From: Dehalococcoidia bacterium
GTDB taxonomy: Bacteria; Chloroflexota; Dehalococcoidia; GIF9; AB-539-J10
Assembly: GCA_034414555.1 (NCBI GenBank)
Contig: DAOUMA010000008.1
Location: forward strand, 78,560-142,559
Direction: 5' to 3'
DNA length: 64,000 nucleotides
Shown here: piece by piece, positions 1-64,000 of the stretch
Numbering within the stretch: position 1 is the stretch's first letter
Layout of the letters: each line of letters starts with the position of its first letter
Notes under the pieces: model-generated
Told to the model about the DNA's origin: nothing
Seen by the model: the letters and a program-made list of their open reading frames with translations, nothing else
Databases searched by the model: none
Made by a program: the position numbers and the translations under genes

Positions 1-276
1 GAATGTTATCGTGTTCTAAAAAATGGTAAGGAAGCCTGGATATATGATGGGTGTCCTGATGCCTTTAAAGACCAGGCTGATAGAAATAGAATGAGAAGGG
101 AATATGGGTTTTTGGTTTACCGAATTGGAACTAAAGTCGCTGGACTTCATGGTTTCGCCCGGGAAGAGTACGAGAGCGAAATTAAGGATATTTTAGACCA
201 AACAGAATTCAAAGATAGTTATCACATGGAGCTAACTGACATTTGGATGAAGATTACACTCAAGAAGCACAGGTGA
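1..276 (+). CDS. C-terminal portion of a protein whose start lies upstream of the window; function unknown
   Basis: Frame 1 is open from nt 1 to a stop at 274-276 (ECYRVLKNGKEAWIYDGCPDAFKDQ...KKHR*). The ORF track shows only the internal Met at 91. Confidence 0.35.
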   Translation, partial: ECYRVLKNGKEAWIYDGCPDAFKDQADRNRMRREYGFLVYRIGTKVAGLHGFAREEYESEIKDILDQTEFKDSYHMELTDIWMKITLKKHR

Positions 277-329
277 ACGAGTCTGGTCTTTCCCAACTGC
301 TTCGTTGCTCGCGAAGAGGCAAAGCTGGT

Positions 330-402
330 AAATACTCTTTTATACCAAATCTCAGCAAGCAGCGATAAAGCTCCCTGAGCCTGAACAATCTGCTGTTTTG
401 TT
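330..402. repeat. Degenerate copy of a repeat/scar sequence (tatacca...tcagcaagcagcgataaag..cctgaacaa..gttttgtt), about 85% identical to 6871-6950
   Basis: Direct by-eye alignment of 354-402 with 6901-6950. The 'tatacca' plus 'tcagcaagcagcg' context is shared with 6874-6913. Confidence 0.5.
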
Positions 403-454
403 CCCGGAATAGTTGACTGGAATAACATTCGTCCCCTGGGCTGCTGGCAGATTA

Positions 455-470
455 GTGGTGCTATAATCAA
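455..470 (+). promoter_or_regulatory. Candidate extended -10 promoter element TGcTATAAT (459-467) inside the recurring motif GGTGCTATAATC, about 90 nt upstream of the AbfD-like gene
   Basis: Sequence motif. The same 12-mer recurs at 15886-15897 and 23014-23025. Strong SD GGGAGGTG sits 7 nt before the ATG at 557. Confidence 0.4.
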
Positions 471-556
471 TGTGTTATATTTGTGGTCGACTTATTCCAT
501 GTTGTTAAGGAGAAGCCGAAGTCAAGCAAAAAAGACGACAAGGGAGGTGATGTATC

Positions 557-2026
557 ATGCCATTGAAAACCGCTGCAGAGTACATCGAGAGTCTGCGTAA
601 GCTGAAACTGGACCTCTATCTACTTGGTGAAAAGGTGGAGAATTGGGTTGATAATCCTATTATCAGGCCATCAATCAACGCTGTGGCGATGACCTACAAG
701 CTTGCTCACGAGCCCAGAAACAAGGAGCTGGCAACCACGGATTCGGTGCTTACCGGAAAGAAGGTAAACAGGTTTAACTCTCTCTTCAAGAGGACCGGTG
801 ATATGGTCAGTAAGGTAAGATTACAGAGGGAGCTGGGACAAAGGACAGGCTGTTGTTTCCAGAGGTGTGTTGGTCTTGACGCCATCAATGCTGTTTTTAG
901 CACCACCTACGAAATTGACCGGGCGCACGGAACCGAGTATCACCACAGGTTTAAAGAGTGGCTGGAGTATGTTCAACAGAATGACCTCTGTGTCCAGGGT
1001 GCCATGACCGATGTTAAGGGCGACCGGGCGGTGGCTCCCAGCAAGCAGGCTGACCCGGACATGTTTGTGCATGTGGTAGAGCGGAGGAGCGACGGCATCA
1101 TCATAAGGGGGGCAAAAGCAAGTCAGACGGGAACCACAAATTCACATGAAATGCTCATTATGCCAACCCTGAGAATGCGGGACGGCGATGAGGACTATTC
1201 CCTGAGCTGTGCTATACCAACAGACGCTGAAGGCGTACACCTCATCTATGGAAGACAGTCCTGCGATACGCGCAAGCTCGAGGAGGGTGACATCGATGTC
1301 GGTAACTACAGCTTCGGCGGGCAGGAGACACTGACTATCCTGGACAACGTCTTTGTCCCGTGGGACAGGGTTTTTATGTGCGGGGAGATCGAATTTGCCA
1401 TTATGATGGTGGAGAGATTCGCCGCTTATCACCGGCAGAGCTACGGCGGTTGTAAGCCGGGCATAGCTGATGTGCTTATTGGAGCGGCGGCCTCAATGGC
1501 TGATTACAACGGGATACGCAGAGCCCCTCATATCAGGGAGAAGCTTGGGGAGATGATTCACCTCGCTGAAACGATACATGCCTGCGGACTGGCTTGCGCC
1601 TACGAGGGGTGGCAGACTATGTCCGGCAACTACCAGTCCAACATCCTTTTAGCCAATGTATGTAAGCACAATGTGACGCGGTTTCCCTACGAGCTTTGCC
1701 GGCTTGCCGAGGACATAGCCGGCGGTATTCTGGTAACGCTGCCCTCCGAAAAAGACTTCAGGCATCCTGTGATGGGCAAATATATCGATAAGTACCTGAA
1801 GGGAATACCTGGTGTACCTACAGAGCACCGGATCCGCATGTTGACGCTCATCCACTCCATGACTTTTGGCCAGGTAGCTCCCAGTTATCGCACGGAGTCG
1901 CTGCATGGAGCTGGCTCGCCTCAGGCACAGAAAATTATGATTGAGCGCGAGACGGATATGGACCTCAAGCAGAGGCTCGCCCGCAGCCTGGCCGGCATCG
2001 ACAAAAGGGAAGACGTGACTGCTTAG
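557..2026 (+). CDS. 4-hydroxybutyryl-CoA dehydratase / vinylacetyl-CoA isomerase-like flavoenzyme (HpaB/AbfD family)
   Basis: 489 aa. N-terminus MPLKTAAEYIESLRKL and the overall pattern are typical of the HpaB/AbfD family. A CxxxC pair (GCCFQRC) and a later H/C (ETIHACGLAC) are consistent with AbfD Fe-S ligands. SD GGGAGGTG lies upstream. Confidence 0.65.
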   Translation: MPLKTAAEYIESLRKLKLDLYLLGEKVENWVDNPIIRPSINAVAMTYKLAHEPRNKELATTDSVLTGKKVNRFNSLFKRTGDMVSKVRLQRELGQRTGCCFQRCVGLDAINAVFSTTYEIDRAHGTEYHHRFKEWLEYVQQNDLCVQGAMTDVKGDRAVAPSKQADPDMFVHVVERRSDGIIIRGAKASQTGTTNSHEMLIMPTLRMRDGDEDYSLSCAIPTDAEGVHLIYGRQSCDTRKLEEGDIDVGNYSFGGQETLTILDNVFVPWDRVFMCGEIEFAIMMVERFAAYHRQSYGGCKPGIADVLIGAAASMADYNGIRRAPHIREKLGEMIHLAETIHACGLACAYEGWQTMSGNYQSNILLANVCKHNVTRFPYELCRLAEDIAGGILVTLPSEKDFRHPVMGKYIDKYLKGIPGVPTEHRIRMLTLIHSMTFGQVAPSYRTESLHGAGSPQAQKIMIERETDMDLKQRLARSLAGIDKREDVTA

Positions 2027-2033
2027 TTTCCAT

Positions 2034-2780
2034 ATGAACAAACATATCAAGGAGAAATTCATCCTGCTCTGGAAAAAGTATTTTGACGGTGCGGAACTCC
2101 CGGTTATTTTCTATTATACCAATGAAGAAGGACATGCCAGGCTGGTCGAGCCCGATTCGGTGCCCGGGTGCCTGATTGGGATATTAGTGGAGGTCAGGAA
2201 GGGGAGGTCTTTGTGTCTTAATGCGGACTCAGTCGGCTGTCCTGGGGGCAAACGATACCTTGGCTTTACGGAAGGGGTTATGCCAGACTTTGAATACTTC
2301 CTCTCCTACGGAATCCCTGGTAAGTTGACCGGTGAGCGCTATTGCAAATCTCCGCAACTGGTCGCGGAAATAATGAAACGCTCGCCTGCGTTCAAAGCAC
2401 CGGGACGCTTCATAATATTTAAAAGATGGGACAAGCTTGAGGAGTCAGACGACCCGGAGGTTGTTATCTTCTTTGCGGAGCCCGATGTTCTCTCTGGGCT
2501 TTTTACCCTGGCGCGTTTTGATGAAGCTGAGCAAAATGCCGTATTCACCCCCTTTGGCTCGGGCTGTTCCACAATTGTCCATTACCCGTATCTTGAACGA
2601 GATTCCGCCCGCCCCAGAGGAGTCATCGGAATGTTCGACCCTTCAGCGCGTCCTTCTGTTCCCAACAATGTGCTCACATTCTCAGTACCTATGAACAAGT
2701 TTGTCCGGATGGTTGAGAATATGGAGGAGAGCTTTCTCATCACAGATTCATGGCGCAAGATACGAAAAAGACTGAAATAG
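2034..2780 (+). CDS. Conserved hypothetical protein (possibly DUF169-like); two conserved GC..G motifs
   Basis: 248-aa ORF. A paralogous 5' fragment of this gene (codons about 17-33) is present as a remnant at 6849-6892. Confidence 0.4.
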   Translation: MNKHIKEKFILLWKKYFDGAELPVIFYYTNEEGHARLVEPDSVPGCLIGILVEVRKGRSLCLNADSVGCPGGKRYLGFTEGVMPDFEYFLSYGIPGKLTGERYCKSPQLVAEIMKRSPAFKAPGRFIIFKRWDKLEESDDPEVVIFFAEPDVLSGLFTLARFDEAEQNAVFTPFGSGCSTIVHYPYLERDSARPRGVIGMFDPSARPSVPNNVLTFSVPMNKFVRMVENMEESFLITDSWRKIRKRLK

Positions 2781-2862
2781 GCCGGAACGGAAGTCCATTT
2801 TGCCTGGCTGGCTCCGCTGAGATTCTTCTTGCCCGCCTTTTTTTATTGTCATCGCGAACGGG

Positions 2863-2913
2863 AAAATCCCTCTAAATCCCCCTTTAGAAAAGGGGGAGTA
2901 AGGGGGATTTGAC
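2863..2913. repeat. Palindromic hairpin repeat, copy 1 (aaatcccccttt agaaa agggggag taagggggattt)
   Basis: Internal inverted repeats. A second copy with the same ends lies at 3057-3120. Confidence 0.6.
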
Positions 2914-3056
2914 ATCCTAGGAAAAGCAAAACTCAAAAATCAAAGGGCAAAATGGCGGAGCAAAAATGAAAAAGCGGTCAGCGATTAGCTGAAGGCTGAT
3001 AGCTGAAAACTGCTAAACTGAACTTTGAATTTAGAGTATCCCGCATAACTTCGTAC

Positions 3057-3120
3057 AAAAATCCCTCTAAATCCACCTTTAGAAAAGGGGGTTCAACGCC
3101 CCCGTAAGGGGGATTTGACC
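3057..3120. repeat. Palindromic hairpin repeat, copy 2 (aatccctctaaatccaccttt agaaaaggggg ... gggggatttgacc)
   Basis: Shares aatccctctaaatcc and gggggatttgac termini with copy 1. Intergenic position. Confidence 0.6.
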
Positions 3121-3380
3121 ATTTGGGAAGCAGTGAGATCACAAATAGTTTCGTGACTAACTATAATTTGTCATTTTGCTTTTTTATCGGTGATGTTTAA
3201 TATTGTTCGGAATTTAGTGCTTTGAGTTTAGGATTTACCCGGGGACTGGCCTATTTCATATTCTATAGCAATATTGTCAGCCGGCGAATGGGGGTGTAAA
3301 ATAAATGCAGTACCTGGCGTAGAAGAGCCAGGATGTGCATATGGCTCATTGGCTTGTTGTGCCGGAGCTAAATATAGGAA

Positions 3381-3905
3381 TTGGAGGTAAGTGTGGTGAA
3401 ATACCGCCATATTATTTTACTGGTAATTCTTCTACTGGGAGCAATACTGATATCAGGATGTAACGCAGGGCAGAATGCGGCACAAGCGAAGAACGGCGAC
3501 ACTGTCCAGGTGGATTATACTGGAACGCTGGAAAACGGCACTGTATTTGATACATCGGTGGGAGGTGCACCTTTGAACTTTACTTTAGGTGCAGGTCAAG
3601 TGATTCCCGGGTTTGAACAAGCTGTCCTGGGGATGAAAGTCGGGGAATCGAAAACCGTTACCATTCCCGCGGATGAGGCCTACGGCCGGTACAATGATAC
3701 CCTGGTAGTGGTAGTAAATCGAGAGGACCTTCCGGCGGACCTGAATCCAGAGGTTGGTCAGCAGCTGCAGGGGCCTCGACCAGGTGATGGAACAGGCGTA
3801 GGCACTATAACCAATGTCACTAACACGACGATAACAGTAGATTTTAACTCCCCTCTTGCGGGGGAAAACCTGACCTTTGTAATTAAGCTTTTGAGCATAC
3901 AATAA
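3381..3905 (+). CDS. FKBP-type peptidyl-prolyl cis-trans isomerase, predicted lipoprotein
   Basis: Signal peptide with lipobox LISGC. FKBP core VQVDYTGTLENGTVFDTS...FTLGAGQVIPGFEQAVLGMKVGE. Confidence 0.8.
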   Translation: MEVSVVKYRHIILLVILLLGAILISGCNAGQNAAQAKNGDTVQVDYTGTLENGTVFDTSVGGAPLNFTLGAGQVIPGFEQAVLGMKVGESKTVTIPADEAYGRYNDTLVVVVNREDLPADLNPEVGQQLQGPRPGDGTGVGTITNVTNTTITVDFNSPLAGENLTFVIKLLSIQ

Positions 3906-3964
3906 ATTACCTTTTATAAGGTTAAGTGGTAGCGTCGTCTGCTGGTCTGCTGTAAGATTCCAGC

Positions 3965-5689
3965 TTACCCGCCCTCTTCGTGGTATATGTACTTGCCGCC
4001 TCGCAGCCATGAGGCAACGCTGGCGACAAGACACACCACAGCGGAGAAGGTCATCACCTCGGTAATGCCGTGGTCAAAAGCCCCGGCGATAAGCTGTGGG
4101 AAGAAGGCTCTGGAGGTTATAGTCGCCACCTGCCCCGCGGACAGGGTATGGAGCACTCCTGAAGGGATCAGCGTTCCCAGCGGGTTATAGCCCAGGAATG
4201 CCGCAAACAGGTATCCTATTGGCGGTATACCGGCCAGCTGTTGTGCGACCTGTGCGGGCACACCCTGTTGGGTAAGGCCGCTGAACATAGCCGCTGGCAC
4301 CGAGGCAGTCATGCCGATGATGAGGAGGGAGAAAAAAATGCCGATGGACAGTGGCATCCCCATGTTATTGAGTGTCGCCCTCATGCCGGAACTTACGCCG
4401 CGATGTCTCGCCGGGACACTGTTCATTATCGCGGCTGTGTTCGGAGCTGCGAACATCCCCATGCAGATGCCATTGAACAGGATTAGTAGCGCGAACAGCA
4501 GATAGGGAAAGTCCACCGGCAAAAATCTCAGCAAGACGAAGCTGGCGGCAGCCAGTATCATCCCGCCGGTAGTGAAATAACGTGCCCCAAAACGGTCAGA
4601 CAGCCAGCCGAAGAGTGGCCCGGCTAGCAGGAACCCCACGCCCATGGGTAACATGTAAATCCCTGCCCAGAGTGGCGTGACCTCAAAATCATATCCATGC
4701 AGCGGCAACCAGATGCCCTGTAGCCAGATGGCAAGCATAAACATCAGCCCGCCCCGTGCTACGGATGCCAGGAACGCGGCTGCATTGCCCGCGGCGAAAG
4801 CGCGGATGCGGAATAAGTTGAGCCGGAACATCGGTGCTCGAACACGCGCTTCGATAAGAATGAACACCGCAAGGAGAACAATTCCGCCGGCAATCATGCC
4901 CACCACGAATGGCGTTGTCCAGCTCATCGGGGAAGTGCCGCTGGGGCCAATGCCATAGGTGATGCCTACCAGTAGCATAATCAGGCCGGCAGCAAAGGTG
5001 AGATTCCCCCCCCAGTCGATAGTCTCTCTTTTCCGAATTCCTATCTCTCGGAGTGAGAGGTATGACCAGATGGTCCCGGCAATGCCTATGGGCACGTTGA
5101 CCAGGAATACCCACCGCCACCCTATCTGGGCTAAAAGCCCACCTGCCAGGATACCTAAGAGAGTGCCGACAATGAAAGCTACCTGGTTCAGCCCGAGGGC
5201 CATGCCGCGCTGATTTTCGGGAAAGGCGTCCGTCAGGATAGCCGCCGAGTTGGCAAACAAAAAAGCACCGCCGATACCCTGCACCAGCCGGAAGAGGATT
5301 AATTCCAGTGCTCCGGCGTCCCCCGTGCTCCAGGCAATAGCACACAACCCGGAGCCGACGGTGAAGATGGCAAAGCCGAGGTTGTACATACGGGTGCGCC
5401 CGAACATGTCTCCCAGACGCCCGAAGGTGACCACGAAGACAGCTACAATTACCATGTAGCCCATGAGCAACCAGAGCAGATAGTTGAAGCTTTCTGGGGC
5501 TAGAGGGTTAATATTGATGCCTCTGAAGATGACCGGCAGTGCCAGCAGTATGCTCGTGCTGCTGAGCGAAACCATAAGCACGCTGAGTGTGGTGTTTGAA
5601 AGGGCGATCCACTTATAACGAGGCCCTACCTGGGGACCGGGAGTGGTTGTCGAGTCTCGTGTCACTTTTCTTAAATCTCCTGCATTCAA
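3965..5689 (-). CDS. MFS transporter, 14-TMS drug:H+ antiporter (EmrB/QacA-like) family
   Basis: 574 aa with many hydrophobic helices. Typical MFS motifs are present (GRLGDMFGR, and LGP..G..L). Confidence 0.75.
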   Translation of the reverse strand: MNAGDLRKVTRDSTTTPGPQVGPRYKWIALSNTTLSVLMVSLSSTSILLALPVIFRGININPLAPESFNYLLWLLMGYMVIVAVFVVTFGRLGDMFGRTRMYNLGFAIFTVGSGLCAIAWSTGDAGALELILFRLVQGIGGAFLFANSAAILTDAFPENQRGMALGLNQVAFIVGTLLGILAGGLLAQIGWRWVFLVNVPIGIAGTIWSYLSLREIGIRKRETIDWGGNLTFAAGLIMLLVGITYGIGPSGTSPMSWTTPFVVGMIAGGIVLLAVFILIEARVRAPMFRLNLFRIRAFAAGNAAAFLASVARGGLMFMLAIWLQGIWLPLHGYDFEVTPLWAGIYMLPMGVGFLLAGPLFGWLSDRFGARYFTTGGMILAAASFVLLRFLPVDFPYLLFALLILFNGICMGMFAAPNTAAIMNSVPARHRGVSSGMRATLNNMGMPLSIGIFFSLLIIGMTASVPAAMFSGLTQQGVPAQVAQQLAGIPPIGYLFAAFLGYNPLGTLIPSGVLHTLSAGQVATITSRAFFPQLIAGAFDHGITEVMTFSAVVCLVASVASWLRGGKYIYHEEGG

Positions 5690-5699
5690 CTGCCTGACA

Positions 5700-6335
5700 T
5701 TATGACACGATTTGAACGCCCCAGACCTTAAGAATTTCCTCGTGGGTTACCACTTCGCACAGGCTTCTTAAGTTCGCCAGCGACCTCTCATGTGCGTCCT
5801 TGTTGGCTGAGGATACCCCATCGCTAACTATCACCACATAATAACCCCGGTTCAATGCCTCTCTGGCAGAGGATTCAACGCCCCACTCCGTAGATATACC
5901 TGTGAAAACCAGTGTTTCTATGCCTCCATACCTGGCGATATAGTCAAAATTCGTGCCTATAAATATGCTGGCCGTATTCTTGTTTAGGACGATGTCTTCC
6001 CGCAAAGGAGCTATCACCTCGGCGATTTCCAGCGCCTTTGGGTCATCACCAAAGGACGAGCGAAGTTGTTTTACATCCTTTATCCCTATTCGTTTCATCT
6101 GCTGGGCTAGCGCCGCCGGCGCCTGGAAGCGGGCAGGCAAAGGGGTTATTTTTGTATAGACCACCGGCACTTGAATCTTTCTCGCTGTCTGAAGCAGCGC
6201 TTCTACTGAGTTGAGAATCTCGTTTTTATTGAATACCCTGTTGACCAGCATATTTTGCATATCCCAAACTATCAGCAGCGAATGCTCTGGAGCTATAATA
6301 TCGGGCAGTTCGGTGTAGAATTTACTTGTCGCCAT
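5700..6335 (-). CDS. Isochorismatase-family (cysteine hydrolase-like) protein
   Basis: 211 aa. LLIVWDMQN...VVYTK...LVFTGISTEWGVESSAREA fits the isochorismatase fold pattern. The usual catalytic Cys is not obvious. Confidence 0.55.
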   Translation of the reverse strand: MATSKFYTELPDIIAPEHSLLIVWDMQNMLVNRVFNKNEILNSVEALLQTARKIQVPVVYTKITPLPARFQAPAALAQQMKRIGIKDVKQLRSSFGDDPKALEIAEVIAPLREDIVLNKNTASIFIGTNFDYIARYGGIETLVFTGISTEWGVESSAREALNRGYYVVIVSDGVSSANKDAHERSLANLRSLCEVVTHEEILKVWGVQIVS

Positions 6336-6842
6336 GAGATTCCTCCTCTTTACTTCATGTTATGCCATATTCCTTACCAATAAAAATCAAGATGCCGAAA
6401 AGAAGACACGCAATGCCTATGAAAATTGACGGGCGTATAAAAATAATTGGTCGCATATTCACCTTCTTCATTTATTAAGGCTGTTTAATTTTCAAAAGCC
6501 TTGTTTTTAGCTTCGTCATGGTTGTCCCGGAAATTTCTCACCCCCGAGCTTTGTAATGCGACCATTCAAGGTCGTGCAGCACGAGGCTAAAGCCTGGCAC
6601 TACATTTTTAAACATCCGCTCATTATATCAATTGAAGCGTGCTTTTGCTATAAATGGTGGCGATATATTAGCGAAGGTAACGGGTTGTGCTGTGGTTGGT
6701 CTGGAAGGAGCCATAGTTGAGGTGGAGGTTGACATATCATCTGGATTGCCTTCGTTTGTCAATGTTGGGACGCAATGTTAACAAGAGTATTCCTTTTGAG
6801 CTGGCTTTGACTGAGTAAACGGATATACCCGCAATCAACTCC

Positions 6843-6950
6843 TGTCGGGGTGGAACTTCCGGTTAATTTCTATTATACCAACGAGGAAGGAGTAAATTTC
6901 AGCAAGCAGCGATAAAATTCCCCAAGCCTGAACAAAATTGACGTTTTGTT
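6843..6950. repeat. Composite scar at the left border of the low-GC operon. It is a remnant of a paralog of the 2034..2780 gene (encodes VELPVNFYYTNEEG...) fused to a copy of the 354-402 repeat
   Basis: 6849-6892 aligns to 2090-2133 with about 6 mismatches. 6901-6950 aligns to 354-402 at about 85%. It reads in frame as a gene fragment ending in a stop. Confidence 0.6.
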
Positions 6951-7039
6951 ACATTACATTCTAGGCTTTTGTAAAATAGGTGGATACATAGAAAGGTTCA
7001 TGACATATTGGAATTGCATTTCATCAGCTAGGACTTTAC

Positions 7040-7702
7040 TCACGCAGGATTCCTAGCAATAAAATCACGCACACCTTGCACCATCAGAGCAACTTGTTCT
7101 TTTGAATATTCATTGTACTTGCCGTGTGCAGCATTGTTACGAAGCCCCAGCCACGCGGTGATACTTTTCTGGTCGAGTTTAGAATAAACGTTAGCGCCAG
7201 CGAGTTCTGCATTCAGACCATCGGCTTTCTTAGGCAGAGACCCCTTAGTCACTGGGATACTATGAGCCTGACATAATTTTCGCAACTGCTCTTCAAGAAC
7301 GCCACCGATTAGAACAGCTGCAGGGTCTTTGTAGCCTTCTGTAAGAAGATAGTCAGCCATCTCCAGAAAATCGCCAAAGATGTCCCCATGGATAATCTCG
7401 TAAACTGATCGTAGGTAACCTGCCTCGTAGTCGGTTCTTAGTGCTTTCAAAATACCGGGAAGGACTATTAAATTGTAAGCCTCATTCTCACCGTATTTCT
7501 TGAGAGCAGCGCGGGCATTCTCTGCATATCGGCTACCACGGGGAGCGAGCCGCTCTATAGCTGCGGCAAGTATCGTAACAAGCTCTGGCACTTCTGTGCC
7601 CAAGTCTGAGCAGTCATCATACTTGGAGCGTGACTTGGCCTTCGCCCATCTCTCAAGTGCTTTGTCGATCTGATTTAGAATAGCCTCTTGATTAATAGAC
7701 AT
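7040..7702 (-). CDS. Hypothetical protein with a C-terminal Rx4H motif (LRNNAAHG), possibly HEPN-like (DUF4145-like)
   Basis: 220 aa. The Rx4H motif lies near the C-terminus. It is the last gene of the nine-gene minus-strand operon, 11 nt after the radical SAM ORF. Confidence 0.45.
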   Translation of the reverse strand: MSINQEAILNQIDKALERWAKAKSRSKYDDCSDLGTEVPELVTILAAAIERLAPRGSRYAENARAALKKYGENEAYNLIVLPGILKALRTDYEAGYLRSVYEIIHGDIFGDFLEMADYLLTEGYKDPAAVLIGGVLEEQLRKLCQAHSIPVTKGSLPKKADGLNAELAGANVYSKLDQKSITAWLGLRNNAAHGKYNEYSKEQVALMVQGVRDFIARNPA

Positions 7703-7713
7703 TGTCTGACCCC

Positions 7714-8481
7714 TTAACGCGGCGCATTATATGAAAAAGCAAGATGATCCTCATACGGCTCCATTGCCTCGCGATGGAAGATAGCTTCCTCCGGCTGTTC
7801 TATTATGTGCTTAAACTCGCCAACATCTTTGCCAAAAGCCTTCTCAAAGAATGGCCTTCTCGGCCCCACCACACCGTGAGTAGCGTGAAGAATGCATTGT
7901 ATACCTCTTAGTTGTCTCTTAGTCCAATTTGGACTGATATATTTCCTATCTTTCGCATCAAGAGGTATGTACCGCATTGGGAAGGAGAAGATACTAAGGC
8001 CTAACTCCTCATTAAGTTCTATATTTATAAGAAGTCTTTTATAAAAGTCTTTCGGGCAATCATCAAAATTGAACAATATGTAATTGGATAGATGCCTGAT
8101 TCCGTACTTATGAGCTAAGCGCACTTTCTCTATATAGAGTTTTTCAAACTTAATGTTGTCAAAAGCTATTCGTAGTGGTTTGAGGGCCAACTGACTGAGA
8201 AGTTCCATCTTACCTTCGTCAAGTAGCCGTGCATCAACACCTTGGTTAAAATCAAGATACCGATAAGCATTCCCAAACCTAGCTCCTTTTTGGAATCCGT
8301 ACTTCTTTATCTCCTCAACTATGCGTGGAAACTCAGCAGAAGCCAAGACATTGTTGTCGAGCAATATGAGGTCTTTCTTGTCAGGATCCAACTGTTGCTC
8401 TAAAGGTATAAAGGGTATAAAGTGCGGCTCTAACCTGTGTACAGCACAGTAAGGGCAGTGGTTTATGCAACCTTTAGTCAT
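7714..8481 (-). CDS. Radical SAM core domain protein; CxxxCxxC (C-INH-C-PY-C) begins at residue 5
   Basis: MTKGCINHCPYCAV. 255 aa. The start ATG overlaps the stop of the upstream B12-binding-domain ORF (ATGA). Confidence 0.75.
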   Translation of the reverse strand: MTKGCINHCPYCAVHRLEPHFIPFIPLEQQLDPDKKDLILLDNNVLASAEFPRIVEEIKKYGFQKGARFGNAYRYLDFNQGVDARLLDEGKMELLSQLALKPLRIAFDNIKFEKLYIEKVRLAHKYGIRHLSNYILFNFDDCPKDFYKRLLINIELNEELGLSIFSFPMRYIPLDAKDRKYISPNWTKRQLRGIQCILHATHGVVGPRRPFFEKAFGKDVGEFKHIIEQPEEAIFHREAMEPYEDHLAFSYNAPR

Positions 8482-8972
8482 ATATCCAATGCTGTGTTGT
8501 TCGTGTAATACTCGTACACATCATTGGTTAGAGCATAGTCAGGTTTCAACCTGTCAACCTCTTCCCAGAGACCAAAGTGTGGAGCTATGCCTGTTTCCCT
8601 TTCAATGTCTGCTTGCAAGAGCGATGCAAGTATGCCTCCAACTTTTATGTTGTCATTCTTAAGCTTGTTACGCTGATAAAATTTAATAGTTTCTATAGTC
8701 CTTTTCCATTGGAAGGTGAACAGAGTGGCTATGTAGATGATGTCCCATCTCTGGTCTCTTATTGCGGCACTGGTTCCTTTGTAGAAAACGACCTCATCAC
8801 CATGCGATTTGTGATAGGTTGAGATTTTCATTAGACCGAGGGGAGGATACTTTACTTTATAGGCTGGCTCTACAAGTAGAACTCTTTTCGGCCTGTTAAT
8901 CAAAATATGTGGGCCTTCTTCAATATTAGGAGCCAGCTTGTACTGCTTAGTTACTGTTATTTCAGTGCTCAC
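8478..8972 (-). CDS. Cobalamin (B12)-binding-like domain, the N-terminal module of a class B radical SAM enzyme encoded as a separate ORF
   Basis: RVLLVEPAYKVKYPPLGLMKISTYHKSHGDEVVFY matches the LLinP..pPLGLlyla..l...Ghev signature of radical-SAM B12-binding domains. 164 aa. ATGA overlaps at both ends. Confidence 0.6.
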   Translation of the reverse strand: MSTEITVTKQYKLAPNIEEGPHILINRPKRVLLVEPAYKVKYPPLGLMKISTYHKSHGDEVVFYKGTSAAIRDQRWDIIYIATLFTFQWKRTIETIKFYQRNKLKNDNIKVGGILASLLQADIERETGIAPHFGLWEEVDRLKPDYALTNDVYEYYTNNTALDI

Positions 8973-10180
8973 GTATTCTCCAAAATCCTCTCCAATTTTA
9001 TTTGATAGTCAGTATTATTCCGGTCAATAGTGTAGTGCAGTGCAGTTGGGTCTGATTGGTAAATATCTTCTAGTAACCCAGCAGCCTTATCATATTCAAG
9101 GAAGAGGCCTTGGCCATCGCGCAAGCTCAGTATATTTGAATAGAGAAGCAATGGCCTTAACAGGCAATAGCCACCGACCCCAGCCAAATGTTTGTAACCT
9201 GGCCAAATAAAGGTCACGAACTTGTCATGCCCAACTTCTTGTGGCAACACCTTTCCATAAGCTTGAGCTACAAATTCAAAGAACCCCGAATCCAAAAGTG
9301 CTTTTATCACGTTTTCTGGGTATTTCTTCTCCATTTCTGCCGCATAGGCTTGTGTTAGCGAGATTAGTTTGAGTCCTACCCTGGTGAACCGCCATGTTCT
9401 AGACCCAGCTGACTCTACAGCCCCCATATCAACCAGCCATTCCAAGCGAGGTATTGTTGTCTGTTCACGTCTAGACCCAGACCCTTGCTCCTCGGCTTTC
9501 TCCTCTATGTTCTTGAGAATCTGTTGCCTGCCCTTTTCAAGAATCTGTAGCTGTTTCTGGTCGGTTAGAGTATACGCGGAGCCAAGGAAGCTATTCCTTA
9601 TATTCTCCATTATGCCAGGAATGAGTGAACCGGCATCAAGGTAATTGAAACTTCCATCTGAAAATCGATTTAGAAGGACATCATAAAAGGGTACTAAGAA
9701 ATCGCCATCCGCAGCTAGCAGGTTGTATAAGAAGAATACTTGCTCTCCACGTTCCAAGACAAGTGGATTTACGGCCGAAGGGTGGTCGAATGCCTCGAGT
9801 TGCTCCTTCGACATCAAACCCTGATATAGAACAAGACCCATGTCGGTTCGTTCATACGAGGCTGTCACCAATCCTAGACCGCGGGGTAAGTATTCCGCAT
9901 ACTCATTGAAGCCAAGTTTAGAGAGCCATCCCGTTTGTGATGGATGACCATAGATATATAGCTTTTGCAGGCTCGTCACATCAGTTCCTTCGCCCAATCC
10001 TTTAAGCCATGTGGCGAGAGCCTCATCCGAAACAGTAAATTTATGCTCTTCAAGCCTTCTGCGCAGTACATCTGACATCTGGTCTGGGGTTCTAGCGAGT
10101 TCGGAAAAAGCCAACACTGCCTTACAAAACCCAAGTCGTTGCATAGAAAGTCTGGAACGACTAATCCATCGAATAGCCAT
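8969..10180 (-). CDS. Hypothetical protein of the operon, 403 aa, no recognisable motif
   Basis: Long ORF packed tightly between the HerA-like gene (2-nt gap) and the B12-domain ORF (4-nt overlap). No motif identifiable by eye. Confidence 0.5.
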   Translation of the reverse strand: MAIRWISRSRLSMQRLGFCKAVLAFSELARTPDQMSDVLRRRLEEHKFTVSDEALATWLKGLGEGTDVTSLQKLYIYGHPSQTGWLSKLGFNEYAEYLPRGLGLVTASYERTDMGLVLYQGLMSKEQLEAFDHPSAVNPLVLERGEQVFFLYNLLAADGDFLVPFYDVLLNRFSDGSFNYLDAGSLIPGIMENIRNSFLGSAYTLTDQKQLQILEKGRQQILKNIEEKAEEQGSGSRREQTTIPRLEWLVDMGAVESAGSRTWRFTRVGLKLISLTQAYAAEMEKKYPENVIKALLDSGFFEFVAQAYGKVLPQEVGHDKFVTFIWPGYKHLAGVGGYCLLRPLLLYSNILSLRDGQGLFLEYDKAAGLLEDIYQSDPTALHYTIDRNNTDYQIKLERILENT

Positions 10181-10182
10181 AT

Positions 10183-11580
10183 CTATGCCTCAAAACCTCC
10201 ATGTGCACTGACTCTTGGGCGGACTTCCATGACAAAACATCTGGGAGTGTTGGTATCAGACACTACAGCTTGACCAACTCCTATGTCTCGTATGAGTTCA
10301 TTTATCGATATATTGACGTTGTTATCCTTGATTTCCGTTGGCAAAGGTGATTTCAAGTTATCTAGAACGTAGTCTATATCAGATTGAGAGACTAATTTGT
10401 GAACGATGAACGTTTCCACTTGAGATAGCACGTTCGGGTCGAGTGCTCTTGGTTGTTGGGTAGTCACTACAAAGGAAAGGCCAAAATTTCTGCCTTCCTT
10501 GACAAACCTTATCAAACTAGCGGTAGCAGAAGTGCGTTTACCGGCCGGGATTACGTTTTGTGCTTCGTCAATAACGACCCAAACCTTGGGTACATAGCGT
10601 TCTACCAGTTCTTTTTTCTCTTTTTTCTGCTGCTCATCTAATTTCGGATTAATAAGAAGATCCTTTGTCATTTCAGAAGCTTCGGCTCTTTCCTGCAATA
10701 GCCTCTTGATAACTACTGAAACAAGTACACCACGCAGATCTTCTGGCAAACCGTTAAGTAGCACTACCGAAGCACGGCCGGCGGTAATCAGGTCACGCAG
10801 TGGCGTTCCGGAACCTGAGAAGATAGGATGCCGGTCATAAGCCCGAAGTTGTTGTAGGACAGCCCTTCTTGTCTCCGCCCGATATACGGATGCCTCATTC
10901 TCCTGGTCCTTCTCTATACATTCAATGAAGTCCCAAATCGTTTGGTCTTTCTTAGCACGATGGTAGTTGCCTTCAGTATCGTACCATCCCAAATCAACCA
11001 CCTTCTGAAATACCTCAGTAAAGTATTGTCCCTTAATATCGCGGACTATATCTAAGTCGAGAAGTGAGCTCCAGTCATCCAATGAGAAGTCTGGTACATT
11101 AAGATACAGGTCCTTGAAAGCTGGCGATGATAGACGATACCGGTAACCGGCAGGAACCCATACGTCAACGTCTAAGGGTACAGCCGGCAATCCCCAAGAA
11201 CGGAGTATATCTGCCTGACTCTTCATTTCCGCGGACTGTTGCTCTGCCGATAGGACTGGAATATTCATCCACTGGAAAATGTTTAGAGTGTCGAATAGAA
11301 GCAAGCCCCTCCGTTTGCTTGTAGCACCAATCGCTGAATTTGACTCAGAGGTACAGAGCGCCTCAATGAGCGAGCCCAAAGTATATGATTTACCCTGTCC
11401 TCGTTTTCCAACAATTGCTATGACCTTCTCTTTCGATACGTCAAATTTGATATTGTAGCGACGTCCATATTCAGCTAGTTTCCCCAAGAAAAGCCATTCT
11501 TTCGGTTCACCGGCCTCTGAGCCTGACGTACACCAATCACCCTGAGCACTCATTTCGGGGTATAGACCATACCTTTTCAT
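10183..11580 (-). CDS. HerA/FtsK-like ATPase (DUF87-type)
   Basis: Walker A IVGKRGQGKSYTL. Walker B VWVVIDEAQNV. C-terminal EGRNFGLSFVVTTQQPRALDPNVLSQVETFIVHKL is typical of HerA/DUF87 ATPases. Confidence 0.8.
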   Translation of the reverse strand: MKRYGLYPEMSAQGDWCTSGSEAGEPKEWLFLGKLAEYGRRYNIKFDVSKEKVIAIVGKRGQGKSYTLGSLIEALCTSESNSAIGATSKRRGLLLFDTLNIFQWMNIPVLSAEQQSAEMKSQADILRSWGLPAVPLDVDVWVPAGYRYRLSSPAFKDLYLNVPDFSLDDWSSLLDLDIVRDIKGQYFTEVFQKVVDLGWYDTEGNYHRAKKDQTIWDFIECIEKDQENEASVYRAETRRAVLQQLRAYDRHPIFSGSGTPLRDLITAGRASVVLLNGLPEDLRGVLVSVVIKRLLQERAEASEMTKDLLINPKLDEQQKKEKKELVERYVPKVWVVIDEAQNVIPAGKRTSATASLIRFVKEGRNFGLSFVVTTQQPRALDPNVLSQVETFIVHKLVSQSDIDYVLDNLKSPLPTEIKDNNVNISINELIRDIGVGQAVVSDTNTPRCFVMEVRPRVSAHGGFEA

Positions 11581-11595
11581 GGATTTAATCTCCTG

Positions 11596-12831
11596 CTAAA
11601 TACGTGGCATAGCTGAATCTAGAAGAGTCTTATCCGCTATCACATATTGATTACTTGCTTTTCCTTGGTGATAAGCAGCAGCCGCAACTTGTGCTAGCGC
11701 ATTTATTATCATGCGGGCATTTCTCGTCTGTTCGTTTTGAAATAGTATTTCCACCGCTCTATCAAGAGCATCTTCCGTGAATGGTAGACTCTGCCAGGTA
11801 ACTTTGCCAGCCAAGCCGACCTCGTTAATAAACTCCTTAGCTCTTTCTTCATCCTTTATATTTTGCATCAAATTGCTCATGAAGGCTCGCATGTCGTTTT
11901 TCGTATTGATAAGCCGAATTAAGTTGATAAACGCTTCGTCCACATTCTGTCGGGTTACGCCTAATCGAGACAGAATGTCATCGGCTGGCTGGATAATGGC
12001 TTTGGGAATAAACTGTTGTCCGGTTCCGAAATAGGCAATTACGAATCCAACATCCTGGTTATAGTCTGAGGCAAGTTGCAGAAAGGCATGATGTATCTCT
12101 ATCAATCTCTTGTCGACATTGTTGAGATCTTGTGCTTCGTCCATGAGAAAGACAATGGCCTTGCCTTGAGTCTTCCGGACCAAGTTACCCAGATTTAATG
12201 TGACATTAACCATATCTTCGGCGTTTTCCAACGCCTTTGTGGCAGCTAGGTCTTGAGCTTGGGCGCCCTTTTCCAGTTTGGAACCCCTAAGCCACTGCCA
12301 GGCTGGTAGAGTCGACCGTGTTTCCCTCAAAAAATACCCGGAAAGAACGTTAGCAAGAGACCTTTTCAGATTTTCATCTCCAAACTTGAATAGCTTTTTC
12401 ATCTCGTTGGATAAATCAGCGGTTTTGTCCTCAGAAGAACGGTTAAATTCTTGAACAATTAGCCTGAGGAAGGCTTCGCCCATCGAATCTAACATCTTGC
12501 CATGAATATACTTCCAGCCGCCAAGATCGGGTATACGCTCATCATATGGCGCAAGCCCGAGGAAGAAACATTTTGCAGGGTAATTCCCTGGCTTTTTGTC
12601 AAACAAATACTTGATATGATACAGCGTGTGAGTCTTTCCATCGCCGAATCTTCCGATAACTCCACATTTTGGGACGCCTCTTATATCGAAGTCACTCCTA
12701 ATCCGAGCCAATAGCTCGTCACTTACCTGCTTGTTGCCAAAGAACCATTCAGCATCTGCCTCTGGGTTTACCCTGAAGCGAGGGCGATTCAGGCAACAGT
12801 AGTCCTTAAGCTCCATATCTTTGATATCCAT
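11596..12831 (-). CDS. P-loop NTPase, paralog C of a tandem trio
   Basis: Walker A GRFGDGKTH at about residue 60. Walker B IVFLMDEAQ at about residue 218. Same architecture as 13383..14573 and 14580..15776. Confidence 0.7.
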   Translation of the reverse strand: MDIKDMELKDYCCLNRPRFRVNPEADAEWFFGNKQVSDELLARIRSDFDIRGVPKCGVIGRFGDGKTHTLYHIKYLFDKKPGNYPAKCFFLGLAPYDERIPDLGGWKYIHGKMLDSMGEAFLRLIVQEFNRSSEDKTADLSNEMKKLFKFGDENLKRSLANVLSGYFLRETRSTLPAWQWLRGSKLEKGAQAQDLAATKALENAEDMVNVTLNLGNLVRKTQGKAIVFLMDEAQDLNNVDKRLIEIHHAFLQLASDYNQDVGFVIAYFGTGQQFIPKAIIQPADDILSRLGVTRQNVDEAFINLIRLINTKNDMRAFMSNLMQNIKDEERAKEFINEVGLAGKVTWQSLPFTEDALDRAVEILFQNEQTRNARMIINALAQVAAAAYHQGKASNQYVIADKTLLDSAMPRI

Positions 12832-12867
12832 TTTCGCCTCCTTTTGCTGAGTTCCAATAAACTAAAG

Positions 12868-13386
12868 CTAGCCAAACAGATTCACTTTAGTGACCTGTTT
12901 GAGTTCTGTTCCCGCTCTATTCGGGATGTCTTCTTTACCTAATACTTCGAGTTCTTCAACTATAGCACAACCTGCTCCCTTCCCCTCCACGAGTAGCCCA
13001 ACCTCAAGAGCTCTAGTCGCTCTCCCCGAGAGGTTGGCAGAGCTTAGTAGTGCAAACCCGAATGGCTCGCAACGACAAACGTATATCTTCGCATGCAAGT
13101 CATTGTTGTAGTATAGCGTCACAAATGGGCTTCCTCTGAAAAGCTTAGCTGCTTCCGTGTTCAGTTGTTCTCTCTCGGGACTGCGCATGATAATTGTCGT
13201 TGGCACCTTTTCCCTTCTTATGACATATAGAATAGCCTCCAATGAGAAGGGCTCTCCGTCAAGACCCAATATCCATGGAGATACTATTACTAGGCTCGTA
13301 ATTCCTGTAGCTTGCATGAATCGCTCAAAGAACAAAGTGTGTCCTCCCTCACGAACAATGGTGACAAATCTCTCTTCCCATCTCAT
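12868..13386 (-). CDS. Phospholipase D-family (single HKD) nuclease-like protein (Nuc/BfiI-like)
   Basis: YNNDLHAKIYVCRCEPFGFALLSSANLS has HxK followed by S-x-N. 172 aa is consistent with a one-HKD dimeric nuclease. Confidence 0.6.
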   Translation of the reverse strand: MRWEERFVTIVREGGHTLFFERFMQATGITSLVIVSPWILGLDGEPFSLEAILYVIRREKVPTTIIMRSPEREQLNTEAAKLFRGSPFVTLYYNNDLHAKIYVCRCEPFGFALLSSANLSGRATRALEVGLLVEGKGAGCAIVEELEVLGKEDIPNRAGTELKQVTKVNLFG

Positions 13387-14573
13387 ATCTCTAGCAGACC
13401 TGCTGCGTGCTCAAGTGTTAGCTCCTTGTTTTCTTGGCAAACGTCTAGGCTAACTACCAAGGCTCTGATAAAATCTCTAGGAGTGCTGGCTGAAGCTGAC
13501 ACGCATCTTCGCACGAATAGCCTTATTGAGGATTTACCAAAATCATTACGCCCCCAACCGTAAGCCTTAAAATGCAAGTCTCGAACCCCTTCAGCAAGCT
13601 CAGTTAATTCCTTGCTTCCTAACTGGTATAGCTCTGTAAAATTTCCCAGGGCTTTATCAAATCCATATGGCATACTCTTAAAGAAAGCTGGGGTAGTCGC
13701 ATATACAAAGTACGAGTATGGTGTACTACGAGCGGCGGTAGCCAGGCTGTATAGATTCTTATATGCCTCTTCTCTCCTTACTGCGCTGGGAAGTGAAGGT
13801 ATAGCGTCTGCCTCATCCAGCAATGTTACAAGCCCTTTTAAACCCATAAACCTGAGCATTTTTGTCAGATTGCCGAGCATTTTGAGTGCGTTCTCTGGGG
13901 AAACATTAGTACTCATACCGATACGCTTGGCATCAGTCATCGTGGTTTCACCTTGGAGCCAGCGAAGAGCTGTGTCTACCTTCCGTGGCCTAGCAAAATG
14001 AACACCTTCAAAGTACTGTGTCAGCGCGTTCTTGACATTTGCATCTAAGTCAGTGAGTATCCAAGGAGCAAGACTATGTCTCGTCACATACTCCTTGACT
14101 TCTAGTGCCCAGTTCTCCAGAACATCTTCCAGAGCCGGCCTATCTGCACAACCGGCCGTCCTGAGGCCCTTGATCACATGGCGATACACGCTCTGAAGAT
14201 TATCCATAGGGCATTCCCTAGAGGAAAGTGTTAGAAAACTGCTTGCAAATTCCTCTATATGTGCATACTCCTGAAGAACCCTTAGCGTAAAGGACTTACC
14301 CATACCAAATATTCCGTCTATGACCCGCAAGCAGGAACTGCCATTAGCTACAAGTGTTAAGTCCTGTTTCATGGAATCAAACAAGTCTTCCCGCCCAACT
14401 GCCAAGACAAGAGCACCCTGGGTAGGCGCTGTTCCTTGGCGACATGATTCCACCAAGGTCAAGGCCATCTCCTTGGATACGTCCCTGACAGATGGTAGCT
14501 TGGGGCGTCTTCGAGCCCTCTGAAGCAGTGCTCTAAGTTTCGGGTCATCTCCAATAGTACCCATTTTCGTCAC
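13383..14573 (-). CDS. P-loop NTPase, paralog B
   Basis: Walker A GIFGMGKSF. Walker B LVTLLDEAD. 396 aa. 4-nt ATGA overlap with the PLD gene. Confidence 0.7.
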   Translation of the reverse strand: MTKMGTIGDDPKLRALLQRARRRPKLPSVRDVSKEMALTLVESCRQGTAPTQGALVLAVGREDLFDSMKQDLTLVANGSSCLRVIDGIFGMGKSFTLRVLQEYAHIEEFASSFLTLSSRECPMDNLQSVYRHVIKGLRTAGCADRPALEDVLENWALEVKEYVTRHSLAPWILTDLDANVKNALTQYFEGVHFARPRKVDTALRWLQGETTMTDAKRIGMSTNVSPENALKMLGNLTKMLRFMGLKGLVTLLDEADAIPSLPSAVRREEAYKNLYSLATAARSTPYSYFVYATTPAFFKSMPYGFDKALGNFTELYQLGSKELTELAEGVRDLHFKAYGWGRNDFGKSSIRLFVRRCVSASASTPRDFIRALVVSLDVCQENKELTLEHAAGLLEI

Positions 14574-14579
14574 GTCTTG

Positions 14580-15776
14580 CTAGTCTTCATGCTCAAATTC
14601 AAGTTTCTCTATTAGATCGTCCAGCATAGCGTTTTCACGCTTCTCTTCTGTAACATCCAGAACGCCTATTAGACCCTTTATGAAAGACCTAATCATGCGC
14701 GGGTCACTAGTTTCAAGAAAGGCAGATACGTACTTGCTAATTGCTCTTGGGTTGAAATAGTCTCCGGCATTCCATTCATATGCCTTGGAGTGTGTGTCAA
14801 CAATGCGAGGTGCTAGCTCCTCCAAAGTGGATTGGTCGAAGGGTGGCAAAGCCATAATTATTGACCTAGCACTTGACTGTTGTAGTCCTCCTCCTATAAC
14901 ATCTTTGATTCTACTCCATAGTGCTGGATATGATCGGGCTCCATTATCAGGGTCTGAGAGGAACTTTGGTGTAGTAGCAAAGAAAACGTAAAAACCTCGA
15001 TGTTCGTCAGGGTTATCCAGCAGTTTACGTATATTCTGGTTTGCTTCTTCACGTTTACGGGATTGAGTCAGTGACGTAATAGCCTCAGCCTCGTCTAAGA
15101 GTACAACAAGGCCAGCATAACCACAAGCCCGCACAAATCGCAAGAAAGAGCCAAGTATCTCACTTACATTCATTATAGTAACGTTAGAGCGTATTCCTTT
15201 TGATTTAAGTTCAGACATTACCTGGTATCCTTGTAGCCAAGCTAATATTCCCTGCATCCGAATTCGATGATCCGGAGAGTCTGTATTAGCGTATTCTAAG
15301 CATGCACGTAAGGCTGCTCTAAAATCCAACGAAGGCGCAATTTGACGTAGATTCGCCTCGACTTCTTGCGAAGAATGGTAAGGAAATCGCCTTGCCCAAT
15401 CCTCAAACATGTGTTCAATACCCTGTCCATCGGGTAAGGTTACGCCACGCATTATCTTCGGGAATATCACTTCAAACCTATCAAACGGAGCTTCTCTTGA
15501 ATTGAGTTCTACATATGACAACAAGAAATTCGCAGACAGGGCTTTTTCCTTGACTTGCATGAAGAAATGTGTCTTACCGCCGCCATAGGGTGCAGACAAG
15601 AAGCGGATTTTGCAGCCACCTTGCCCTATATAAGCTAGATCTCGAGATATAGATGCCAACCATTGCTCACGGCCGACCGAGTACAGCTCCAAGTGTCGTG
15701 CTGGCACAGTCCCTTGCCGAAATGATTCTATAATCGCTTCTGCATCAAACCGACCTAGCTCCCCCGTGCTACTCAT
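14580..15776 (-). CDS. P-loop NTPase, paralog A; first gene of the operon
   Basis: Walker A YGGGKTHF. Walker B LVVLLDEAE. 398 aa. The three paralogs share a long (about 160 aa) Walker A-to-B spacing. Confidence 0.7.
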   Translation of the reverse strand: MSSTGELGRFDAEAIIESFRQGTVPARHLELYSVGREQWLASISRDLAYIGQGGCKIRFLSAPYGGGKTHFFMQVKEKALSANFLLSYVELNSREAPFDRFEVIFPKIMRGVTLPDGQGIEHMFEDWARRFPYHSSQEVEANLRQIAPSLDFRAALRACLEYANTDSPDHRIRMQGILAWLQGYQVMSELKSKGIRSNVTIMNVSEILGSFLRFVRACGYAGLVVLLDEAEAITSLTQSRKREEANQNIRKLLDNPDEHRGFYVFFATTPKFLSDPDNGARSYPALWSRIKDVIGGGLQQSSARSIIMALPPFDQSTLEELAPRIVDTHSKAYEWNAGDYFNPRAISKYVSAFLETSDPRMIRSFIKGLIGVLDVTEEKRENAMLDDLIEKLEFEHED

Positions 15777-15824
15777 TGTGCCGCCCCGTGACCCATAGTA
15801 TATAACCTCGGACTCAGCGACACA

Positions 15825-15947
15825 ACAAAATGGCGTTTTGTGCAGTAGGACGAGTTACCATATTCAGTTTCATAGCCATTCTCGCGGGTGCTATAATCTC
15901 GATGAAAACGGCGGATTGTTCGGCGCTGTGCCAACTTTGCCGGTGTC
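15825..15947. repeat. Composite repeat at the right border of the operon: ggcgttttgtgcag, motif A (cgcgggTGcTATAATctcgatgaaaa), then motif B (gcgctgtgccaactttgccg)
   Basis: Motif A recurs at 23009-23035 and is related to 455-470. Motif B with its ttgtgcag prefix recurs at 17093-17127. Confidence 0.55.
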
Positions 15948-16071
15948 TACATTTTTCCAGAAATTCATCTACGGCTTGTGCTAATCATAATTCCTCCTCC
16001 TCATCATAACTGCTTAGCAACAGCAAACTTGATTGAAAGGCAGATAAGCTGTGTAACATCCGGAGACGGAG

Positions 16072-16977
16072 TCATCTTGAGGCTACAATATATCCAGCGA
16101 TGAGAATTAGAAAACCACCGACAAGCATGAGTGGTGTGGGTTGCTGGGCTAGAAAGAGAAAGCCGAAAACCACAGCGCTTGCGGGCTCCAAATAAGTGAA
16201 AACTACCGCCTTCTGAGCCTTTATCATTCCAAGGCCTTTAAGGTAGAGTGTAACGGCAAATCCCGTGTTGAAGACACCCAAAACCAGCAGAAGTAACCAT
16301 GAAGATAAATCTGGAGAAAAATCAGTGCCTATTACGAAGGGAAGGAGGAAAATTGTAGCTGCAGCGTAAGAATAAAATGCTACGACTTGACTTGAGAAGC
16401 TGGATAAAGCCCTCTTAGACGCGATGACAAATCCGGCATAGGCGAGGCCGGCAAGAAGCCCAAGAATTACTCCCAAAAGATTCAGGTGACTAATCTGAAG
16501 ATTCTGCTGATATGAAATAACTACTATTCCTGCCACGGATATGGCTAATGCAAGCAGGGTAGATTTCTCAAGTTTCTCCTTAAGAAATAGGGGGGCAAGT
16601 AAAGCTACAAAGATGGGTGCCGTGTAATTTAGCAAGACCGCGTTGGCGATTGCAATGAGTTTCATCGAATGGAAAAGCAACGTCCAACCCAGGGCGAGCA
16701 GCAAGCCTAAACTCAGCATAACCCTCCAGGACCTAGCAGCACGCATCGTTTCAGGTTTTCGAGTCAAAAGTACTACAGGCAGGAGGGTGAGGCTGGCAAA
16801 TAAGACCCTGAAGAAAGCGATAACGGACGCGTCGTAAGGGACCCAGTTTACAATTACACCATTAGAGCCCCAGATGATAGCTGCCGCAGCCACGTAGGAG
16901 TATACCAAGAACTTTGAATTGAATTGTCTCAGCACAACTACCCCGGTTTTATGAAGCTGGAAAGAGACATTCTCCAT
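16072..16977 (-). CDS. EamA/DMT-superfamily transporter
   Basis: 301 aa, about 10 TM helices, with the two-repeat architecture typical of EamA. Confidence 0.7.
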   Translation of the reverse strand: MENVSFQLHKTGVVVLRQFNSKFLVYSYVAAAAIIWGSNGVIVNWVPYDASVIAFFRVLFASLTLLPVVLLTRKPETMRAARSWRVMLSLGLLLALGWTLLFHSMKLIAIANAVLLNYTAPIFVALLAPLFLKEKLEKSTLLALAISVAGIVVISYQQNLQISHLNLLGVILGLLAGLAYAGFVIASKRALSSFSSQVVAFYSYAAATIFLLPFVIGTDFSPDLSSWLLLLVLGVFNTGFAVTLYLKGLGMIKAQKAVVFTYLEPASAVVFGFLFLAQQPTPLMLVGGFLILIAGYIVASR

Positions 16978-17092
16978 TATACACTATAAGTTATCGCCGT
17001 CTCTTTTGTGTGCCAGGTTGTAAAGTTGTAGCCTTAGTCAAGGGATTGGGCCCTTCGGCTGTTGGCATCAGCTCACACCCTAATTGCACCTT

Positions 17093-17127
17093 TTAGCGGT
17101 TTGTGCAGCGCTGTGCCAACTTTGCCG
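17093..17127. repeat. Copy of agcggtttgtgcag plus motif B (gcgctgtgccaactttgccg)
   Basis: Aligns to 15831-15844 joined to 15923-15942. The intervening approximately 80 bp that carries motif A at 15.9 kb is absent here. Confidence 0.55.
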
Positions 17128-17174
17128 CCTAATATGCTAGAATAGGCAGGATATTGTAGTAGTGAAGGAGCACT

Positions 17175-17507
17175 ATGGACATCAAAATGCTGCCAGTATA
17201 TTTTGTGATTGGCGGGGTTATAGTCTCCGCCGCAATCTATTTTGGGAGTCAAGCAAAAGGTCTGCTTGCTGCATTTATTGCTTTCTTACCCACTATTAGC
17301 GTGGTAACTCTCTGCGGCATATACTTTGCTACCGGAACACAAGCTGCTGTTTCTTATGCCAAAAGCATGCTGATACTGTTGCCTCCCTGGGTGCTCTATG
17401 TCGTTGCGGTAATCTTTCTTTTGCCGCGTATAGGTCTGGCGGGCTCGCTCATTGTGGGCATCGCAGCCTATCTGGGAATAGCATTTCTAATCATGAGACT
17501 AATATAG
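17175..17507 (+). CDS. Small integral membrane protein (4 predicted TM helices)
   Basis: 110 aa, hydrophobic. SD-like GGAG lies upstream. Confidence 0.5.
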   Translation: MDIKMLPVYFVIGGVIVSAAIYFGSQAKGLLAAFIAFLPTISVVTLCGIYFATGTQAAVSYAKSMLILLPPWVLYVVAVIFLLPRIGLAGSLIVGIAAYLGIAFLIMRLI

Positions 17508-17595
17508 TTATAATGATCAGGAGTAGCTTGCGGTCTATTGAGCAGTAGCGAAGCTGGTGGGAAGGGGCGTACAATATAATTTGGAGGATAAAGAA

Positions 17596-17796
17596 ATGGC
17601 AAAGGCTAAATACCTTGTGGATGAGAAGGGTAGGAAGAGAGCAGTTCTCCTGGATATCAAGGAATATCAGCGATTCATGCGGCGGCTAGAAGAAATGGAA
17701 GATGCCCTCAGTTTAGATGAAGCAGTTCGCACTGCTCAAAGCTTCAGGGACTATCGTGAAGTCAGGGCTGAATTAAAGCGAGAAGGACGTCTGTGA
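17596..17796 (+). CDS. Type II antitoxin (Phd/YefM- or ParD-like)
   Basis: MAKAKYLVDEKGRKRAVLLDIKEYQRFMRRLEEMEDALSLDEAVR. SD GGAGGA 6 nt upstream of the ATG at 17596 (the ORF track started earlier at 17557). The stop overlaps the toxin start. Confidence 0.7.
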   Translation: MAKAKYLVDEKGRKRAVLLDIKEYQRFMRRLEEMEDALSLDEAVRTAQSFRDYREVRAELKREGRL

Positions 17797-18053
17797 GGTA
17801 TGTTGTTCTCCTGGAAAGTCGAGCCGAGAAGGAGCTTAAATCTCTTCCTCAAGGGGTTTTGAAGCGGGTGGATATTAAGTTGCAAGCTTTGTCGCTCAAT
17901 CCTCGCCCAAGAGGTGTAACAAAACTAAAAGGAAAAGAAAGTGAAGGATGGCGACTTAGAATAGGCGATTATCGGCTCCTTTATCAAATCGATGATAAAG
18001 AGAATGTCGTGCGTATCTATAAAATTAAACACAGACGGGAAGTTTATCGCTGA
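17793..18053 (+). CDS. RelE/ParE-family type II toxin
   Basis: 86 aa. ...GDYRLLYQIDDKENVVRIYKIKHRREVY is typical of RelE/ParE. It overlaps the antitoxin by 4 nt. Confidence 0.8.
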   Translation: MRYVVLLESRAEKELKSLPQGVLKRVDIKLQALSLNPRPRGVTKLKGKESEGWRLRIGDYRLLYQIDDKENVVRIYKIKHRREVYR

Positions 18054-18370
18054 TCTTCCTTCTCTATCTGCTGAACATGCCTAGGGCAATTGGTTGTCAC
18101 TACACTTTTCGGCGCTTTGATTAGCGTGACCTGATAATTCCCGGTCGCATGGCACAGAAGCCTGAAATGTGCAATTGATGGTTTTGGAGTTCCTATTCTC
18201 ATTGACTGGTCAGACTCAACATGATAGAGTCCAAACGAAGAGCTCGAGGAAAGGAGAAAAAATATATCGTGGCATACTTTTTTGCCGACATCTTCCTAGC
18301 CAATGGTGTGCCCACTTCGTGCACCGCATATCTGGATTGAGTATAACTGTCAAGTTCAGGGCTTGAGCTA

Positions 18371-18988
18371 ATGGAACAACTAATACTGGATTTTATCCGC
18401 CATGTCTATCAGGTCATCGGCTGGCCTGGCGTGGTGTTACTGATGACTATAGAGAGTGCCTGCATCCCATTGCCCAGCGAAATCATCATGCCGCTTAGCG
18501 GATGGATGCTGATTGCAGACAGGGGACTGGGGGTAGGATATATCGTTTTGGCTGGCTTCTGCGGTGCTGTTGGCAATGTTGTCGGTTCAGTGATCGCCTA
18601 CTGGGTAGGCGCCTGGGGTGGTCGTCCCTTTCTCAATCGCTACGGGAAATACCTCCTCATCTCGCGACATGACATTGAGCTAGCTGACCGCTGGTTTGAT
18701 AGATACGGTGACCGAATAATGTTCTTCTCGCGGCTCCTCCCGGTAGTCCGCACCTTCATCAGTTTCCCCGCTGGAATAGCCAGGATGAATATGGGTAGGT
18801 TCCTACTCTACTCGTTCCTCGGCTCTCTCCTTTGGTCTACCGGTCTGGCATACGGCGGTTACATTCTGGGGCAGAACTGGGAACACATCCGCGAGGTGAT
18901 TCGGCCTTTCGATATCCCTATCCTGGTCGTATTCCTGGTCCTGGTTGTCATCTTCATCTCGCGGCGACTTAAGAGGCCATCACCTTAG
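18371..18988 (+). CDS. DedA-family (VTT domain) membrane protein
   Basis: LLMTIESACIPLPSEIIMPLSGW...FFSRLLPVVRTFISFPAG is the DedA signature. Confidence 0.8.
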   Translation: MEQLILDFIRHVYQVIGWPGVVLLMTIESACIPLPSEIIMPLSGWMLIADRGLGVGYIVLAGFCGAVGNVVGSVIAYWVGAWGGRPFLNRYGKYLLISRHDIELADRWFDRYGDRIMFFSRLLPVVRTFISFPAGIARMNMGRFLLYSFLGSLLWSTGLAYGGYILGQNWEHIREVIRPFDIPILVVFLVLVVIFISRRLKRPSP

Positions 18989-19347
18989 CCGCGGGACCCG
19001 AACAAGATTACACATATAACCTCATCACACAGGTGAGACCAAATTGATCTCCCTGTTGTTCCAGGCCGATCACCAACGACAAGAGGCTCCTGGTGAGGCA
19101 GATTGCTAGGATTAAGAGTTGCTCAACAACGTTGTCTACACTTTCTGGAGAAGCAGGTGTTCACCATAAAGCCGCTACTTATCTTAGCCCTCGGGAAGAT
19201 AGCCACAGAATCTTGCCCGCAGATCAAAGGTGAGAGGGTACCCTCTAAGTTCAAGCTCAAGGATTCGGTGGCAAGCCAAACAGCGTGGCTTGACTATGGC
19301 CGCTGATGGCAATGACCATAGGGGGTTGGGAACGCCTGGCACTATCA

Positions 19348-19381
19348 GCCTTCAACGTAACCAACGCCGTGGCAGACAGGG
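19348..19381. repeat. 34-bp direct repeat (ccttcaacgtaaccaacgccgtggca..gggc), copy 1
   Basis: Near-identical copy at 24395-24428. Confidence 0.6.
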
Positions 19382-19455
19382 CGATAACACTTTTTCTATT
19401 GCCATCAGAATATGAACTGCATAAAATAGAGCTCTTGCGGAGTGATTAACGAGTT

Positions 19456-20298
19456 GTGACAGTTAAAATCGTAACTGATAGTGTTGCTGATTTACCACCT
19501 GATGTGGTTAAAGAGCTAGGCATTACGGTGATTCCCCTACTTGTTCGCTTCGGAGAAAAGGTCTACCGCGACGGTGTTGACCTGACTGCTGAGCAGTTCT
19601 ACAAGAAGCTGAAGCAGAGCAAGGTCCTTCCAGGGACTTCAGTACCATCACCGGCGACCTTTGCTACGGCATATGATAAGCTGGCTGAAGACACGGATAA
19701 AATCCTGGCTATCATTCTCAGCTCTAAGCTCAGCGGCACCTATGAGGTAGCGCAACAGAGCGTTGGCCTAATGAACAAGAAATGCAGGGTAGAAGTGATT
19801 GACTCAGAATGGGCTGCTATGACAGAGGGATTCATAGTCATGAAGGCAGCTAAAGCGGCTCAGGCTGGCGCCAGCCTTGACGAAGTGATAGCGATAACTC
19901 GAAAGACTATTCCCCGTGTGGATTTTCTATGCACCTTCGATACTCTGGAATATCTCCGGAGAGGTGGGCGTATCGGTAAGGCTCAAACATTTCTAGGGTC
20001 AGTACTCAGGGTGAATCCTCTAATCACCCTGAGGGATGGTGTGGTTGAACCAGCAGGCAGAGCACACTTTCGCGCTAAAGCGATAGAGCGTCTATATAGC
20101 TTCGCTACGAGCTATTCCTCCATCGAGGAAATGGCTGTAGAAGACACTGCTTGCCCCGACGAAGCGGAGACACTTGTTAAGCGACTTAGCGCTAAATTTC
20201 CCAAAGAGCGTATCTATCGGTCAAAAATGACCCCGGCAATCGGCACACATACCGGTCCTGGCCTCCTGCTGGTAGCTATATTAGGAGATAAAAAGTAG
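19456..20298 (+). CDS. DegV-family fatty-acid-binding protein
   Basis: 280 aa. MTVKIVTDSVADLP... is the typical DegV N-terminus. Confidence 0.85.
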   Translation: MTVKIVTDSVADLPPDVVKELGITVIPLLVRFGEKVYRDGVDLTAEQFYKKLKQSKVLPGTSVPSPATFATAYDKLAEDTDKILAIILSSKLSGTYEVAQQSVGLMNKKCRVEVIDSEWAAMTEGFIVMKAAKAAQAGASLDEVIAITRKTIPRVDFLCTFDTLEYLRRGGRIGKAQTFLGSVLRVNPLITLRDGVVEPAGRAHFRAKAIERLYSFATSYSSIEEMAVEDTACPDEAETLVKRLSAKFPKERIYRSKMTPAIGTHTGPGLLLVAILGDKK

Positions 20299-20420
20299 CT
20301 GTGCAACCGAATGGATGGAACATCAATCTTCCATTTACGGAGAGCGTTTCCGCATTTTGGCATTGTACCTATCTGCCCAGAACTGAAGAAAATAAGATTA
20401 AAACCTGATTCCGAGGAAAG

Positions 20421-20993
20421 TTGAGTATGAATGAACCTATTGATGCAAATCAGGCAGTCAACCCCATTCGCTACGAGCTAGCTATCACGGCAGCGGAAGC
20501 GAGACTCGGAACTAAAAAGATATTGTCAAGGCGTGGCAAAAAGCTGGAGGTAGATATCCCGGCTGGAGTAATAGCAGGCAGCACAATAAAATTAACTAAC
20601 GCTCTCCAGTTAACCGATGGTCAGCCTGGAGATATTCTAATTCAAATCAAGGTCAAAGATGAGAAAGTGGCAGCCAGAGTCATTGAAGTTAATGACGGCA
20701 ATTTTGAACATGAGGTGTTAAGATGCAAGACGCCCGTCGTAGTAGATTTCTGGGCACCATGGTGCGGCCCGTGTCGAATGATTGCTCCGATAACTGAAAG
20801 GCTAGCAGAGGAGTATCAAGGTCGGGTCAAATTCTGTAAGTTTAATGTAGATGAGAATCCTCTGGCGGCAGCGAAATACCAGGTTATGAGTATACCGCTG
20901 TTGCTATTTTTCAAAGATGGCAAGGTGAATGAACAAATTGTTGGCGCAGTTTCCGAGTCTGCGGTTCGATCAAAAATAGAAGCAGTACTTTGA
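20421..20993 (+). CDS. Thioredoxin with an approximately 100-aa N-terminal extension
   Basis: WCGPCRMIAP active site in the C-terminal 105 aa. The N-terminal 100 aa are of unknown fold. Confidence 0.8.
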   Translation: MSMNEPIDANQAVNPIRYELAITAAEARLGTKKILSRRGKKLEVDIPAGVIAGSTIKLTNALQLTDGQPGDILIQIKVKDEKVAARVIEVNDGNFEHEVLRCKTPVVVDFWAPWCGPCRMIAPITERLAEEYQGRVKFCKFNVDENPLAAAKYQVMSIPLLLFFKDGKVNEQIVGAVSESAVRSKIEAVL

Positions 20994-21321
20994 TATTAGC
21001 AGGCTCCTCGGGAGACAAACATTGCATCGATAGACAGGGAAGTTCCAGGCTACTTTCTTGCAGTGGTATAATAAGTCTGACACCCGAATCAAGGTAATTT
21101 ACTGAGCATATACCAATAGGGACCAGGCATGCTATGAAATTGCTCAGTATTTCAACGTGGAGATGGCCATAACAGAATCCACGATTAAATCGCGGTTTGC
21201 GGGCGAGATTTTAGAAAGAATATAGAACGACATGGAGAACATAGGGCTCGGTGGTATGTCTAGAGGCGAAATTTCAAAGCATTTGCGAGAAGGAAAAATT
21301 TGAACACGGAAGGAACGCAGC

Positions 21322-22500
21322 ATGCCTGAATGGATGAAAATGGTTGGTGAACTTGGTCCTGAGAAAATCATCCATGTTTATGACCCTGCTGCTGGGATGA
21401 AAGCTGTTGTTGTTATTGACACTGCATCACTAGCCGGGTCAGCAGGCGGCACCCGCATGCTTCCAGATATAACTACGCAAGAAATATTCTGGCTTGCCAG
21501 GACGATGACATACAAGTTCGCCATCCTTGATATCCCAGTAGGTGGTGCCAAGGCAGGCATATGGGCTGACCCCATCACGAGTGGGGCGCCGCGAGAAGCT
21601 ATTCTGAGAGCCTTTGGGAATGCGGTGAAGCCATTGCTTACAGCAGGAGTAATTCTAGGAGCCGACATGGGCACTGATGCCAGAGATGTAGCAACCATCT
21701 ACGAAGGGGCTGGCGTCCCCTCGGGAAGCACGGGTCTGGCGCGGCAAGAAAAGGATGGGGAACCGCTTGAGGATCATGCCACAGGCTATGGGGTTGTTGT
21801 AGCTGCTGAGGCAGCCTGTGACTTTGCCGGCATGAAGCTTAAGGGGGCTACTGTAGCCATTGAGGGCTTTGGCAAGGTGGGTGGTGGCGTGGCACGCTAT
21901 ATGACTGAGGCAGGTGCTAAAGTAGTGGCAATATCAACCATACATGGGACAGCGTATAACAGGGAAGGGCTTGACATTAAAAAGCTTCTGGAGGCACGTA
22001 AGAAATCCGGGGATAAAGCTGTAGAGGAATATGAAAATGCCCAACACATCGATAGGGAAGCACTATATTCCCTTCCCGTTGATATTCTTGTCCCGGGTGC
22101 ACGCCCTTACGTGATCGACAAGAATAACGCCAGTCAGGTTCAGGCTAAAGTCATCTCCAGCGTCGCCAACATACCCATCACTGATGAGGCGCAAGAGATG
22201 CTGTTCAAGCGAGGAATATATTCAGTCCCTGATTTTATTTCCAATGCTGGTGGGGTTGTGCTTGGGGTGGTTGATGTCCTCGGAGGCACAAGCGACAATG
22301 TCTTCAAGTCCTTGAGGGAACTCCTCGGCCCGCTAACCCACAACATACTTGCTGACGCCCGCAAGGAAGGAATCAACCCTCGGAGTTTAGCCGTAAGAAG
22401 AACCACCCAGAAGGTGCTAGAAGCACGAACGCAAAAGGAGCCAGCACCATCTTGGGAGGAGTTGCTCAAACTTGGTAGACAGCGCCTCAAGATGTGGTAA
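21322..22500 (+). CDS. Glu/Leu/Phe/Val-family amino-acid dehydrogenase (glutamate dehydrogenase-like)
   Basis: GGAKAGI active-site region plus a Rossmann GFGKVGG motif. Confidence 0.8.
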   Translation: MPEWMKMVGELGPEKIIHVYDPAAGMKAVVVIDTASLAGSAGGTRMLPDITTQEIFWLARTMTYKFAILDIPVGGAKAGIWADPITSGAPREAILRAFGNAVKPLLTAGVILGADMGTDARDVATIYEGAGVPSGSTGLARQEKDGEPLEDHATGYGVVVAAEAACDFAGMKLKGATVAIEGFGKVGGGVARYMTEAGAKVVAISTIHGTAYNREGLDIKKLLEARKKSGDKAVEEYENAQHIDREALYSLPVDILVPGARPYVIDKNNASQVQAKVISSVANIPITDEAQEMLFKRGIYSVPDFISNAGGVVLGVVDVLGGTSDNVFKSLRELLGPLTHNILADARKEGINPRSLAVRRTTQKVLEARTQKEPAPSWEELLKLGRQRLKMW

Positions 22501-23082
22501 GCATTTATAGAAAATGAGGTAGGTATAGCAACAGCGATAAAGGACGAGCTCTGTAGCCCGAGGGAGAAAGTTTCTCACTTTGCCCAGCAGAACATTGCTC
22601 ACCGTAGTGACCTTCACACCAGCAATGAGTTTCCTTATGACATCTGGCACAAGATGTCTCAGGAGAAGCTTCTGGGAGTTGGAATTCCACAGGAATATGG
22701 GGGGATGGGAGGCAACTGTCTTTCCATAGCGGTAGCCGGAGAAGCAATGGTACGGCGAGGACACAGCATGGGACTTGCTGTGTCATGGCTAATGCATGAG
22801 CTTATTTCCCGTTTTGTGATACTGAAGTTTGGAGACTCACGGCAGAAAAATAAATATTTACCTGAGTTCGCAAACGGCGAGCTCATAGCTTCTTTTGCCA
22901 TTTCAGAACCGGGTGGAGGAGCTCATCCTAAATATTTGAAAACAGTTGCTCATGAAGAGGGTAATGGTTATGTGTTGAGCGGGGAGAAATACTACCTGAC
23001 AGTCGTTATCGCGGGTGCTATAATCTCAATGAAAATAGCGAGTCAGGCAAAGCCTGAGTTTGTCTATATCGCCCGCTGTTAG
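22501..23082 (+). pseudogene. Truncated acyl-CoA dehydrogenase (N-terminal and middle domains only, no canonical start)
   Basis: The frame is open directly after the gdh stop with no ATG/GTG/TTG until M at 22654. Typical ACAD N-terminus (...FPYDIWHKMSQEKLLGVGIPQEYGG...ISEPGGGAHP...). The ORF ends after about 190 aa against about 380 for the family. Its 3' end runs into repeat motif A (23009-23035). Confidence 0.6.
23009..23035 (+). promoter_or_regulatory. Motif A copy (cgcgggTGcTATAATctcaatgaaaa), an extended -10-like element about 230 nt upstream of the MBL gene
   Basis: 26/27 identity to 15882-15908. Confidence 0.4.
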
Positions 23083-23249
23083 CTGAAATTCGCCCGCCAC
23101 GTATTTTCTGTAAAGGGACGGCAGGAAGGAGGTGATGTCTATGCCAAACCAAAACTGGCCTCTTCACCCGCAGGAAGCGAAGGGGTTGTTTCGTTTTAGT
23201 TAAACAGCCCGATATAGTTAATTGAATTTAATCTATCAGGAGGTGCTAC

Positions 23250-24188
23250 ATGATGAGTGGATTGAATTTGCGAGAAGCAGACAAACTGGAAGTTACAGTC
23301 TTGGTAGACAATTACACCGATGCACTCTTGCTCCAGGGCACAGACGTCGTCAAGCGGCCACTGATTCCTCCTCCCAAGCTGCTCCGGGCAGAACATGGAT
23401 TATCATGTCTCCTCAAAGTCTACGCCGGCACAGAGGAACATCTAGTGCTGTTCGACGCAGCGGTATCACCGACCTGTTTCTTTCACAATGCAGACCTTCT
23501 ACAGGTAGACTTGAGCAAAGTTGAGTCTGCGGCTCTGAGCCACGGTCATTTCGACCATTTTGGAACTATGGTAGAATTTCTAAATAGGGCTACAAAAGGA
23601 ATACCTCTTGTCCTCCATCCGGACGCTTTTCTTCAGCGCCGTATCAATGTCCCCGGTGTCGGACATGCAGATTTTCCTACGTTGGATGAGACAGCGTTAA
23701 AGAAAACGGGAACAGCGCTTCACAAAATCAAGGAGGCTTCTACACTGGCGTCAGACCTCATCCTGGTTTTGGGAGAAGTGGAGCGAGTAACCGATTTCGA
23801 GAAGGGCTTTCCCTGGGTTGAAGCGAAAATTGATGACGAGTGGGTAGTGGACCCTTTTCATGATGACCAGGGGGTAGCGGTCAAGGTGAAGGACAAAGGA
23901 CTGGCAGTCATTGGTGGATGTTCTCACGCCGGCATCATCAATACGGTCAAATATGCCCAGAAAGTTGCACAAGCGGACAAGGTCCATGCAGTGCTGGGCG
24001 GGTTTCACCTCACCGGGCCGATTTTTGAGCCAATCATCGGGCCAACTATCGAAGAGATGAAGAAGATAGAGCCGGATTTCGTTGCGCCCATGCATTGCAC
24101 CGGGTGGAAAGCTATCACTCAATTTGCCGAAGAGATGCCGGAGCAGTTCCTCCTTAATACCGTAGGCACAACCTATGTCTTCCAATAA
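23250..24188 (+). CDS. MBL-fold metallo-hydrolase
   Basis: HGHFDHFG metal-binding motif. 312 aa. Confidence 0.8.
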   Translation: MMSGLNLREADKLEVTVLVDNYTDALLLQGTDVVKRPLIPPPKLLRAEHGLSCLLKVYAGTEEHLVLFDAAVSPTCFFHNADLLQVDLSKVESAALSHGHFDHFGTMVEFLNRATKGIPLVLHPDAFLQRRINVPGVGHADFPTLDETALKKTGTALHKIKEASTLASDLILVLGEVERVTDFEKGFPWVEAKIDDEWVVDPFHDDQGVAVKVKDKGLAVIGGCSHAGIINTVKYAQKVAQADKVHAVLGGFHLTGPIFEPIIGPTIEEMKKIEPDFVAPMHCTGWKAITQFAEEMPEQFLLNTVGTTYVFQ

Positions 24189-24394
24189 CCCTGATAACCT
24201 GTCTAAGTAATTCAAGTGAAATTCAGTTGATAAGGGTGAGGCGATATTCTTGATAAAAATCACGATAGGAGGCGTTGAATATGGCATTTAAATCAGCGTT
24301 TGTTGCCATGCCCCTGATGCAGATTTGGAAAAGCACAGGTGCGTAATTGAAACGTCCAACTACAAGGGATTCAGCAAGATTCCCCACCATCAAC

Positions 24395-24428
24395 CTTCAA
24401 CGTAACCAACGCCGTGGCAAACGGGGCA
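24395..24428. repeat. 34-bp direct repeat, copy 2
   Basis: Matches 19348-19381. Confidence 0.6.
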
Positions 24429-24605
24429 CTCGTCATTCTGGCGAATTCCAATAGCGCCTTTCAGAAACGGCGGTAAGTCTTTTCTGGGCACTTCCCCTTG
24501 GCATTTATAGAGGAGTCCCAGCATTTCGATGGCATAAAGGCTACCTATGATGGGTCAAAATATGCTTTAATGTGGGGAAGTATTAACTTTAAAGGAGCGG
24601 ATTGG

Positions 24606-25277
24606 ATGGACAAAATAGAATTGAAGGTTACCAAGCGGGACATTCTGGGCAAAAAAGTCAGGTTTTTACGCCGACAAGGGGTTACCCCGGTGCATCTTTT
24701 TGGGCATGGTATCGAATCAATGGCGCTGCAATGCGATACTGCCAAGCTTCGGCAAATATTAGCTAAAGCAGGGGAAGCCAAGCTTATTGATGTCAAACTC
24801 GGTAGCGAAAAGAGGCCAAGGAGCGTTTTAGTCCGTGAAATTCAGGTAGACTTGCCAAGACACGAATTGCTCCATGTAGATTTTTATCAGGTAAGAATGG
24901 CGGAGGCAATAAAGGTGGAAGTTCCTATTACCTTGGTTGGGGAAGCGCCAGCCTTGAAAGTGAGGGAGAATACCCTGGTGCAGGAGCTCGATACTTTGAC
25001 CGTTGAGTGCCTCCCAGCAAATATTCCTACCAGTATAGAACTGGACATCAGTTCCCTCACCGAGTCAGGCCAGGTGCTGCGGGTGAAGGACATTGAACTG
25101 GAGAAAGGGGTTACTGTCCTTAACGACCCAGAGGTGGTGGTGGCGATGATTAGTGTACAACGGGTAGAGGAGGTAGTAGCAGAGAAGGTGGTAGCCGAAG
25201 AGGTGGCAGCAGAAGAGGAGGTTGAAGAAGCCCCGGAGGAAGCTCCGCCGCCTGAAGGGAAGTCTAAGGAAGAATAA
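24606..25277 (+). CDS. rplY: 50S ribosomal protein L25 / general stress protein Ctc, with an acidic C-terminal tail
   Basis: MDKIELKVTKRDILGKKVRFLRRQGVTPVHLFG. SD AGGAG 8 nt upstream of the ATG at 24606 (the ORF track started earlier). Glu/Ala/Val-rich tail. Confidence 0.85.
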   Translation: MDKIELKVTKRDILGKKVRFLRRQGVTPVHLFGHGIESMALQCDTAKLRQILAKAGEAKLIDVKLGSEKRPRSVLVREIQVDLPRHELLHVDFYQVRMAEAIKVEVPITLVGEAPALKVRENTLVQELDTLTVECLPANIPTSIELDISSLTESGQVLRVKDIELEKGVTVLNDPEVVVAMISVQRVEEVVAEKVVAEEVAAEEEVEEAPEEAPPPEGKSKEE

Positions 25278-25278
25278 T

Positions 25279-26361
25279 GTGATAAAGACGAAGCTCTGTG
25301 AGTTACTGGGGATAAAATATCCCCTGATACAAGCAGGCATGGGACCATTTCAAACGCAGAAGCTAGCTCAAGCAGTGGCAAATGCCGGGGCACTCGGGAT
25401 TATCAGCACAAGCGGCATCATTTTCGGTAGTTTAGGAGTGGATTTAGGTCCTCTCACCACAGAAAGAGGTGACCCATACGATGTGGTAACAAAATACATC
25501 CGCGAGGTGGGTAAAGGCACTAAAAAGGGAGCGACCTTTGGGATAAACGTTATGGTGTCCGCTGAGCTTAGCACGCCAGCAAGGGAGTTTGTCCGGGCGG
25601 CGGTCAATGCGCGGGACGAGGATGCGGATATAAGGGAAGGACTCAAGGTGATAATCACTTCAGCCGGAGACCCTTTGCCCTGGACCGATGTGATAAAGCC
25701 CAGCGGGCTCAAATGGTTTCACGTGGTTCCTTCAGTTCGTCACGCTAAAAGGGCTGAAAAAGCCGGTGTAGATGCGGTAATCGCTTCAGGGCATGAGGGG
25801 GGAGGTCATGTAGCCTGGGAGCCAGTCCATACCATGGCCATTCTTCCTTCAGTGGTCAATGCCGTGGGTGTTCCGGTAATCGGTGCCGGTGGATTTTGTG
25901 ATGGCGCAACGCTCGCTGCAGCTCTTGCTTTAGGAGCCGTAGGGATTCAGATGGGCACCAGATTTATTGGCACAAAAGAGGCCGATACGTGTTTTGGGGA
26001 CATATGGAAGAATCGGCTGTTAAAAACCGATGAGAGAAGCACGATAGTAGCCAGAGGTTTTGTTGGTCCTCTACGGTATCTGAGAAATGAGGCATCTGTT
26101 CAACTTGCCAGACTTACGGTTGAGAAAGTTCCCAATTTGTTTGTCGGTCAACCCGATATAACCCTGGACCAGACTCTTCTTGCCACAGAAATGGAAGGGC
26201 ATAGGGCCTTGGCGGGAGAAGATGATGAGAAGGCACTTTTTTATGGAGGTGAGGTGGCAGGAAGAATACAGGATATCCCGAGTGTGAAAGAACTTGTAGA
26301 AAGAATAGCGGAGGAAGCGGAGAAGATAATAAAGGAGTTACCCGGCAAGGTTATCGTTTAG
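25279..26361 (+). CDS. Nitronate monooxygenase / FabK-like FMN-dependent oxidoreductase
   Basis: ...GIKYPLIQAGMGPFQTQKLAQAVANAGALGI...GHEGGGH. GTG at 25279 lies immediately after the L25 stop, with an AGGAAG SD. The ORF track began at an upstream ATG inside L25. Confidence 0.7.
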   Translation: MIKTKLCELLGIKYPLIQAGMGPFQTQKLAQAVANAGALGIISTSGIIFGSLGVDLGPLTTERGDPYDVVTKYIREVGKGTKKGATFGINVMVSAELSTPAREFVRAAVNARDEDADIREGLKVIITSAGDPLPWTDVIKPSGLKWFHVVPSVRHAKRAEKAGVDAVIASGHEGGGHVAWEPVHTMAILPSVVNAVGVPVIGAGGFCDGATLAAALALGAVGIQMGTRFIGTKEADTCFGDIWKNRLLKTDERSTIVARGFVGPLRYLRNEASVQLARLTVEKVPNLFVGQPDITLDQTLLATEMEGHRALAGEDDEKALFYGGEVAGRIQDIPSVKELVERIAEEAEKIIKELPGKVIV

Positions 26362-26387
26362 GGGGCAATGATTGGGTAAGGTCTCCC

Positions 26388-27983
26388 TTAGTCTTTTTTC
26401 AACATTTCGGAAATCTCTTTCTTTAAAGCCATCTTATCCACCTTGCCATTGGACAAAAGAGGCAATAACTGGCGTATGAAGAATCTTTTGGGGACCTTAA
26501 AGTTGGCTAATTTGGATTTGCACAGGTCTCGCAATTCCTCTTCCGTCGTGGTTTTGCCAGGTATCAGCATGACAAAGGCCCACCCCACTTCCTGATAAAT
26601 TTCGTCAGACACCCCTATTACAGCAGCAAAGAGTATACTGTCATGTGATTCCAGTGTATCTTCTATCTCACGCGGATAGACATTTTCTCCGCCAGTTTTA
26701 AACATCTCAGACGCCCTCCCGGTGATATAGATGTATCCTCTCTTGTCCTTACGGGCGAGGTCAGAGGTATAATACCAGCCCTGTTCATCAATCACCTCGG
26801 CTGTGGCCTCTGGTTTATTGAAGTATCCTTTCATAAGGAAAGGACCCCTCACAGCGATCTCTCCTATCTTGCCATCCGGGAGTTCCCTGCGATTCTCATC
26901 CACAATCTTGAGCTCAAATGGTGGAGCAATCTTTCCGGCGCTCTTCATCACCGTTTCCATATCATCTCCTGCCTCGGTGTAAGTGACAAATCCCGCTACC
27001 TCAGTACTTCCATACCCGGTGAGTAATTTCGCACCGGTCTTTTTACAGATACTACTGAGCACATCAATCATGACTTTTGGTGCCGCAGCTCCAGCCCATA
27101 CAAATCCTTCGATGCTGCTGAAATCAGTGTTAAAAAAGTCAGGTTGTCTGAATTCTAACAGGAACATAACAGGGACCTGACCAAGTGCGGTTATGCGTTC
27201 CTTTTCTATTACCTTCAAAGTTGCAGCGGGGTCGAATTTGTCCATCAAAACGAGACAGCCACCTTGCATTATCGCAGCAACCCCTATCTCGGTATCAGCA
27301 GCTACATGATTTATGGGGAAATGCAGCAGTGCCCTGCTTGTCTCTGCAAAGTAAAACTTTTCCACCTCAACCTTTATGTTCTCAACAATGCTCTTGTGGG
27401 TATGAACCACACCTTTAGGCTTGCCTGTAGAACCAGAGGTGTACAATAAAAGGGCTTCATCGTCATCACTGACCTCAGATACCCGTTTTTCAAGGGCTTC
27501 ATTTAGCTCCTGTCTTGGTTTTTCGGTGAATTCTGCAAAACTCTCAGTGCCTTCAAATGCCTCACCGATAACAAGAACCTTCTTCAGGCCGGAAAATTCT
27601 TTTATCAAGGCCTTTATGTTTTCCGAAAGGTCATTGCCGAGGTATTCTCGAAGTGTGATGAGCATTGTGGGTTGGCTATCTCCAATCTGATACCGAAGCT
27701 CATCCAGGGTAAACTTGGGTGATAGGCCCAGCCATACGGCGCCAACCTTGCCGGCTGCCATGTAAGTGGTCAAGAATTCATTTCGTGCCATGGAAAGCAG
27801 GGCAACTCGGTCTCCCTTTTGCACCCCCACTTCAAGGTATGCCCTGGCTACACTGTCCATCTTTTTCTTGAAATCTCTCCAGGAAAGCCTCTCATCCTCA
27901 AACACGAGAGCTTCAGCCTCTGGTTTCTTTTCGGCCCATTTTTCCACAAAATGCCAGGCTCGAGTTAAGTCTTTCCAGCTCAT
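26388..27983 (-). CDS. AMP-forming acyl-CoA synthetase / fatty-acid-CoA ligase
   Basis: LLYTSGSTGKPKGV (AMP-binding P-loop) and the GYGSTE motif. Confidence 0.85.
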   Translation of the reverse strand: MSWKDLTRAWHFVEKWAEKKPEAEALVFEDERLSWRDFKKKMDSVARAYLEVGVQKGDRVALLSMARNEFLTTYMAAGKVGAVWLGLSPKFTLDELRYQIGDSQPTMLITLREYLGNDLSENIKALIKEFSGLKKVLVIGEAFEGTESFAEFTEKPRQELNEALEKRVSEVSDDDEALLLYTSGSTGKPKGVVHTHKSIVENIKVEVEKFYFAETSRALLHFPINHVAADTEIGVAAIMQGGCLVLMDKFDPAATLKVIEKERITALGQVPVMFLLEFRQPDFFNTDFSSIEGFVWAGAAAPKVMIDVLSSICKKTGAKLLTGYGSTEVAGFVTYTEAGDDMETVMKSAGKIAPPFELKIVDENRRELPDGKIGEIAVRGPFLMKGYFNKPEATAEVIDEQGWYYTSDLARKDKRGYIYITGRASEMFKTGGENVYPREIEDTLESHDSILFAAVIGVSDEIYQEVGWAFVMLIPGKTTTEEELRDLCKSKLANFKVPKRFFIRQLLPLLSNGKVDKMALKKEISEMLKKD

Positions 27984-27997
27984 ACTATCCTCCTTTT

Positions 27998-28933
27998 TTA
28001 TTTTTCCAGCCTTGCATAGCCATCGCTTATAGCCTTCTTCCCCTCAGCGTTTAGAACAACAAAGAACAGGTCTATGCCATCACTATTGTCGTCCTTTTTG
28101 ATAAGTTGCACCTTTATATTTGTCCCGGGCAAGACCATACTGCTAAATCGGCAATACAGGCATTTCAGTGTAAGCGGGTTTCCACCTGCTTCCCTGTTGA
28201 TAAGCTCGCGCACAGCATAGGCAAGGGTAGCTGTACCCTGTAAAATTCTTCCGGGAAGCCCTACTTGATGAGCAAACTTAACAGAGGTGTGTATTGGGAA
28301 AATGATTCTGGTACAGCCATCATATATAAATGAGGCAAGGGGTTCTATCGGGATAACCGATTCCCAGATGGGGACATTATCTCCGGTATGTCTGGGAACT
28401 CCGGGAAGAGCTTCTTCGCCTCTGCCCTCGTCGGTACACTCGACTCCTCGCAGCATACCTCCAATGTGCTCTGTGAAAACAGGTTTGCCTTCCTTATCGA
28501 AGGCATCAAGGCGGGTAACAATGTGAGTACCCGCCTTATGAGGCAGGATGGCGGCAATCTTGCCCTTTATGCTTAGCTCATCTCCTGGTGCTATCGGGCG
28601 ATAAAATTTCAGGTGCTCCGTATAATGTACCAGGGTGAATATAATCTCTTTGGGAAAATCCTGGACCTCGATGTAATCCCAGAATCTCTCAGATATTGGC
28701 CATGTCACCGCCACACTAAACATTGGAGGCGCAATGACCCCCTCTGTGCGCTCGTCATCCAGATAACAGGGATTATTATCACCGATAGCGGCGGCATAAT
28801 TCATGGTGTCACGCCAGGTTATCTCAGTTTTATAGTCTTTTAATCTAGCCCCGACGAACTTTGAAGAGACCTCCATTGTATCTCCTGCGCTTCTCATATT
28901 GTAGCTTGTTACGAATGTTATTGCATTTTTCAT
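27998..28933 (-). CDS. MaoC-like double hot-dog (R)-specific enoyl-CoA hydratase/dehydratase
   Basis: 311 aa. Hot-dog fold signatures. Adjacent to the acyl-CoA synthetase. Confidence 0.6.
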   Translation of the reverse strand: MKNAITFVTSYNMRSAGDTMEVSSKFVGARLKDYKTEITWRDTMNYAAAIGDNNPCYLDDERTEGVIAPPMFSVAVTWPISERFWDYIEVQDFPKEIIFTLVHYTEHLKFYRPIAPGDELSIKGKIAAILPHKAGTHIVTRLDAFDKEGKPVFTEHIGGMLRGVECTDEGRGEEALPGVPRHTGDNVPIWESVIPIEPLASFIYDGCTRIIFPIHTSVKFAHQVGLPGRILQGTATLAYAVRELINREAGGNPLTLKCLYCRFSSMVLPGTNIKVQLIKKDDNSDGIDLFFVVLNAEGKKAISDGYARLEK

Positions 28934-28991
28934 GCAATCTCAACCTGGTGAAGGTTGGAAGTCCTCTCTGAGCCTGAATACTGCCGGGGAA

Positions 28992-29037
28992 AATTTGGGG
29001 GTTAATAAACAATCTCTGTACAGAGATTGTTTATTAA
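28992..29037. repeat. Perfect 46-bp palindrome (gttaataaacaatctctgta|cagagattgtttattaac)
   Basis: Exact reverse-complement symmetry. It abuts the MITE-like element. Confidence 0.7.
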
Positions 29038-29174
29038 CCTATCCCCCTGACTCCCTTCCCTTAGCAAGGGAAGGGGGAGTGCAGGTAAGAGAGGGGTGAA
29101 ACCCCTCTCTATAAATCTCTTCCCTCTCCTTTGAAGGAGGGGGGATAAAGAGGGTGAGGTTAGTAAACACTCTC
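29027..29174 (+). repeat. Hairpin-rich, approximately 150-bp MITE/REP-like element, copy 1
   Basis: About 90% identical to the reverse complement of 37873-38027. Several internal stem-loops (cccttcccttagcaagggaaggg; gaggggtgaaacccctc; ctctcctttgaaggagag). Confidence 0.7.
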
Positions 29175-29318
29175 GGTACATCGTGTTGACAGAGAAGACG
29201 CCGTTATATTAAACTTCCATCTTTGACATGGGTTATTTTAACCAGCGAGAGACGTAAGTATGGGCACTTACATTTAGAGTGAGTGCCCTTATTTTTGTGC
29301 TTATTTAGAATGGAGGTT

Positions 29319-31526
29319 ATGATGTCACAAATTCCGGGAATTTTCTGGCTGGTGGTGATAGGCGGGGGTATAGGCATTATTTTTGCCTTACTCCTAATAA
29401 GGTATATCCTGCGCGCTGATTCGGGAACAGCAGCGATGCAGGATGTCAATGCCATGATCACGGAGGGTGCCTGGGCCTTCATCAGACGCCAATATTCCAC
29501 CATCGGCATAACTGCTGTTGTGGTAGCAGTGCTAATTGGCGTCCTGCTCGGCAAGCTGAGTAGCCCTGCAGAGCTGGAGATGCTGGGAGTGTCGGCTTTT
29601 GGCTTGGGGTGGAGAACGGCGGTTGCCTTTCTCGTCGGCGGTATGTGCTCCTGCGTTTCTGGAATTGTGGGCATGTGGATTGCGGTCAAGTCAAATGTTC
29701 GCTGTGCTGCTGCCTCTCATCATGGCTTAAATGCGGCTATAAGAGTAGCGCTGCGCGGTGGAGCAGTTTCTGGCTTTCTCATTGTTGCCTTGAGCTTGCT
29801 CGGAGTAACAGCAATATTTTTTGCCTTTGGAGGAGCTACTCATCCTGAAATTGCTCCTCACATTATTGTTGGTTTTGGTTTTGGTGCCAGTATGGTCGCC
29901 CTTTTCGCCCAGCTTGGCGGTGGTATCTACACCAAGGCTGCTGATATGGGCGCTGACCTTGCCGGTAAAGTTGAGGCGGGGATTCCTGAAGATGACCCCC
30001 GCAATGCCGCGGTAATTGCTGACCAGGTCGGTGATAATGTTGGTGACTGCGCTGGTCGTGGTGCCGACCTCTTTGAATCCACAGCAGCAGAAAACATCGG
30101 CGCCATGATAATAGGTGTGGCTTTGTATGCCATCTCCATAAAGGCGGGGGTTGCTCCGCTTGTCGCTGTGGGCTGGGTGCTCTTCCCGCTCATCATTCGT
30201 GGCTGCGGTATTGTTGCCAGCATGTTCGGCATTTTAGGCGTGCACAGCCGCAGCGAAGAAGAGGACCCTATGACTGCTCTCAACCGTGGCTATTTTATCG
30301 CCCTGGCTCTCTGTGCCGTGGCGATGTTTGCTATCTGCAAAGTGATGTTCAGCTCTATGTGCTCAGGATGGCTGTGGCTTATGGGGGCTGGTTTTGTTGG
30401 CATAGTAACCAGCGTAATTGTAGTCTATGTTACTCAGTATTACACTGAATCCAGATATAACCCGACAAGAAGTATTGCGGAAGCCTGCCGCACTGGTCCA
30501 GCGACCACCGTTGTTACCGGCTTGTCGGTGGGATTCGAGACCATCATGCCTACGGCGCTCATTATCTCTGTTGCTCTTGCGGTCACATATTGGTTTGGCA
30601 CACAATCAGGGTTAAACCTTCCCTGGTGGGTAGGCGGCGCTTACGGCACTGCAGTAGCTACCATGGGTATGCTGATGACCTGTCCCTTCATTCTGGCTGA
30701 AGATACTTTTGGTCCGATAACCGACAATGCCAACGGAATCAACGAGTTCACTCACGCCGGTGGCGAGATAAGGCGAGTTACCGACCATCTTGATGCTACC
30801 GGCAATACCACCAAAGCTCTAACCAAGGGATATGCCATGGTATCGGCAGGACTGGCTGGCTTCCTTCTCTTTCAAGCTTACTTTGACAGGGTCCTGCTCT
30901 TTCAAGGCAAGGCGGGAGTGCCGTTCAGTATAGACCTTGTTTTTCCTGAGGTTCTTATTGGCGCTATTCTTGCCATCATGATGGTCTTTCTTTTCAGCTC
31001 CTGGGGGCTTAGGTCAGTAGGAAAGGCAGCAAGTGGGATTATTGAAGAAGTGCGTCGTCAAATCAAGGCTGACCCTGGCATAATGGCGGGAACCTCAAGA
31101 CCCAATTATGGCCGGGCAGTCGACATTACTACAAAGGCAGCATTAAAGGGAATGGTTGCCCCGGGATTGCTTCCCGTGCTTCTCCCCATAGTTATTGGAG
31201 TCGCCTTTAGATTCATACCAGGCTACAATGCTCCTATGGCAGTAGGTGCCTTCCTTATGGTAGGTACTTTCTCTGCTATTCTTATGGCTTCCTTCATGAA
31301 TAACGGTGGCGGTGCCTGGGATAATGCCAAGAAGTATATCGAGGATGGGCAACTCAAGGATGAAGCTGGGAATGTCATCCTCAAAGGTTCACCGATACAC
31401 GCTGCTGGTGTCGTTGGTGACACTGTTGGTGACCCTCTTAAAGACACCGTGGGGCCTTCATTACATATTGTAGCTAAGCTTATAGCTACGGTAACACTGG
31501 TGCTTTGTCCCCTGTGGATTATTTAG
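29319..31526 (+). CDS. hppA: Membrane-bound proton/sodium-translocating pyrophosphatase
   Basis: GGG.AL..Q / DNVGDCAGRGADLFES / GDTVGDPLKD signature motifs. Many TM helices. Likely start MMSQ at 29319-29322 after a GGAGG SD. Confidence 0.9.
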   Translation: MMSQIPGIFWLVVIGGGIGIIFALLLIRYILRADSGTAAMQDVNAMITEGAWAFIRRQYSTIGITAVVVAVLIGVLLGKLSSPAELEMLGVSAFGLGWRTAVAFLVGGMCSCVSGIVGMWIAVKSNVRCAAASHHGLNAAIRVALRGGAVSGFLIVALSLLGVTAIFFAFGGATHPEIAPHIIVGFGFGASMVALFAQLGGGIYTKAADMGADLAGKVEAGIPEDDPRNAAVIADQVGDNVGDCAGRGADLFESTAAENIGAMIIGVALYAISIKAGVAPLVAVGWVLFPLIIRGCGIVASMFGILGVHSRSEEEDPMTALNRGYFIALALCAVAMFAICKVMFSSMCSGWLWLMGAGFVGIVTSVIVVYVTQYYTESRYNPTRSIAEACRTGPATTVVTGLSVGFETIMPTALIISVALAVTYWFGTQSGLNLPWWVGGAYGTAVATMGMLMTCPFILAEDTFGPITDNANGINEFTHAGGEIRRVTDHLDATGNTTKALTKGYAMVSAGLAGFLLFQAYFDRVLLFQGKAGVPFSIDLVFPEVLIGAILAIMMVFLFSSWGLRSVGKAASGIIEEVRRQIKADPGIMAGTSRPNYGRAVDITTKAALKGMVAPGLLPVLLPIVIGVAFRFIPGYNAPMAVGAFLMVGTFSAILMASFMNNGGGAWDNAKKYIEDGQLKDEAGNVILKGSPIHAAGVVGDTVGDPLKDTVGPSLHIVAKLIATVTLVLCPLWII

Positions 31527-31582
31527 AATTAGACTATAGCAAACTTTTTAAGAAGTCTGGCATGGTGCTAAAATAAAGCATC

Positions 31583-34459
31583 ATGCCAGATGCCATATTT
31601 ATCAAAGGTGCCAGGGAGCACAATCTTAAGAATATAGACGTCGTCATTCCCCGGAATAAGCTGGTGGTCATCACCGGTGTTTCCGGAAGTGGCAAGAGCT
31701 CGCTGGCTTTTGACACCATATATGCTGAGGGGCAACGCCGCTATGTGGAGTCCCTTTCCGCCTATGCCCGACAGTTTCTGGGGCAGATGGAGAAGCCTGA
31801 CGTGGATTATATTGAAGGGCTTAGCCCGGCCATCTCGATTGACCAAAAAGGACCGCCGCACAATCCCCGTTCCATTGTGGGCACCATTACTGAAATCTAT
31901 GATTATTTGAGGCTTCTCTTTGCCCGCATCGGGCATCCTCACTGCCTTCAATGTGGGCGAGAGATTTCTCGTCAGACAGTGCAGCAAATTGTAGATTCGG
32001 TGAACAAAATACCCGAGGGCAGCCGAATTATGATACTCGCCCCGCTGGTCAGGGACCGTAAGGGCGAGCATCAGGGAATATTCCGGGATTTGCAGAAAGC
32101 GGGCTTTGTCCGTGTCAGGGTCGATGGCGAAATTCATGACCTTTCTGAAGAATTCCAGCTTGATAAATATAAAAAGCATTCCATTGAAGTAGTGGTTGAT
32201 CGGTTGCAGGTAGGTGGAACGGAGAATGCCAGTCGGCTGGCCGATTCCGTTGAGACAGCGCTAAAGCTGGGCTCAGGTATAGTACTAATCTCCATTATCG
32301 ATGGCGAGGAGCGGCTTTTCTCGGAGCATTTTGCCTGTCCTTATTGCAACGTCAGTCTGGGGGAAATTGCCCCACGAACTTTCAGCTTCAATAGTCCCCA
32401 TGGTGCCTGTCCTGCCTGCACTGGACTGGGCTGTAACCTGGAAATCGACCCTGGCTTTGTCATTCCTGATAAAGAGCTAAGCCTGGCGGAAGGTGCTATC
32501 CAGCCGTGGGGTCGGAGTGGGCAGATGAGCACCTGGTATGGTAGCATACTTGAAGCTCTAGCTCACCGCCATGGCTTTTCTCTGGATACGCCGGTTAGGG
32601 AGCTAAGTGCAGACCAGCTCCACCTGATACTTTATGGTGATGGCGGCGAAACTGTTCCCGCAGTTTATGAAGACCACTATGGTCACTTCCGACATTATTA
32701 CACTGAGTTTGAAGGCGTTATCCCTCATCTGGAGCGTCGTTATAAAGAGACTGAATCCGATAACGTTAAAACAGCCATTGAGAGGTACATGTCGTCCACT
32801 CCCTGTCCAGTATGCCATGGAAAGAGACTTAAGCCGGAATCTTTAGCGGTCACCATCATGGGGGACAACATCATGGATGTTACCGATATGTTTGTTACCC
32901 AGGCTCTAGAATGGGTAGACAGACTTGTGGACGAGATTACCCCTCGTGAGCTTACCATAGCCCGCCAGATCATCAAGGAGCTCCATGCTCGTTTAAATTT
33001 CCTCGTTGATATCGGGTTGGGCTATTTAACCCTGGGCAGAGCTTCATCAACCCTGAGTGGCGGTGAGGCGCAAAGAATTCGCCTGGCTACCCAGATTGGC
33101 AGTGGATTAATCGGTGTTCTCTACATCTGCGATGAGCCCACAGTGGGGCTGCATCCTGCCGATGGCTCCCGGCTAATAACAACGCTAAAGTACCTCAGGG
33201 ATTTAGGCAATACTGTGATTATTGTGGAACATGATGAAGCGGTGATGAAGGCTGCCGACTACATCATTGATATGGGACCTGGTGCGGGGAAGCAGGGAGG
33301 GGAAATCGTGGCTACAGGGCAGATTAGCGATATTATGAGCTGTCCCCAATCGATAACCGGGCAATATTTAAGTGGGGTGAAGGAAATCCCCATGCCTCAG
33401 TGCCGGCGTCCCGGTTCAGGGAAGGAACTGGTGATTAAGGGAGCTAGAGAGAATAACTTGAAGAGCATCGATGTCCACATTCCTCTGGGCAAGTTTGTTT
33501 GCATCACCGGCGTTTCGGGAAGCGGTAAAAGCACTCTTATTGGTGAGGTGTTATACAAAAAGCTGGCACAGTTGTTTTACCGGGCTAAAGACAGACCAGG
33601 TAAGTGCGAGGGCATTATTGGCATTGAGCATATTGATAAGGTGATTAACATTGACCAGTCACCGATAGGTCGCACACCGCGGAGCAATCCCGCCACCTAT
33701 ACCGGGACATTTACCCCTATTCGTGAACTCTTTGCCTCTGTTCCTGAAGCAAGGATGCGTGGTTACCCAGCAGGGCGGTTTTCGTTCAACGTAAAAGGGG
33801 GGAGGTGTGAAGCCTGTCAGGGAGCCGGTTATGTTCAAATCGAGATGCAGTTCCTTCCCAATGTCTCCGTCCCCTGTGACATATGCAAAGGGAAACGATA
33901 TAACCGTGAGGCACTGGAGATTAAATTTAAGGGGAAGAACATTGCTGAAATTCTGGAGCTGACTGTGGATGAAGCTCTGGAATTTTTCGACCATTTCCCC
34001 CAGGTTAAGCGGAAGCTGGAAACTCTCAAGGATGTCGGTCTGGGGTATATTTGTTTGGGGCAGCCAGCACCTACTCTTTCTGGTGGTGAGGCGCAGCGGG
34101 TGAAATTAGCTACTGAGCTCTCACGTCGTTCCACGGGCAAAACGCTCTATATACTTGACGAACCAACTACCGGCCTTTCCTTCCCCGATGTTGCCGCTCT
34201 TCTTCAAGTGCTGCAGCGGTTGGTTGATTACGGCAACACGGTCATCATTATTGAGCACCATCTGGATGTAATCAAAAACACTGACTGGGTTATTGACCTT
34301 GGTCCCGGAGCCGGTGACGAAGGAGGCTACATTGTAGCTACTGGTACACCGGAGGAAATAGCCGGGGCAGAGGGCTCCTTTACTGGTAATTATCTTCGTG
34401 GTATGCTATCATCGGTATACCACCACGAGCGAACCAAGGCAAATTCAATTAAGCTATGA
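31583..34459 (+). CDS. uvrA: Excinuclease ABC subunit A
   Basis: Two ABC ATPase modules ([12 protein letters not shown]...; [10 protein letters not shown]...) and zinc-finger Cys clusters. 958 aa. Confidence 0.95.
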
Positions 34460-35004
34460 ACAGGAGAGAGATTCTGAATTCGGTCAGAGCTAATGTTCAA
34501 GATGAAAACACCGTGAAACATATGCTGGCTACCGAGGCGATCATGCGCGCCCTGGCAAAAAGGCTCGGTGAAGATGAGGAGGAGTGGGGACTTACCGGGC
34601 TGCTGCACGATATAGACACGGAGCTGGTTGAAAATGACCTTAATACTCATGGTAAGTTAGGGGCTGACATTGCTGAGGAGCTCGGGGCTACTGAGGAAAT
34701 GGCTCATGCTATACTATGTCATAACGAAGCTCTCGGCGTTTCCAGGAAAATGAAGCTGGATAAAGGGCTCTTCTGTGTTGACCCCCTGACCGGGCTCATC
34801 ACTGCCTCTGCTCTAGTCCGTCCTGATAAACTGGGTGGACTGACCACTAAATCGGTGATGAAACACTTTCGTCAGCCAAGATTTGCTGCTGGAGCTAACC
34901 GAGAACAAATTGCTCAATGCAGCGAGCTCGGTCTTGAGCTGGAGGAATTCATCACTTTGGGCATTGAGGCAATGAAGGGCATCTCCTCAGAGCTGGGATT
35001 GTAA
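34456..35004 (+). CDS. HD-domain (HDIG-type) phosphohydrolase
   Basis: LLHDID motif. 182 aa. The start overlaps the uvrA stop. Confidence 0.65.
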
Positions 35005-35045
35005 TATCGCGGTCTTCCATAATAATTAGAGCAAATCAGGTTCCC

Positions 35046-35825
35046 ATGGGAAAATCGGAAATTGTGTATCTTGCCTTAATTCCTCTGGCTGTCCCTGAAA
35101 CAAGTCTCGTAGAAAAAGTAGCCGACATTATCGGGAAAGACCCTTACGGGACGAGGCTTCTCCTTGCCGGGAAGGTACCCAGGATAGTTGCTTATTACGA
35201 TAGTAAGCAGATGGCAGAGTCAGTCACCCAGGAGCTAAGGGATTTAGGACTTCTGCCGATTTTGTGCACAGATTCAGAGCTTTGCTGCTCTTCGGAAGGT
35301 TTTATCGCACACACTCTGGAATTGGAACAGGGATACGTTCTATTCTATGACCGAGGCGGGCAAAAACGGGAGGTGAAATCCGAGGACGTTTTCTTGATTA
35401 TCAAGGGCGGAAGGGAAACTTATGTAGTCAAGGAGAAGACTGAAATCACCAAGAAGTTTAGCCTGAGTATGACTATTTTAATGAATGGGATACCTATGTG
35501 GCGCACGGAAAAGAAACGAGTCAAGGTGATGTCCCCGACAACGGAATATTTTGCCCGGCTTTATACCCCAGAATCATCGGAGCCTGTGGTGAAGATATTC
35601 CACACTCAGATGGATTATTCATTCTTAAAAGGGGAAATGGCTTCTTCGTCCCTGGCAAATTTTAATATCGTGGTTACCAAGCTGCAACAAGCATTTCCTG
35701 GAGCGATTTTTGATGACAATTTGATGCGTGCCTCGATAAAGCAGCCTTACACACCCAGCGCTGTCGATGATGCTGAAATCAACTGCAAACTCCTCTATTT
35801 ACAATATCTAGCACTAAGGTCATAG
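35046..35825 (+). CDS. Hypothetical protein
   Basis: 259-aa ORF in an operon-like position after the HD-domain gene. No motif recognised. Confidence 0.4.
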   Translation: MGKSEIVYLALIPLAVPETSLVEKVADIIGKDPYGTRLLLAGKVPRIVAYYDSKQMAESVTQELRDLGLLPILCTDSELCCSSEGFIAHTLELEQGYVLFYDRGGQKREVKSEDVFLIIKGGRETYVVKEKTEITKKFSLSMTILMNGIPMWRTEKKRVKVMSPTTEYFARLYTPESSEPVVKIFHTQMDYSFLKGEMASSSLANFNIVVTKLQQAFPGAIFDDNLMRASIKQPYTPSAVDDAEINCKLLYLQYLALRS

Positions 35826-36089
35826 ATGCCAGAAGTTTTCTTCACTTAGCCTCTGTCGTGAATATTTAACAAGCTAGTGGATTGTTATTTTCCTTATACC
35901 GTATATATAGTCATTTGCGAAAATGGTTACACAAAAGTCATTGCGAGGCAGATGAAGTCAGCCGAAACAATCTTGGAAGTGGCAACGAGATTGCCACGCT
36001 TCGCTCGCAATGACCGGTAAAATTGTGTAGTGATTTATGCGGTTAACTATAAATGCAAGAATGAGAGGCCCTTTACTCTGTATTTAAGG

Positions 36090-37709
36090 TTATCCTTTTA
36101 ACTCGCCGGTAGCATACATCTTCCTCAGTTCTATTTTGTCGAATTTCCCGACGCTTGTCTTCGGTATTCCATCCATGAACACAAATTTGTCTGGTATCCA
36201 CCATGAGACCTTAACCTTGCCTTGTAGAAACTCTTTTAATTCATCCCCAGTCACAGTCTCACCTAGTCGGGGTACCACGCATGCCAGCGGCCTCTCCTGC
36301 CATTTAGGATGTGGAACCCCGATGACAGCAGCCTCTAGAACCTTTGGATGAGCCATTATGGCATCTTCAAGGTCAACCGATGATATCCACTCACCTCCAC
36401 TCTTAACCAGGTCCTTTGTCCGGTCCACAAGTCTCACATATCCCTCCTCATCTATGGTACCTACATCACCAGTGTGCAGCCATCCTCCTTCAAATGCAGG
36501 CTTGGAGCGCTCGGGGTCCTTGTAGTACTCTTTGGCTATCCATGGTCCTCTGAGCAATATCTCTCCCCATTCCTTGCCATCCCATTTGACCTCTTCACCC
36601 TTGTCGTTAACTAGCTTTATCTCAAGCCCCGCGGCAAGAAGCCCTCCGCTGGCTTTCACGTCATAGAGTTTATCCATAGGCCAGTCAGCCATGTAGCTTT
36701 TTGGTAAAGCTGCAGTGGCAAGTGGTGAGGTCTCGGTCATTCCGTATGCCTGCACGATTGGGAAGTTATATTTTTCGTTCAATCCTTCCATAAGATACCT
36801 CGGGACGGCTGATCCTCCGCTGAATATAGCCTTAAGTGATGAAAAGTCATGCCATCCACCTTTTTCCAGGTAATCATAGAGCATCATCCATATAGTGGGC
36901 ACTCCTGCGGTAAAGGTCACTTTTTCATCCGCTATTATCCGGCACAGCTTTTCCATGTTCAGCACTTCTCGTCCTGGAAAAACTTGCTTGCATCCTACCA
37001 GCATCCCGACAAAAGGGCCACCCCAGGCATTTGCATGGAACATGGGCACTATATGCAGTATGCAAGCATCTTCTGAACCTCCAAGTGTCACGGCTGCTGC
37101 GTAACTGTGTAATACAAGTCCCCTGTGTGTATACACAACCCCCTTAGGGTCACCGGTAGTTGCCGAGGTATAGCAGATAAAGGCAGGGTCCCACTCATCG
37201 AGGTCTTCCGGGAAATCGTAGGATTCCGGAAATTGTGAAATCAGTTCGTCATATAAACATACGGGTGAAATACTTGTCTCGGGGAGTTTACCGCTCTGAG
37301 ATAGGATGACAAATTGTTTGACCGTTTTTAACTGGTCCTTAATAGCCTCTATCAAGAATAGGAGATCCTCGTCTACAAACATAACCTTGTCCTCAGCATG
37401 GTTTATTATATAGACCATATGATGCTGGGGAAGCCTGGGGTTCACAGTATGGAGCACAGCCCCGATACACGGTACACCGAAGTAGAGTTCCATGTGCCGG
37501 TGGTTATTGAGGGCGAAGCTGGCTACTCTGTCTCCCTTTTTTACCCCCAGTGATTTCAGGGCATGAGCTAACTGACATGTCCTTTTAAAATAGTCTGCAT
37601 AGGTATAGCGGAAGGTCTCATTTGGATATGATGAGACAAGTTCTTTCTTTGGGAAAAATTTTGCAACTCTCAAAAGAAAAGTCCTCAGCAATAGCGGATA
37701 TTCCATCAT
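36090..37709 (-). CDS. AMP-forming acyl-CoA synthetase (medium/long-chain fatty-acid-CoA ligase-like)
   Basis: YTSATTGDPKGVVYTH AMP-binding motif and GYGMTE. Confidence 0.8.
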   Translation of the reverse strand: MMEYPLLLRTFLLRVAKFFPKKELVSSYPNETFRYTYADYFKRTCQLAHALKSLGVKKGDRVASFALNNHRHMELYFGVPCIGAVLHTVNPRLPQHHMVYIINHAEDKVMFVDEDLLFLIEAIKDQLKTVKQFVILSQSGKLPETSISPVCLYDELISQFPESYDFPEDLDEWDPAFICYTSATTGDPKGVVYTHRGLVLHSYAAAVTLGGSEDACILHIVPMFHANAWGGPFVGMLVGCKQVFPGREVLNMEKLCRIIADEKVTFTAGVPTIWMMLYDYLEKGGWHDFSSLKAIFSGGSAVPRYLMEGLNEKYNFPIVQAYGMTETSPLATAALPKSYMADWPMDKLYDVKASGGLLAAGLEIKLVNDKGEEVKWDGKEWGEILLRGPWIAKEYYKDPERSKPAFEGGWLHTGDVGTIDEEGYVRLVDRTKDLVKSGGEWISSVDLEDAIMAHPKVLEAAVIGVPHPKWQERPLACVVPRLGETVTGDELKEFLQGKVKVSWWIPDKFVFMDGIPKTSVGKFDKIELRKMYATGELKG

Positions 37710-37872
37710 GGCAATTCACCTCCTTATGTTCTATTTTGAGGCATTATAAAGGTTCTAGCTATGGTGATGTCAAGGTAGAACGGAATTTTTGGCTCTACGT
37801 GATATGTCTGCCACCCCTGTACCTGGCATTCATTCAGCCTTGAGTAAATTGTGAGGATATTTCATGTTCAAT

Positions 37873-38027
37873 GAGAGTGTTTACTAACCTCACCCCCTTT
37901 ATCCCCCTCTCCTTCAAAGGAGAGGGGGAAGAGATTTAAAAGAGGGGTGAAACCCCTCTCTTACCTACACTCCCCCTTCCCTTGCTAAGGGAAGGGGGTC
38001 AGGGGGATGGGTTGCTGAACAATCTCC
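37873..38027 (-). repeat. Hairpin-rich, approximately 150-bp MITE/REP-like element, copy 2 (inverted relative to copy 1)
   Basis: The reverse complement aligns end-to-end with 29027-29174. Confidence 0.7.
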
Positions 38028-38104
38028 TAAATGTCGTTTCCTTTCGCCTTGGGCAAGAACTATAATAACCCGATATTCAGTTGAGCAATATGCGGCAGGA
38101 GTGA

Positions 38105-38665
38105 TTGAAAATGCGAGTTACAAATAGAGAGGTTGCTTTTGACGGAAAGTATCTGCAAGTGGTGAGGAAATATTTTAACACAGATGCGGGTGGGGAAGGC
38201 GTTTGGGAAGCGGTGGAAAGGAAAAACATATATGGTAAAGGGGCAGTGGTAATTGTCGCTTTAACTAGAAAGGGAGAATTAATTCTGGAAAGAAACTGGA
38301 GAGTTCCCATAGAAGCCTTCGTTATCCAATTTCCTGCCGGGCTCACCGACAGAGAGGGGGAAAGCGAGGAGGAAACTGCACGGAGGGAACTTTTAGAGGA
38401 GACAGGCTACAGGGCAGAGAGGCTCATTCCAATCATCTCAGTGCCGATATCCCCGGTGTTAACTTCCACCAGGTCAACTCATTTCTTTGCCCCTGAGGCT
38501 GAGTTTGTGGGGAAAAGGAAAAAAGAAATCGGCGAGGCAATTGAGGTTTTAACAGTCCCGCGGGATAAGATAAGCGATTTTTTGCTGAACCTTCCTCAGG
38601 ATACCGAACTGGACCTTAGAGTTCCGGGCATACTATGGATTTTAGAAAAGCGGGGGCTGATTTAA
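38105..38665 (+). CDS. NUDIX hydrolase
   Basis: Nudix box GLTDREGESEEETARRELLEETGY. Confidence 0.8.
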   Translation: MKMRVTNREVAFDGKYLQVVRKYFNTDAGGEGVWEAVERKNIYGKGAVVIVALTRKGELILERNWRVPIEAFVIQFPAGLTDREGESEEETARRELLEETGYRAERLIPIISVPISPVLTSTRSTHFFAPEAEFVGKRKKEIGEAIEVLTVPRDKISDFLLNLPQDTELDLRVPGILWILEKRGLI

Positions 38666-38766
38666 AAATTTTGTCTGCCTCCTACAAGCCTTGATTCTTA
38701 ACTCTTGTGTTATAATGTCTTTAAGTTCGATGCCTTGAGGATTGTCTGAAGGCAAGAGGGTATGCA

Positions 38767-39309
38767 GTGGGCTGTGTTGTGGTAAGTAAAGGCAAGGCGC
38801 AAACTATGAAGAGATCACTCGAGGCTTACCTTGATATTGAGACCACCGGGTTATCTTCCTTTTTTGATGCCATAACCGTGATTGGCATTTATCGCTGTGA
38901 TGGCATTGTTGGCGAGGTTATTCAATTGGTGGACGAGGAAGTAACCAGCGATAACCTTCTCAAAACCCTTGAAGGCGTGAATACGATTTATACCTATAAT
39001 GGCAGCAGATTCGATTTTCCTTTCATTTATACTGCTCTGGGCATAGACCTTGAGATTAGGTTTCAGCATCATGACCTCATGTATGACTGCTGGGATAACA
39101 ATCTATATGGAGGTCTTAAGGGAGTGGAGCAACAACTGGGCATTCCCAGGCAGCTGCAAGGTATCTATGGAGTGGATGCGATAGAGTTGTGGTGGAGATA
39201 TAAAATCGACCATGACCAGGATGCCCTGGCTTTGCTGTTGGAATATAATAAAGAAGATGTAGTAAATTTGAAAGCTCTGAGGGAGAGGCTGGTCCTGAAA
39301 TCAAGGTAG
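38767..39309 (+). CDS. Predicted RNase H-like 3'-5' exonuclease (YprB/COG3359-like)
   Basis: AYLDIETTGL exo I motif. 180 aa. The true start may be the internal Met (MKRSLEAYLDIETTG). Confidence 0.55.
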   Translation: MGCVVVSKGKAQTMKRSLEAYLDIETTGLSSFFDAITVIGIYRCDGIVGEVIQLVDEEVTSDNLLKTLEGVNTIYTYNGSRFDFPFIYTALGIDLEIRFQHHDLMYDCWDNNLYGGLKGVEQQLGIPRQLQGIYGVDAIELWWRYKIDHDQDALALLLEYNKEDVVNLKALRERLVLKSR

Positions 39310-40002
39310 GAGATATTCCATGATTTCCGTCAAGCGGTGAATTCGGGGGCAATTGGTAATTTCGGGGAAGGAGTCATTACGGTCAATAAGCACTGCTTTC
39401 ATACCAACGCCGCGGGCACCAACGATATCTAAATCATATTGGTCACCGACATATATTGCCTCTTCAGCGTTAACCTGAGCTCTTTCCAGCGCCGCTAAAA
39501 ATATCCCGGGACGTGGTTTGTCATAGCCTACTTCAAAAGAGGTTACCTGGAAATCAAGATAAGGTTGTAGCCCTAAATTCTGGCATATTGTGGTAGTATC
39601 CTGTCCGACATTGGATATTATTCCCAGAATGAAGTTGCGTTCCTTGAGCAATTTTAAGGTGGGCAGGGCATCATCATAAAGCTTGAATTTCAAGCCATCC
39701 GGGAATACCTTCATTAGTATTTGAGCCATGGTGTCGCGGCTAACCTCCAGCCCAGCTCCTCTTAAGATTGTGAGCCCATATTCAACATAGGCAGCATTTT
39801 TTTCCTTTGGTGGTCTTTTACCTATTGGAGAACGATAATTTTCCTCCCGCCACCAGACATCAGCCTGGGGAAGGGATTTACGGAGTGCTCCAGGAGATAC
39901 CTCAAGCCCAACCTCATGACAGGCTGTGGCATATACCTCTTCGCGAGGAGGCTGATAGTGCGCTAAAGTTTCGTGTAAATCAAAGCAAACCGCTTTAATC
40001 AT
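39301..40002 (-). CDS. HAD-superfamily hydrolase
   Basis: N-terminal VCFDLHETL (DxD/T motif I) and later GDQYDLD. Confidence 0.8.
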   Translation of the reverse strand: MIKAVCFDLHETLAHYQPPREEVYATACHEVGLEVSPGALRKSLPQADVWWREENYRSPIGKRPPKEKNAAYVEYGLTILRGAGLEVSRDTMAQILMKVFPDGLKFKLYDDALPTLKLLKERNFILGIISNVGQDTTTICQNLGLQPYLDFQVTSFEVGYDKPRPGIFLAALERAQVNAEEAIYVGDQYDLDIVGARGVGMKAVLIDRNDSFPEITNCPRIHRLTEIMEYLLP

Positions 40003-40054
40003 ATTGGCGTAACAAGCCTCGCAAAGAGTATTATTTTATGCTTAAGGATGTGAT

Positions 40055-40684
40055 ATGGCAAGAATTGAGCCGTTTGAAAAGCACCCACTCCAGTATGAAC
40101 AGTGGTTTGATAAACACAAATTCGCCTACGAGTCGGAGCTTCACGCGATAAGGAAGTTATTGCCCCAGGGTGAGAATGGTCTCGAAATTGGTGTTGGGAG
40201 TGGTCGCTTTGCAGTGCCTCTGGGAATCAAGCTTGGAATTGAACCATCAAGCAAAATGATGCAAATAGCCCTACGGAAAGGGATTGAAGTTATCGGTGGC
40301 GTAGCTGAAAGCCTCCCTTTCCGTAACTCGCAGTTCGACTTTGCTCTAATGGTCACCACAATTTGTTTTTTAGATAATGTAGGAGTGGCATTTAACGAGG
40401 CATACCGGATATTAAAACCTGATGGATGCCTGATAATAGGATTCATTGATAAAGACAGCCCTGTCGGGCAGTTGTATCAGCAACATAAAGATGAAAGTGT
40501 GTTTTACAAGATAGCTACTTTCTATTCTGTGGATGAGGTTGTTTCATGTTTGAAGAAGGCAAAGTTCAACGGCTTTGATTTTAGCCAAACGATTTTCCAT
40601 AATCTAGCGGAAATGGTGGGCATTGAGTTGGCGAGGGAGGGTTATGGGGAAGGGTCATTCGTTGTGGTCAGGGCGGCAAAATGA
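40055..40684 (+). CDS. Class I SAM-dependent methyltransferase
   Basis: LEIGVGSGRF motif I. LKPDGCLII motif. Confidence 0.8.
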   Translation: MARIEPFEKHPLQYEQWFDKHKFAYESELHAIRKLLPQGENGLEIGVGSGRFAVPLGIKLGIEPSSKMMQIALRKGIEVIGGVAESLPFRNSQFDFALMVTTICFLDNVGVAFNEAYRILKPDGCLIIGFIDKDSPVGQLYQQHKDESVFYKIATFYSVDEVVSCLKKAKFNGFDFSQTIFHNLAEMVGIELAREGYGEGSFVVVRAAK

Positions 40685-40768
40685 CAACACAAGTTTGAGA
40701 ATTAACAAGCAAAGCGGTTCAGGAAAGGATACAAGGTTAAAGGACATTGATGCACCAAGGAGGAGAAT

Positions 40769-41491
40769 ATGACGGTACTGGCATTTAACTGCAGTCCCAG
40801 GATGGACAAGGGCAACACAGCCCTTATCTTAAATCCCTTCCTTGAGGGGATGAAAGAGGCGGGAGCGGAGGTCGAACTCTTCTATACCATGAAACTCAAA
40901 ATCAATCCCTGCCACGGCGGGTTTAGCTGCTGGTTCAAGACACCTGGCCAGTGCTGGCAGAAAGACGACATGCAGATGCTCTATCCAAAGTTACGTGAGG
41001 CCGATATTTACGTGTTTGCCACTCCGGTCTACGTAGATGGAATCGCCGGTCCGATGAAGAACCTGCTGGACCGAATAGTTCCGCTGGCACAGCCGTTTTT
41101 CGAGCTGCGGGACGGTCACTGTCGTCACCTGATGCGTGAGGGGCACAAGCGTGGCAAGGTGGTGCTGGTGTCTAACTGTGGCTTTTGGGAGATGGACAAT
41201 TTCGACCCGCTACTGGTGCATACGAAAGCCTTTTGCAAGAACGCATCGATGGAGTTCGCCGGAGCACTGCTGCGTCCCCACGGAGAGGCATTGAGGCCCA
41301 TGATGAAGCTGGGTATGCCATTGGATGATGTCTTTGATGCGGCGAAAGATGCCGGGCGTCAACTGGTGCGGGATGGGAAGATGTCCATTGAGACTCTCAA
41401 TATTGTCAGCCGCGAACTTGTGCCGTTGGAGCTATATGTACGGGCTGCCAATGAGTCATTCCAGCGAGCGTTGGATGCGTTGAAGAAGTAA
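40769..41491 (+). CDS. Flavodoxin-like fold NAD(P)H-dependent FMN reductase / iron-sulfur flavoprotein-like
   Basis: N-terminal LAFNCSPR...GNT and a later TPVYVDG region resemble the FMN-reductase fold. Confidence 0.55.
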   Translation: MTVLAFNCSPRMDKGNTALILNPFLEGMKEAGAEVELFYTMKLKINPCHGGFSCWFKTPGQCWQKDDMQMLYPKLREADIYVFATPVYVDGIAGPMKNLLDRIVPLAQPFFELRDGHCRHLMREGHKRGKVVLVSNCGFWEMDNFDPLLVHTKAFCKNASMEFAGALLRPHGEALRPMMKLGMPLDDVFDAAKDAGRQLVRDGKMSIETLNIVSRELVPLELYVRAANESFQRALDALKK

Positions 41492-41512
41492 GATGCGATA
41501 TGCCATTCGCTT

Positions 41513-42037
41513 TTGACACCCAGGAAGGTCATGATTCGTCAATGCGATAACAGCGAGGTTGAGCTAATCTACTCCATTATCAATGATGCCGCCGAAGCAT
41601 ACAGGGGAGTCATCCCCGGGGACCGCTGGAAAGAGCCTTATATGTCTGAAGACGAGCTTCAGCACGAGATAGACCAGGGTGTTGTGTTCTGGGGATATGA
41701 GCAGGGTGGCCAACTGGTTGGCGTGATGGGCATCCAACATCTTCAGGATGTGACCCTCATCAGACATGCCTATGTTCGCACGGCTAAGCGAAATCAGGGC
41801 ATAGGGGGGAAATTGCTGTCCTCTCTTCGTCAGCAGGCGACTCACCCGCTGTTAGTCGGCACCTGGGCAGATGCCCTGTGGGCAATTCGTTTCTATAAAG
41901 ACCACGGTTTTCGGTTGGTTTCCTGGGAAGAGAAAGAGCGGTTGTTGAGAAAATACTGGTCAATCCCGGAACGTCAGGTTGAGACCTCTGTCGTTCTTGC
42001 CGACCAGAAGTGGTTTGATGCCCGGCAACACCCTTAA
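41513..42037 (+). CDS. GNAT-family N-acetyltransferase
   Basis: Acetyl-CoA binding region RNQGIGGKLL. Confidence 0.8.
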   Translation: MTPRKVMIRQCDNSEVELIYSIINDAAEAYRGVIPGDRWKEPYMSEDELQHEIDQGVVFWGYEQGGQLVGVMGIQHLQDVTLIRHAYVRTAKRNQGIGGKLLSSLRQQATHPLLVGTWADALWAIRFYKDHGFRLVSWEEKERLLRKYWSIPERQVETSVVLADQKWFDARQHP

Positions 42038-42064
42038 AATACAAAGGTTTATAATGGTGACAAG

Positions 42065-43057
42065 GTGAAGAAGCTTATCAAAGACTTTATCCACAGACCC
42101 GGGGTGCATTGTGAATCCACCGCGCTGAGAAATATCTATGAATTTTACGGTTTTAAATTCACTGAGCCAATGATTTTCGGGCTTGGTAGCGCTCTGGGTT
42201 TTGTCTATTGGAAGACGGAGTGGATGAAATTTCCCTTTATCGGCGGACGAATAAATGATTTGGATAGAAATCTGTGCGATAACCTCGGTGTGGGTTTAGA
42301 GATACACATGACATCAAGCAGAAGAAAAGCGTATCAATCGTTAAAAGAACTGATAAGCAGTGGTATTCCTGTAGCAATTCATGTCGATATGCCTTATTTA
42401 AAGTATCTTAAGCTATCAAAAGAAGCCCACTTTGGCGCACATGCTGTGGTTGTTGCTGGTTTAGATGAGGAAAGAGGCATCGCTTACATTGCCGATACTC
42501 AGTATCAAAAATTGCAGATTGCGACGCTTGGTGAGCTTGAGGAGGCAAGAGCATCCAAATTTGGTCCCTTTCCCGCACAGAATGCGTGGCTTGAGTTTAA
42601 ATTCCCTCTCAAGCTAAGTCCACTTGATGAGGCAATTAAAAGGGCGATTGTAAAGGCGGCGGATTCCATGTTAAATCCACCGATAAAAAATCTGGGCATA
42701 AAAGGCATTCGCCATTTTGGCAGTGAGATTGTCACGTGGCCTGAGGAATATCCGCCTCAAGAATTTGGCTGGGGCTATAAATTTGCATATGTTTATCTGG
42801 AGGAGGACGGCAGTGGTGGTTGTTGTTTTCGCTACCTGTTCTCGAGGTTTTTGAGGGAGGCGAGCGAGTGCATTAAAAGCGATGAGCTAAAGTCCTTAGG
42901 GGATAAATATGAGCAGGTAGGAAGAAGGTGGACAGAAGTAGCTCATTTAGTCCAGGATATTCCCAACGGCGGGAAGGTTGGTGATATTCAAAAATTGCTT
43001 TTTGAGATTGCCGATGAAGAAGAGGGAATATTCTCCGTCTTGAAGAAGTTTGGCTAG
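42065..43057 (+). CDS. BtrH N-terminal domain-like (papain-like fold) protein
   Basis: GVHCESTALRNIYEFYGF...GLGSALGFVY resembles the BtrH_N / DUF4872 family. Confidence 0.5.
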   Translation: MKKLIKDFIHRPGVHCESTALRNIYEFYGFKFTEPMIFGLGSALGFVYWKTEWMKFPFIGGRINDLDRNLCDNLGVGLEIHMTSSRRKAYQSLKELISSGIPVAIHVDMPYLKYLKLSKEAHFGAHAVVVAGLDEERGIAYIADTQYQKLQIATLGELEEARASKFGPFPAQNAWLEFKFPLKLSPLDEAIKRAIVKAADSMLNPPIKNLGIKGIRHFGSEIVTWPEEYPPQEFGWGYKFAYVYLEEDGSGGCCFRYLFSRFLREASECIKSDELKSLGDKYEQVGRRWTEVAHLVQDIPNGGKVGDIQKLLFEIADEEEGIFSVLKKFG

Positions 43058-43061
43058 AAAC

Positions 43062-43135
43062 TGGCTGGGGATCCAGGATTCGAACCTGGCCTAACTGATC
43101 CAGAGTCAGTCGTCCTACCGCTAGACTAATCCCCA
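43062..43135 (-). tRNA. tRNA-Gln (anticodon CUG), CCA encoded
   Basis: Manual fold of the reverse complement. 7-bp acceptor stem (U1:A72-type first pair), D stem GUCU/GGAC, anticodon stem ACUGA/UCAGU with loop CU-CUG-GA, T arm CCAGG-UUCGAAU-CCUGG, discriminator G, CCA. Confidence 0.85.
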
Positions 43136-43331
43136 ACGAGTTTCATTATAGCGAAATTAAAGCTAGTAGAGCAAGAAAGGTTACCTGCTCGTTCATTTCA
43201 CCCTCACCCTAGCTCTCTCCCATCGAGGGAGAGGGAAATAGTCATCGTCTGCCCTGTTGATTAATGCTTGTTTACAAAAGCAAATTTTGCTACAATAATT
43301 GTCGAAGTTATAGTAAATTGGGGAGGGCGAG

Positions 43332-43526
43332 ATGAGTGAAAACACAGATTTAAGGAAGATTTTAAAACCCTATTCTGACAAATGGGTTGCTCTTTCTGAA
43401 GATAGCAGCAAGGTTGTTGGGGCTGGTGATACGCCGGGGAGGGCTTTGGAGCAAGCGTCTTTATGTAGTGAGAAAAATCCTATCCTAACGAAAGTTCCAA
43501 AGCACTATGACACTTACATATTGTGA
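43332..43526 (+). CDS. DUF5678-like small protein
   Basis: 64 aa. ...YSDKWVALSEDSSKVVGAGDTP... Its stop overlaps the start of the following aspartyl protease gene. Confidence 0.5.
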   Translation: MSENTDLRKILKPYSDKWVALSEDSSKVVGAGDTPGRALEQASLCSEKNPILTKVPKHYDTYIL

Positions 43527-43966
43527 GTATTCACTTTAAACTTGATTATCGCAAGTTTCCCGCAGAACCTTGTAAAGCATTCCCCCGGCGCCGAAGTGCT
43601 TCCAGACCAGTGGTGCCTGTCTCCCTGATAAATAAGGATAAGAGAGTCCGTTATCTCGCGATTATTGATTCTGGGGCTGATTTTTGTATTTTCCATGCTG
43701 AGCTTGGTGCGCAAATAGACTTAGAAGTCAAATCAGGCACGGAACTCACTTTTTTCGGCATCGGAGGTATTCAACAAACTGCCTACTTCCATCATATAGG
43801 AATGGAGGTGGGAGGGTACGAATTTCCCTGTTATGCAGGTTTTTCCTATGACCTAAAGAGCTTGCCTTATGGCATATTGGGCCAAGTTGGCTTCTTCAAT
43901 CTCTTTAGAGTTCAGTTCAACTATGAAAAGCAAAGAATTGAGCTCTGGCGTGCAGAGCGAAGCTAG
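43523..43966 (+). CDS. Retropepsin-like (clan AA) aspartyl protease
   Basis: IDSGAD catalytic D-S-G-A motif. 147 aa. Confidence 0.6.
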   Translation: MSIHFKLDYRKFPAEPCKAFPRRRSASRPVVPVSLINKDKRVRYLAIIDSGADFCIFHAELGAQIDLEVKSGTELTFFGIGGIQQTAYFHHIGMEVGGYEFPCYAGFSYDLKSLPYGILGQVGFFNLFRVQFNYEKQRIELWRAERS

Positions 43967-44264
43967 GGTTTTGGTGACCCTCTTAGCCCACTCTTTTCAT
44001 AGTATCTGCAAAACTTGATTTATAACCTCCTGGGTTTTCATATCTACGATAGCTATAGATATTTCCCCGTATTCTAAATACAAAAATAATAAGAGTAACA
44101 TCATTGCTAGCTAAGAAAACATGCGATAAAACCGAAATCAGGGTTGCAGTTGTGTGAGCCTACCTACTAATAAACAATGAATTCCGCTCGGGGGGCTTTG
44201 TATCACAAATGCCCTCTGTGTCAAAAGTCAGGTGGTTGTATAAAAAGTGTTATCGAACAGAATC

Positions 44265-44477
44265 CTATGCCTTTGGCTTTCGCATTTCCATAGGGCGCTT
44301 AAAAATCCATAAGTCGTTTAGACTTTTGTTAGGGTCTCCGCTCAAAAACATTACTAATTCCCAATGCTCCTCGCCTTGCTTATTAAGTTGTCTCATTAAC
44401 TCATCTGGTTCTGACTGAGGAGTTCCACCAAAATGGAGAGCGGGAATTGCTTTGTATTCCCATATCGTATTCGCCAT
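44265..44477 (-). CDS. Small hypothetical protein (DUF4177-like)
   Basis: 70 aa, WEYK..P...EELMRQLNKQGEEHWELV pattern. Confidence 0.4.
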   Translation of the reverse strand: MANTIWEYKAIPALHFGGTPQSEPDELMRQLNKQGEEHWELVMFLSGDPNKSLNDLWIFKRPMEMRKPKA

Positions 44478-44540
44478 TTTTCCTCCTATAAATTACTTGA
44501 ATAAGGTAGTGATTTTATATAAGGCAATTATCCATTGACA

Positions 44541-44783
44541 TCAAGTAGATAACCCTAAGATGTCTTTAATTAACTTCTTCCTTTCTTCAAAACTCGGAAG
44601 ACGTCGAGGATTTGTTAATGCTGCTACATCGAAGCTCATTCCATCTATCGCCCCGGCTAAGAAAACTTTCTCTGGGTCTTTAATCTCTTGCACAAATGCC
44701 TTTACATCTTTCTTGTATTCCGCACTATTCCTCATAGAATTTGCCTTTGCTCGTATTATATCCTCAACAATTTTATTAAGCAT
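44541..44783 (-). CDS. Hypothetical protein
   Basis: 80-aa ORF in an AT-rich island. Confidence 0.3.
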   Translation of the reverse strand: MLNKIVEDIIRAKANSMRNSAEYKKDVKAFVQEIKDPEKVFLAGAIDGMSFDVAALTNPRRLPSFEERKKLIKDILGLST

Positions 44784-45122
44784 CGCTTACCCCCTTTAAC
44801 ATTTAATGGCTTTGCTTCTAAAGTACCTTCTGCTCCAAAAGTCGTTATCAGACTTCAACTGAAACGTCATTCAATTCTTTCAAGTACTGGATTAGAGTAT
44901 CTCTCATTGCATAAGCTTGGTGATATTTATTCGCCAATTCTTTTTGTTTATCCACATCTGGGAGAACATTAACTCCATTCCCCTTACTTGTCAACTCAAT
45001 ATCAATATCTTTGGGTTTTCTTTTCTGGCAACTAGGATATAGACCGATGCTTTCAAAAATCCTACAAGTCTTCTATTTGAGCCTGGGCGGGAGTATAATT
45101 GACTTAACAGCGGGGTGAAGTT

Positions 45123-45713
45123 ATGCCATTTTGTTCTAATTGTGGAAACGAAATACAAGAAAGCATGAAGTTTTGTCCAGAATGCGGTCATAGGCGTGCC
45201 GCTGAGGGAAAGGAGCCAGAAGAGATATTGGGGCTGGATGAAGTAAAGAGGATAGCGAAGGAATACGTTCGGTGTGAAGAGAATATAGGAGATGTGGAGG
45301 TCGAAGGTGCTGTGCCTTGCTCCCGAGAAGGGCAGCTTGTGTGGGTGGTGCAGGGAAAAGTAAGGAAACACACTGTTGACCCGAAACCCTGGCAGGCCTG
45401 GCCGGTTGGTGTAGTGGAAGAGCGCCCTTTCACCGTCCAGGTCTCTGATAAAGATGGGAAGATAACTGATTATAAGCCAGGTGATTGGATAAGGAAGAAT
45501 GCAGAGCAAGCTCCATCGGAGAGTTCTTCCTGTGATACGATACTGGTTGACCCTGAACCATATCCATTTAGCGAGCCCGAGACAATTAGTGATATACGAC
45601 TGAAAGATGCCAAGAGGAGGAACGAAGAAGCTGATGCTGAACTCAAAAGAGAAATCGCAAAGGACATCAGGGATAAGAGAGGAATGAGAGGGGGCTGGGG
45701 ACTGCCTTTCTAA
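45123..45713 (+). CDS. Zinc-ribbon domain protein
   Basis: N-terminal CSNCGNEI...CPECGHR double CxxC. 196 aa. Preferred over the low-complexity 323-aa antisense ORF. Confidence 0.55.
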   Translation: MPFCSNCGNEIQESMKFCPECGHRRAAEGKEPEEILGLDEVKRIAKEYVRCEENIGDVEVEGAVPCSREGQLVWVVQGKVRKHTVDPKPWQAWPVGVVEERPFTVQVSDKDGKITDYKPGDWIRKNAEQAPSESSSCDTILVDPEPYPFSEPETISDIRLKDAKRRNEEADAELKREIAKDIRDKRGMRGGWGLPF

Positions 45714-45821
45714 GTTTTCTAGTCTCTGGGATTGCGAGAATTGCCTCTTAATAAAGCAACTTGAGAAGGGTAAATAACCAACAGATATACCAATAGCCCA
45801 GTGGTGTGGAGAAGAAAGACA

Positions 45822-45974
45822 ATGGTAACAGCTTACTGTATGAAGTGTAATAAGAAGGTGGAGATAAAATACCCAGTCCCGGTCACCGTGAAAGGTGTCC
45901 ATGGAATAAATGGGATTTGCCCTGTTTGTGGCACTAGAGTATTCCGCCCAACAAGAGGTCAATCAAACCGATAA
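45822..45974 (+). CDS. Small zinc-ribbon protein (50 aa; C6/C9...C33/C36)
   Basis: MVTAYCMKCNKKVEIKY...GICPVCGTRVF. Below the ORF-track cutoff. Weak. Confidence 0.3.
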   Translation: MVTAYCMKCNKKVEIKYPVPVTVKGVHGINGICPVCGTRVFRPTRGQSNR

Positions 45975-46057
45975 TGCCAGTTCTGCAAATGCTACAATTA
46001 CAATAATCATGGCCACTCCACCTTTACCTGAGGAGTGATTGTAATAAGGGCGGGAAC

Positions 46058-46642
46058 ATGGGGTTGTTTGGTAAGAAGCTGTCCCCCGAACAAAAGACTG
46101 AACTACGACATTTTGCGGATACCCTAAATGAAATAGGCGAGGCTTGTAAGGTCTCTATGGATGATTTCAAAGTTGACACGATTGACCTCTATCACATTTG
46201 CTTTGCTGTCCGTGCTCACAGTCGAGAATTACAAGAGGTTGAGTATTTGCATGTCCTAGAAAGACCAAATGAGGACGGCATTTGGGAGACCGAAGTTCTT
46301 AGGGAGCCTGGAGTATCATTTGATGTGCCCGCTCTCATAGATAAAGCTCGGAATGCCCTGGAGGCGTATACTGCTTTCCTGAAGGAAGCACAATCAGAAG
46401 TCGCCTCCCTCAGATGCGCTGAGTGGTATCCAAGAAAATATCGCAAGACATTGGATTCGTGGACCTTCTACTTTCAGTGGTTGCTGATGGGTACATGTTC
46501 GGGATGGGTAGCGGAAGCCCTTCAGCCACCTAGACCGCTCGCAAACGAGCACGGAAGCCCTAAGCTCAATATGCTTGTCGGCGGATTAGGTTATATGTAT
46601 AGGGGGCATCGAGACCTTTCCCCCAAACCCCTGAAACTGTGA
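46058..46642 (+). CDS. Hypothetical protein
   Basis: 194-aa ORF. Confidence 0.4.
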   Translation: MGLFGKKLSPEQKTELRHFADTLNEIGEACKVSMDDFKVDTIDLYHICFAVRAHSRELQEVEYLHVLERPNEDGIWETEVLREPGVSFDVPALIDKARNALEAYTAFLKEAQSEVASLRCAEWYPRKYRKTLDSWTFYFQWLLMGTCSGWVAEALQPPRPLANEHGSPKLNMLVGGLGYMYRGHRDLSPKPLKL

Positions 46643-46675
46643 TTAGCTGTTAGATACGATTTAGCCCACACTAAG

Positions 46676-46716
46676 CCTCCGATAAAGCTTCAAGCTATCC
46701 TCAAACTTCACCGACC
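46676..46716. repeat. 40-bp direct repeat (ccgataaagcttcaagctatcctcaaacttcaccgacc), copy 1
   Basis: Copy 2 at 49075-49116 has 2 mismatches. Confidence 0.65.
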
Positions 46717-46723
46717 TAGCGAG

Positions 46724-46732
46724 TGGTATAAT
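46724..46732 (+). promoter_or_regulatory. Candidate extended -10 (TGgTATAAT) upstream of the 46815 gene
   Basis: Sequence motif only. Confidence 0.35.
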
Positions 46733-46814
46733 AGGATTAGGATGATATTTTGCTCACTGAGCAATCTAGCGAAGTAATTCCTATCTAAGAATAGTAATTG
46801 AAACAAAAGAACAA

Positions 46815-48038
46815 ATGTTGAAAAAACTATCTAAGAATGTGAACAAGAACTGGCTGCTCAGCCTGCTGTTAGTCCTTACCCTTTCGCTTGTCGGATGGGG
46901 TATTAGTGCTTTGATTAGTAGTTTCATTCCGTTCTGGTCGCTACTAGGGTTTTCCGTTATTTTTTCTATTGAAAAGTGGTTAAGTTATTATACTAGGAAA
47001 TATAAGGTTGTCGGGAGAATTTATAGACTAATCTTGAATTTCTCCGTACTATCGTTGCTAGGTCTTCTTATCTGGTCTAGCGTATTGCTATTCACTCACC
47101 AATTTATGCAGAGTCCACTCATTGGGAGTTTATTATTTATAGCTGAACTCGGTGTCTTTATCTGGTTGTGTAGGGTCGTCTCAAAAAATAGCTGGCGACA
47201 ACCAAGTATGAAACTCACGGTATTTTCCTTAATATGCTTATTCCTTATATTTTCCTTTGCTGGTGTGCAACCGCTATCCGCCTACAAAGATAGTCTGTTC
47301 AACTCCATATCTACTTATTTCAGAAGCGCTAATCAACCTGCTACGACTCCCTCTTCCTCTAACGAAATCAATTCCGATACCGGCAAATATAGAAACTACT
47401 ATTTGGGTCTTGTAGATACGCCAGAAGGATATCTCTCAGGGGATGGTTGTTATGACGACACAGGAGATTTCATTGTACTCATCAACAACGAAAATGCTGT
47501 TAATCCAAGCTACTCTCAACTAGTTAGTTTCTTACAACAGGATAAGACCGATGAGTTCCCATACACTTATATAATCAGCCCACCAGGAATGTATTATGGT
47601 ACAGCAGAAAGTCATGTAGACCTAAAACATATTCAAAACATAATCGATGGAACTGCACAACCTAGTAACCCTCATGTGTGCGCCGACTTTGCCGAGAGAC
47701 TTCATAATGATGCAGAAATGGCAGGAATTAGATGCGCCTATGTAAGTGTAACATTAACTGGATATACTGACCCTTATCACTATGGTATCCTTTCTAATAC
47801 AGGCCATGCGTGCGATGCCTTTCAAACAACAGATAGAGGGCTAGTCTATATTGACGATACTGGATGGGCGGCAAACCAGCCACACCCAGTTAGAGCAGTG
47901 TCAACGGTAAGTATTGTAGTCGGACAATCCTATACACCCGTGAGCCTATTTCCCGAAGTTGGTTGGCAGAACTCATACAGTAGCATGGGAACAGTTATCG
48001 ATTTTCAAGTTATTTGGGATGGTAGTTGGAATAATTAG
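46815..48038 (+). CDS. Membrane protein: N-terminal multi-TM region plus a C-terminal soluble domain of unknown function
   Basis: 407 aa. Hydrophobic N-terminal 150 aa. Confidence 0.5.
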   Translation: MLKKLSKNVNKNWLLSLLLVLTLSLVGWGISALISSFIPFWSLLGFSVIFSIEKWLSYYTRKYKVVGRIYRLILNFSVLSLLGLLIWSSVLLFTHQFMQSPLIGSLLFIAELGVFIWLCRVVSKNSWRQPSMKLTVFSLICLFLIFSFAGVQPLSAYKDSLFNSISTYFRSANQPATTPSSSNEINSDTGKYRNYYLGLVDTPEGYLSGDGCYDDTGDFIVLINNENAVNPSYSQLVSFLQQDKTDEFPYTYIISPPGMYYGTAESHVDLKHIQNIIDGTAQPSNPHVCADFAERLHNDAEMAGIRCAYVSVTLTGYTDPYHYGILSNTGHACDAFQTTDRGLVYIDDTGWAANQPHPVRAVSTVSIVVGQSYTPVSLFPEVGWQNSYSSMGTVIDFQVIWDGSWNN

Positions 48039-48237
48039 TTCGGGGAGGTCAGGTTAACTCGTGGTTGGTATAGCCTTTTCCATTTCTCCAAAAGTTAAGC
48101 CAATTCATTCAATAGTCGTGTTAGAATACGAACATGCTGCAAAGATTTATTAACTTTATACTCACTTACTGGCAAGGACTTATTACTTCAGCTATGGGAG
48201 TAGTCCAATTGGCAATTTGTTTAGGAGAGTAAACAAG

Positions 48238-48798
48238 ATGCGCATATACTTTACATCAGATTTACATTTACACCATAAAAATATTATTCGTTATGCTCAT
48301 AGGAATCCGCCTTTTAGAAATATTGATGAAATGAATAGGGGATTAATAGCAAATTGGAATAGTACAATTACAAACTCTGATAAGGTATATCACTTGGGTG
48401 ATTTTTGTTTTACACGCGACAATCATATCTATGGCGAAGCCATGCATATGGTTCACGGTAGAACTCTATTTTTGAGGGGAAACCATGATAATGGATTACA
48501 GCATGCCGACTATTTCATTTGTCGCAAGATAGGCGGAATGAAAATATTTATGAGGCATTGGCCTCCGTGGGAACATCCACGCAGATTTATTCATTCGTTT
48601 AGTATCCCTTTTGATGTTGACCTTATTTTGTGTGGGCACGTGCATGATAAGTGGAAATCTCATGTACATAGTGTGGGGCAAAGACTCATTCCCGTAGTTA
48701 ATGTCGGAATAGATGTTTGGGGATACAAGCCAATTAACATGACTACCATAATGGAAGAGGTGAAGAGATTAGTTTCTTCAAAACAGACTAAGGTATAA
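48238..48798 (+). CDS. Calcineurin-like metallophosphoesterase
   Basis: DLHLHH, GDFCF, GNHD and GHVHD motifs. SD AGGAGAG before the ATG at 48238. Confidence 0.8.
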   Translation: MRIYFTSDLHLHHKNIIRYAHRNPPFRNIDEMNRGLIANWNSTITNSDKVYHLGDFCFTRDNHIYGEAMHMVHGRTLFLRGNHDNGLQHADYFICRKIGGMKIFMRHWPPWEHPRRFIHSFSIPFDVDLILCGHVHDKWKSHVHSVGQRLIPVVNVGIDVWGYKPINMTTIMEEVKRLVSSKQTKV

Positions 48799-48862
48799 GG
48801 GTAAATATGATAAGACTGAAACAACCAAGAGTTAACTTAACCAAAAGGAGGAGGTAAATAGA

Positions 48863-48997
48863 ATGAAGTGCCCAAAGTGTGGACACCAGATGCGAGTAAA
48901 GGTTGTAAAAGTAAGAATTAACCCCATCGCAACTGCAACACGGGACGAGCCTCATTACGTTTGCACCAACTGTGGTCATATTATGCCGAAAGACTAA
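48863..48997 (+). CDS. Small zinc-ribbon protein (44 aa)
   Basis: MKCPKCGHQM...CTNCGH. Strong SD AGGAGGAGG upstream. Below the ORF-track cutoff. Confidence 0.4.
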   Translation: MKCPKCGHQMRVKVVKVRINPIATATRDEPHYVCTNCGHIMPKD

Positions 48998-49074
48998 TTC
49001 TGAGCTTGAGCGGACGCCAGAAGTGGCTAACCTTTATGATTTAGGACATCTGTGAGCCTTTAGGGAGGTTCTCA

Positions 49075-49116
49075 AGCCGCCGATAAAGCTTCAAGCTATC
49101 CTCGAACTTCACTGAC
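49075..49116. repeat. 40-bp direct repeat, copy 2
   Basis: Matches 46676-46716. Confidence 0.65.
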
Positions 49117-49161
49117 CGGGTGAAAAATTAACGTTTTTTTGTTTCTTTTCATTTGCGTTTT

Positions 49162-49206
49162 CACAACATATAGTAGTAAAATTATTCTAAAACACAACTC
49201 TAGGGG
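49162..49206 (+). promoter_or_regulatory. Possible tandem NrdR boxes (cacaacatatagtagt ... aacacaactctagggg) upstream of nrdR-nrdJ
   Basis: Partial match to the acaCwAtATaTwGtgt-type palindrome. Weak. Confidence 0.25.
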
Positions 49207-49737
49207 GTGATTATGAAGTGTCCTTATTGTGGCGAGATGGAATCGAGGGTGGTTGACTCGCGCCCTGTAGGCGAAGGAGTGAGGCGGCGAAGGAAGTGCG
49301 CTCACTGTGGTGCTCGTTTTACCACTTATGAACGAGTTCAGCCGCGTAATGTATTTATAGTCAAAAAGGACGGGCGCCGTGAGGAATATAGTCGTGACAA
49401 GCTCTACGCCGGCATTCGCAAAGCCTGTGAGAAACGCCCTTTGCCGACCGGGGCTATTGATAAGCTTGTAGATAGCATTGAAGCTGAGATTTATAAAGCT
49501 GGTAAAGCTGAAATCCCTAGTTCGCTGATTGGCGATTTAGTCATAAGGGGATTAGAGAAACTTGACCATATCGCCTATATCCGCTTTGCCAGTGTATATC
49601 GTGAGTTCACTGACATTACTCAATTGAAACAAGAAATTGACAATCTAACTGAGGGGGAAGCAGCAACACCGTCTAATCAGTTACCGCTGCTACCACCTGA
49701 AGTGGTGAATTCGCTGATTCGTCGTCGGGGAAGGTAA
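49207..49737 (+). CDS. nrdR: Transcriptional repressor NrdR
   Basis: MKCPYCG...CAHCGARFTTYER zinc ribbon plus ATP-cone. 176 aa. Confidence 0.9.
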   Translation: MIMKCPYCGEMESRVVDSRPVGEGVRRRRKCAHCGARFTTYERVQPRNVFIVKKDGRREEYSRDKLYAGIRKACEKRPLPTGAIDKLVDSIEAEIYKAGKAEIPSSLIGDLVIRGLEKLDHIAYIRFASVYREFTDITQLKQEIDNLTEGEAATPSNQLPLLPPEVVNSLIRRRGR

Positions 49738-49739
49738 TA

Positions 49740-52277
49740 ATGGCTAATCCAAGGAAGTCTACCCGAACTAAACCTATTGACCATAATAAGGTAGTCAAGG
49801 CTGTTTTTGCTGCTGGAGAGGCTATGGGCATAACCGACAGGCTTCTGCTGGAGAAATTTACCGAGCAAGTAGCACAGCGCCTGCGGGTGGCTCAACCTCT
49901 GCCTGGTATGGAGGAATTTGTTCCGTTACAAATTAAGCATCTAACTGAGTCTCAGCTTCAGGCTGTAATCAGTGAAGTTATTACCGTTGATGAATTTTCC
50001 CCTCAAGCCCGAGGCAAGGTCGTTTCGGGAATCAAACTAAGCCAAAATGCCCTGAGGGTTCTGGAAAAGAGATATTTGATGAAGGATAAAGAGGGGAAAG
50101 TCATTGAGACTCCTAAGGCGCTATTTCGCCGTGTGGCAAAACATATTGCTAAAGCAGAGCTGATTTACGATGCTAAAGCAGATGTCTCTTCCTGGGAAAA
50201 GGCATTTTACAAGCTAATGGCAGACCTGGAGTTTCTACCCAATTCTCCCACGTTGATGAATGCTGGAAGAGAGCTGGGGCAACTTTCAGCTTGTTTTGTT
50301 ATTCCCGTTGACGATTCCATGGAGTCCATCTTCGATGCTGTGAAATACACCGCCTTAATTCATAAGAGCGGTGGTGGCACCGGTTTCTCCTTTTCCCGGC
50401 TTAGACCTGAAAATGATAGGGTCGGTTCTACCGGTGGTGTTGCCAGTGGTCCCATTTCCTTCATGAGGACTTTTGATGTAACTACTGATGTGATAAAGCA
50501 AGGGGGGATGCGGCGGGGGGCTAATATGGCAATTCTTAATGTTGACCACCCGGACATCTTGAAGTTCATCACTGTCAAAGGAGACCCAAATGCCTTGACC
50601 AATTTTAACCTATCGGTAGCGGTAACCGATGAATTTATGGAGGCGGTGAGGAAGGGGACTGATTATAACTTGGTAAATCCGCAAAGTAGGGAGGTGGCGG
50701 GGAAGCTTAATGCTAAGGAAGTATTCCACAAAATGGTGGAAATGGCATGGCGCACTGGCGACCCCGGAGTTGTATTTATAGATGAGATAAACAGACATAA
50801 TCCCACTCCTGAATTGGGCAGGATAGAAAGCACCAACCCCTGCGGGGAACAACCTCTGCTTCCCTTTGAGTCCTGTAATTTAGGCTCGATAAATTTGTCC
50901 CGGGTGGTTACTCATCAGGATGGGAAAGCGGAGATTGACTATGACAAATTATCTCATCTAGTAAGGCTGGTAGTTCGCTTTCTTGATGACGTCATTGATG
51001 TTAACCGCTTCCCCCTGCCCCAGATAGAGGAAATGACTAAGGCTACCCGGAAAATAGGCTTAGGGGTTATGGGATTTGCTGACATGCTCATCCAGCTTGG
51101 CGTTTCTTATGATAGTGAGCAAGGATTAGCCATCGCTGAGGAAGTTGCCCGTTTCGTCTCCGAAGAGGCAAACAAAGCCTCGCTGGAGCTAGGAGAGCAG
51201 AGAGGTGTTTTTCCTGCTTTTAAAGGGAGCGTTTATGATGTGCCCCGTGGTCCGCGATTTAGAAATGCCACTCGAACCACTGTAGCTCCCACCGGTAGTT
51301 TAAGCATAATTGCCAATTGCTCCAGCGGCATCGAGCCAATCTTCGCCCTGAGCTATGTACGTCATATCCTCGAGGGTGAGGAACTTGTGGAGGTAAATCC
51401 CTATTTTGAGCAAGTGGCTAAAGATGGGGGATTTTATTCTCCGGAGTTGATGAAGGATTTAGCCCTTGGGAAAAAGCTACGGGATATAGAGGGTGTTCCT
51501 GAAGATGTAAAGCGGATTTTCGTTACTGCACATGATATAACTCCAGAATGGCATGTTAAGATGCAGGCAGTTTTTCAGAGATTTTGCGATAGCGCTGTTT
51601 CCAAAACGGTTAATTTCCCCTACGAGGCAACGCCGGAGGATGTAGCTAATGTATATATGCGGGCTTATGAAGAGAAGCTGAAGGGGATAACCATTTATCG
51701 AGATAGAAGCCGGGAAAGCCAGGTTCTCACTATAGGTGAGGTGGTGAAGGGGGTTGAAAGGGGGGTTGTCCCCCGCAAAAGGCCTAAAGTTACCCGGGGC
51801 ATAACCGAGAGGGTGAGCACAGGATGTGGCTATATCTACGTAACTTTAAATTTCGATGAGCACGGGGTGGTTGAGGTCTTCTCCACCTTAGGTAAAGCTG
51901 GAGGCTGTGCTGCTGCTCAGCTTGAAGCAATAAGTCGTCTCATCTCTTTATCTCTGAGGTCCGGGCTGGATTTATCCTCCGTGGTAAAGCAATTGCGAGG
52001 CATTCGTTGTCCCTCGATTGCCTGGGAGCAAGGACATGCTATCACCTCCTGTGCGGATGCTATTGCCAGTGTGCTGCAAAAATATATCAAAAGTGGTGGT
52101 GGTAACAGTCCTGATGCTCAGAGCAGCGAAGTTATTGCCGATGCGGAAACGTCCCAGTCCGGTAACTCTGGAGTGGTTAGAAGCGCAGCGGGACAATGTC
52201 CTGAGTGCGGAGGGCCTCTTATTTACCAGGAAGGGTGTAATATCTGCCTCAATTGCGGCTTCACCAAGTGCGGGTAA
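49740..52277 (+). CDS. nrdJ: Adenosylcobalamin-dependent (class II) ribonucleotide reductase
   Basis: 845 aa. RNR fold motifs (NPCGEQPL, the thiyl-radical Cys region). C-terminal Cys4 cluster CPECGG...CNICLNCG. Starts 2 nt after the nrdR stop. Confidence 0.9.
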   Translation: MANPRKSTRTKPIDHNKVVKAVFAAGEAMGITDRLLLEKFTEQVAQRLRVAQPLPGMEEFVPLQIKHLTESQLQAVISEVITVDEFSPQARGKVVSGIKLSQNALRVLEKRYLMKDKEGKVIETPKALFRRVAKHIAKAELIYDAKADVSSWEKAFYKLMADLEFLPNSPTLMNAGRELGQLSACFVIPVDDSMESIFDAVKYTALIHKSGGGTGFSFSRLRPENDRVGSTGGVASGPISFMRTFDVTTDVIKQGGMRRGANMAILNVDHPDILKFITVKGDPNALTNFNLSVAVTDEFMEAVRKGTDYNLVNPQSREVAGKLNAKEVFHKMVEMAWRTGDPGVVFIDEINRHNPTPELGRIESTNPCGEQPLLPFESCNLGSINLSRVVTHQDGKAEIDYDKLSHLVRLVVRFLDDVIDVNRFPLPQIEEMTKATRKIGLGVMGFADMLIQLGVSYDSEQGLAIAEEVARFVSEEANKASLELGEQRGVFPAFKGSVYDVPRGPRFRNATRTTVAPTGSLSIIANCSSGIEPIFALSYVRHILEGEELVEVNPYFEQVAKDGGFYSPELMKDLALGKKLRDIEGVPEDVKRIFVTAHDITPEWHVKMQAVFQRFCDSAVSKTVNFPYEATPEDVANVYMRAYEEKLKGITIYRDRSRESQVLTIGEVVKGVERGVVPRKRPKVTRGITERVSTGCGYIYVTLNFDEHGVVEVFSTLGKAGGCAAAQLEAISRLISLSLRSGLDLSSVVKQLRGIRCPSIAWEQGHAITSCADAIASVLQKYIKSGGGNSPDAQSSEVIADAETSQSGNSGVVRSAAGQCPECGGPLIYQEGCNICLNCGFTKCG

Positions 52278-52286
52278 GTTATTAAA

Positions 52287-53732
52287 ATGGGTAGTAGAAG
52301 GAAGGATAATTACTATTTAGCTCTGAGGCAGATAGCCAAAGTTGCCAATTCAGACTTGAGCACCAGGAGAATTTTCAATTCCGTTGCTAAGAGTGCTGCT
52401 AAAGCGGTGGGTGCCAATGGCTGCCGTATTTCTTTTCTTGATGTGCAAAAGGAATATTTAATCGATGTTGGTGCTTATGGTCTCAGTGACTTTTACCTCA
52501 AGAAGGCGCCGCTTGAGGCTCGTAAAAGCATACCTGAAGTTCTTAATGGTGAAGTGGTATATATTGCCGATGCCACCAAAGATGAGAGGATTCAGCATAC
52601 TCAGATAGCAAAGGCACAAAGAATATCTTCGATACTGGCAGCTCCTATAACGGAAAAAGGCGAGGTGAGTGGTGAAATCAGGCTTTATACCCATGACATC
52701 CATCAATTCTCGGAGGGTGATAAAAATTTTATTCTCGCTGTTGCCAATCTAAGCGCTGCTCTGTTAGCGAAAGATGAGCTTCAGCGCTTATTGGGGAGTG
52801 GCTATAAGGGCCTTCAAGGACAATCGAAATTGCCGCAATTGCCTACTACATCGTTAAGGCCAACCGAGTTTGCTCACCCCAGCGAGGAGGAATTTGCCCG
52901 GCTTCTGGATTTCTATCAAATTGAGTGGCTCTATGAACCTCGTTCCTTCCCACTTCGCTGGGAAAACGGTGGAATAGTTGAGATGTTTACCCCTGACTTT
53001 TATTTACCGGAGTTTGACCTCTACATCGAGCTCACCACCTTGAAGCAGGGTTTGGTGACGGAGAAGAACCGCAAGGTGCGTCGGCTTAAGGAACTTTATC
53101 CCGAAGTTAACATCAAGCTCCTTAATAAAAACGATTTCCTCAGGCTTCTGGCTAAATATGGCTATGGCTCCTTAAGCGGGGCCAAAGTACCCGGCATTGA
53201 CCGTATTCTGTTCACCCATAATCAAATTCAGCGAAGAGTGAAAGCATTAGCACGGCAAATCTCCCGTGATTATGAAGGGGAGAAACTTATCTTGGTGGGA
53301 GTTTTGAAGGGAGTTGTCTGCTTCATGACTGACCTGATGCAACATCTTTCTGTGCCAGTTAGTGTGGATTTTATGGCTATTTCCTATTACGGTGAAGGGA
53401 AAAGTCAGCTGGTTAAAATAACCAAGGACCTCGATGATAGCATAACAGGGCAGCATGTATTGATGGTTGAGGATATTGTAGACACGGGCATGACGTTAAA
53501 TTATGTTCTGAAATATTTACTGGCTCACGAGCCAGCGAGTCTCCGTGTATGCACCTTGCTTGATAAACGAGCACGCCGGCTGGTGGATGTTCCTCTTGAT
53601 TATGTGGGTTTCGAAATTCCGGATGAGTTCATAGTTGGTTATGGGTTGGACTATAGAGGAGAATACCGTAACCTTCCCTTTATCGGTACTTTTCACCCTG
53701 AATTGGCTGAGGAAGGAAAGTCAGGAAAATAA
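52287..53732 (+). CDS. Three-part fusion protein: N-terminal GAF-like domain, a central region of unknown function, and a C-terminal hypoxanthine/guanine phosphoribosyltransferase
   Basis: The C-terminal 180 aa has an HPRT PRPP-binding motif (VLMVEDIVDTGMTL) and a LILVGVLKG start. The N-terminal 150 aa is GAF-like. 481 aa total. Confidence 0.6.
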   Translation: MGSRRKDNYYLALRQIAKVANSDLSTRRIFNSVAKSAAKAVGANGCRISFLDVQKEYLIDVGAYGLSDFYLKKAPLEARKSIPEVLNGEVVYIADATKDERIQHTQIAKAQRISSILAAPITEKGEVSGEIRLYTHDIHQFSEGDKNFILAVANLSAALLAKDELQRLLGSGYKGLQGQSKLPQLPTTSLRPTEFAHPSEEEFARLLDFYQIEWLYEPRSFPLRWENGGIVEMFTPDFYLPEFDLYIELTTLKQGLVTEKNRKVRRLKELYPEVNIKLLNKNDFLRLLAKYGYGSLSGAKVPGIDRILFTHNQIQRRVKALARQISRDYEGEKLILVGVLKGVVCFMTDLMQHLSVPVSVDFMAISYYGEGKSQLVKITKDLDDSITGQHVLMVEDIVDTGMTLNYVLKYLLAHEPASLRVCTLLDKRARRLVDVPLDYVGFEIPDEFIVGYGLDYRGEYRNLPFIGTFHPELAEEGKSGK

Positions 53733-54079
53733 AAAAAGTCCCAAGCAACCTCACCTTTTGCTTTGGTTCCTCACCTTCCCACCTTCCGGCTTCCACCTAC
53801 CTTGCGCCCTCACTTTTGGTTCCTGCGCCTTTCTGTTTCGGCCTTCCAGGATTGGGCTCCTCACCACCCGCCTTCCAGCTTGGTTGCTTGGAACTAATTA
53901 TTTACTGTATCACATTATTATAAGTTTGTCAATAGTTAATACCTAAAAAAATTTGATTTGTGGTTTTAGAGCATCTTTTCCAGCTCTTTCTTTTGCTATT
54001 TTACCATCCTGGCTAATATAGCCCGAAAGGGAAGTAAAATTATAATTACACAAAGCGAAAAGCTAATTAGAAAAAGATC

Positions 54080-55033
54080 CTATAACTTGCCCTCTTGCCC
54101 CAGTTTCTTGATGATATCCGAAGCAGCCGAGTAAGGGTCAGTCCTTTTGTTCACTAAGTCGTCTATCAGCTTTTCCAGATAATTATTCTGGTTAACTATC
54201 TGGAAGACGTGGTCCATTAAGGAACTCTTAAGCACTTCAATTAGCTCAAGCCTTGCTCTCTCCTTAAGATGTGTATCGTGTCCTCCAGTAGCGATGAGGA
54301 ATTCCTTATGCTGGTAAATTCCCTCCACCAACTCATCAATCCCTTTATTATTGACCGCTTCAGTTAAGAATATTTTGGGCTTCCATGCCTGTGGAGAATA
54401 AACACTCATTTGGAGCATCGCTTCTAGCTCCGCTTTCAATTCATCAGCCCCCTTTTTATCTGCTTTGTTTATGACAAAGATATCAGCTATCTCTAGAATG
54501 CCAGCTTTAAGCGTTTGAACCCAATCCCCCATTCCAGGGACTAAGATCACCATAGAGGTGTGAGTGAAATTAATTATATCTACCTCTGCTTGACCTGCGC
54601 CTACGGTTTCTATCAAGATGATATCCTTACCCATGGCATCCATAATGTTAATAACGTTGGCTGTAGCCCGGGATAGTCCTCCTCGCCAGCCTCTCGTAGC
54701 CAAACTCCTGATAAAAACACCCCCGTCCGTGGCATGTCTCTGCATCCTTATCCTGTCCCCCAGTATTGCACCACCACTAAAGGGGCTGGAGGGGTCGATA
54801 GCGATAACACCAATTGTCTTACCCCTCTTCCTGAAGACATCTATCAGCAGGTCTATTAAGGTACTTTTCCCCGAACCCGGGGAACCCGTAATACCAATGA
54901 TGTAGGACCTCCCAGTATGGGGGTAGAGGGCTTTTAACTCTTCGATAGCACTCGGCAATTCATCTTCCACATCTCTTATCAATCTTGCCGTTGCCTTTAT
55001 ATTGCCTTGCAATACCTCTTTCGCAAGTCTCAT
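54080..55033 (-). CDS. meaB: Methylmalonyl-CoA mutase-associated GTPase MeaB/ArgK
   Basis: GITGSPGSGKSTL P-loop. 317 aa. Confidence 0.9.
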   Translation of the reverse strand: MRLAKEVLQGNIKATARLIRDVEDELPSAIEELKALYPHTGRSYIIGITGSPGSGKSTLIDLLIDVFRKRGKTIGVIAIDPSSPFSGGAILGDRIRMQRHATDGGVFIRSLATRGWRGGLSRATANVINIMDAMGKDIILIETVGAGQAEVDIINFTHTSMVILVPGMGDWVQTLKAGILEIADIFVINKADKKGADELKAELEAMLQMSVYSPQAWKPKIFLTEAVNNKGIDELVEGIYQHKEFLIATGGHDTHLKERARLELIEVLKSSLMDHVFQIVNQNNYLEKLIDDLVNKRTDPYSAASDIIKKLGQEGKL

Positions 55034-55065
55034 TTATGGTACCTCATCACTCTTCTTCTCCAACA

Positions 55066-55476
55066 TTATGCATGCCGGGGTTTCACATTAGCTCTTGTCC
55101 AATTTATTATCTCGCTGAGAGATGAGCCTGGTAAGAATATTTCTTTAATCCCCACTTTCTTAAGCTTTGGAATATCTTCTTTGGGGATGATACCTCCCAC
55201 TATAACTATTATATCTTCCGCCTTATTTTCCTTCAGCAGCTCAACTACCCGTGGGAACAAGTAGACATGAGCGCCAGAGAGACAACTTAGACCGATTAGA
55301 TCAACATCCTCCTGCAAAGCTGCATTGACAATCTGCTCTGGAGTCTGATGCAGGCCAGTGTATATGACCTCAAATCCGGCATCTCTATAAGCTCGAGCTA
55401 CAATTTTCACTCCCCGGTCATGACCATCAAGCCCTGGCTTGGCAACCAGAATCCTTATCTTCCTTTCCGAACTCAT
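55066..55476 (-). CDS. Methylmalonyl-CoA mutase small (B12-binding) subunit
   Basis: [17 protein letters not shown] is the DxHxxG cobalamin-binding motif. 136 aa. Confidence 0.9.
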
Positions 55477-55485
55477 CTTCTCTTC

Positions 55486-57189
55486 CTATAAGTGAATAGC
55501 TGACTCGCGGTATTCTCCAAGGACATCTCTCCACGTATCGCAAATTTCCTGCTCAGTGGCATATTCCTTCACCGCCTCTATCACGTAAGGCATCAAATTT
55601 TTATCAGTTTTAGAAGCAGTGCGGAGGTCACTCAAGGTTTGAATCACTTGCCGATTATCTCTTATTCTTTTAACCTCATTTGTTCTGGCGATTTGCTCCT
55701 CTTCTAATTCCTCGGGTATCTGCAGTAGCGGGGGGTAAACTTGTTCACCGGTGGAGTACTTATTTACCCCTATTACAACTTTCTCCCCCTTATCTATTTG
55801 TTGCTGGTAATGGTAAGCAGCATTGGCAATCTCCATTTGAGGGAAGCCTTGCTCAATAGCAGCAGGCATGCCTCCCATGTCATCTATCTTATTGATATAT
55901 TCCCAGGCTTTCTCCTCCATCTGATTGGTCAATGATTCCACAAAATATGACCCAGCCAGAGGGTCTATGGTATTAGTGACCCCTATCTCATCAGCAATAA
56001 TCTGTTGGGTGCGGAGAGCAGTGGTAGCAGCAAACTCGGAAGGCAAAGCTAGCGTCTCATCTAAAGAGTTGGTGTGTAGAGACTGTGTTCCCCCTAGAAC
56101 CGCCGCCAGTGCCTCAATAGCAGTCCTGATAACATTATTATAAGGCTGTTGAGCAACAAGTGAGCATCCTGCAGTCTGAGTATGGAACCTCATCCACCAA
56201 GAGCGAGGGTCCTTAGCCTTAAATCTATCCCTCATAATTTTAGCCCACATCCTTCTAGCTGCCCTAAATTTGGCAACCTCCTCGAAGAAATCAAGATGAG
56301 AGTTAAAGAAGAACGAGAGACGGGGGGCAAAAGAATCAACATCCAGCTTCTTCCGTTCAATAACATCCTGTACATACTCTATTCCATCAGCCAGGGTAAA
56401 AGCCAATTCCTGAATAGCGGTAGAGCCCGCCTCACGAATATGGTAACCACTAATGCTTATAGTATTCCATTTAGGAACATACTTGGTGCCAAACTCGATT
56501 GTGTCGCTTATCAGCCTAATTGATGGCTCAAGCGGGAGCATCAGTGTTTTCTGAGCAATGAATTCCTTCAGCATATCATTTTGAATTGTCCCCCCAATTT
56601 TATCCCAGCTTATCCCAGCTTTTTCAGCCGCAGCTAAATACATAGCCCAGAGTATGGATGCTGGGGGATTGATGGTCATGGAAGTGGTAATCTTATCGAA
56701 GGGTATCCTGTCGGTCAGGATCTCGAAATCTCTCAAGGTATCAATCGCTACCCCGCACCTTCCACACTCACCTCTAGCCCGGGGCGAATCAGTATCATAT
56801 CCCATTAAAGTAGGAAAATCGAAAGCAGTGCTCAGCCCTGTCTCACCCTCTTTAAGTAAAAGATGCCATCTTTTATTAGTATCCTCAGCACTGCCAAATC
56901 CCGCGAACATACGCATTGTCCATTCCCTTCCTCGATACATTGTTGGCTGACATCCCCTGGTAAACGGGAAGATACCAGGATAGCCAATATCTCTGGCGAA
57001 ATCCAGGTCTGCGATATCTTCTGGGGTATAAATTCCTTTTATTTTCATGTCGGAAACAGTGGAGAATCCTCCTTTTCTCTCCGGGTTTTGCATAATGACT
57101 TTCTCTACTTCTTTCTCCCATTCTTTCTTACCTTCACGCACCTGCCTTAAAGTTTCCTCTGCAAACATAGCTGCCTCCTCTTTGAGCAA
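55486..57189 (-). CDS. Methylmalonyl-CoA mutase large (catalytic) subunit
   Basis: 567 aa. MCM catalytic-domain signatures. Immediately upstream of the B12 subunit. Confidence 0.9.
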   Translation of the reverse strand: MLKEEAAMFAEETLRQVREGKKEWEKEVEKVIMQNPERKGGFSTVSDMKIKGIYTPEDIADLDFARDIGYPGIFPFTRGCQPTMYRGREWTMRMFAGFGSAEDTNKRWHLLLKEGETGLSTAFDFPTLMGYDTDSPRARGECGRCGVAIDTLRDFEILTDRIPFDKITTSMTINPPASILWAMYLAAAEKAGISWDKIGGTIQNDMLKEFIAQKTLMLPLEPSIRLISDTIEFGTKYVPKWNTISISGYHIREAGSTAIQELAFTLADGIEYVQDVIERKKLDVDSFAPRLSFFFNSHLDFFEEVAKFRAARRMWAKIMRDRFKAKDPRSWWMRFHTQTAGCSLVAQQPYNNVIRTAIEALAAVLGGTQSLHTNSLDETLALPSEFAATTALRTQQIIADEIGVTNTIDPLAGSYFVESLTNQMEEKAWEYINKIDDMGGMPAAIEQGFPQMEIANAAYHYQQQIDKGEKVVIGVNKYSTGEQVYPPLLQIPEELEEEQIARTNEVKRIRDNRQVIQTLSDLRTASKTDKNLMPYVIEAVKEYATEQEICDTWRDVLGEYRESAIHL

Positions 57190-57646
57190 TTAATGTGATT
57201 GTTTAACTTTAGCAGATTTCGAAGGGCAATACCTGGCACAAAACAAACTTCGTACTGGACCATCGCCCACTGAGAAATTCGTCACAGAGTATATCTGACA
57301 CTGAGAGTGAAGTCAAACACGCCCCGCTATCTGGTATTAAAAGTAAGCTTTTTCTCATAGCTCTCGGTCAGTCATTCGTCGCGAAGGCCAGTGGCGAACT
57401 TACCAACTTGGGCAAGATAGAAATTTGTGCCTCAAGGGAAGGGAAATAGCCGATAATGCTGGCAAATTATGGGAAGTAAGGATAGCAACAGCGACTTTAC
57501 CGTAGCTTATTACAGCAGGTAAATTGTATCAAATTCTGTTAACATCAAATCACGACATATCGGTAAAGCTGCTGCTTTTACCCTGTAATTTGTTTAAACT
57601 GAGTAATAAAAATTAGGAACTTAGTAGAAAAAGGGGGTGAATATCA

Positions 57647-59236
57647 ATGAAACTATTAGATGAGATGCCGGTAAGAGGGTTTTCGGCATTTGCTGAGTCT
57701 CTTCTCTATGCTATGGGCAGGACGCCAGAGGAGATAGCCAGGCCAGGAATTGCTATTGTCAATTCACAGAATGAGCTTGTTCCGGGGCATATCCATCTCG
57801 ATGACATTGCATCTGCTGTTCGAGATGGAATCGTATCAGCAGGGGGCACCCCTTTTGAATTTCCCACCATCGCTATCTGTGATGGTCTTGCCATGGGGCA
57901 TGCTGGAATGTGCTATCCACTGGCTAGCCGGGAGCTGATAGCTGATTCAATTGAGGCCATGATATTAGCGCATAACCTGGATGCCATGGTGCTGGTCACT
58001 GGCTGTGACAAGATCACACCGGGAATGATGATGGCAGCAGCTCGTTTGGACATTCCCGCTATCGTAATCAACGGAGGACCGATGTTGGCGCCACGACCCA
58101 CGAGCAAAGTTCCTCTGTTAGGATGTGGCAGTTGTCCCGGTTTGTATACTGCCAACAGCATGGCCTGCATGGCTGAAGTGCTTGGCCTTGCCTTACCCTG
58201 GAATAGTTGTATCCCTGCGGCACATGGTGCGAGGAGGCAACTGGCAAGAAAAGCCGGCGTAAGGATTATGGAACTTTTAAGGGAAGGGATAATTCCCAGG
58301 CAGATTCTCACCAAAAAAGCCTTCGAGAATGCCATAACGGTGGATATGGCTATCGGCGGTTCCTCCAACACTATCCTGCACCTCATGGCTCTTGCCAGTG
58401 AGGCAGAAATAGACATTGGCCTGGAGCTCTTTGATCAAATAGGCCGCCGGACTCCCAGACTATGCGATCTCAGTCCTGCGGGGCCCTACTTCTTAGAAGA
58501 TTTGTATGAGGCCGGGGGATTACAGGCGGTAATGGCGGAACTATCTAACAAGAATCTGCTCCATCTGGATGCACTTACGCTTAGCGGCCAGACTTTAGGG
58601 GAAATTATTGAAGGAGCCCGGAGCACACGCCCCGAAGTAATCAGGAGCATAGAGGAGCCATATTATTCTGAAGGGGGACTCGCTATCCTTTATGGCAATC
58701 TAGCTCCCGATGGTGCAGTAGTAAAGCAGTCAGCGGTAAAGCCTGAGATGTTCAAGCATTCTGGTCCAGCCAGAGTATTTGACCTTGAGGAAGATGCTGT
58801 AACGGCAATGCTGGATGGCAAAATCCATAGCGGTGATGTGGTAGTAATTAGATATGAGGGTCCCAGGGGAGGGCCGGGATTCCGGGAAATGCTGATGGCT
58901 ACCAGCACGATACTGGCGGTAGAGTTAAGTGGAGAGGTAGCGCTGGTCACCGATGGCAGGTTTTCCGGGGCAACAGAAGGCGCTGCTATCGGGCATGTAT
59001 CCCCTGAGGCTATGGAAGGGGGCCCGATTGCAATTGTGGAGGAAGGAGACATCATTGAGATAGATATTCCCTCTCGGAAGTTAAACGTGAGACTAGCGCA
59101 GAAAGAAATCCAGAGTCGCCTTGCCCGGTGGTCACCTCCGCCCTTGAAGAGAGAAGTTAAAAGCTATCTGCGCAGATATTCCCGTTTAGTGACCTCAGCG
59201 AGCACCGGTGCCATACTGATAACGCCTGAAAGGTAG
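57647..59236 (+). CDS. ilvD: Dihydroxy-acid dehydratase (IlvD/EDD family)
   Basis: CDGLAMGH / CDKITPGM Fe-S ligand regions. 529 aa. Confidence 0.85.
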
Positions 59237-59243
59237 TAAGCCC

Positions 59244-60227
59244 TTAAAATCGCCGCTGGACATCGGCAAGTACCTCCTCAGCCTCTCGCACCATTCTTTC
59301 CAGGAGTTCCCGGCAACTGACGATTTCCTTGATGAGGCCGATAGATTGACCGAGCGCCAAGGGAGCATATTCCACATCGCCGCTTTCCCAGGCTTTCTGG
59401 ATGCGCTCGCCAGAGATGAGGGATATTATTTCTTCGAGCCCACCGTGCCGCGCCTCTACCTTCAGCACCTCCTGGACTAATTTATTCTTCAGGGCTCGCA
59501 TTTGTAAGTTAATAGACTTGCATATCAAGGTAACATCGTTTTCCTGGCGGTGAACGAGCTCCTCTTTGATTTTGGGGTGTGCCAGGCACTCTGTTGTCGC
59601 GATGAACCGTGAAGCCATCATGACTCCATCCGCTCCAAGGACCATAGCAGCAGCCATGCTCCTTCCATCTGCAATGCCTCCTGCAGTAATAACAGGGATG
59701 TTCACGGACTCACGGATTCGGGGGGTGAGCAGCATGGTGGTCACGTCATCATCCAGAGGATGACCACCTTCCTCGAAACCCGCGGCAATAACAGCAGCGT
59801 AGCCAGCTTTCTCCGCATGCTTCGCATGTCTGACCGCACCAACTTTATGTATCAACCTCACACCTGCTTCCTTGGCCTGGCTAACGGAGTCTGGTCCCAG
59901 GTACTTATCTAAGGGTGCGCCTGAGATTTCAAGGGCAGTCACTTTTTCTTCGCAACAGACCTGAAAGTATTCCTGGTGTAGCTCTTTTGTAATGCGCACG
60001 GATGGCAATAGAGTGATGTTCACGGAGAAGGGGTTATCAGTCAACCTTCGGGTCTTATCAATAGCCTTCCGAAGAGCATTTCCAGATTCGTAGTTTCCCG
60101 CAGTCAAGTTTCCGAGTCCACCGGCATTAGAAATAGCGGCACAAAGCTCAGGTTTAGCCAGCCACATCATACCCCCACATATAATAGGATGCTGAATGCC
60201 AAAAAGTTCTGTGATTCTAGTTTTCAC
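59244..60227 (-). CDS. Enoyl-ACP reductase II (FabK)-like / nitronate monooxygenase-family FMN oxidoreductase
   Basis: MKTRITELFGIQHPIICGGMMWLAKPELCAAISNAGGLG. Confidence 0.75.
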   Translation of the reverse strand: MKTRITELFGIQHPIICGGMMWLAKPELCAAISNAGGLGNLTAGNYESGNALRKAIDKTRRLTDNPFSVNITLLPSVRITKELHQEYFQVCCEEKVTALEISGAPLDKYLGPDSVSQAKEAGVRLIHKVGAVRHAKHAEKAGYAAVIAAGFEEGGHPLDDDVTTMLLTPRIRESVNIPVITAGGIADGRSMAAAMVLGADGVMMASRFIATTECLAHPKIKEELVHRQENDVTLICKSINLQMRALKNKLVQEVLKVEARHGGLEEIISLISGERIQKAWESGDVEYAPLALGQSIGLIKEIVSCRELLERMVREAEEVLADVQRRF

Positions 60228-60518
60228 GAGTTTCCTCCTTTACCTGGCGTAATTATAGCCACGATAGGAGTGTGGGACAATAGAAAACGGCTTTATTCCC
60301 GCTCTAAATCTGCCTCAAGTGTTGAGGTGAAATCCGGATATTCGCCCCTTAGCGTTTGGAAGAATAAAGCACGGCTTTTGAAAAAGGGATTTAACCCTCT
60401 CATAGCTGGCAGAGTTAGCATTACAATTTTTTGTGTCCTAAGTGCTATCATGGACAAAGACGCAGTCCCAAGAAATTGGGCTAAGATAATGGAAGCTAGA
60501 TAGTGTAGTAGCAGTGAT

Positions 60519-60920
60519 ATGGATAGAGAGGAATTTGAGACTCTAGTGGTGGAAGCCATTAATAATCTGCCTCTTGAGTTTCGCAATAAGCTTGAAAATG
60601 TTGATGTCGTTGTAGAGGACTGGCCAACATCAGGACAGCTTAAGAAAGTGAAAGTTAGCCATCCCAGCCAATTATTGGGGCTTTATGAAGGCGTGCCCCA
60701 AACCAAGCGTGGTGGAGGGTATGGGCTGGTTACGCCTGATAAAATAAGCATCTTTCAGAAGCCTATAGAGGGTCAGTGTCACTCTAATGAGGAGATCGGC
60801 GTGAAAATAACTGAAGTAGTGTGCCACGAGATAGCTCACCACTTTGGCATTGATGAGAGGACTTTGCGTAGGATAGAGGATGAGAGGCGCAGGAAAAGCA
60901 GGCATTGGATGAAACCGTAA
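60519..60920 (+). CDS. Small zinc metallopeptidase-like protein (HExxH)
   Basis: VCHEIAHHFG motif. 133 aa. Confidence 0.55.
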   Translation: MDREEFETLVVEAINNLPLEFRNKLENVDVVVEDWPTSGQLKKVKVSHPSQLLGLYEGVPQTKRGGGYGLVTPDKISIFQKPIEGQCHSNEEIGVKITEVVCHEIAHHFGIDERTLRRIEDERRRKSRHWMKP

Positions 60921-61130
60921 CAAAATGACGGTCTGTGCAATTAGGTAACAAAACAAGCTAATGTTATCCTAGAACCATCGCACACTCATGATGCTGACCT
61001 CCAGTCGTTCTCCCTCGCATTTGGAGAGGAACGGGCCGCGCGGGTGCTAAAGAATTTCTAGGTTCTCCCTCAAAACTTAACAGGATTTTAATATTTGGCT
61101 CTTATTATTTTAATTAGAAAGGAGAACACA

Positions 61131-61334
61131 ATGGAAGAACCAATAGTCAAGTTAGAAAGCTCAATCGGGCTGTTGAGAAACGAACTTAATGAACTTAGGA
61201 GCAAGTTGATGACACTACTGTGGTTTCAAATAGGAAGCTTGGTAATACTAATAGCAGTCATCATCGTCACCTGGCTTTTCCCCCATTTCCGGTTCGGGGC
61301 AGGAATGCCACGCATCCCATCACAGGTGCCTTAA
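61131..61334 (+). CDS. Small single-TM protein
   Basis: SD AGGAG 6 nt before the ATG at 61131. One hydrophobic helix. Confidence 0.4.
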   Translation: MEEPIVKLESSIGLLRNELNELRSKLMTLLWFQIGSLVILIAVIIVTWLFPHFRFGAGMPRIPSQVP

Positions 61335-61435
61335 AACCACCTTGCGAGCCATAGGAGCCGCTGACGCCGACGTCCATAACATATTAGACAGATGTTCAAT
61401 CCAAAAAATAGGGCTTTCATTTGTGTTTTTGCTTT

Positions 61436-62104
61436 CTAGTATTTTGAAGCGCTAATTTCCTCCATCTTGCCAGTAACAACAAACACCACCCGTTCACAGA
61501 TGTTGGTCACCCTATCAGCGCTACGCTCCAGGTTGTGAGCCACCCAGATAAGGCGTGTTGCCCGAGTAATCGTCCTCGGGTCTTCAACCATGAAGATGAG
61601 CAATTCCCGATACACTTGGTCGTAGAGGTTGTCTACTAGATCATCCTCGGTAGCGATTTTCTTGGCCGCTTCAGCGTCCCTGTTGACGAAAGCATCCAGG
61701 CTATGGCGCAGCATGTCTACAGTTTGTTCCGCCATGCGGGGGATATCAACCAGTGGTTTTAAGGGCGGCTCATCACCAATCATTATTACAATCCGGGCAA
61801 TACCTACCGCGTAGTCAGCAATCCGCTCAATCTCAGTTGTAATATTGAGGATGGCAATAATGATGCGGAGGTCGCTGGCCATGGGTTGCTGAGTAGCTAT
61901 CAGCTGAATACACTTTTCTTCAATCTCAAATCTCTTATTGTTTACTTTTTGGTCATCAGCGATTATCTGGTGTGCACCCGCCAAGTCTCGGTTTTTAAGA
62001 GCATCAATGGAGCGAAGGATTGATTTACTTGCCATGCTTCCCATAGCCAGAATATCGTCCTGAATTTCTCTCAGTTTCTTATGAAAGACTGCCCTCATTT
62101 CCAT
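61436..62104 (-). CDS. phoU: Phosphate transport system regulator PhoU
   Basis: 222 aa, two PhoU repeats. Confidence 0.9.
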   Translation of the reverse strand: MEMRAVFHKKLREIQDDILAMGSMASKSILRSIDALKNRDLAGAHQIIADDQKVNNKRFEIEEKCIQLIATQQPMASDLRIIIAILNITTEIERIADYAVGIARIVIMIGDEPPLKPLVDIPRMAEQTVDMLRHSLDAFVNRDAEAAKKIATEDDLVDNLYDQVYRELLIFMVEDPRTITRATRLIWVAHNLERSADRVTNICERVVFVVTGKMEEISASKY

Positions 62105-62124
62105 GTGTACCCTCCTTGCAAGAT

Positions 62125-62976
62125 TTATCCGAACCGCCCGGTGATGTAATCCTCAGTGCGCTTATCTTTAGGATTAGTAAAGAGCTCAGACGTAGGTCCA
62201 TATTCTACCAACACGCCAGCCCTATCTTCTTCCATCATCAGGAAGGCAGCCATATCTGATACCCTTGCTGCCTGCTGCATATTATGGGTAACAATAACAA
62301 TAGTGTATTTTTCAGCTAGGTTTCTCATCAAATCCTCAATTTTTAGAGTGGCCATCGGATCAAGCGCACTGCATGGTTCATCCATTAGTATCACCTCTGG
62401 CTCAACAGCGAGTGCCCGGCCTATGCATAGACGCTGTTGTTGCCCACCAGACAGAGATGCCCCTGACTGGTTAAGCTTATCTTTCACTTCATCCCACAGT
62501 GCCGCCTGCCGCAGACTTTGTTCAACAATCTCTTCCAGTTCCCATCGTCGGCTCCATAGGCGGGATAGCCTAAGACCGGCAGCGACATTGTCAAAAACTG
62601 ACATCGTGGGGAAAGGGTTTGGTTTCTGAAAGACCATCCCTATGCGGCGGCGGATAACCACAGGGTCAACATCACCGGCATAGATATCTTTCCCGTTCAA
62701 CAAGATACAGCCCTCTACTCGCCCTCCATGCGAGACCTCATGCATTCGGTTGAGACAACGAATGAAGGTAGACTTTCCACAGCCTGAGGGACCGATGATA
62801 GCCGTGATTGCTTGTGACTTGATAGTCATGCTGATGTGCTTGATGGCAAGAGTGTTTCCGTACCACGCACTCAAATTTTGGACTTCCAGAATGCCGTTCT
62901 TGTCTTCAAGATTAGCCATATATTCCTTAGGTTTGCATTGTATGTTATCGTTAATCAAATTATATACCATAGTCAT
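62125..62976 (-). CDS. pstB: Phosphate ABC transporter ATP-binding protein PstB
   Basis: GPSGCGKST Walker A, LSGGQQQR signature, LLMDEP Walker B. Confidence 0.9.
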
Positions 62977-62997
62977 TCATCTCTCCTTTCATTTCTA

Positions 62998-63849
62998 TCA
63001 AGCAGCGTTACTATGCCTTCGGTTACTAATCCAGCGCACCAGGATGCTTATGCCCAGAACCAGCATTATCAGGAGAAAGGCTGCCGCCCAGGCCTGTTGC
63101 TGCCAGTCCAGATAAGGCGACAAAGCATAGTGGTATATTTGAAGTGGCAACGCCCCAATCGGCTTAAAGAGACCCTGTAAACCAAACTGGCTGCCCAGAG
63201 CTGTGAACAGGAGCGGTGCAGTTTCCCCGGCAATACGAGCAACTGCTAACATTATACCGGTAACAATTCCGGTTAAAGCTCCGGGTACGATTACACTCAA
63301 TACTGCTCGCCATCTCGTAATGCCCAGGGCAAGCGCTGCCTCTCGCATTGAATTCGGCACCAGGCGCAATGACTCCTCGGCTGTCCGGGCAACAATAGGA
63401 ATCATGATGATGGCTAATGCAACGCCTGCTGCAAAAGCCGAGTATGAGAGCATCGGACGGACTACGATAGTGTAGGCGAACACACCGACTACGACTGAGG
63501 GCACACCAGCTAGAATGTCCGCTGCGAATCTAACCGAGGCCGCCATTCTAGGGCTGGCAAATTCAGCTAAGAAAATACCCGCCAACAGCCCGACTGGCAG
63601 GGCGAGTAATGACCCCAGCGCTACTAGAATGAAAGTACCAAGAATCTCATTGCGCATCCCTCCCCCCACCTCGCCCACTGGTTTGGCAGCCTGGGTAAGA
63701 AAGTTCAGATTGAGAGCGGATATGCCACGCACCAATGTGTAACCCAAGATAAGCGCCAGAAGCAGGATGGCCAAACCAGCAGCGACACTGCTCAGGATGA
63801 GCATTAGCCGATTAAACCACTTTCGTCGCAAATAACCGCGTTCAGACAT
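62998..63849 (-). CDS. pstA: Phosphate ABC transporter permease PstA
   Basis: 283 aa, 6 TM helices. EAA-like loop. Confidence 0.85.
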   Translation of the reverse strand: MSERGYLRRKWFNRLMLILSSVAAGLAILLLALILGYTLVRGISALNLNFLTQAAKPVGEVGGGMRNEILGTFILVALGSLLALPVGLLAGIFLAEFASPRMAASVRFAADILAGVPSVVVGVFAYTIVVRPMLSYSAFAAGVALAIIMIPIVARTAEESLRLVPNSMREAALALGITRWRAVLSVIVPGALTGIVTGIMLAVARIAGETAPLLFTALGSQFGLQGLFKPIGALPLQIYHYALSPYLDWQQQAWAAAFLLIMLVLGISILVRWISNRRHSNAA

Positions 63850-63852
63850 TTA

Positions 63853-64000
63853 TTATTCCGTTGCCGTCTTCACTGAAGTCATGCGCCACACCAGCACGCG
63901 GGCAACAACATTTACCAGCAGCGTAATTGCGAAAAGTATGAGCGCCAATTCTATCAGGCTGGCAATAAGGACTCCGCTAGAAGCCTCGTTGAAATTGCTG
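63853..64000 (-). CDS. pstC: Phosphate ABC transporter permease PstC, C-terminal end (start beyond the window)
   Basis: Minus-strand frame reads ...LILFAITLLVNVVARVLVWRMTSVKTATE*. The stop lies 3 nt before the pstA start. Confidence 0.7.
   Translation of the reverse strand, partial: SNFNEASSGVLIASLIELALILFAITLLVNVVARVLVWRMTSVKTATE

Follow-up and report, generated by a model that had tools for sequence, protein, structure and literature searches.

Introduction

Defense-system hotspots have mostly been described in cultivated Proteobacteria and Firmicutes, where the anchors are core genes, tRNA genes, or integrases. Short repeats can also delimit exchangeable modules, as in the pdif (XerC/XerD) modules of Acinetobacter plasmids, whose sites of ~26–28 nt consist of two inverted arms and a 5–6-nt spacer and are served by a recombinase encoded elsewhere, and repeats of the REP/BIME, ERIC, and MITE types are known hotspots of rearrangement. 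Within the Chloroflexi, integrons and CALINs are known (PMC4889954), a point that we have counted in favor of the attC reading weighed below, and in Dehalococcoides the islands that target ssrA leave the end of that gene behind as direct repeats (PMC3146451), a precedent for att-site duplication.

The locus described here lies in a 64 kb stretch of DNA (hereafter the window), whose DUF169 homologues place it in the Dehalococcoidia-type Chloroflexi known from groundwater MAGs. In these uncultured groundwater Dehalococcoidia short conserved non-coding repeats form the borders of the hotspot, no recombinase is encoded close to them, and strain differences in restriction/defense operons and toxin-antitoxin modules fall exactly at the repeats. 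The reading that we prefer, and hold to be probable, is that positions 6841–6952 are a discrete conserved mosaic junction element, anchoring an FKBP-to-DegV hotspot on its left side, with cargo most likely exchanged at repeats that carry a palindromic motif, here termed J. Gene content was read from the ~65 ORFs of the window, and synteny was compared across ~10 metagenome contigs, in which mis-joining at repeats is possible in principle.

A mosaic of a gene fragment and an intergenic repeat

The left part of the window carries an HpaB/AbfD-like gene (557–2026), a DUF169 gene (2034–2780, Pfam PF02596), and an FKBP gene (3381–3905), together with an MFS transporter (3965–5689) and an isochorismatase (5700–6335), both on the minus strand. 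The original prediction had described, beyond these genes, a remnant of a DUF169-like gene at 6849–6892 fused to a copy of the sequence at 354–402; this observation is confirmed, and its interpretation is partly supported (see below). In the self-BLASTN that it had proposed, both similarities are significant within the window (E ~1e-10). Positions 6843–6891 are identical to 2084–2132 (plus strand, nt 51–99 of the DUF169 gene and the source sequence of the left half) at 42 of 49 sites (85.7%, E 2.3e-10), and 6894–6950 matches 347–402 at 47 of 57 sites with one gap (82.5%, E 7.9e-10), reaching 88% over the ungapped alignment of 347–388 with 6894–6935. A repeat search agrees on both, and self-BLAST of 6500–7100 against the window gave nothing above noise beyond them. 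The DUF169 piece also translates in frame up to a stop codon (VELPVNFYYTNEEGVNFSKQR), as had been stated.

The composite is thus made of a DUF169-derived fragment (6841–6891, plus strand), the left edge of which is a junction, and the right arm of an intergenic repeat unit (6892–6952, plus strand), in which a core (AAATTTCAGCAAGCAGCGATAAAATTCCCCAAGCCTGAAC) is followed by the J motif (GCCTGAACAAAATTGACGTTTTGTTA, 6926–6951, plus strand), an imperfect palindrome from which the contigs diverge onward. This right arm is 82.5% identical to the copy at the left of the window (copy A), 89.5% to L001 10834–10890 (the unit on the DUF169 side of that contig), and 96% to L012 189–237 (the unit in Dehalococcoidia MAG M62_259). 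A paralog had been suggested as the source of the gene fragment, but the piece is identical at 44–46 of 49 sites to the DUF169 gene of close relatives; it was therefore copied from that same lineage and does not come from a distant paralog. When relatives were searched for DUF169 homology upstream of the 49-nt fragment, the scores did not exceed those of shuffles.

Three other accounts of the fragment were tried and rejected. A single decayed DUF169 5' end (VELPVNFYYTNEEG, a frameshift, and KFQQAAIKFPKPEQN) would require an N-terminus that none of 120 homologues possesses, all of them reading EEGHAxLVxPxSVP(R/G)C. The DUF169 gene beside the isochorismatase in L010 belongs to another subfamily, has the wrong orientation, and lacks nucleotide similarity. 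Finally, the DUF169 piece might be kept in place by an extended -10 on the minus strand (TGGTATAAT, which is CTATTATACCAA reverse-complemented), but this would run antisense into FKBP in most contexts.

The unit itself is ~145 nt long, always terminates in J, and occurs twice in L001-type contigs, once intact directly after the DUF169 stop (L001 10748–10893) and once after a methyltransferase gene, where a HicB/HicA module, missing from the window, interrupts it (L001 7413–7481 and 8160–8229). Throughout related Dehalococcoidia contigs it trails the methyltransferase gene, the DUF169 gene, and other co-oriented modules. Copy A (305–405, plus strand, with J at 379–405), which lies past the methyltransferase gene and before the promoter of the AbfD-like gene, is the methyltransferase-side unit without HicBA, aligning to L001 10796–10893 over 305–402 with 78.8% identity (99 nt, E 2e-16). 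On the DUF169 side the window retains only a left arm after the stop codon (2781–2836, plus strand), and L001-type synteny breaks at 2835/2836. An nhmmer search with the core profile found two copies in the 64 kb and no third one.

An exact-pattern scan for the unit core matched 2 of 185,579 species genomes, both Dehalococcoidia, and 23 metagenome stretches, and gave no match in viral contigs, phage records, or plasmids. The core stands once per contig in the only two matching GTDB species genomes. Units and J sites are concentrated in the variable region, and the housekeeping DNA beside it (L001 1–5900, L010, L011) has none. Terminal inverted repeats of 26 nt are carried by the L012 unit and are clear in that copy only. 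Against Rfam, positions 1–20000 gave nothing at the gathering threshold or at E<=5, and a J-M-J region of L040 (see below) gave only a chance match.

Two further features were seen around these units. A palindromic element (AAAATCCCTCTAAATCCCCCTTTAGAAAAGGGGG) is present in two copies, 97% identical, at 2863–2896 and 3058–3091, in the 540-nt spacer from the DUF169-side half unit to FKBP, a spacer that is absent in L030. In the DegV-anchored relatives L037 and L040, the 227-aa methyltransferase whose gene ends at window position 276 stands past DUF6506, on the right side of DegV and ~10 kb from it (L040 20066–20749, L037 20173–20194), which implies that either a large rearrangement took place or the methyltransferase/AbfD/DUF169 block can itself move.

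The composite in related contigs

The L001–L009 contigs encode a DUF169 protein 94% identical to that of the window, with DNA 96.5% identical over 532–2835 and 1–311, and relatives retain AbfD-DUF169 as well as FKBP, between which more copies of the unit are found. A composite 92–95% identical to 6841–6950 follows FKBP in at least four other metagenome contigs (L015, L018, L022, and L027), ~115 nt past the stop codon, and a fifth contig (L023) has it after the same comM remnant as the window (86% identity over 485 nt). Since these contigs carry other cargo, the composite predates the island of the window. Two distinct left flanks converge on it at CC/TGTCGGGG; with the additional block 3918–6840 of the window on the left and differing cargo on the right, the 110-nt composite has a junction at either edge.

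The 2.9-kb block 3918–6840, which comprises the MFS transporter, the isochorismatase, a small ORF, and the comM remnant, takes the place of ~56 nt separating FKBP and composite in L015, L018, L022, and L027. The remnant (6665–6769, plus strand) preserves the first ~35 codons of a yifB/comM-type gene, with ATA for ATG and a stop at 6779–6781, and matches TIGR00368 positions 4–31 (E 0.002); a Mg-chelatase domain, as expected for the remainder of comM, was found in none of the window ORFs. The MFS-isochorismatase pair (window 3982–6384) recurs at 83–86% nucleotide identity in unrelated contexts in two Dehalococcoidia-like genomes (L010 and L011), adjoined by DDE transposase genes and, in L011, also by integrase gene fragments.

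Both the window and L030 keep only the left arm of the unit after DUF169, and the DUF169 piece and right arm stand after FKBP; L001-type genomes have the intact unit after DUF169, merely a short J site after FKBP, and no composite there. This distribution of arms fits a rearrangement or duplication of the DUF169 gene with its unit, followed by deletion. The simplest origin that we infer for the composite is a decayed second copy of the DUF169 gene plus unit, or else a duplication junction followed by an internal deletion, which could have occurred at an AAGGA/AAGAA microhomology, the exact path being conjectural.

A defense hotspot between FKBP and DegV

To the right of the composite the cargo differs by contig, and comprises HsdM/HsdS, HsdR/HsdS, a 1002-aa ResIII-nuclease, a PLD-SNF2 protein, Mrr with a methyltransferase, HerA, and, in the window, a BrxD/HerA operon; type I and type III-like restriction systems are both included. 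The window operon (7040–15776, minus strand) has nine genes and looks defense-like, with two BrxD-like ATPases, a PLD/DrmC-like protein of 172 aa, two HerA/mad8-like ATPases (411 and 465 aa), two proteins of 403 and 220 aa without a family match, and two small ORFs, of 164 and 255 aa, whose B12-binding/radical-SAM matches are weak and below threshold. Compared with PADLOC it matched no complete system, and it may represent an undescribed defense system. Logan contig L044 carries the same operon and terminates at the composite.

On the far side the cargo of L015, L017, and L018 joins sequence matching window 19299–19382, the right flank of the hotspot upstream of DegV. This flank is the 3' remnant of a small minus-strand gene (ending in CPVCHGVGYVEG and a stop) for a DnaJ-type zinc-finger peptide, which is intact in L015 (MKNPKLCPKCNGKGEV...CPVCHGVGYVEGS, then a stop). 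With FKBP and the composite as its left anchor, the locus has the conserved flanks, and the defense systems differing by strain, of a defense-island hotspot.

Beside the hotspot, two further observations concern the rest of the window. At 22654–23082 an acyl-CoA dehydrogenase ORF is truncated to 142 aa, with N and middle domains only; L037 and L040 have the full gene (342–391 aa), then MoxR, VWA, and AFOR genes that are absent at the window position. A stretch of lower GC (0.38–0.46) at 44000–49000, next to a tRNA-Gln(CTG) (43062–43135, minus strand), may be a second small island, most of its ORFs being without a Pfam match except for a zinc-ribbon ORF (45123–45713) and a metallophosphoesterase (48217–48798).

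The J motif and its arrangement around cargo

J is an imperfect palindrome of ~26 nt, with inverted arms of ~9–10 nt (yTGAACAAAA / TTTTGTTCAr) around a spacer of 5–6 nt, and sites with arms of mixed type exist. It also stands without the long unit, at 15824–15848 on the right border of the operon, at 15898–15926, and at 17084–17111. The first of these (AACAAAATGGCGTTTTGTGCAG, plus strand) closes the cargo and is an imperfect direct repeat of 6929–6948, so that the operon is flanked by imperfect direct repeats of ~20 nt. By chance, their pattern AACAAAATGRCGTTTTGT would be expected 0.01 times per window. Because the sites behind the J profile were hand-picked at junctions, its E-values (1e-5 to 1e-2) are partly circular.

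Directly after the closing J follows a mini-element, M, together with the J at 15898–15926 (15849–15926, plus strand). M contains a near-consensus rightward promoter with an extended -10 (TTCATA-17-TGcTATAAT, 15869–15897), and the ~100-nt J-M-J arrangement recurs in L017, L026, L030, L037, and L040. In the DegV-anchored L037 and L040 there are long arrays of HicAB, MazEF, RelB/ParE, HEPN/MNT, restriction-modification, and EamA modules between such elements (L037 2653–2759; L040 3010–3114 and 5371–5477), and the sequence of the right flank, 19299–19382, repeatedly trails J-M-J there (L037 2784–2867 and 6223–6299; L040 3140–3223 and 5502–5586). The window has an EamA module of this sort (15911–17127, the transporter at 16072–16977 on the minus strand) between 32-nt direct repeats that are 91% identical and each contain a J (15911–15942 and 17096–17127). 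An apparent permutation of EamA and M was set aside as a proof of cassette shuffling, being explained equally well by deletions between J copies.

Co-oriented J sites bound the cargo in the window, L015, L017, and L018, as in every contig with both ends visible. The same type III-like cargo was found after anchors of two different types, and the right half of J (TGACGAACTGTG) is identical in both cases. Further off, two J-like motifs were seen on the plus strand just after a gene, ACCGTAACAAAATGACGGTCTGTGCAA at 60919–60943 (E 0.002 with the profile) and another, weak, at 35868–35887, and J may not be confined to the hotspot.

Possible mechanisms of cargo exchange

Under the preferred reading, of a conserved junction element anchoring the FKBP-DegV hotspot, cargo would be gained, lost, or replaced in a cassette-like manner by recombination at or between J-bearing repeats, either by an enzyme encoded elsewhere in the genome or through homology between repeat copies. 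The repeat family, the conservation of the composite, its two junction edges, the diversity of the cargo, and the flanking J repeats are all plainly visible in the contigs compared, and recombination at the repeats is the mechanism that they suggest. Several points weigh on the other side. No recombinase domain was found in the window ORFs, the DNA fold of the composite is not significant (z -0.65), and J is degenerate. A junction falling at J is possibly a by-product, since homology must end at the edge of a conserved anchor, and remnants of genes (DUF169, comM, the zinc-finger gene, acyl-CoA dehydrogenase) lie at many junctions, which suggests imprecise events rather than clean site-specific exchange. 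A more specific proposal, tentative and rather unlikely, is that Dehalococcoidia possess an undescribed cassette system, integron-like but distant from its integrase, which recombines at the J-bearing units, with a palindromic core of ~26 nt sometimes set within a palindrome of ~145 nt. The DUF169 fragment could then mimic the left arm of a unit (GGAAC-N6-TTATTTTC vs. GGAAC-N6-CCATTTTG), and, if true, such a system would shuffle toxin-antitoxin modules, multi-gene defense systems, and metabolic genes (AbfD-DUF169, FKBP, EamA).

It is unlikely, in our estimate, that the repeats are passive bystanders, a mixture of decaying fragments and REP-/MITE-like repeats, with turnover proceeding via homologous recombination in FKBP and DegV after DNA uptake. 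The abundance of gene remnants at the junctions agrees with this, as do breakpoints that fall inside units (2835/2836 and the HicBA insertion), the MITE-like terminal inverted repeats of the L012 unit, the weak J-like sites at 35868 and 60919, and the lack of integrase, transposase, or other recombinase domains among the ~65 window ORFs. But passive repeats do not account well for a 110-nt composite with junctions at both edges and two different left flanks, nor for the co-oriented J repeats that flank the cargo wherever both ends can be seen, and the clustering of units and J sites in the variable region, away from the adjacent housekeeping DNA, with a core nearly single-copy per genome, differs from the dispersal expected of such repeats. 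The many dispersed copies, general terminal inverted repeats, and target-site duplications of REP/MITE elements were not found, no target-site duplication being seen at the units.

The units could also be genuine integron attC sites and the region a CALIN whose cassettes are moved by an IntI encoded elsewhere, which we consider improbable. They do trail co-oriented modules, and the arrays are rich in toxin-antitoxin modules, as is typical of chromosomal integrons. The consensus of the full unit folds into one long imperfect hairpin, with an outer AAC/GTT, a 6–7-nt spacer, and an inner CCATTTTG/CAAAATGG helix, and the AbfD-DUF169 module starts G/TTCCCGG and its terminal unit begins GCCGGAAC. 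Significant folding, as expected of the single-strand attC hairpin with its paired R''/R' and L''/L' boxes, was however found in the L012 unit only (z -3.1); L001b (z +0.78), copy A (z -0.48), and composite B (6841–6951, z -0.65) fold no better than shuffles, and the consensus fold of the composite is without the long hairpin. The AAC...GTT is present, but the R-box (RYYYAAC / GTTRRRY) is not kept: R' reads GTTACAT in the composite, GTTCCCG in copy A, and GTTGGGT in L001b, matching GTTRRRY in some copies only, and many sites have TGTG or TGTA instead. The sequence TGACGAACTG, which travels with the cargo, stands to the left of GTT, so that the crossover would not be at the G/TT boundary. Moreover, blocks of cargo can be as large as 9 kb, with nine genes that run on the opposite strand, HicBA interrupts a unit midway rather than following its end, and neither intI, an intI remnant, nor any Phage_integrase domain is found in the 64 kb. 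The units are themselves co-oriented, at spacings of 2.4–4.1 kb, as against the two or more attC sites within 4 kb on one strand by which a CALIN is recognized. Complementarity of a cassette start to its own R'' was dropped as a diagnostic: AbfD-DUF169 was suggestive and a second case, inside hicA, ambiguous, which is too few to be of use.

In its original form the prediction was of two equivalent scars, left by recombination between short repeats in this genome, bracketing an inserted block from AbfD to isochorismatase and marking the insertion of a low-GC island. This account is largely refuted, and we give it a very small probability. Copies A and B are indeed direct repeats 6.5 kb apart, there is microhomology at the joint of DUF169 and unit, and the minus-strand operon does start directly to the right of B, as predicted; its GC is lower, although only mildly so (0.40–0.47 vs. 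~0.47 for the whole window). However, the left scar, claimed at 330–402 as the same composite with an 18-nt deletion, could not be established: only TCTTTTATACCAA (12/13) resembles the DUF169 piece there, and the rest of 305–345 aligns with the canonical unit, making copy A another member of the repeat family. The bracketed block does not hold either, as only 3918–6840 is extra with respect to the FKBP-composite arrangement of relatives, in which AbfD-DUF169 and FKBP are separated by further units. That identical sequence in relatives without the island would speak against an insertion scar had been acknowledged from the outset, and the near-identical composite of L015, L018, L022, L023, and L027, with other cargo, does so in part. 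What stands is that a mosaic of DUF169 and the 354–402 sequence lies exactly on a recombination junction with foreign cargo to its right; what does not is that the insertion of this island made it.

Finally, an att-site duplication by an integrative element targeting the 5' part of DUF169 is extremely improbable, for although the fragment is sharp-edged (beginning at nt 51 with no homology upstream) and in direct orientation with the intact gene, and a repeat of nt 51–99 is present, there is no integrase between the two DUF169 copies, the interval 2133–6840 holds most of DUF169 plus the conserved FKBP, no relative lacks this interval as a unit, and the L001-type relatives without a composite after FKBP are better explained by rearrangement than by insertion of an element.

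If the repeats are active, they would provide a new way to build defense and toxin-antitoxin arrays, and the repeat core would be a handle for searching metagenomes for islands; should they prove passive, the locus still shows cleanly how a recombination hotspot collects gene remnants and repeats. In either case it carries a warning, that a scar adjacent to an island need not date from the arrival of that island.

Comparison with known systems

Like attC sites in CALINs, the repeats described here are imperfect-palindromic sites of ~110–150 nt at the 3' ends of co-oriented modules, with chimeric or hybrid sites, toxin-antitoxin and defense cargo, and no adjacent integrase (as in most CALINs). 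They differ in that the hairpin is significant in one copy only, the R-box consensus is not conserved, the crossover is apparently placed elsewhere than at G/TT, the multi-gene cargo extends up to 9 kb on the opposite strand, and the composite has a gene fragment for a left arm. With pdif and other Xer-exploiting elements they share short two-arm sites that bound discrete toxin-antitoxin or accessory modules, and the architecture of J is roughly 9–10 / 5–6 / 9–10, as against the 11-6-11 of a Xer/dif site. Unlike pdif, the J sites are direct rather than alternating, chromosomal, and variable in arm and spacer lengths; to our knowledge, J resembles none of the published dif consensus sequences. 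The window contains neither the dif site of the host nor its Xer genes.

REP/BIME, ERIC, and MITE repeats are likewise imperfect palindromes of 25–150 nt, located just downstream of genes and occurring in mosaic combinations, whereas those of this locus are clustered in one hypervariable region, and the GTDB scan shows their core at close to one copy in each genome. At the level of the whole locus, the E. coli hsd-mcr-mrr "immigration control region" and the ssrA-targeting islands of Dehalococcoides (PMC3146451) are also fixed loci with conserved flanks and strain-specific restriction or defense genes, and have gene remnants and short direct repeats at their borders. In contrast to these, the anchor here is a mosaic non-coding repeat drawn from a local family, with no integrase, tRNA, or tmRNA target. 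Rather than being filed as an attC, dif-type, or REP/MITE element, the composite behaves most like a cassette-boundary or anchor repeat.

Follow-up and report, generated by a model that had tools for sequence, protein, structure and literature searches.

A Conserved Seven-Gene Cassette of BrxD-Like ATPases, a HerA/FtsK Translocase, a PLD Nuclease, and a Radical SAM Enzyme as a Candidate Anti-Invader System

Introduction

Nine closely spaced genes in a Dehalococcoidia contig raise the question of whether they form an undescribed defence or modification system, as a first-pass annotation had proposed, and of how such a system would relate to those already known. We analyzed them within a DNA stretch of 64,000 nucleotides, referred to as the window, and in related loci of other genomes.

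Organization of the Locus

All nine co-directional open reading frames (ORFs) were recovered on the minus strand (Table 1). The spacings of 6, −4, 36, 15, 2, −4, −4, and 11 nt follow from the coordinates as annotated; the overlaps, however, are not all ATGA, since g6 and g7 overlap by GTGA. A low GC content (37–42%, against 50–57% in neighboring genes) had also been reported but was not reproduced: the operon measures 45.3% and the remaining window 47.4%, with a standard deviation of 1.7% among windows of the same size. The sole lower-GC gene of the cassette is the radical SAM gene (approximately 41.5%). A foreign origin argued from low GC is not supported by these values.

The cassette borders coincide with the limits of nucleotide similarity to relatives. 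At the g1 end, similarity to relatives in other contexts stops at approximately 15761–15780 (L008) or at 15979 (L016). A consensus promoter scan of the upstream region gave no score above those of shuffled sequences, so the promoter was not located.

Table 1. Features of the cassette in the window.
Feature	Position	Strand	Basis or remark
Cassette genes g1–g9	7040..15776	−	nine ORFs, all co-directional
g1, BrxD-family (ORC/Cdc6-type AAA+) ATPase, paralog A	14580..15776	−	PF10923 BrxC_BrxD, PADLOC BrxD
g2, BrxD-family ATPase, paralog B	13383..14573	−	PF10923, 29% identity to g1
g3, small single-HKD PLD-family nuclease, putative effector	12868..13386	−	HxK...SxN signature
g4, third, divergent BrxD-like AAA+ NTPase	11596..12831	−	hhalign against g1/g2 family
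g5, HerA/FtsK-type hexameric translocase ATPase	10183..11580	−	DUF87, PADLOC, PDB HerA chains
g6, multi-winged-helix DNA-recognition protein (403-aa "orphan" of the first-pass annotation)	8969..10180	−	predicted fold
g7+g8, single radical SAM gene, split (ORFs 8478–8972 and 7714–8481)	7714..8972	−	1-nt deletion
g9, HEPN-like (RiboL-PSP-type) 220-aa accessory, clade-specific	7040..7702	−	Rx4H, weak PF18735
Upstream intergenic region, presumed promoter region	15777..16071	−	295-nt gap before g1

Conservation and Distribution

The conserved unit comprises seven genes, encoding two BrxD-like ATPases, the PLD protein, the divergent BrxD paralog, the HerA/FtsK ATPase, the multi-winged-helix (wHTH) protein, and the radical SAM enzyme. 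This set co-occurs in approximately 60 loci and is a genuine multigene system, as had been suspected. The order of g1–g6 is identical in 28 of the 31 true-family loci with enough upstream sequence (29 counting L050), and the radical SAM gene adjoins g1–g6 wherever the available sequence reaches far enough. The arrangement is far beyond chance: dozens of independent contigs share it at protein identities of 32–90%.

Hosts include Chloroflexota/Dehalococcoidia, Syntrophomonadaceae, Planctomycetia, Gemmatimonadota, Tectomicrobia, Hakubella, and a MAG of the Hodarchaeota (an Asgard archaeon). Flanking regions vary among loci, and TA, R-M, IS, or integrase genes are frequent in them. The cassette is rare and horizontally mobile; shortened copies occur in L009/L010, L014, and L069.

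ATPases, Nuclease, and Winged-Helix Protein

The annotated Walker A motifs GGGKTH (g1), GMGKSF (g2), and GDGKTH (g4) were all found, and Walker A and B are kept across 32 g1 and 30 g2 homologs and invariant in 40 homologs of g4. Both g1 and g2 match PF10923 (E = 6.6e-59 and 3.4e-55), and g1 also matches the PADLOC BrxD model (9.9e-45); it is not a BrxD equivalog, however, because it reaches 150 bits against the NCBIfam cutoff of 350. The description of the three NTPases as paralogs holds, given the match between g1 and g2 (29% identity, E = 5e-44) and the hhalign alignment of the g4 family with the g1/g2 (BrxD) family (probability 98.5%, E = 1.8e-15, 307 columns). Weak matches of g4 to the mad8 and nSTAND1 models were also obtained.

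The assignment of g5 as a HerA/DUF87-type ATPase was confirmed by PF01935 (1.7e-10), by PADLOC models (mad8, 3.6e-20; HerA models, down to 6e-17; DndH, 3e-8), and by matches to PDB HerA chains and DptH (7es4); its Walker A and B motifs are invariant across 47 homologs. Likewise, the single-HKD signature of the PLD nuclease g3 is invariant across 35 homologs (H98, K100, and N118). This protein weakly resembles DrmC (PADLOC 4.4e-5, NCBIfam 8.2e-7), its homolog in L081 matches PLDc_2 and DpdK, and no relative was found among PDB sequences. By their motifs, the enzymes of the cassette all look catalytically competent.

The protein g6, previously held to lack recognizable motifs, is confidently predicted (pLDDT 94) to be a multi-winged-helix DNA-recognition protein. 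Its predicted tandem winged helices resemble the DNA-recognition domains of type IIS enzymes (FokI) and BrxA, while a Foldseek search against the PDB gave no significant match. The triple-wHTH module of DndG, SspB, and FokI has been assigned a target-recognition or modification-discriminating role (PMC10853773). Conservation within g6 peaks at a helix-plus-wing element (residues 221–260), which argues against g6 as a diversifying determinant of sequence specificity. No member of the g6 family was found on the plasmids or viral contigs searched, and its carriers are all uncultured.

The Radical SAM Gene

The first-pass annotation described a cobalamin-type radical SAM enzyme in two ORFs. Both CxxxCxxC and a B12-binding-like domain were indeed found; the two ORFs, however, are one gene split by a 1-nt deletion, in which a C is absent between window positions 8494 and 8493 (AACAACAC[C]AGCATTGG). 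Within the 90%-identity cluster, all ten other members measure 400–419 aa, nine of them 418–419 aa. The protein combines an N-terminal B12-binding-like Rossmann domain with a radical SAM barrel, and the frameshift falls at the linker between them, with g1–g6 intact. The split enzyme may work as a pair of polypeptides whose translation is coupled through the ATGA overlap, with a restart at the conserved Met of GYMTKGC; alternatively, it may be inactive. Under strict R-M logic, loss of a protective mark should be lethal, yet g1–g6 remain intact beside the frameshifted gene. This leaves a functional split enzyme, silent restriction, or a mark without a protective role.

With class B (cobalamin-dependent) radical SAM enzymes and AprD4, sequence identity is only 9–18%. 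The Pfam B12-binding and Radical_SAM matches of the cassette enzyme lie under the gathering thresholds, its cobalamin binding is putative, and conserved auxiliary-cluster cysteines are absent. Its context is DNA-linked, whereas that of class B enzymes and AprD4 is natural-product or RNA/protein modification.

Relative to the core, the gene lies downstream on the same strand in 42 cases and likewise but with DndB in between in four; two copies are convergent, eight divergent upstream, and one upstream on the same strand. Its identity is uncoupled from that of the core, ranging from 26% to 80% where g6 identity is 32–35%, and radical SAM genes are swapped between cores, with variable position and strand. 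In placement, uncoupled divergence, and lower GC, the gene behaves as M genes do in R-M systems.

Comparison with Known Systems

No named system fits the whole set, as the first-pass annotation had stated: PADLOC, Pfam, and NCBIfam models gave no assignment, and no description of the cassette was found in the searchable literature. It does not, however, stand apart from everything known, since it fits the Orc/Cdc6-coupled HerA/FtsK capture systems and parallels BREX-Related Capture (BRC) (PMC10853773, PMC12839542). The cassette belongs to this HerA/FtsK-capture and BREX-related class, and the combination itself appears undescribed.

A HerA/FtsK ATPase together with an Orc/Cdc6 AAA+ protein, a fast-evolving wHTH protein, and a nuclease has been described as an anti-invader capture system (NAR 2024, PMC10853773). 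Shared features are the HerA/FtsK and ORC/Cdc6-clade AAA+ ATPases, a protein with two to four winged helices of the DndG/SspB/FokI type that evolves fast, an effector nuclease, mobility, and sporadic distribution. The published class relies on nucleases of the REase fold, and its Orc/Cdc6 protein carries an inserted, inactive REase (PMC10853773). The cassette instead has a nuclease of the PLD family, three paralogs of the BrxD family, and a radical SAM gene as obligatory neighbor. Neither PLD nor BrxD appears in PMC10853773, in which radical SAM comes up solely in relation to DndC. BRC is characterized by PglZ, DUF6079 (BrxC-like), DUF4007, and GNAT/TGT (NAR 2026, PMC12839542), none of which was detected in the cassette with Pfam, PADLOC, or NCBIfam models. 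The cassette instead has the PLD nuclease, three BrxD-type proteins, a wHTH protein without a Pfam match, and the radical SAM enzyme, a term with zero occurrences in PMC12839542.

With Dpd (7-deazaguanine), the cassette shares an overall logic in which a modification module is combined with a restriction module of several ATPases, and its PLD protein weakly resembles DpdK; the window, however, lacks DpdA/B/C, TGT, and the canonical DpdD–K helicase set, and the radical SAM enzyme replaces the modification enzyme. In DndFGH/SspABCD, DndH/DptH resemble g5, the triple-wHTH reader of DndG/SspB is analogous to g6, and SspC is an ORC/Cdc6 AAA+ ATPase that partners a wHTH reader and a modification enzyme (PMC10853773). 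DndB-family partners also accompany the cassette-type radical SAM enzyme. DndA/C/D/E, SspA/D, and a PAPS-reductase-type enzyme are nevertheless missing from the cassette, its nuclease is a PLD protein, and no sequence-level match of its proteins to DndF/G was found. Likenesses to BrxD of BREX type 2 (Pgl), DISARM DrmC, and MADS mad8 concern single domains only; BREX PglZ/PglX/BrxC, DISARM DrmA/B and MTase, and the MADS MTase/kinase genes are absent.

Links to DNA Modification

The proposal that the radical SAM enzyme modifies and the ATPase/nuclease module discriminates gains comparative support from Dpd loci, DndB/DGQHR pairing, and radical SAM swapping. In L081, a sister module of PLD, NTPase, HerA, and wHTH genes lies within a DpdA/DpdB/QueC/Vut locus, and the short contigs L080 and L082 show partial arrangements (orphan-like gene next to DpdB; NTPase–HerA–orphan-like–DpdB). 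The sister module therefore partners known DNA-modification machinery. It lacks the BrxD pair, which co-occurs with the radical SAM gene, so that placing g1/g2 in a "restriction" half is arbitrary.

Radical SAM homologs of approximately 74% identity form stand-alone dyads with DndB in L087–L089, and a DndB gene lies between g6 and the radical SAM gene in L037 and L042–L044. DGQHR–radical SAM–GHKL triads occur on plasmids of cultured bacteria, e.g., pNL1. On viral contigs, neighbors include a GHKL ATPase, SNF2, YqaJ, a C5 DNA MTase, and a deoxyribosyltransferase-like protein, and in Marinitoga camini virus 1 a radical SAM homolog adjoins a HerA–NurA pair, a second association with HerA and a nuclease.

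Proposed Mechanism and Alternatives

Our main reading, to which we assign a probability of about 0.5, takes the cassette for a modular system against invaders, driven by ATP, with R-M logic and two exchangeable halves, capture by g1–g6 and marking by the radical SAM enzyme. The multi-winged-helix g6 would read DNA, by sequence or modification state; g1, g2, and g4 would load onto or scan DNA and license the complex; the g5 hexamer would pump foreign DNA, and g3 would degrade it. The radical SAM enzyme, which some loci pair with a DNA-binding protein of the DndB/DGQHR type and a GHKL ATPase, would mark host DNA by radical chemistry and thereby spare self. Defence function, DNA as radical SAM substrate, unmodified DNA as target, and the individual ATPase roles are what we infer from gene associations; gene content, intact catalytic motifs, strict cross-phylum synteny, radical SAM swapping, and DNA-modification partners of each half were observed. 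If true, this would be an undescribed restriction–modification-like immune system with swappable radical SAM DNA marking. Counting against it are the frameshift beside intact g1–g6, the arbitrary placement of g1/g2, the conserved helix–wing element of g6, the lack of a significant Foldseek match for g6, and the failure to find the g6 family on the plasmids or viral contigs searched, its carriers being all uncultured.

It is unlikely, though worth weighing, that g1–g6 instead intercept invader DNA at entry, segregation, or packaging without an epigenetic mark, as in the capture systems proposed to need no modification partner (PMC10853773). The radical SAM enzyme would then be a separate effector that produces a small molecule or nucleotide analogue with antiviral activity (viperin/AprD4-like dehydration) or damages or modifies invader nucleic acid. 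DndB–radical SAM dyads without a restriction partner and the intact g1–g6 beside the frameshifted gene agree with this, whereas the pairing of the sister module with DpdA/DpdB, proven DNA-modification machinery, does not. Against a separate effector, the recurrent radical SAM partners (DndB/DGQHR, GHKL ATPase, SNF2, C5 MTase) bind or act on DNA, and an N-terminal B12-like domain is not known from prokaryotic viperins.

That the radical SAM mark is no self label appears quite improbable. In this case, g1–g6 would attack DNA carrying a foreign modification (type IV-like), for which the invariant helix–wing element of g6 could read a constant chemical feature, or the enzyme would shield the DNA of a mobile element against restriction by other hosts and would only be carried along with the cassette. 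The radical SAM family is approximately tenfold larger than the g6 family (973 against 89 matches) and often occurs on viral contigs and conjugative plasmids, elements that typically protect themselves by DNA hypermodification and on which the g6 family was not found. However, the gene lies next to g1–g6 near-universally in the family, across five radical SAM subtypes and four placements, which indicates functional coupling and not hitch-hiking. Highly improbable, in our estimate, is the lack of any immune role, with the cassette serving a mobile element in DNA processing, partition, or transfer (HerA/FtsK pump, ORC/Cdc6-like loaders, PLD nickase) or, here, being a decaying, nonfunctional remnant. 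HerA/FtsK and ORC/Cdc6 ATPases also work in conjugation, segregation, and transposition (PMC10853773), and both the shortened copies and the frameshift in the window would be compatible with this. Yet the conserved companions of the cassette include no relaxase, replication, integrase, or coupling gene, the seven-gene unit is self-contained between variable flanks that frequently hold R-M or TA genes, and in the window copy the eight other ORFs are intact and retain the conserved catalytic motifs.

The Accessory Gene g9

The Rx4H motif noted in g9 is present at residues 188–193. The protein matches PF18735 with an E-value of 0.013, and several homologs carry a precomputed match to this family. 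Among cassette loci, g9 occurs only in the closest clade (L001, L008–L010, L016, and L051), and the system is thus not one of nine genes as first proposed. With 2,709 matches, the g9 family is found solitary in unrelated contexts; g9 is a promiscuous accessory outside the conserved unit.

Gene Content and Layout of the Cassette

The nine minus-strand ORFs that the first-pass annotation had joined into one operon were all found at the positions listed in the table, and spacings of 6, -4, 36, 15, 2, -4, -4, and 11 nt follow from these coordinates; the overlap between g6 and g7, described as ATGA, reads GTGA. The operon had further been regarded as a low-GC island. As that annotation had advised, GC content was computed against the surroundings, and the argument falls: the operon has 45.3% GC, compared to 47.4% for the rest of the window, with a standard deviation of 1.7% among windows of the same size. 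Only the radical SAM gene is lower (~41.5% vs. 45–47% for the other cassette genes), which is consistent with a separate origin of that module. The boundary also had to be redrawn, as the conserved unit comprises seven genes, with g9 being clade-specific. A promoter/terminator scan revealed no signal above shuffles, and an Rfam scan returned nothing but a distant tRNA.

Coordinates of the features discussed in the text (L numbers denote fetched homologous loci; empty cells, not given)
Feature	Sequence	Coordinates	Strand
g1, BrxD-family ATPase	window	14580-15776	minus
g2, BrxD-family ATPase	window	13383-14573	minus
g3, PLD nuclease	window	12868-13386	minus
g4, BrxD-like NTPase	window	11596-12831	minus
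g5, HerA/FtsK ATPase	window	10183-11580	minus
g6, multi-winged-helix protein	window	8969-10180	minus
Core, g1-g6	window	8969-15776	minus
Radical SAM gene	window	7714-8972	minus
g7, ORF of radical SAM gene	window	8478-8972	minus
g8, ORF of radical SAM gene	window	7714-8481	minus
Absent C in radical SAM gene	window	between 8494 and 8493	minus
g9, HEPN-like gene	window	7040-7702	minus
Ends of nucleotide similarity	window	~7037 and ~15780	
RelB-like antitoxin/ParE toxin pair	window	17557-18053	
tRNA-Gln	window	43062-43135	
Stretch with the two lowest-GC kilobases	window	43062-49000	
ORFs without Pfam match (examples)	window	46058-46642, 46815-48038	
Degraded cassette copy	L009	7870-13073	
Degraded cassette copy	L010		
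Degraded cassette copy	L014	4990-7022	
g6-like gene with radical SAM	L069	3166-12192	
Very distant g6-like gene with methyltransferase gene	L077	8472-10765	
Very distant g6-like gene with methyltransferase gene	L084	8487-10759	
Dpd-type locus with sister module	L081 (WLWD01000007.1)	1369-11871	
DndB/DGQHR-radical SAM(-GHKL)	L087	8539-11170	
DndB/DGQHR-radical SAM(-GHKL)	L088	7723-11221	
DndB/DGQHR-radical SAM(-GHKL)	L089	7628-11176	
DndB/DGQHR-radical SAM(-GHKL)	L112 (pNL1, NC_009426.1)	118850-122990	
DndB-family partner with HEPN match	L088	7723-9996	
DndB-family partner with HEPN match	L112	12249-14558	
g9-type family	L113	6001-6660	
g9-type family	L115	6001-6663	
Marinitoga camini virus 1 radical SAM locus	L117 (KP836355.1)	4998-8824	

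Conservation, Spread, and Mobility

Co-occurrence of the gene set in other genomes had been proposed as a check, and the set recurs: the order g1-g2-g3-g4-g5-g6 is invariant across 86 fetched loci. Upstream of g6, 31 true-family loci offer 6.3 kb or more of sequence; all five upstream genes are present in 28 of them, or in 29 if L050 is counted, where the second BrxD paralog was merely labelled g1, the remainder being truncated or divergent copies. Only 5 loci, all in MAGs, were found in 185,579 species-representative genomes, so the system is rare. Carriers include Dehalococcoidia/Chloroflexota, Syntrophomonadaceae, Planctomycetia, Gemmatimonadota, Tectomicrobia, Hakubella, and one Hodarchaeota MAG. 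Flanking genes vary by locus and are often toxin–antitoxin pairs, type II restriction-modification genes, IS elements, or integrases. Since nucleotide similarity to relatives in other contexts ends just outside the operon on both sides, the cassette moves as a unit. The seven-gene system is real, conserved, rare, and mobile. Degraded copies, with g4 truncated and g1–g3 missing or with g5 truncated, occur in L009, L010, and L014; evidently, the system is lost as well as gained.

The ATPases and the PLD Nuclease

The BrxD-type proteins g1 and g2 (~400 aa each) are paralogs with 29% identity, and both match PF10923 BrxC_BrxD in Pfam (E ~7e-59 and ~3e-55, respectively). They reach 150 and 131 bits against the NCBIfam BrxD equivalog, for which the cutoff is 350; judged by sequence, g1/g2 and BrxD appear to share a superfamily without being equivalogs. 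No relation between g4 and BrxD proteins was seen by BLAST. In a profile–profile comparison (98.5% probability, E 1.8e-15, 307 columns), g4 proved to be a divergent third BrxD-like paralog, in agreement with the three paralogous NTPases originally proposed. The fourth ATPase, g5, is of the DUF87/HerA-FtsK type, and its structural matches include DptH and HerA proteins associated with defence. All four ATPases retain their Walker A and B motifs (30–47 homologs each). PADLOC additionally reported mad8-like similarity for g5 (3.6e-20) and g4 (1.4e-7).

The small HKD/PLD protein g3 has only weak DrmC/DpdK-type matches; DrmC matches it with E 4e-5 in PADLOC and with 29 bits in NCBIfam (cutoff 133). 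Of the PLD signature HxK(x)4D...GSxN, residues H98, K100, S116, and N118 are invariant in 35 homologs, while the Asp after x4 is not conserved and is replaced by Arg in the window copy. Pfam PLDc_2 was detected only for the g3 homolog of L081, a Dpd-type locus. PDB sequence searches with g3, g4, g6, and BrxD gave nothing useful.

g6 Is Modelled as a Winged-Helix Protein

The description of g6 as a 403-aa orphan without motifs holds insofar as no family match was found in Pfam, PADLOC, or NCBIfam, but its AlphaFold model, built from 61 homologs (pLDDT 94.2, pTM 0.94), is that of a multi-winged-helix protein. Nt.BspD6I ranked first in a Foldseek search against the PDB without reaching significance, which places the resemblance at the level of domain architecture. 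The model thus points to a multi-winged-helix DNA-recognition protein without an enzymatic domain. The best-conserved stretch (residues 221–260) forms a helix followed by a beta-hairpin wing. With g6, the fastest diverging core gene, the cassette has the rapidly evolving 2–4x wHTH protein related to the DndG/SspB/FokI DNA-binding domain that a subset of Orc/Cdc6-coupled HerA/FtsK capture systems possesses. We identified 89 homologs at 33–100% identity in a set of 5.8 billion proteins, and an exhaustive HMM search of 1.84 billion entries yielded 332 cluster representatives at E ≤ 1e-3, of which 50 reach E ≤ 1e-30; no relatives were found among viral contigs and plasmids.

Very distant g6-like proteins of 365 aa are encoded in L077 and L084, and also in L076, L078, L079, L083, and L086. 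Genes of the L077/L084 type overlap by 4 nt with the end of an N6/N4 DNA methyltransferase gene, and the two look like a restriction-modification-like pair whose "R" partner is without a recognisable nuclease domain. In L069, a g6-like gene and a radical SAM gene occur without g1–g5, flanked by two tyrosine recombinase genes; this pair is either a remnant or a stand-alone wHTH–radical SAM dyad.

A Single Radical SAM Gene Is Broken by a Frameshift

The radical SAM enzyme had been read as two ORFs. Taken one after the other, these ORFs, g7 (164 aa) and g8 (255 aa), align with homologs of 371–464 aa that each consist of one ORF, and one C is absent from the window in AACAACAC[C]AGCATTGG compared to the homologous loci L008, L009, and L051. 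They represent one gene broken by a 1-nt deletion. All 10 other members of the 90%-identity cluster are intact (400–419 aa, nine of them 418–419 aa), and the deletion, unique to this genome, was preferred over a natural split. The break falls in the interdomain linker, and the second ORF, which overlaps the first by ATGA, begins anew at the conserved Met of GYMTKGC, so that an enzyme in two pieces is nonetheless conceivable. For the two-module reading discussed below, the main tension is this frameshifted radical SAM gene beside intact g1–g6 in the same genome.

The family invariants are G-C-x3-C-x2-C, a DNN-LA motif, and a G-D motif, and the CxxxCxxC [4Fe-4S] motif and partial TIM barrel of the radical SAM superfamily are present. 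The N-terminal domain contains no conserved cysteines, the CxxxCxxC triad being the only invariant ones. A methylthiotransferase (MiaB/RimO) was ruled out, as this domain lacks the three-Cys auxiliary [4Fe-4S] cluster. Cobalamin-dependent (class B) radical SAM enzymes have a Rossmann domain at the N-terminus that binds B12. Here, PF02310 matches the N-terminal domain below its cutoff (E 5.5e-5 to 2.7e-7), and structural matches include TsrM, MgmA, CysS, TokK, and corrinoid proteins, with AprD4 as the top match; AprD4 has a B12-domain-type fold without cobalamin. Together, the invariant motifs, the absence of N-terminal Cys, and the domain matches give an architecture of a B12-binding-like Rossmann domain, which may bind cobalamin, joined to a radical SAM barrel.

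The Radical SAM Gene as an Exchangeable Module

Wherever a locus extends far enough, a radical SAM gene adjoins the core. It lies directly downstream on the same strand in 42 loci, downstream with a DndB-family gene in between in four (L037, L042–L044), and downstream in convergent orientation in two; in eight loci it is upstream and divergent, and in one upstream on the same strand. Its divergence is decoupled from that of the core as well: loci whose g6 is 32–35% identical to that of the window carry radical SAMs with 26%, 49%, or 76–80% identity. The radical SAM is therefore a separate exchangeable module. Its family (973 hits, >120 clusters at ≥ 73% identity) is ~10 times the size of the g6 family, and none of the three homologs sampled on long contigs belongs to a g1–g6 core; each directly follows the gene of a DndB-family (PF14072) protein of 453–767 aa.

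In L044, DndB–radical SAM and a GHKL (HATPase_c_3) ATPase lie between g6 and the cassette end, and the same DGQHR–radical SAM–GHKL set occurs on plasmids of cultured Alphaproteobacteria and on IMG/VR contigs. Plasmid pNL1 of Novosphingobium aromaticivorans DSM 12444 encodes, in this order, PIN-like, GHKL, DGQHR, radical SAM, and GHKL proteins, followed by a DGQHR–HEPN fusion on the opposite strand. As two- or three-gene cassettes, DndB/DGQHR, the B12-domain radical SAM, and optionally the GHKL ATPase are found on their own in genomes, conjugative plasmids, and viral contigs (L087–L089, L112), and may form a stand-alone DNA-modification module; we found no description of the DGQHR–radical SAM dyad in the literature searched. 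Further neighbours on viral contigs are an SNF2 helicase, a YqaJ recombinase, a C5 DNA methylase, and a deoxyribosyltransferase-like protein. In the cultured temperate Marinitoga camini virus 1, a radical SAM homolog (37% identity) is convergent to a HerA helicase and NurA-like exonuclease pair.

The HEPN-Like Gene g9

The HEPN-motif protein, which had been counted as an operon member, does carry an Rx4H motif (R188-x4-H193, invariant in 5 cassette-linked homologs). HEPN proteins have an Rx4-6H motif in a four-helix fold. PF18735 matches g9 marginally (E 0.013) and is precomputed for several of its 2,709 relatives. The gene accompanies the cassette in the closest clade only. Being clade-specific and solitary elsewhere, it was ruled out as a core component; rather than defining the system, it is accessory to it or hitch-hikes. 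The g9-type 220-aa family (sites in L113 and L115) is solitary between ffh and rpsP in one genome, and in another it belongs to an unrelated mobile island that also has HEPN_Cthe2314, Barstar, DUF4062, and a serine recombinase. DndB-family partners of ~760 aa have a weak C-terminal Swt1-like HEPN match in L088 (E 8e-3) and L112 (E 8e-4); with the separate HEPN-like gene after the radical SAM in the window clade, this may be a recurring radical SAM–HEPN theme. BLASTP revealed no similarity between g9 and the C-terminal HEPN part of the DndB partner, and kinship of the two was rejected.

A Sister Module in Dpd Loci

Distant g6 relatives led to L080–L082. In L081, a PLD–NTPase–HerA–wHTH block homologous to g3–g6 lies amid DpdB, DpdA, a DpdB/QueC fusion, a Vut_1 transporter, and a further DpdB (PADLOC: DpdA 3.6e-155, DpdB ~1e-110). 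The block comes with neither a BrxD pair nor a radical SAM, and it takes the place of DpdD-K as the restriction part of this Dpd-type locus. Dpd is proven DNA-modification machinery. Because the block sits in a Dpd locus, one restriction-type module also partners proven DNA modification. Hence a single effector module serves at least two modification chemistries that are unrelated to each other (Dpd and radical SAM), which is direct evidence of plug-and-play evolution of restriction-modification-like immunity.

Comparison with Known Systems

Membership in BREX, DISARM, MADS, Shango, Dnd, and Dpd was rejected, as only single-domain matches were obtained. For BREX, no PglZ was detected in the nine proteins by Pfam, PADLOC, or NCBIfam, nor in the conserved cassette of relatives, and there is neither a PglX/BrxX methyltransferase nor the PAPS reductase of type 4, nor an ATPase of BrxC/PglY length; BrxD-family ATPases are accessory in BREX types 2 and 6. 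DISARM is defined by the DrmA helicase, DrmB (DUF1998), and a methyltransferase, which the cassette lacks, and the DrmC-like PLD similarity is weak. MADS requires mad6, mad7, and mad8 together with N6-methyltransferase, specificity, and kinase genes (bioRxiv 10.1101/2023.03.30.534895), whereas the cassette has mad8-like similarity only and neither a methyltransferase nor a kinase. The defining features of Dnd/Ssp are absent from the cassette, as are DpdA (a TGT-family transglycosylase) and DpdB of Dpd.

BREX-Related Capture (BRC) systems combine a universal HerA/FtsK translocase with PglZ, DUF6079 (BrxC-like), DUF4007 (BrxA-like), and, in a subset, GNAT and/or TGT (PMC12839542). The HerA/FtsK translocase is common to both (g5, DUF87/HerA), but the other BRC components are absent from the cassette, and TGT (DpdA) occurs only in the sister loci L080–L082. 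The BrxD family has been classed as ORC-Cdc6 AAA+ (PMC12839542), and the combination of HerA and Orc/Cdc6 AAA+ that marks Orc/Cdc6-coupled HerA/FtsK capture systems is present in g5 and g1/g2/g4. These capture systems have an active REase-fold nuclease and an inactive REase inserted in the Orc/Cdc6 protein; profile searches detected neither here, and a PLD/HKD protein is found instead. Apart from its PLD nuclease, the cassette fits their general definition. PMC10853773 never mentions PLD or BrxD and names radical SAM only in relation to DndC, and PMC12839542 never mentions radical SAM. No description of the cassette or its gene combination was found in the literature searched, and the view that no named system applies is upheld: no PADLOC 2.0, Pfam, or NCBIfam model covers the set. 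By its sequence relationships, the cassette is best classed as a composition not previously described within a HerA/FtsK-capture and BREX-related, restriction-modification-like family.

A Candidate Two-Module Immune System

The core idea of the first-pass annotation, a modification paired with a discriminating ATPase/nuclease module, survives in the light of the comparative evidence. From gene content, motif integrity, synteny, modular exchange, and partner associations, which are observed, we infer all functions, and the most economical reading would be a two-module system resembling restriction-modification. The radical SAM, in some loci recruited to DNA by a DndB/ParB-like partner, would mark self DNA; g6 would read DNA, the three ORC/Cdc6-type BrxD ATPases would load or license the complex, HerA would translocate DNA, and the PLD nuclease would cut it. 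This arrangement fits two frameworks that comparative genomics has put forward, "sensing-modifying-restricting" and "HerA/FtsK capture" (PMC10853773, PMC12839542). The distinctive feature of the system is the swappable B12-domain radical SAM, which probably acts on DNA.

We tentatively propose, with a probability of roughly 0.3, that the radical SAM installs a new radical-chemistry DNA mark, e.g., methylation or substitution at an unactivated carbon of base or sugar, as the "M" of an immunity with the HerA/BrxD/PLD/wHTH "R", and that DGQHR(DndB)–radical SAM(–GHKL) of plasmids and phages is its stand-alone epigenetic or anti-restriction form. To our knowledge, all well-understood DNA self-marking systems use polar chemistry, i.e., SAM methyltransferases, phosphorothioation, and transglycosylation with 7-deazaguanines. 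If the proposal is true, a radical SAM acting on genomic DNA as an immune self label would be a new chemical class of DNA modification, and ~1,000 unannotated "radical SAM protein" genes beside DGQHR/DndB on plasmids and phages would gain a function. The role of BrxD-type ATPases, which is poorly understood, becomes testable. Should the radical SAM prove to act on something other than DNA, the seven genes would still make up a well-defined candidate defence system, one that PADLOC 2.0, Pfam, and NCBIfam lack and that spans domains of life.

Further Features of the Window

A RelB-like antitoxin/ParE toxin pair lies ~1.8 kb upstream of the cassette, past an EamA transporter gene. A tRNA-Gln precedes a stretch in which the window's two lowest-GC kilobases (~38%) lie, and whose ORFs are mostly without a Pfam match, save for a zinc-ribbon protein and a metallophosphoesterase; this stretch may be another integrated element.

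Follow-up and report, generated by a model that had tools for sequence, protein, structure and literature searches.

Within the 64,000-nucleotide stretch of DNA analysed here (the window), a co-directional block of genes extends on the minus strand from position 15776 to 7040, and its last member encodes a protein of 220 amino acids. The first-pass annotation had singled out this terminal protein for an RNNAAH sequence near its C-terminus, and the ORF (7040..7702, minus strand), its position at the end of the block and the motif itself, R188-N189-x3-H193, were all recovered in our analysis. The features of the gene and of the block to which it belongs are listed below in order of coordinates, that is, from the last gene of the block to the first.

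7040..7702, minus strand: gene for a two-domain HEPN protein, a 220 aa ORF with an ATG start
7043..7417, minus strand: C-terminal HEPN domain, residues 96-220
7124..7141, minus strand: codons of the Rx4H motif, R188-N189-N190-A191-A192-H193 (RNNAAH), recognised by conservation, with CGT for the Arg and CAC for the His
7418..7702, minus strand: N-terminal helical domain, residues 1-95 (four helices), putatively sensory or regulatory, delineated from the structural model and conservation
7703..7713, minus strand: junction between the stop of the radical-SAM gene and the start of the HEPN gene, 11 nt with a GGGG Shine-Dalgarno-like run, read from the sequence
7714..8972, minus strand: gene with B12-binding-like and radical-SAM regions (rSAM), the upstream neighbour, split into 164 + 255 aa by a 1-nt deletion
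8969-10180, minus strand: X403, a 403-aa protein, placed through Pfam, PADLOC and NCBIfam searches and conserved gene order
10183-11580, minus strand: HerA ATPase
11596-12831, minus strand: 411-aa ATPase-like protein (N411)
12868-13386, minus strand: PLD/HKD protein, 172 aa
13383-14573, minus strand: BrxD-like protein 2, an ORC/Cdc6-type ATPase
14580-15776, minus strand: BrxD-like protein 1, an ORC/Cdc6-type ATPase

The ORF that precedes the HEPN gene (7714..8481) ends 11 nt before its start codon, and this gap leaves no room for a promoter; on the coding strand the junction (7703..7713) reads TAAGGGGTCAGACAATG. Equivalent junctions in related loci consist of an 11-nt overlap between the two genes (L007) or a 12-nt gap (L009). 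The rSAM gene is a single ORF of 419-426 aa in both of these loci, and the deletion that splits it in the window, at about position 8494, is visible in the alignment; it gave weak matches to the Pfam B12-binding and Radical_SAM models, contains a CxxxCxxC motif and matched phrog_9298 with an e-value of 6e-54. On the other side of the HEPN gene, the adjoining 700 nt (6336-7039) are devoid of any ORF of at least 60 aa. A consensus scan of the minus strand between 6200 and 8000 revealed no terminator-like site, the promoter and terminator scan performed no better than on shuffled sequences, and Rfam matched nothing in the gene or its vicinity. There was also no step in GC content between the HEPN gene and the rest of the operon, so that composition gives no sign of a recent acquisition. 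As a separate observation on the window, the missing part of a comM-like gene was sought elsewhere in it and was not found.

The Rx4H motif had been offered as the hallmark of a HEPN RNase, a claim that the motif alone supports weakly and that stands once conservation and fold are taken into account. In 20,000 shuffles of the protein an Rx4H match arose in 15% of the cases and an Rx4-6H match in 40%; taken by itself the motif is therefore weak evidence that does not rise beyond chance. Indeed, R98..H105 and R141..H147 fit the Rx4-6H pattern in this protein as well; R141 is 89% conserved among 150 representatives of clusters at 50% identity (38-59% identical to the window protein), while R98, H105 and H147 all fall below 85%. 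In these same representatives R188, N189 and H193 are conserved at 99%, 97% and 99%, respectively, and all three are invariant in an alignment of 53 closer homologues (55-90% identical), in agreement with the expectation that the arginine and histidine would be conserved across the family. The residues K125, A129 and E137 are 100% conserved in the 150 representatives. HEPN domains usually have a polar residue (N, D or H) immediately after the arginine of the Rx4-6H motif, and here this place is taken by N189. In the structural model the R188-H193 motif is placed at the end of the helix spanning residues 175-192. It is this combination of conservation and fold, rather than the occurrence of the motif, that leads us to regard the R188/H193 pair as genuine.

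An alignment-based AlphaFold2 model of the protein (mean pLDDT 91.2) consists of two helical domains comprising residues 1-95 and 96-220, with the helices of the former at positions 5-25, 37-52, 58-70 and 77-94. The C-terminal domain has the all-alpha up-down bundle with HEPN topology and, in R188-N189-x3-H193, the conserved Rx4-6H motif with its following polar residue that together typify the superfamily. A Foldseek search, proposed earlier as the check on a HEPN-like fold, bore the prediction out: the top matches in the PDB were all HEPN structures, with probabilities of 0.97-1.0. The best structural matches were AF0298, the HepT toxin SO_3166 and the Aphanizomenon HEPN toxin, all of them minimal HEPN toxins of MNT-HEPN pairs, and further ones included TTHA0636, TT1696, Csm6 and the sacsin HEPN domain, among others. 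A search of viral folds in BFVD gave no meaningful match (best e-value 0.34, the leading entries being tail and membrane proteins rather than HEPN), and a sequence-profile search of the PDB gave no HEPN match, its only product being a chance match to ATG16L1 with an e-value of 0.14. Taken together, we are highly confident that the protein has a HEPN fold with a motif of the functional type.

Placement of the protein within a named HEPN family by sequence is a different matter. The nearest Pfam model is HEPN_RiboL-PSP (PF18735), which was matched with 15.9 bits and an e-value of 0.013, short of the threshold of 28.4 bits, and over residues 175-215 only, the region of the motif helix and the last helix. 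The same model was matched by 51 of the 53 relatives at e-values up to 1 (best 8.7e-7), and some relatives carry the PF18735 tag in their source database. A relationship to HEPN_RiboL-PSP is plausible on these matches, formal membership of the window protein being denied by its score. The first-pass annotation had suggested an affiliation with Abi, Csm6 or DUF4145-type proteins, and this found no support at the sequence level: PADLOC, with models of the Abi and Csm6 types among those covered, recovered no family for the protein at e-values up to 0.1, and DUF4145 (PF13643) gave no match to it at the same cut-off, though the model was weakly matched by 7 of the 53 relatives (best e-value 0.01). 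NCBIfam and PHROGs likewise yielded no family. A few of the 53 relatives match HEPN_MAE_28990, DUF4145 or the HEPN model of Pfam, one relative is named a DUF4145 domain-containing protein by NCBI, and plasmid-borne relatives appear there as HEPN or DUF4145 proteins. When the family profile was compared through hhalign with a HEPN_MAE_28990/RiboL-PSP protein encoded nearby in locus L098 and with a neighbouring DUF4145 protein in L011, the motif helix alone was aligned, with a probability below 2%, and the sequence-level linkage to named HEPN families hence stays weak.

The family around the window protein is extensive. A search of 5.8 billion proteins retrieved 2,709 homologues, and when a profile was run exhaustively against 1.84 billion cluster representatives, 4,643 clusters at 50% identity were detected with e-values up to 1e-3, 1,048 of them with e-values up to 1e-30. 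The best 150 of the 4,643 clusters all comprise proteins of about 220 aa that are matched over their full length. Identities of 55-60% are seen among relatives recorded as coming from bacterial (Omnitrophota) and archaeal (Lokiarchaeota) MAGs, and a tblastn search of 50,697 phage genomes gave no match to the protein. The two domains differ strongly in their conservation: the mean column conservation in the 150 representatives is 0.35 for the N-terminal domain as against 0.63 for the HEPN domain, and the median identities to the window protein are 49% and 67%, respectively. Relatives on plasmids of Acinetobacter, Hymenobacter and Serratia and on IMG/VR contigs have only residues ~83-217 in common with the window protein, at 42-58% identity, and their N-terminal regions are of equal length and not alignable to it. 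The label 'DUF2164 family' that JGI attaches to four relatives was considered as an identity for the N-terminal domain and rejected, DUF2164 being absent from the 25 Pfam families most often matched by the 53 members. We conclude that these proteins make up an uncharacterised HEPN family, large and well conserved, whose small two-domain members fall short of what Pfam and PADLOC currently detect.

To place the gene in context, we read the neighbourhoods of relatives that are 57-69% identical to the window protein, nine unrelated contexts in a sample of about ten out of thousands. In each of these the gene sits alone, and no neighbouring family recurs. The sites include the intervals between ribH and dapA (L003) and between ffh and rpsP (L004), a position after addAB (L101), others beside Wood-Ljungdahl genes (L099) and beside a gene for a thioredoxin-like protein (L094), and islands with other HEPN genes, Mrr, GmrSD, PIN/VapB or a serine recombinase (L001, L011, L096 and L098). 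Neither a nucleotidyltransferase nor a conserved small ORF was found near family members in the contexts read.

The operon has a distribution of its own. We fetched 70 related loci by means of X403 and screened all their ORFs with profiles of all nine window proteins. The order BrxD1-BrxD2-PLD-N411-HerA-X403-rSAM is kept in dozens of loci down to 32% identity of X403, with rSAM moved upstream in some clades. A member of the HEPN family follows rSAM in only 7 of the 70 loci (the pairs L007/L008 and L009/L010 together with L013, L019 and L049), in all of which X403 is at least 79% identical to that of the window; L013 is the same sequence as the window. In about 14 loci with X403 at most 71% identical, where the sequence continues for 0.8-8.7 kb beyond rSAM, no HEPN gene was found. 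The HEPN gene is not a core component, in the sense of one that is present wherever the operon is. The slot after rSAM is filled elsewhere by an NYN-domain protein (L032), an NT5C-like protein of 461 aa (L036), unknown proteins (L040 and L015), a SocA/Panacea protein after a gap (L014), a type II restriction-modification pair (L037) and, in other loci, plainly unrelated genes. Since unrelated genes occupy this slot in other clades, the adjacency of the HEPN gene and rSAM may reflect nothing other than the boundary of an island.

Within the closest clade the picture is one of close linkage. At the nucleotide level, L007, L009 and L049 are homologous to the window from the start codon of BrxD1 through to the HEPN stop codon, with different sequence on either side; in L014, L021 and L024, which have no HEPN gene, the homology to the window stops at the 3' end of rSAM. 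The eight genes move as one unit in this clade. In comparisons with L007, L009 and L049, the operon-linked loci that have diverged further, the HEPN gene has dN/dS values of 0.09-0.13, and those of the other operon genes in the same comparisons are 0.07-0.21, values that point to purifying selection on the HEPN gene in this clade. Because it lies on the same strand, is separated by 11 nt, shares its boundaries with the block in independent contexts and shows this signature of purifying selection, the HEPN gene is predicted to be co-transcribed with the eight-gene block in this lineage. The earlier proposal that the HEPN protein furnishes the operon with an RNA arm thus has to be narrowed: as a general arm it is contradicted by its presence in 7 of 70 loci, and as part of a linked unit it holds for the clade nearest the window, where X403 is at least 79% identical. 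Given that the core mostly occurs without the HEPN gene and that relatives 57-69% identical sit alone, we regard the gene as a lineage-specific add-on drawn from a family of stand-alone genes. The operon-linked clade departs from the family consensus near the motif in three substitutions, H139Q, D186G and K190N, and the positions of H139 and D186 are otherwise at least 90% conserved; judged from sequence, these changes could mean an altered or reduced activity.

Several known systems bear comparison with the window protein. By structure, the closest are the minimal toxins of MNT-HEPN pairs (AF0298/UPF0332, the Shewanella HepT SO_3166 and the Aphanizomenon HEPN toxin), with a sequence identity of 11-14%, but the window protein has no MNT partner gene and possesses an extra N-terminal helical domain of conserved length. 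Functionally, it is most like RAZR (PD-T7-4), a small protein encoded by a single gene, in which an N-terminal domain for recognition is followed by a divergent HEPN RNase of the DUF4145 type at the C-terminus; RAZR works alone and, once it has sensed a phage protein, cleaves tRNA and rRNA (PMC13017515); its architecture and logic are those proposed here for the window protein. However, the N-terminal domain of RAZR is a Cys4 zinc ribbon, whereas that of the window protein is all-helical and lacks a Cys4 arrangement (the whole protein has two cysteines, C31 and C144), and the catalytic pair of RAZR, R146/H154, is more widely spaced than R188/H193. The window protein may hence be RAZR-like in its working, and membership of RAZR is not supported by the sequence. 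DARNA is a further instance of stand-alone sensor-plus-HEPN immunity, and both it and RAZR cut tRNA or rRNA (bioRxiv 10.64898/2026.02.22.705581); in DARNA/PD-T7-3 the order of the domains is reversed, with the HEPN domain N-terminal, and at 456 aa the protein is much larger than that of the window. HepS is a recently described single-gene HEPN immunity protein (PMC13043305). No PADLOC-DB profile of RAZR/PD-T7-4, ApeA, DARNA/PD-T7-3, PD-T4-2 or other catalogued HEPN defence proteins matched the window protein. The nearest sequence models, HEPN_RiboL-PSP and DUF4145, belong to the families of the HEPN survey (PMC3710099), and the window protein lacks the L-PSP fusion of the former.

The genomic setting also has parallels. 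HEPN proteins beside Dnd, BREX and HerA/FtsK 'capture' systems have been proposed by the Aravind group to be co-effectors or back-ups that act when the primary restriction fails (PMC10853773, PMC12839542). In these systems a HEPN endoRNase likewise occurs sporadically beside HerA/FtsK and ORC/Cdc6-type (BrxD-like) ATPases and a nuclease, but their cores (DndFGH, BREX, or BRC with PglZ) differ from the core in the window.

The reading that we favour, with moderate confidence, is that the window protein is a self-contained sensor-plus-HEPN RNase that was captured by the operon as an accessory second-line effector. The protein is read as a captured, self-contained module because it exists solo in its full length and because the operon exists without it. 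The variable four-helix N-terminal domain would probably sense a trigger or restrain the enzyme, and the conserved C-terminal domain would supply the catalytic-type R-N-x3-H motif. As in HEPN enzymes already characterised, two copies of this motif might come together in a dimer to form one composite active site. On meeting its trigger through the N-terminal domain, the enzyme would cut single-stranded RNA (tRNA, rRNA or mRNA) in a metal-independent manner and could thereby bring translation to a halt. In one narrow lineage, to which the window belongs, the stand-alone gene would have been taken up into the BrxD-BrxD-PLD-ATPase-HerA-X403-radical-SAM block as its eighth and final member, where it most likely forms an RNA-targeting second line beside a DNA-directed core with its HerA translocase and PLD nuclease. 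We infer the RNase activity from the fold and the motif, by comparison with known HEPN enzymes, and dimerization, sensing by the N-terminal domain, a role in defence and a functional coupling to the operon are inferred in turn. Certain observations count against this reading, namely that the protein is below the Pfam threshold, without a PADLOC, NCBIfam or PHROG family and without a HEPN match in the PDB by sequence, and that some of the solo copies are flanked by housekeeping genes instead of defence genes, a situation that fits a non-immune role equally well. Moreover, the frameshift in the neighbouring rSAM gene may mean that the system is decaying in this strain.

One alternative, which we consider unlikely, is that the HEPN protein does no sensing of its own and is an integrated RNA arm switched on by the operon machinery, for instance through a small molecule that the radical-SAM enzyme makes or through contact with a BrxD/HerA complex. 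The tight coupling to rSAM, through an 11-nt gap in the window and an 11-nt overlap in L007, and the travelling of the eight-gene block as a single unit would accord with such dependence; the clade-specific H139Q, D186G and K190N changes near the active site could reflect a new mode of control; and at L032 it is a different RNase-type domain, NYN, that takes the position after rSAM. However, the same two-domain protein, 67-69% identical with the N-terminal domain included, is found solo with no operon genes nearby, and most instances of the operon have no HEPN gene, which implies that the core works without it. Furthermore, the model consists of two helical domains only, neither it nor the Pfam scans gave anything recognisable as a CARF- or SAVED-type sensor that binds nucleotides, and in this strain it is rSAM that is frameshifted and the HEPN gene that is intact.

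A role outside immunity appears improbable. Under this proposal the protein would take part in housekeeping or regulatory RNA processing, or would be a non-catalytic RNA or nucleotide binder with a HEPN fold, encoded by a mobile gene that happened to land beside the operon. The solo copies at ribH/dapA, at ffh/rpsP and at acetyl-CoA pathway genes, where neither an antitoxin nor a defence gene is a neighbour, are compatible with it, as is the identity of 55-60% across phyla, which is unusual for fast-evolving immune toxins. Against it stand the full catalytic-type motif, polar residue included, at 97-99% conservation, and an N-terminal domain that is far more variable than the catalytic one. 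The distribution is also patchy and single-copy, with flanks that differ every time and with relatives on small plasmids and in islands with other HEPN, Mrr, GmrSD, PIN or RM genes, a pattern typical of accessory conflict genes.

That the protein is the toxin of a toxin-antitoxin pair with its partner nearby, of either the MNT-HEPN (HepT/MntA) or the AbiF RNA-antitoxin type, is very improbable despite the minimal MNT-HEPN toxins being its best structural matches, for no nucleotidyltransferase gene adjoins it in the window or in any context read, homology among the operon-linked loci ends exactly at the HEPN stop codon with coding sequence on the upstream side and no conserved flanking non-coding RNA, Rfam is blank at the locus, and the protein exceeds the minimal HepT toxins by a domain of 95 residues. 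An RNA antitoxin of the AbiF type in particular was ruled out, there being no flanking non-coding sequence that is conserved along with the gene.

If the captured-effector reading is correct, the locus would be a clean example of a multi-gene system that gained an accessory effector, in that the core is available both with and without the gene and the boundaries of the block are sharp. The pairing of a variable N-terminal domain with a conserved catalytic domain also lends itself to tests of a sensor-effector scheme like that of RAZR and DARNA. A bolder version, doubtful at present, is that the family as a whole comprises unrecognised and widespread single-gene immune sensors, and that the operon clade was rewired to the HerA/BrxD/radical-SAM machine by way of H139Q, D186G and K190N. 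In that event, a rapidly diversifying four-helix domain would recognise invader molecules and release the conserved HEPN RNase, and the locus would document how an abortive-infection gene that once acted solo was recruited to back up a DNA-targeting system of several genes.

Few effectors are as common in prokaryotic conflict systems as HEPN RNases, and for this reason one more of them is unsurprising. We regard the host operon as the more unusual object of the two. Its composition (two BrxD-like proteins, PLD, ATPase, HerA, X403 and rSAM) was found neither in PADLOC nor in the literature searched, and X403, for which a total of 89 clusters was recovered, is rare. Among the named relatives of the operon, the nearest come from MAGs of Dehalococcoidia, Chloroflexota and Tectomicrobia.

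The core operon (minus strand of the window, 7714-15776; loci L014-L071) is a rare block that is strongly syntenic, and X403, its 403-aa protein, forms only 89 clusters. The named metagenome-assembled genomes carrying it include members of Dehalococcoidia, Chloroflexota, Planctomycetia, Gemmatimonadota and Tectomicrobia, as well as one Hodarchaeota archaeon. Four of the operon proteins were without a match in PADLOC, and no description of this composition, namely two BrxD-like proteins, a PLD/HKD protein, a 411-aa ATPase-like protein, HerA, X403 and a B12/radical-SAM protein, was found in the literature searched.

The position of the radical-SAM gene varies across the operon clades. In several it lies upstream of BrxD1 rather than after X403, often on the opposite strand (L046, L048, L050-L053, L058, L059, L061 and L064). 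Other clades carry differing genes directly after it, as in the following three operon loci (coordinates of each locus):

L032, 12596-13372: NYN-domain protein (another RNase-type fold)
L036, 9504-10889: NT5C-like protein, 461 aa
L037, 13312-17164: type II methylase and restriction enzyme

These differences hint at either a variable accessory slot or the boundary of a defence island.

Within the operon-linked clade, i.e. the HEPN proteins encoded right after the radical-SAM gene, the HEPN protein of operon locus L019 is 99% identical to that of the window (dS 0.03) while the adjoining X403 is only 79% identical (dS 0.51), giving a mosaic relationship between L019 and window positions 7040-10180. 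This near-identity beside a diverged X403 suggests recombination between lineages inside the operon. At residues 139, 186 and 190 the HEPN proteins of this clade have Q, G and N instead of the H, D and K of the family consensus, and both H139 and D186 are conserved in at least 90% of the members outside the clade.

The radical-SAM gene itself is a single ORF of 419-426 aa in the operon loci L007 and L009, both of which carry the HEPN gene, versus two ORFs in the window:

8478..8972, minus strand: first ORF of the B12-binding-like/radical-SAM gene, 164 aa
7714..8481, minus strand: second ORF of the same gene, 255 aa

A 1-nt deletion (CC to C) within positions 8478-8500, five codons ahead of the CxxxCxxC motif, breaks the gene into these parts, which overlap as an ATGA stop/start. 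An identical split is seen in L013, an independent Logan assembly. The gene in the window is either a pseudogene or encodes an enzyme in two parts. The intact protein of L009 (7634-8893, equivalent to window 7714-8972) strongly matched the phage protein family phrog_9298 (E 6e-54), annotated as 'radical SAM domain protein', but its matches to the Pfam Radical_SAM and NCBIfam B12-rSAM models were only weak.

Both flanks of the block were also inspected:

6665-6769, plus strand: remnant of a ComM/YifB-type Mg-chelatase (ChlI) protein, first 35 residues, inside a small ORF (6632..6781)
15911-15942 and 17096-17127: 32-nt direct repeat, copies 91% identical and 1,185 nt apart
17557-18053, plus strand: RelB-like antitoxin (79 aa) and ParE toxin (86 aa), some 1.8 kb upstream of where the operon begins

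The downstream remnant shares 51% identity with the N-terminus of the homologue in L001, a locus with a solo HEPN relative (pairwise E 9e-10). The remaining part of the gene was not found anywhere within the 64-kb window, and the 49-aa ComM-like fragment had no match in Pfam. As comM is a classic site of island insertion, the block beside this remnant may lie within a disrupted comM gene. The direct repeat copies flank an EamA transporter gene (16072..16977) immediately upstream of the operon, and the nearby RelB-like/ParE pair fits with this being an accessory or mobile region.

Follow-up and report, generated by a model that had tools for sequence, protein, structure and literature searches.

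The neighborhood of a single transporter gene in a Dehalococcoidia genome raises the question of how two short sequence motifs came to lie where they do. Motif A, which contains an extended -10 element, occurs on one side of an EamA gene, and motif B occurs on both sides. Were these motifs placed there by an event that involved the transporter gene, or are they parts of something that is dispersed more widely? The window examined here, meaning the whole stretch of DNA that was analyzed, comprises 64,000 nt of contig DAOUMA010000008.1. Our best explanation is that both motifs belong to a single mosaic intergenic repeat (“M3”) that is dispersed in a sediment Dehalococcoidia lineage and probably serves as a portable promoter at the heads of accessory genes. 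We give this explanation a probability of about 0.6, a figure that covers the family itself, its proposed role as portable promoter and leader, the clustering of similarly oriented copies where variable segments join, and the proposed fates of the three window copies (L, R, and M).

At the left site, GCGTTTTGTGCAG occupies positions 15833-15845, the motif A 12-mer GGTGCTATAATC occupies 15887-15898, and the motif B 20-mer GCGCTGTGCCAACTTTGCCG occupies 15923-15942. An exact second copy of motif B, for which the chance expectation is 0.00 (100 shuffles), lies at 17108-17127 and is preceded by GCGGTTTGTGCAG at 17096-17108, which matches 15833-15845 at 12 of 13 positions. The best ungapped alignment of the two sites pairs 15911-15942 with 17096-17127 (29/32 matches, including the exact 20-mer), and it is contiguous, since the left site has two occurrences of the 13-mer, at 15833-15845 and at 15911-15923. 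These occurrences are 78 nt apart, and the apparent insert is therefore exactly one repeat period. Three copies of the motif A 12-mer are present in the window (at 457, 15887, and 23014), against 0.33 expected. The region 15878-15907 shares 28 of 30 nt with 23005-23034, and the copy at 457 shares the 12-mer only. The first-pass annotation had described these sequences correctly, with coordinates displaced by 1-3 nt. Its report that the flanks recur at 17.1 kb without the promoter segment was also accurate: both flanks of the 15.9-kb site are kept there and 78 nt are absent. The features on which the argument turns are the following.

15814..15954, minus strand: L, an intact M3 copy with a class III arm (nhmmer family profile, E 3.5e-38)
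15821..15845, plus strand: outer box and imperfect palindrome CACAACAAAATGGCGTTTTGTGCAG, where homology boundaries pile up
15869..15897, plus strand: candidate sigma-70 promoter in L (promoter scan, 10/12 with TG)
15911..15923, plus strand: inner 13-nt box, a direct repeat of the 15833-15845 box; CCGAACAATCCGC on the minus strand
15923..15942, plus strand: motif B, the class III arm, an exact 20-mer with two window copies; CGGCAAAGTTGGCACAGCGC on the minus strand
16072..16977, minus strand: EamA/DMT transporter gene between L and R (PF00892, E 7.5e-43)
17069..17127, minus strand: R, a core-less copy (nhmmer match 17108-17069, E 0.003)
23000..23100, minus strand: M, a third copy with a class II arm (nhmmer match 23080-23000, E 6.9e-15)

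All three copies belong to a large family. With the reverse complement of motif A, 68 metagenome loci were retrieved, and profile searches of 566 kb of related Dehalococcoidia metagenome contigs yielded 100 M3 matches. The repeat is intergenic, about 100-160 bp long, and common in the defense islands of uncultured sediment Dehalococcoidia. Its core, which is oriented along the minus strand of the window and runs from AATCCGC to GTGCAAT, is about 98 nt long and at least 90% conserved, and conservation drops to about 30% in the flanks. One of at least four alternative left arms is joined to the core. The class III arm, represented by motif B, adjoins the core in loci L037, L059, L061, and L075.

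Two direct 13-nt boxes that follow the pattern CYGAACAAWMCGC mark the limits of pairwise homology among copies; they read CCGAACAATCCGC and CTGAACAAAACGC in the family consensus and are spaced 78 nt apart. Most of these limits fall at -10 to -7 (AATCCGC) on one side and inside a palindrome at +68 to +91 on the other. The boxes keep one conserved sequence in nearly all copies; class II copies have no left box. Within the core, copies differ by indels of 1-2 nt. The core is also polymorphic for presence and absence, being missing next to some arms of class I (5/42), class III (1/6), and class IV (7/10). Such recurring core-less sites fit repeated deletion, and they fit equally well the insertion of a core into a pre-existing palindromic site.

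Copy L conforms to this anatomy. The family consensus matches it by BLAST at 15926-15825 (89%), and it aligns with L037, L059, and L075 (alignment A1). The segment 15821..15845 forms the right end of M3 when the repeat is read in its own direction, and relatives with other cargo cease to be homologous at this point; the flanks of the window, L037, and L059 diverge after GAACAAAA.

The distribution of the family is also distinctive. In all 49 loci with multiple hits, the M1 and M3 modules lie on one strand, against 17 loci expected. Several contigs carry more than one M3 copy (three in L056, and two each in L011, L042, and L075), and on contigs such as L056 (3) and L011 (2) at least two copies with at least 90% identity lie beside different genes. 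Copies occur at synteny breakpoints, and four synteny breaks between the window and L011 coincide with them. The proportion of matches located within 350 nt of a locus end (38/98, where 10% is expected) is typical of repeats that break assemblies. The gene content of M3 loci consists mainly of restriction-modification and defense families. Literature searches found no described Dehalococcoidia repeat or integron, and a scan of viral contigs found no match; the family apparently has not been described before. Exact-protein look-ups of the window returned a 100%-identical metagenome contig (L002) and short fragments only, which offer nothing for comparison.

The main recognizable feature of the M3 core is TTCATA-17-TGcTATAAT, a near-consensus extended -10 promoter sequence on the opposite strand of the core. 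A TGnTATAAT element with a -35-like hexamer at 16-18 nt is found in both L (10/12) and M (11/12). In L, the predicted promoter comprises a -35 hexamer TTCATA (15869-15874), a 17-nt spacer, TG (15889-15890), and a -10 hexamer TATAAT (15892-15897). It points toward the 3' end of the EamA gene, which is convergent with it, and, in line with the first-pass annotation, it is a good promoter candidate. L occupies the gap between the EamA 3' end and the beginning of a defense-like operon, and there is no ORF in its promoter direction to drive. The element in L may be an orphan promoter and, if active, would give rise to transcripts antisense to EamA. Read along the repeat itself, L is located 45 nt upstream of the operon start at 15776.

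Elsewhere in the family, genomic context suggests that M3 may be a portable promoter and leader that heads accessory genes, mostly for defense, and whose copies would collect in a single orientation where variable segments join. Among class II copies, the commonest informative arm class, an ORF of at least 60 aa preceded by a Shine-Dalgarno sequence begins 75-150 nt downstream in 18 of 25 cases, compared with 7 of 20 on the antisense side. The proteins encoded downstream are mutually unrelated and mostly of defense type (HSDR_N, NOV_C/sacsin, UDG, type III methylase, GmrSD). A partial copy in L011 keeps only the part from -60 to -7, beside a gene start. Several other observations speak against this reading. 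The -10 box owes part of its conservation to the retrieval pattern, which included it. No ORF is found within 500 nt in the promoter direction in 16 of 27 class I copies. An adjacent gene lies on the other side, in the repeat's own orientation, at 22 of 57 copies, including L and R (upstream of EamA), and M3 may thus also, or instead, act in that direction. Finally, conservation across about 75 nt upstream of the -10 equals that of the predicted promoter, which a bare promoter leaves unexplained.

Copy R bears on the origin of the 78-nt difference. In this copy a single hybrid 13-nt box (17096-17108) joins motif B (17108-17127) to the repeat tail (17069-17095), and the 78-nt promoter core is missing. 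R sits between the start of EamA and a 110-aa gene at 17175. The first-pass annotation had advised a comparison with related loci, and this proved informative: the orthologous site in L075 carries the full core, and R shows a clean 78-nt gap relative to it with the same flanks on both sides (alignment A1). The other compared loci with the EamA-upstream right flank (L011, L025, L036, L040, L041, L054, and L056) have the full core as well. Because of these loci, and because R keeps the family-conserved tail, R is most likely a 78-nt deletion between internal 13-nt direct repeats. It would have lost exactly the 78-bp promoter core, most simply through slippage or recombination between its two internal boxes. 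The nested insertion that had been proposed at 15.9 kb probably has the reverse polarity, since L075 combines the flanks of the 17.1-kb site with a full core. The 13-mers are conserved within the element and do not vary as target-site duplications would.

The EamA gene does lie between direct repeats, as had been noted, but the implied bracket was not built around it, given that family members adjoin many unrelated genes. Likewise, we rejected the idea that EamA insertion made the direct repeats, because the same repeats occur at many other loci. Many metagenome contigs, including one that is named Dehalococcoidia, encode EamA homologs with 80-96% identity. No M3 match occurs in the compared flanks of EamA relatives that have other neighbors (L012, L013), and no orthologous site without EamA was recovered. 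The further suggestion that motif A could be an orphan promoter comes close to what the family data indicate, as does a reading of it as part of a small repeated element.

Copy M appears to have met a different fate. Its core is cut short and joined to an acyl-CoA dehydrogenase ORF (22654-23082) that is itself truncated and in which the ACAD Pfam matches end at residue 118; the gene is 391 aa long in L011. M retains the -10 and gains a CTGACA -35, and the fusion creates CTGACA-17-TGcTATAAT at 22996-23024 (promoter scan, 11/12 with TG), 225 nt upstream of a 312-aa gene at 23250. The same deletion that truncated the acyl-CoA dehydrogenase gene may have cut M in its core and left the putative promoter upstream of the next gene. 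Within the window, L and M have only 40 nt in common, at 85%. Other fragments of related elements are also present.

374..468, plus strand: possible strongly diverged relative of the promoter module (weak colinear nhmmer matches, E 0.46 and 3.3)
6890..6955, no strand assigned: left border of the operon, a “D6” element with palindrome GAACAAAATTGACGTTTTGTTA (6930-6951) that resembles the 15821-15845 palindrome
19299..19382, minus strand: class I arm (M2) fragment without core, at a synteny break between the window and L011 upstream of DegV
24385..24492, minus strand: second M2 fragment, just upstream of the L25 gene

The D6 element bounds different cargo in L030, L059, and L061 (alignment A2). 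In the module at 374..468, a palindrome (383-403) is followed with family-like spacing by GGTGCTATAATC at 457-468, upstream of an HpaB-family gene at 557. No -35 was found in this module, and we only tentatively consider it a relative of the M3 promoter module. A search for tRNA and tmRNA genes as integration targets gave only a tRNA-Gln gene at 43 kb, which is unrelated.

Several rival explanations address the same observations in other ways. One of them builds on the nested insertion of the first-pass annotation and assumes a small MITE-like mobile insertion of the approximately 78-nt segment into the left site, with duplication of a 13-nt target and with the right site as the uninterrupted target. 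An exact size difference flanked by 13-nt direct repeats is what such an event would leave, and core-less sites with other arms exist. M3 is also short, non-coding, and multi-copy (100 matches, a 100-160-nt unit, frameshifting indels), and the ends of the class II unit form a weak 8-nt terminal inverted repeat by eye (AATTTCAC...GTGCAATT, 7/8), the only one seen in M3. Nevertheless, we consider such an insertion unlikely. Its supposed target duplications are the same conserved sequence in nearly all copies rather than site-specific, and the left box is absent from class II copies. A 65-nt insert has no terminal inverted repeats, and none were found at the ends of the 65-78-nt core. No transposase was found nearby, nor were there flank duplications or a target-site duplication that varies between M3 insertions. 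Moreover, L075 has a filled orthologous site, every other compared locus with the EamA-upstream flank contains the core, and R still has the family-conserved tail. A somewhat better case can be made for site-specific recombination, which is possible though improbable. Here the boxes and palindromes (GAACAAAA-N5-7-TTTTGTKC) would be core sites for a trans-acting recombinase that exchanges arms, promoter core, and gene cassettes in the manner of integrons or pdif modules; R would be a core excision and the 8.9-kb operon an integrated cassette. At the boxes, homology from copy to copy changes abruptly; core-less sites have the layout of a left half-site, a spacer, and a right half-site; and co-orientation is strict (49/49 loci). 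The left flank and motif B are the same in the window, L037, and L059/61, and their cargo differs right after GAACAAAA. Between M3 and D6, the window has 8.9 kb of cargo, L030 has 4.7 kb, and L059/61 have 1.2 kb, and the two borders are common to all of them. The operon is enclosed by two similar palindromes that, compared by eye, show one mismatch and a single 1-nt indel in their center, ACAAAACG(C/T)CA(A)TTTTGTT. In addition, a 62-nt segment with motif B, present in L059 and absent from L052, lies between two CSAACAAGCCG boxes. Against this stands the failure to detect an enzyme. No match to E. coli XerD or gamma-delta resolvase was found at E<=1 in a phmmer search, of limited sensitivity, of stop-to-stop ORFs of at least 80 aa in the 566 kb. 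No recombinase was found among the 39 scanned window ORFs or, for 112 representative proteins, among their 25 commonest Pfam families. The border spacers match in the window only, and not in L059 or L030. Furthermore, deletions of 62-78 nt between direct repeats of 11-13 nt are ordinary products of replication slippage, and the boxes could be conserved operator half-sites. It is doubtful that the palindromes and 13-nt boxes act as sites of a trans-acting recombination system that shuffles, at fixed junctions, defense and toxin-antitoxin cassettes, alternative leaders, and even a 78-bp promoter mini-cassette.

An operator function would make the core a regulatory platform, in which the two boxes (near -72 and +9 of the promoter) and the internal sequence cGATAATgAcTATgA are operators of one transcription factor and the copies form its regulon. 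This would account for an upstream core part that is as conserved as the -10, and at 383-468 a palindrome has similar spacing to TGnTATAAT upstream of an unrelated metabolic gene. cGATAATgAcTATgA also fits the Fur-family 7-1-7 consensus at 11 of 14 positions in a comparison by eye. However, an identity of at least 90% over about 98 nt in about 100 copies goes far beyond what an operator needs, no regulator is linked to the copies, and the box is degraded in L (GCGAGAATGGCTATGA); we regard the platform as quite unlikely. Other binding-site readings were set aside: a sigma-54 reading of TTGGCACAGCGCTGCA in motif B has spacing one base short, and the left copy has no -12 element (by eye); a LexA box has the wrong spacing, and the arms are unlike those of dif. 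Least probable of all, and hardly credible, is that M3 encodes a structured small RNA or a small protein, or that its promoter boxes recur by chance. Short ORFs do exist on both strands, such as MKIADCSARRNQEPQF... from 4 nt after the -10, but their lengths range from 26 to 81 aa through frameshifts, their C-termini differ, and copies are separated by 1-2-nt indels. Further small-protein readings (MKGAMGIRQNDECPVCHGVGYVEGS in M2, RRTIRYFHRDYSTHDNDYETGYGNSPY, and MKIADCS...) were rejected for conserved stops, indels, and variable lengths. An RNA would be expected to show structure, but Rfam gave nothing at the gathering threshold and nothing credible in a relaxed scan. RNAalifold energies for the core (56 copies) are -4.9 and -3.4 kcal, and those for the arms are -3.3 and -0.5 kcal, with no consensus fold for the core, the class I arm, the class II arm, or M1; z-scores from single-strand DNA folding are 0.07 and 0.73, which indicates no excess stability. 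Chance does produce an 18-mer around the -10 in seven unrelated genomes (a genome contig scan with CGCGGGTGCTATAATCTC gave seven promoter-like matches in unrelated MAGs and no others), but the 20-mer and 30-mer matches and the 100-copy family exclude it.

If M3 is a promoter-carrying mosaic repeat, then it has several known counterparts. Putative mobile promoters have been defined as similar upstream sequences of at least 50 nt and at least 80% identity before non-homologous genes within a genome, and their spread has been attributed to mobile elements, MITE-like repeats, recombination, or horizontal gene transfer; neither Dehalococcoidia nor Chloroflexi appears in that survey (Matus-Garcia, Nijveen & van Passel 2012, PMC3488235). 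M3 resembles them in placing similar sequence upstream of unrelated genes, and on related contigs it does so with that length and identity within one genome. By comparison, the M3 family is larger (about 100 matches), mosaic with alternative arms, strictly co-oriented, and concentrated in defense islands, and a clear downstream gene exists for only about half of its copies.

Among repeats, the Correia repeat-enclosed elements of Neisseria and ERIC sequences, both cited in PMC3488235, are short, intergenic MITEs that bear promoters. M3 shares with them a size of 100-160 bp, non-coding and multi-copy character, intergenic location, a candidate promoter for neighboring genes, and the occurrence of complete copies alongside internally deleted ones. 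The Correia elements end in 26-bp terminal inverted repeats and are accompanied by a TA duplication, whereas M3 has only the doubtful 8-nt inverted repeat and no visible target duplication, and its predicted promoter is central and complete rather than terminal and partial. The BIME/REP sequences of enterobacteria are intergenic mosaics of conserved motifs in varied order, and M3 loci similarly combine M1 (a 64-nt hairpin), M2, M3, arm classes, and D6, all non-coding and probably acting at the level of DNA or protein binding. Unlike BIMEs, M3 has a core that is neither palindromic nor folded into a hairpin (z about 0) and that carries a candidate promoter. Insertion sequences can provide neighbors with outward-facing promoters or a -35, and M3 likewise supplies a candidate promoter or -35 to adjacent sequence, but it has neither transposase nor IS ends and is only about 100-160 bp long.

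Integron attC arrays and Acinetobacter pdif modules have co-oriented sites bordering exchangeable modules, including toxin-antitoxin and defense genes, and pdif modules have no recombinase of their own. Co-oriented repeated sites and small palindromes at module junctions are common to M3 loci. In contrast to attC sites, in which R'' (RYYYAAC) and R' (GTTRRRY) are inverted on a folded strand, the M3 boxes are direct, GCCGAAC and ACTGAAC miss RYYYAAC at position 4, and there is no single-strand hairpin. Nor was an intI-like tyrosine recombinase detected next to M3, either among the 39 window ORFs or by XerD-like phmmer searches of the 566 kb of loci (of limited sensitivity). The M3 palindrome also has no ATAA...TTAT dif-like arms, and genes at M3 loci are found in both orientations. 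Among these systems, M3 is best placed as a promoter-carrying mosaic intergenic repeat, new within that class, whose promoter and mode of spread are predicted.

Two odd motifs beside a transporter gene have thus become a recognizable repeat family of an uncultured but abundant sediment lineage. As it stands, this is an example of promoter-carrying mosaic repeats rather than a new principle. Should the junction boxes turn out to be recombinase sites, M3 would mark a new cassette-exchange platform, similar to integrons or pdif but without a linked integrase, in a phylum for which none has been described. M3 marks the heads and junctions of accessory and defense gene segments, and it would account for assembly breaks in Dehalococcoidia genomes. 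It can be used as a sequence tag for variable islands and candidate promoters in Dehalococcoidia MAGs. M3 also offers a concrete candidate for how horizontally acquired defense genes get expressed.

Re-reading the window reproduced the layout of motifs around the EamA transporter gene described in a first-pass annotation, with coordinates shifted by 1-3 nt. Two exact copies of motif B (GCGCTGTGCCAACTTTGCCG) are present, at 15923-15942 and 17108-17127, and 100 shuffles produced none. A 13-mer at 15833-15845 matches 17096-17108 at 12/13 positions. Aligned without gaps, the EamA-flanking copies match best as one unbroken block (15911-15942 versus 17096-17127, 29/32), because the left site carries the 13-mer twice, 78 nt apart; the apparent insert thus equals a single repeat period exactly. 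The 12-mer of motif A (GGTGCTATAATC) is found at 457, 15887, and 23014 (0.33 expected). A 28/30 match over 30 nt encloses the latter two, and the copy at 457 shares just the 12-mer with them.

These repeats are not a scar specific to EamA but belong to a dispersed family, M3. Screening metagenomes with motif A in reverse complement yielded 68 loci, and profile searches over 566 kb returned 100 matches to M3, 75 to a separate 64-nt hairpin (M1), and 50 to a third module (M2). The M3 core is at least 90% conserved, and conservation falls to random levels in the flanks. Pairwise homology ends cluster at AATCCGC on one side and, on the opposite side, inside the palindrome GAACAAAA-N5-7-TTGTKC; the core marked off in this way is about 98 nt long. 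The arm next to it is of at least four alternative kinds. Class III is motif B, which also lies beside the core in the related metagenome loci L037, L059, L061, and L075. Of 98 M3 matches, 38 are no more than 350 nt from the end of a locus, against 10% expected. In contig L011, whose EamA is 96% identical, composite repeats of about 250 nt, both containing the motif-A unit, lie on either side of EamA and a PemK/MazE pair. The family profile search found three M3 copies in the window, all on the minus strand.

M3 copies and neighboring features in the window
7040-15776, minus strand, nine-gene operon left of the L copy, with two BrxD/SngB-like DUF2791 ATPases among its products
15814-15954, minus strand, L copy (left of EamA), M3 profile E 3.5e-38
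17069-17108, minus strand, R copy (right of EamA), M3 profile E 0.003
22654-23082, plus strand, acyl-CoA dehydrogenase pseudogene lacking both ends (the Pfam N-domain match begins at profile position 41, and the middle-domain match stops at position 40/97)
23000-23080, minus strand, M copy, M3 profile E 6.9e-15

The L copy is an intact, apparently orphan copy of a mosaic repeat that carries a candidate promoter. The motif at 457 could at most be a remote M3 relative, and it may have arisen independently as an extended -10.

The flanks do recur at R without the 78 nt, as originally noted, but the nested insertion proposed for L is probably the wrong polarity. Alignment with L075, which has both R-site flanks and the full core, leaves the window short of exactly 78 nt. 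The core is likewise present in every other locus compared that has EamA-upstream sequence as right flank (L011, L025, L036, L040, L041, L054, and L056). Because these loci are filled, because R retains the family-conserved tail, and because the 13-nt boxes belong to the conserved element and do not vary as target duplications would, we read R as a core-less derivative that probably lost the sequence between its boxes through an internal deletion. Short direct repeats commonly undergo slippage. The opposite polarity is a less likely alternative, which would fit the recurrence of core-less sites with other arms (class I, 5/42; class IV, 7/10) and a 62-nt motif-B segment that is present in L059 and missing in L052 between two CSAACAAGCCG boxes. 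In the Logan assembly of SRR14784668, L001 corresponds to window 16053-17137 and L003 to 17162-18266. Its contigs break about 10 nt past the R-site motif B and close to the EamA 3' end, which could be repeat-induced or reflect population polymorphism.

Synteny between the window and L011 has four breakpoints at repeat copies or fragments (15.9, 17.1, 19.3, and 23.0 kb), and all modules of a locus share one strand in 49/49 loci (17 expected). The cargo past GAACAAAA differs among the window, L037, and L059/61 despite the same EamA-side flank and motif B. On the far side, D6, an element with a similar palindrome (6890-6955), bounds cargo whose length is 8.9 kb in the window but 4.7 kb for L030 and 1.2 kb for L059/61. 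Such co-orientation, breakpoints, and shared borders around variable cargo would fit a site-specific cassette system with a recombinase, but we consider this unlikely: no recombinase was detected in the scanned window ORFs or in the loci, the spacers at the two borders match in the window only, and homologous recombination or slippage between dispersed repeats accounts for the same pattern. At its left border the operon has a composite sequence (6843-6935 versus 2084-2132 and 347-388): first comes a stretch 86% identical to the 5' portion of the DUF169 gene, and immediately after it a stretch 88% identical to the upstream region of the HpaB-family gene, the order expected of a tandem-duplication junction.

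The M copy lies at a deletion junction and is truncated. It keeps the -10 and leader and is fused to the truncated acyl-CoA dehydrogenase ORF, whose 3' break is the same point as the break in M; the L011 homolog is full length (391 aa). Because of this fusion, M has acquired CTGACA as a -35 in a candidate promoter scoring 11/12 with TG. The class II leader hairpin, TCAGGCAAAGCCTGA then GTTTGTCTAT at 23043-23067 (plus strand), has a terminator-like score in M, and its tail is not T-rich in other class II copies.

M1 (GGTATTCTGGGGACATAATACC...GGTATGGTGTCCCTGGAATTC) is an imperfect hairpin (single-strand DNA folding z -3.67) with no profile match in the window. Its 15 copies in L013:3789-20396 and four in L011:8780-11870 directly follow stop codons, in single orientation, between small toxin-antitoxin-type genes. 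This arrangement looks like a cassette array, and no GTT/AAC attC boxes were seen in it by eye. M2 includes a short ORF, MKGAMGIRQNDECPVCHG(I/V)GYVEGS, with a CxxCxGxG-like motif (L011:9601-9678 and 11964-12041; window 24385-24463, minus strand). Both L011 copies keep the stop codon, and the window copy lacks an ATG.

The window is chromosomal, as it encodes UvrA, H+-pyrophosphatase, ribonucleotide reductase, and L25. EamA homologs with 80-96% identity are abundant in metagenomes, and one NCBI entry names a Dehalococcoidia MAG. Other products of the operon include a small DrmC/PLD-like protein, two mad8/HerA-like ATPases, and a weak B12-binding-like protein; three proteins had no match, and no complete known defense system in PADLOC was matched. 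Relatives carry other cargo in its place. A RelB-like/ParE toxin-antitoxin pair (17557-18053, plus strand) in a segment missing from L011 adds to the signs of a variable island at 15.8-24.5 kb. Elsewhere, a low-GC stretch at 44000-49000 (0.38-0.42), whose proteins have no Pfam match, follows tRNA-Gln (43062-43135, minus strand) and may be an integrated element; it is unrelated to M3. In this stretch, a 44-nt repeat (93% identity) occurs at 46673 and 49074. Inverted repeats of about 150 nt (29023-29174 versus 37873-38026; 90% identity over 86 nt and 97% over 35 nt) with many GGGG/CCCC hairpin motifs enclose 8.7 kb holding the H+-pyrophosphatase and UvrA genes. Possibly they are another repeat family or bound an invertible segment, and similar short motifs occur at 2863-2896 and 3058-3091.

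The M3 core has no Rfam match, and structured RNA was rejected (RNAalifold -4.9 and -3.4 kcal over 56 copies; folding z 0.07 and 0.73); no fold was found in the arms either. Coding sequence was rejected given 1-2-nt indels between copies and readable ORFs ranging from 26 to 81 aa. A viral collection search did not find M3 to be phage-borne there.

Judged from sequence, the main recognizable functional element of the core is most likely a candidate promoter, which in L reads TTCATA-17-TGcTATAAT and runs antiparallel to the family consensus. The -10 box belonged to the retrieval pattern that gathered the loci, and the approximately 75 nt upstream are as conserved as the -10 itself. Among class II copies, a Shine-Dalgarno (SD)-preceded ORF of at least 60 aa starts 75-150 nt downstream of the -10 in 18/25, compared with 7/20 on the other side. 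The downstream proteins are mutually unrelated and defense- or DNA-related (HSDR_N nuclease-like, NOV_C/sacsin ATPase, UDG-superfamily, type III methylase, GmrSD), and restriction-modification and other defense families dominate M3 loci overall. One partial copy in L011 keeps just the -60 to -7 segment, beside a gene. In class I, many copies lack any ORF in the next 500 nt, and for 22/57 M3 copies the nearest gene lies in the other direction, including L, which is upstream of the operon, and R, which is upstream of EamA. A Fur-family-like 7-1-7 sequence (M3 family consensus CGATAATGACTATGA; degraded at window 15860-15875) overlaps the -35/spacer and agrees by eye at 11/14 positions with the Fur-family box TGATAATNATTATCA.

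M3 appears undescribed in the literature searched for Dehalococcoidia repeats and integrons. It is a known kind of element and fits a class already described in print, that of putative mobile promoters and MITE-like repeats bearing promoters (PMC3488235). The plus-strand candidate promoter noted at 15.9 kb is indeed convergent with EamA (16072-16977, minus strand), and no terminator-like sites were found from 15900 to 16072. If active, the L promoter would drive antisense transcription into EamA.
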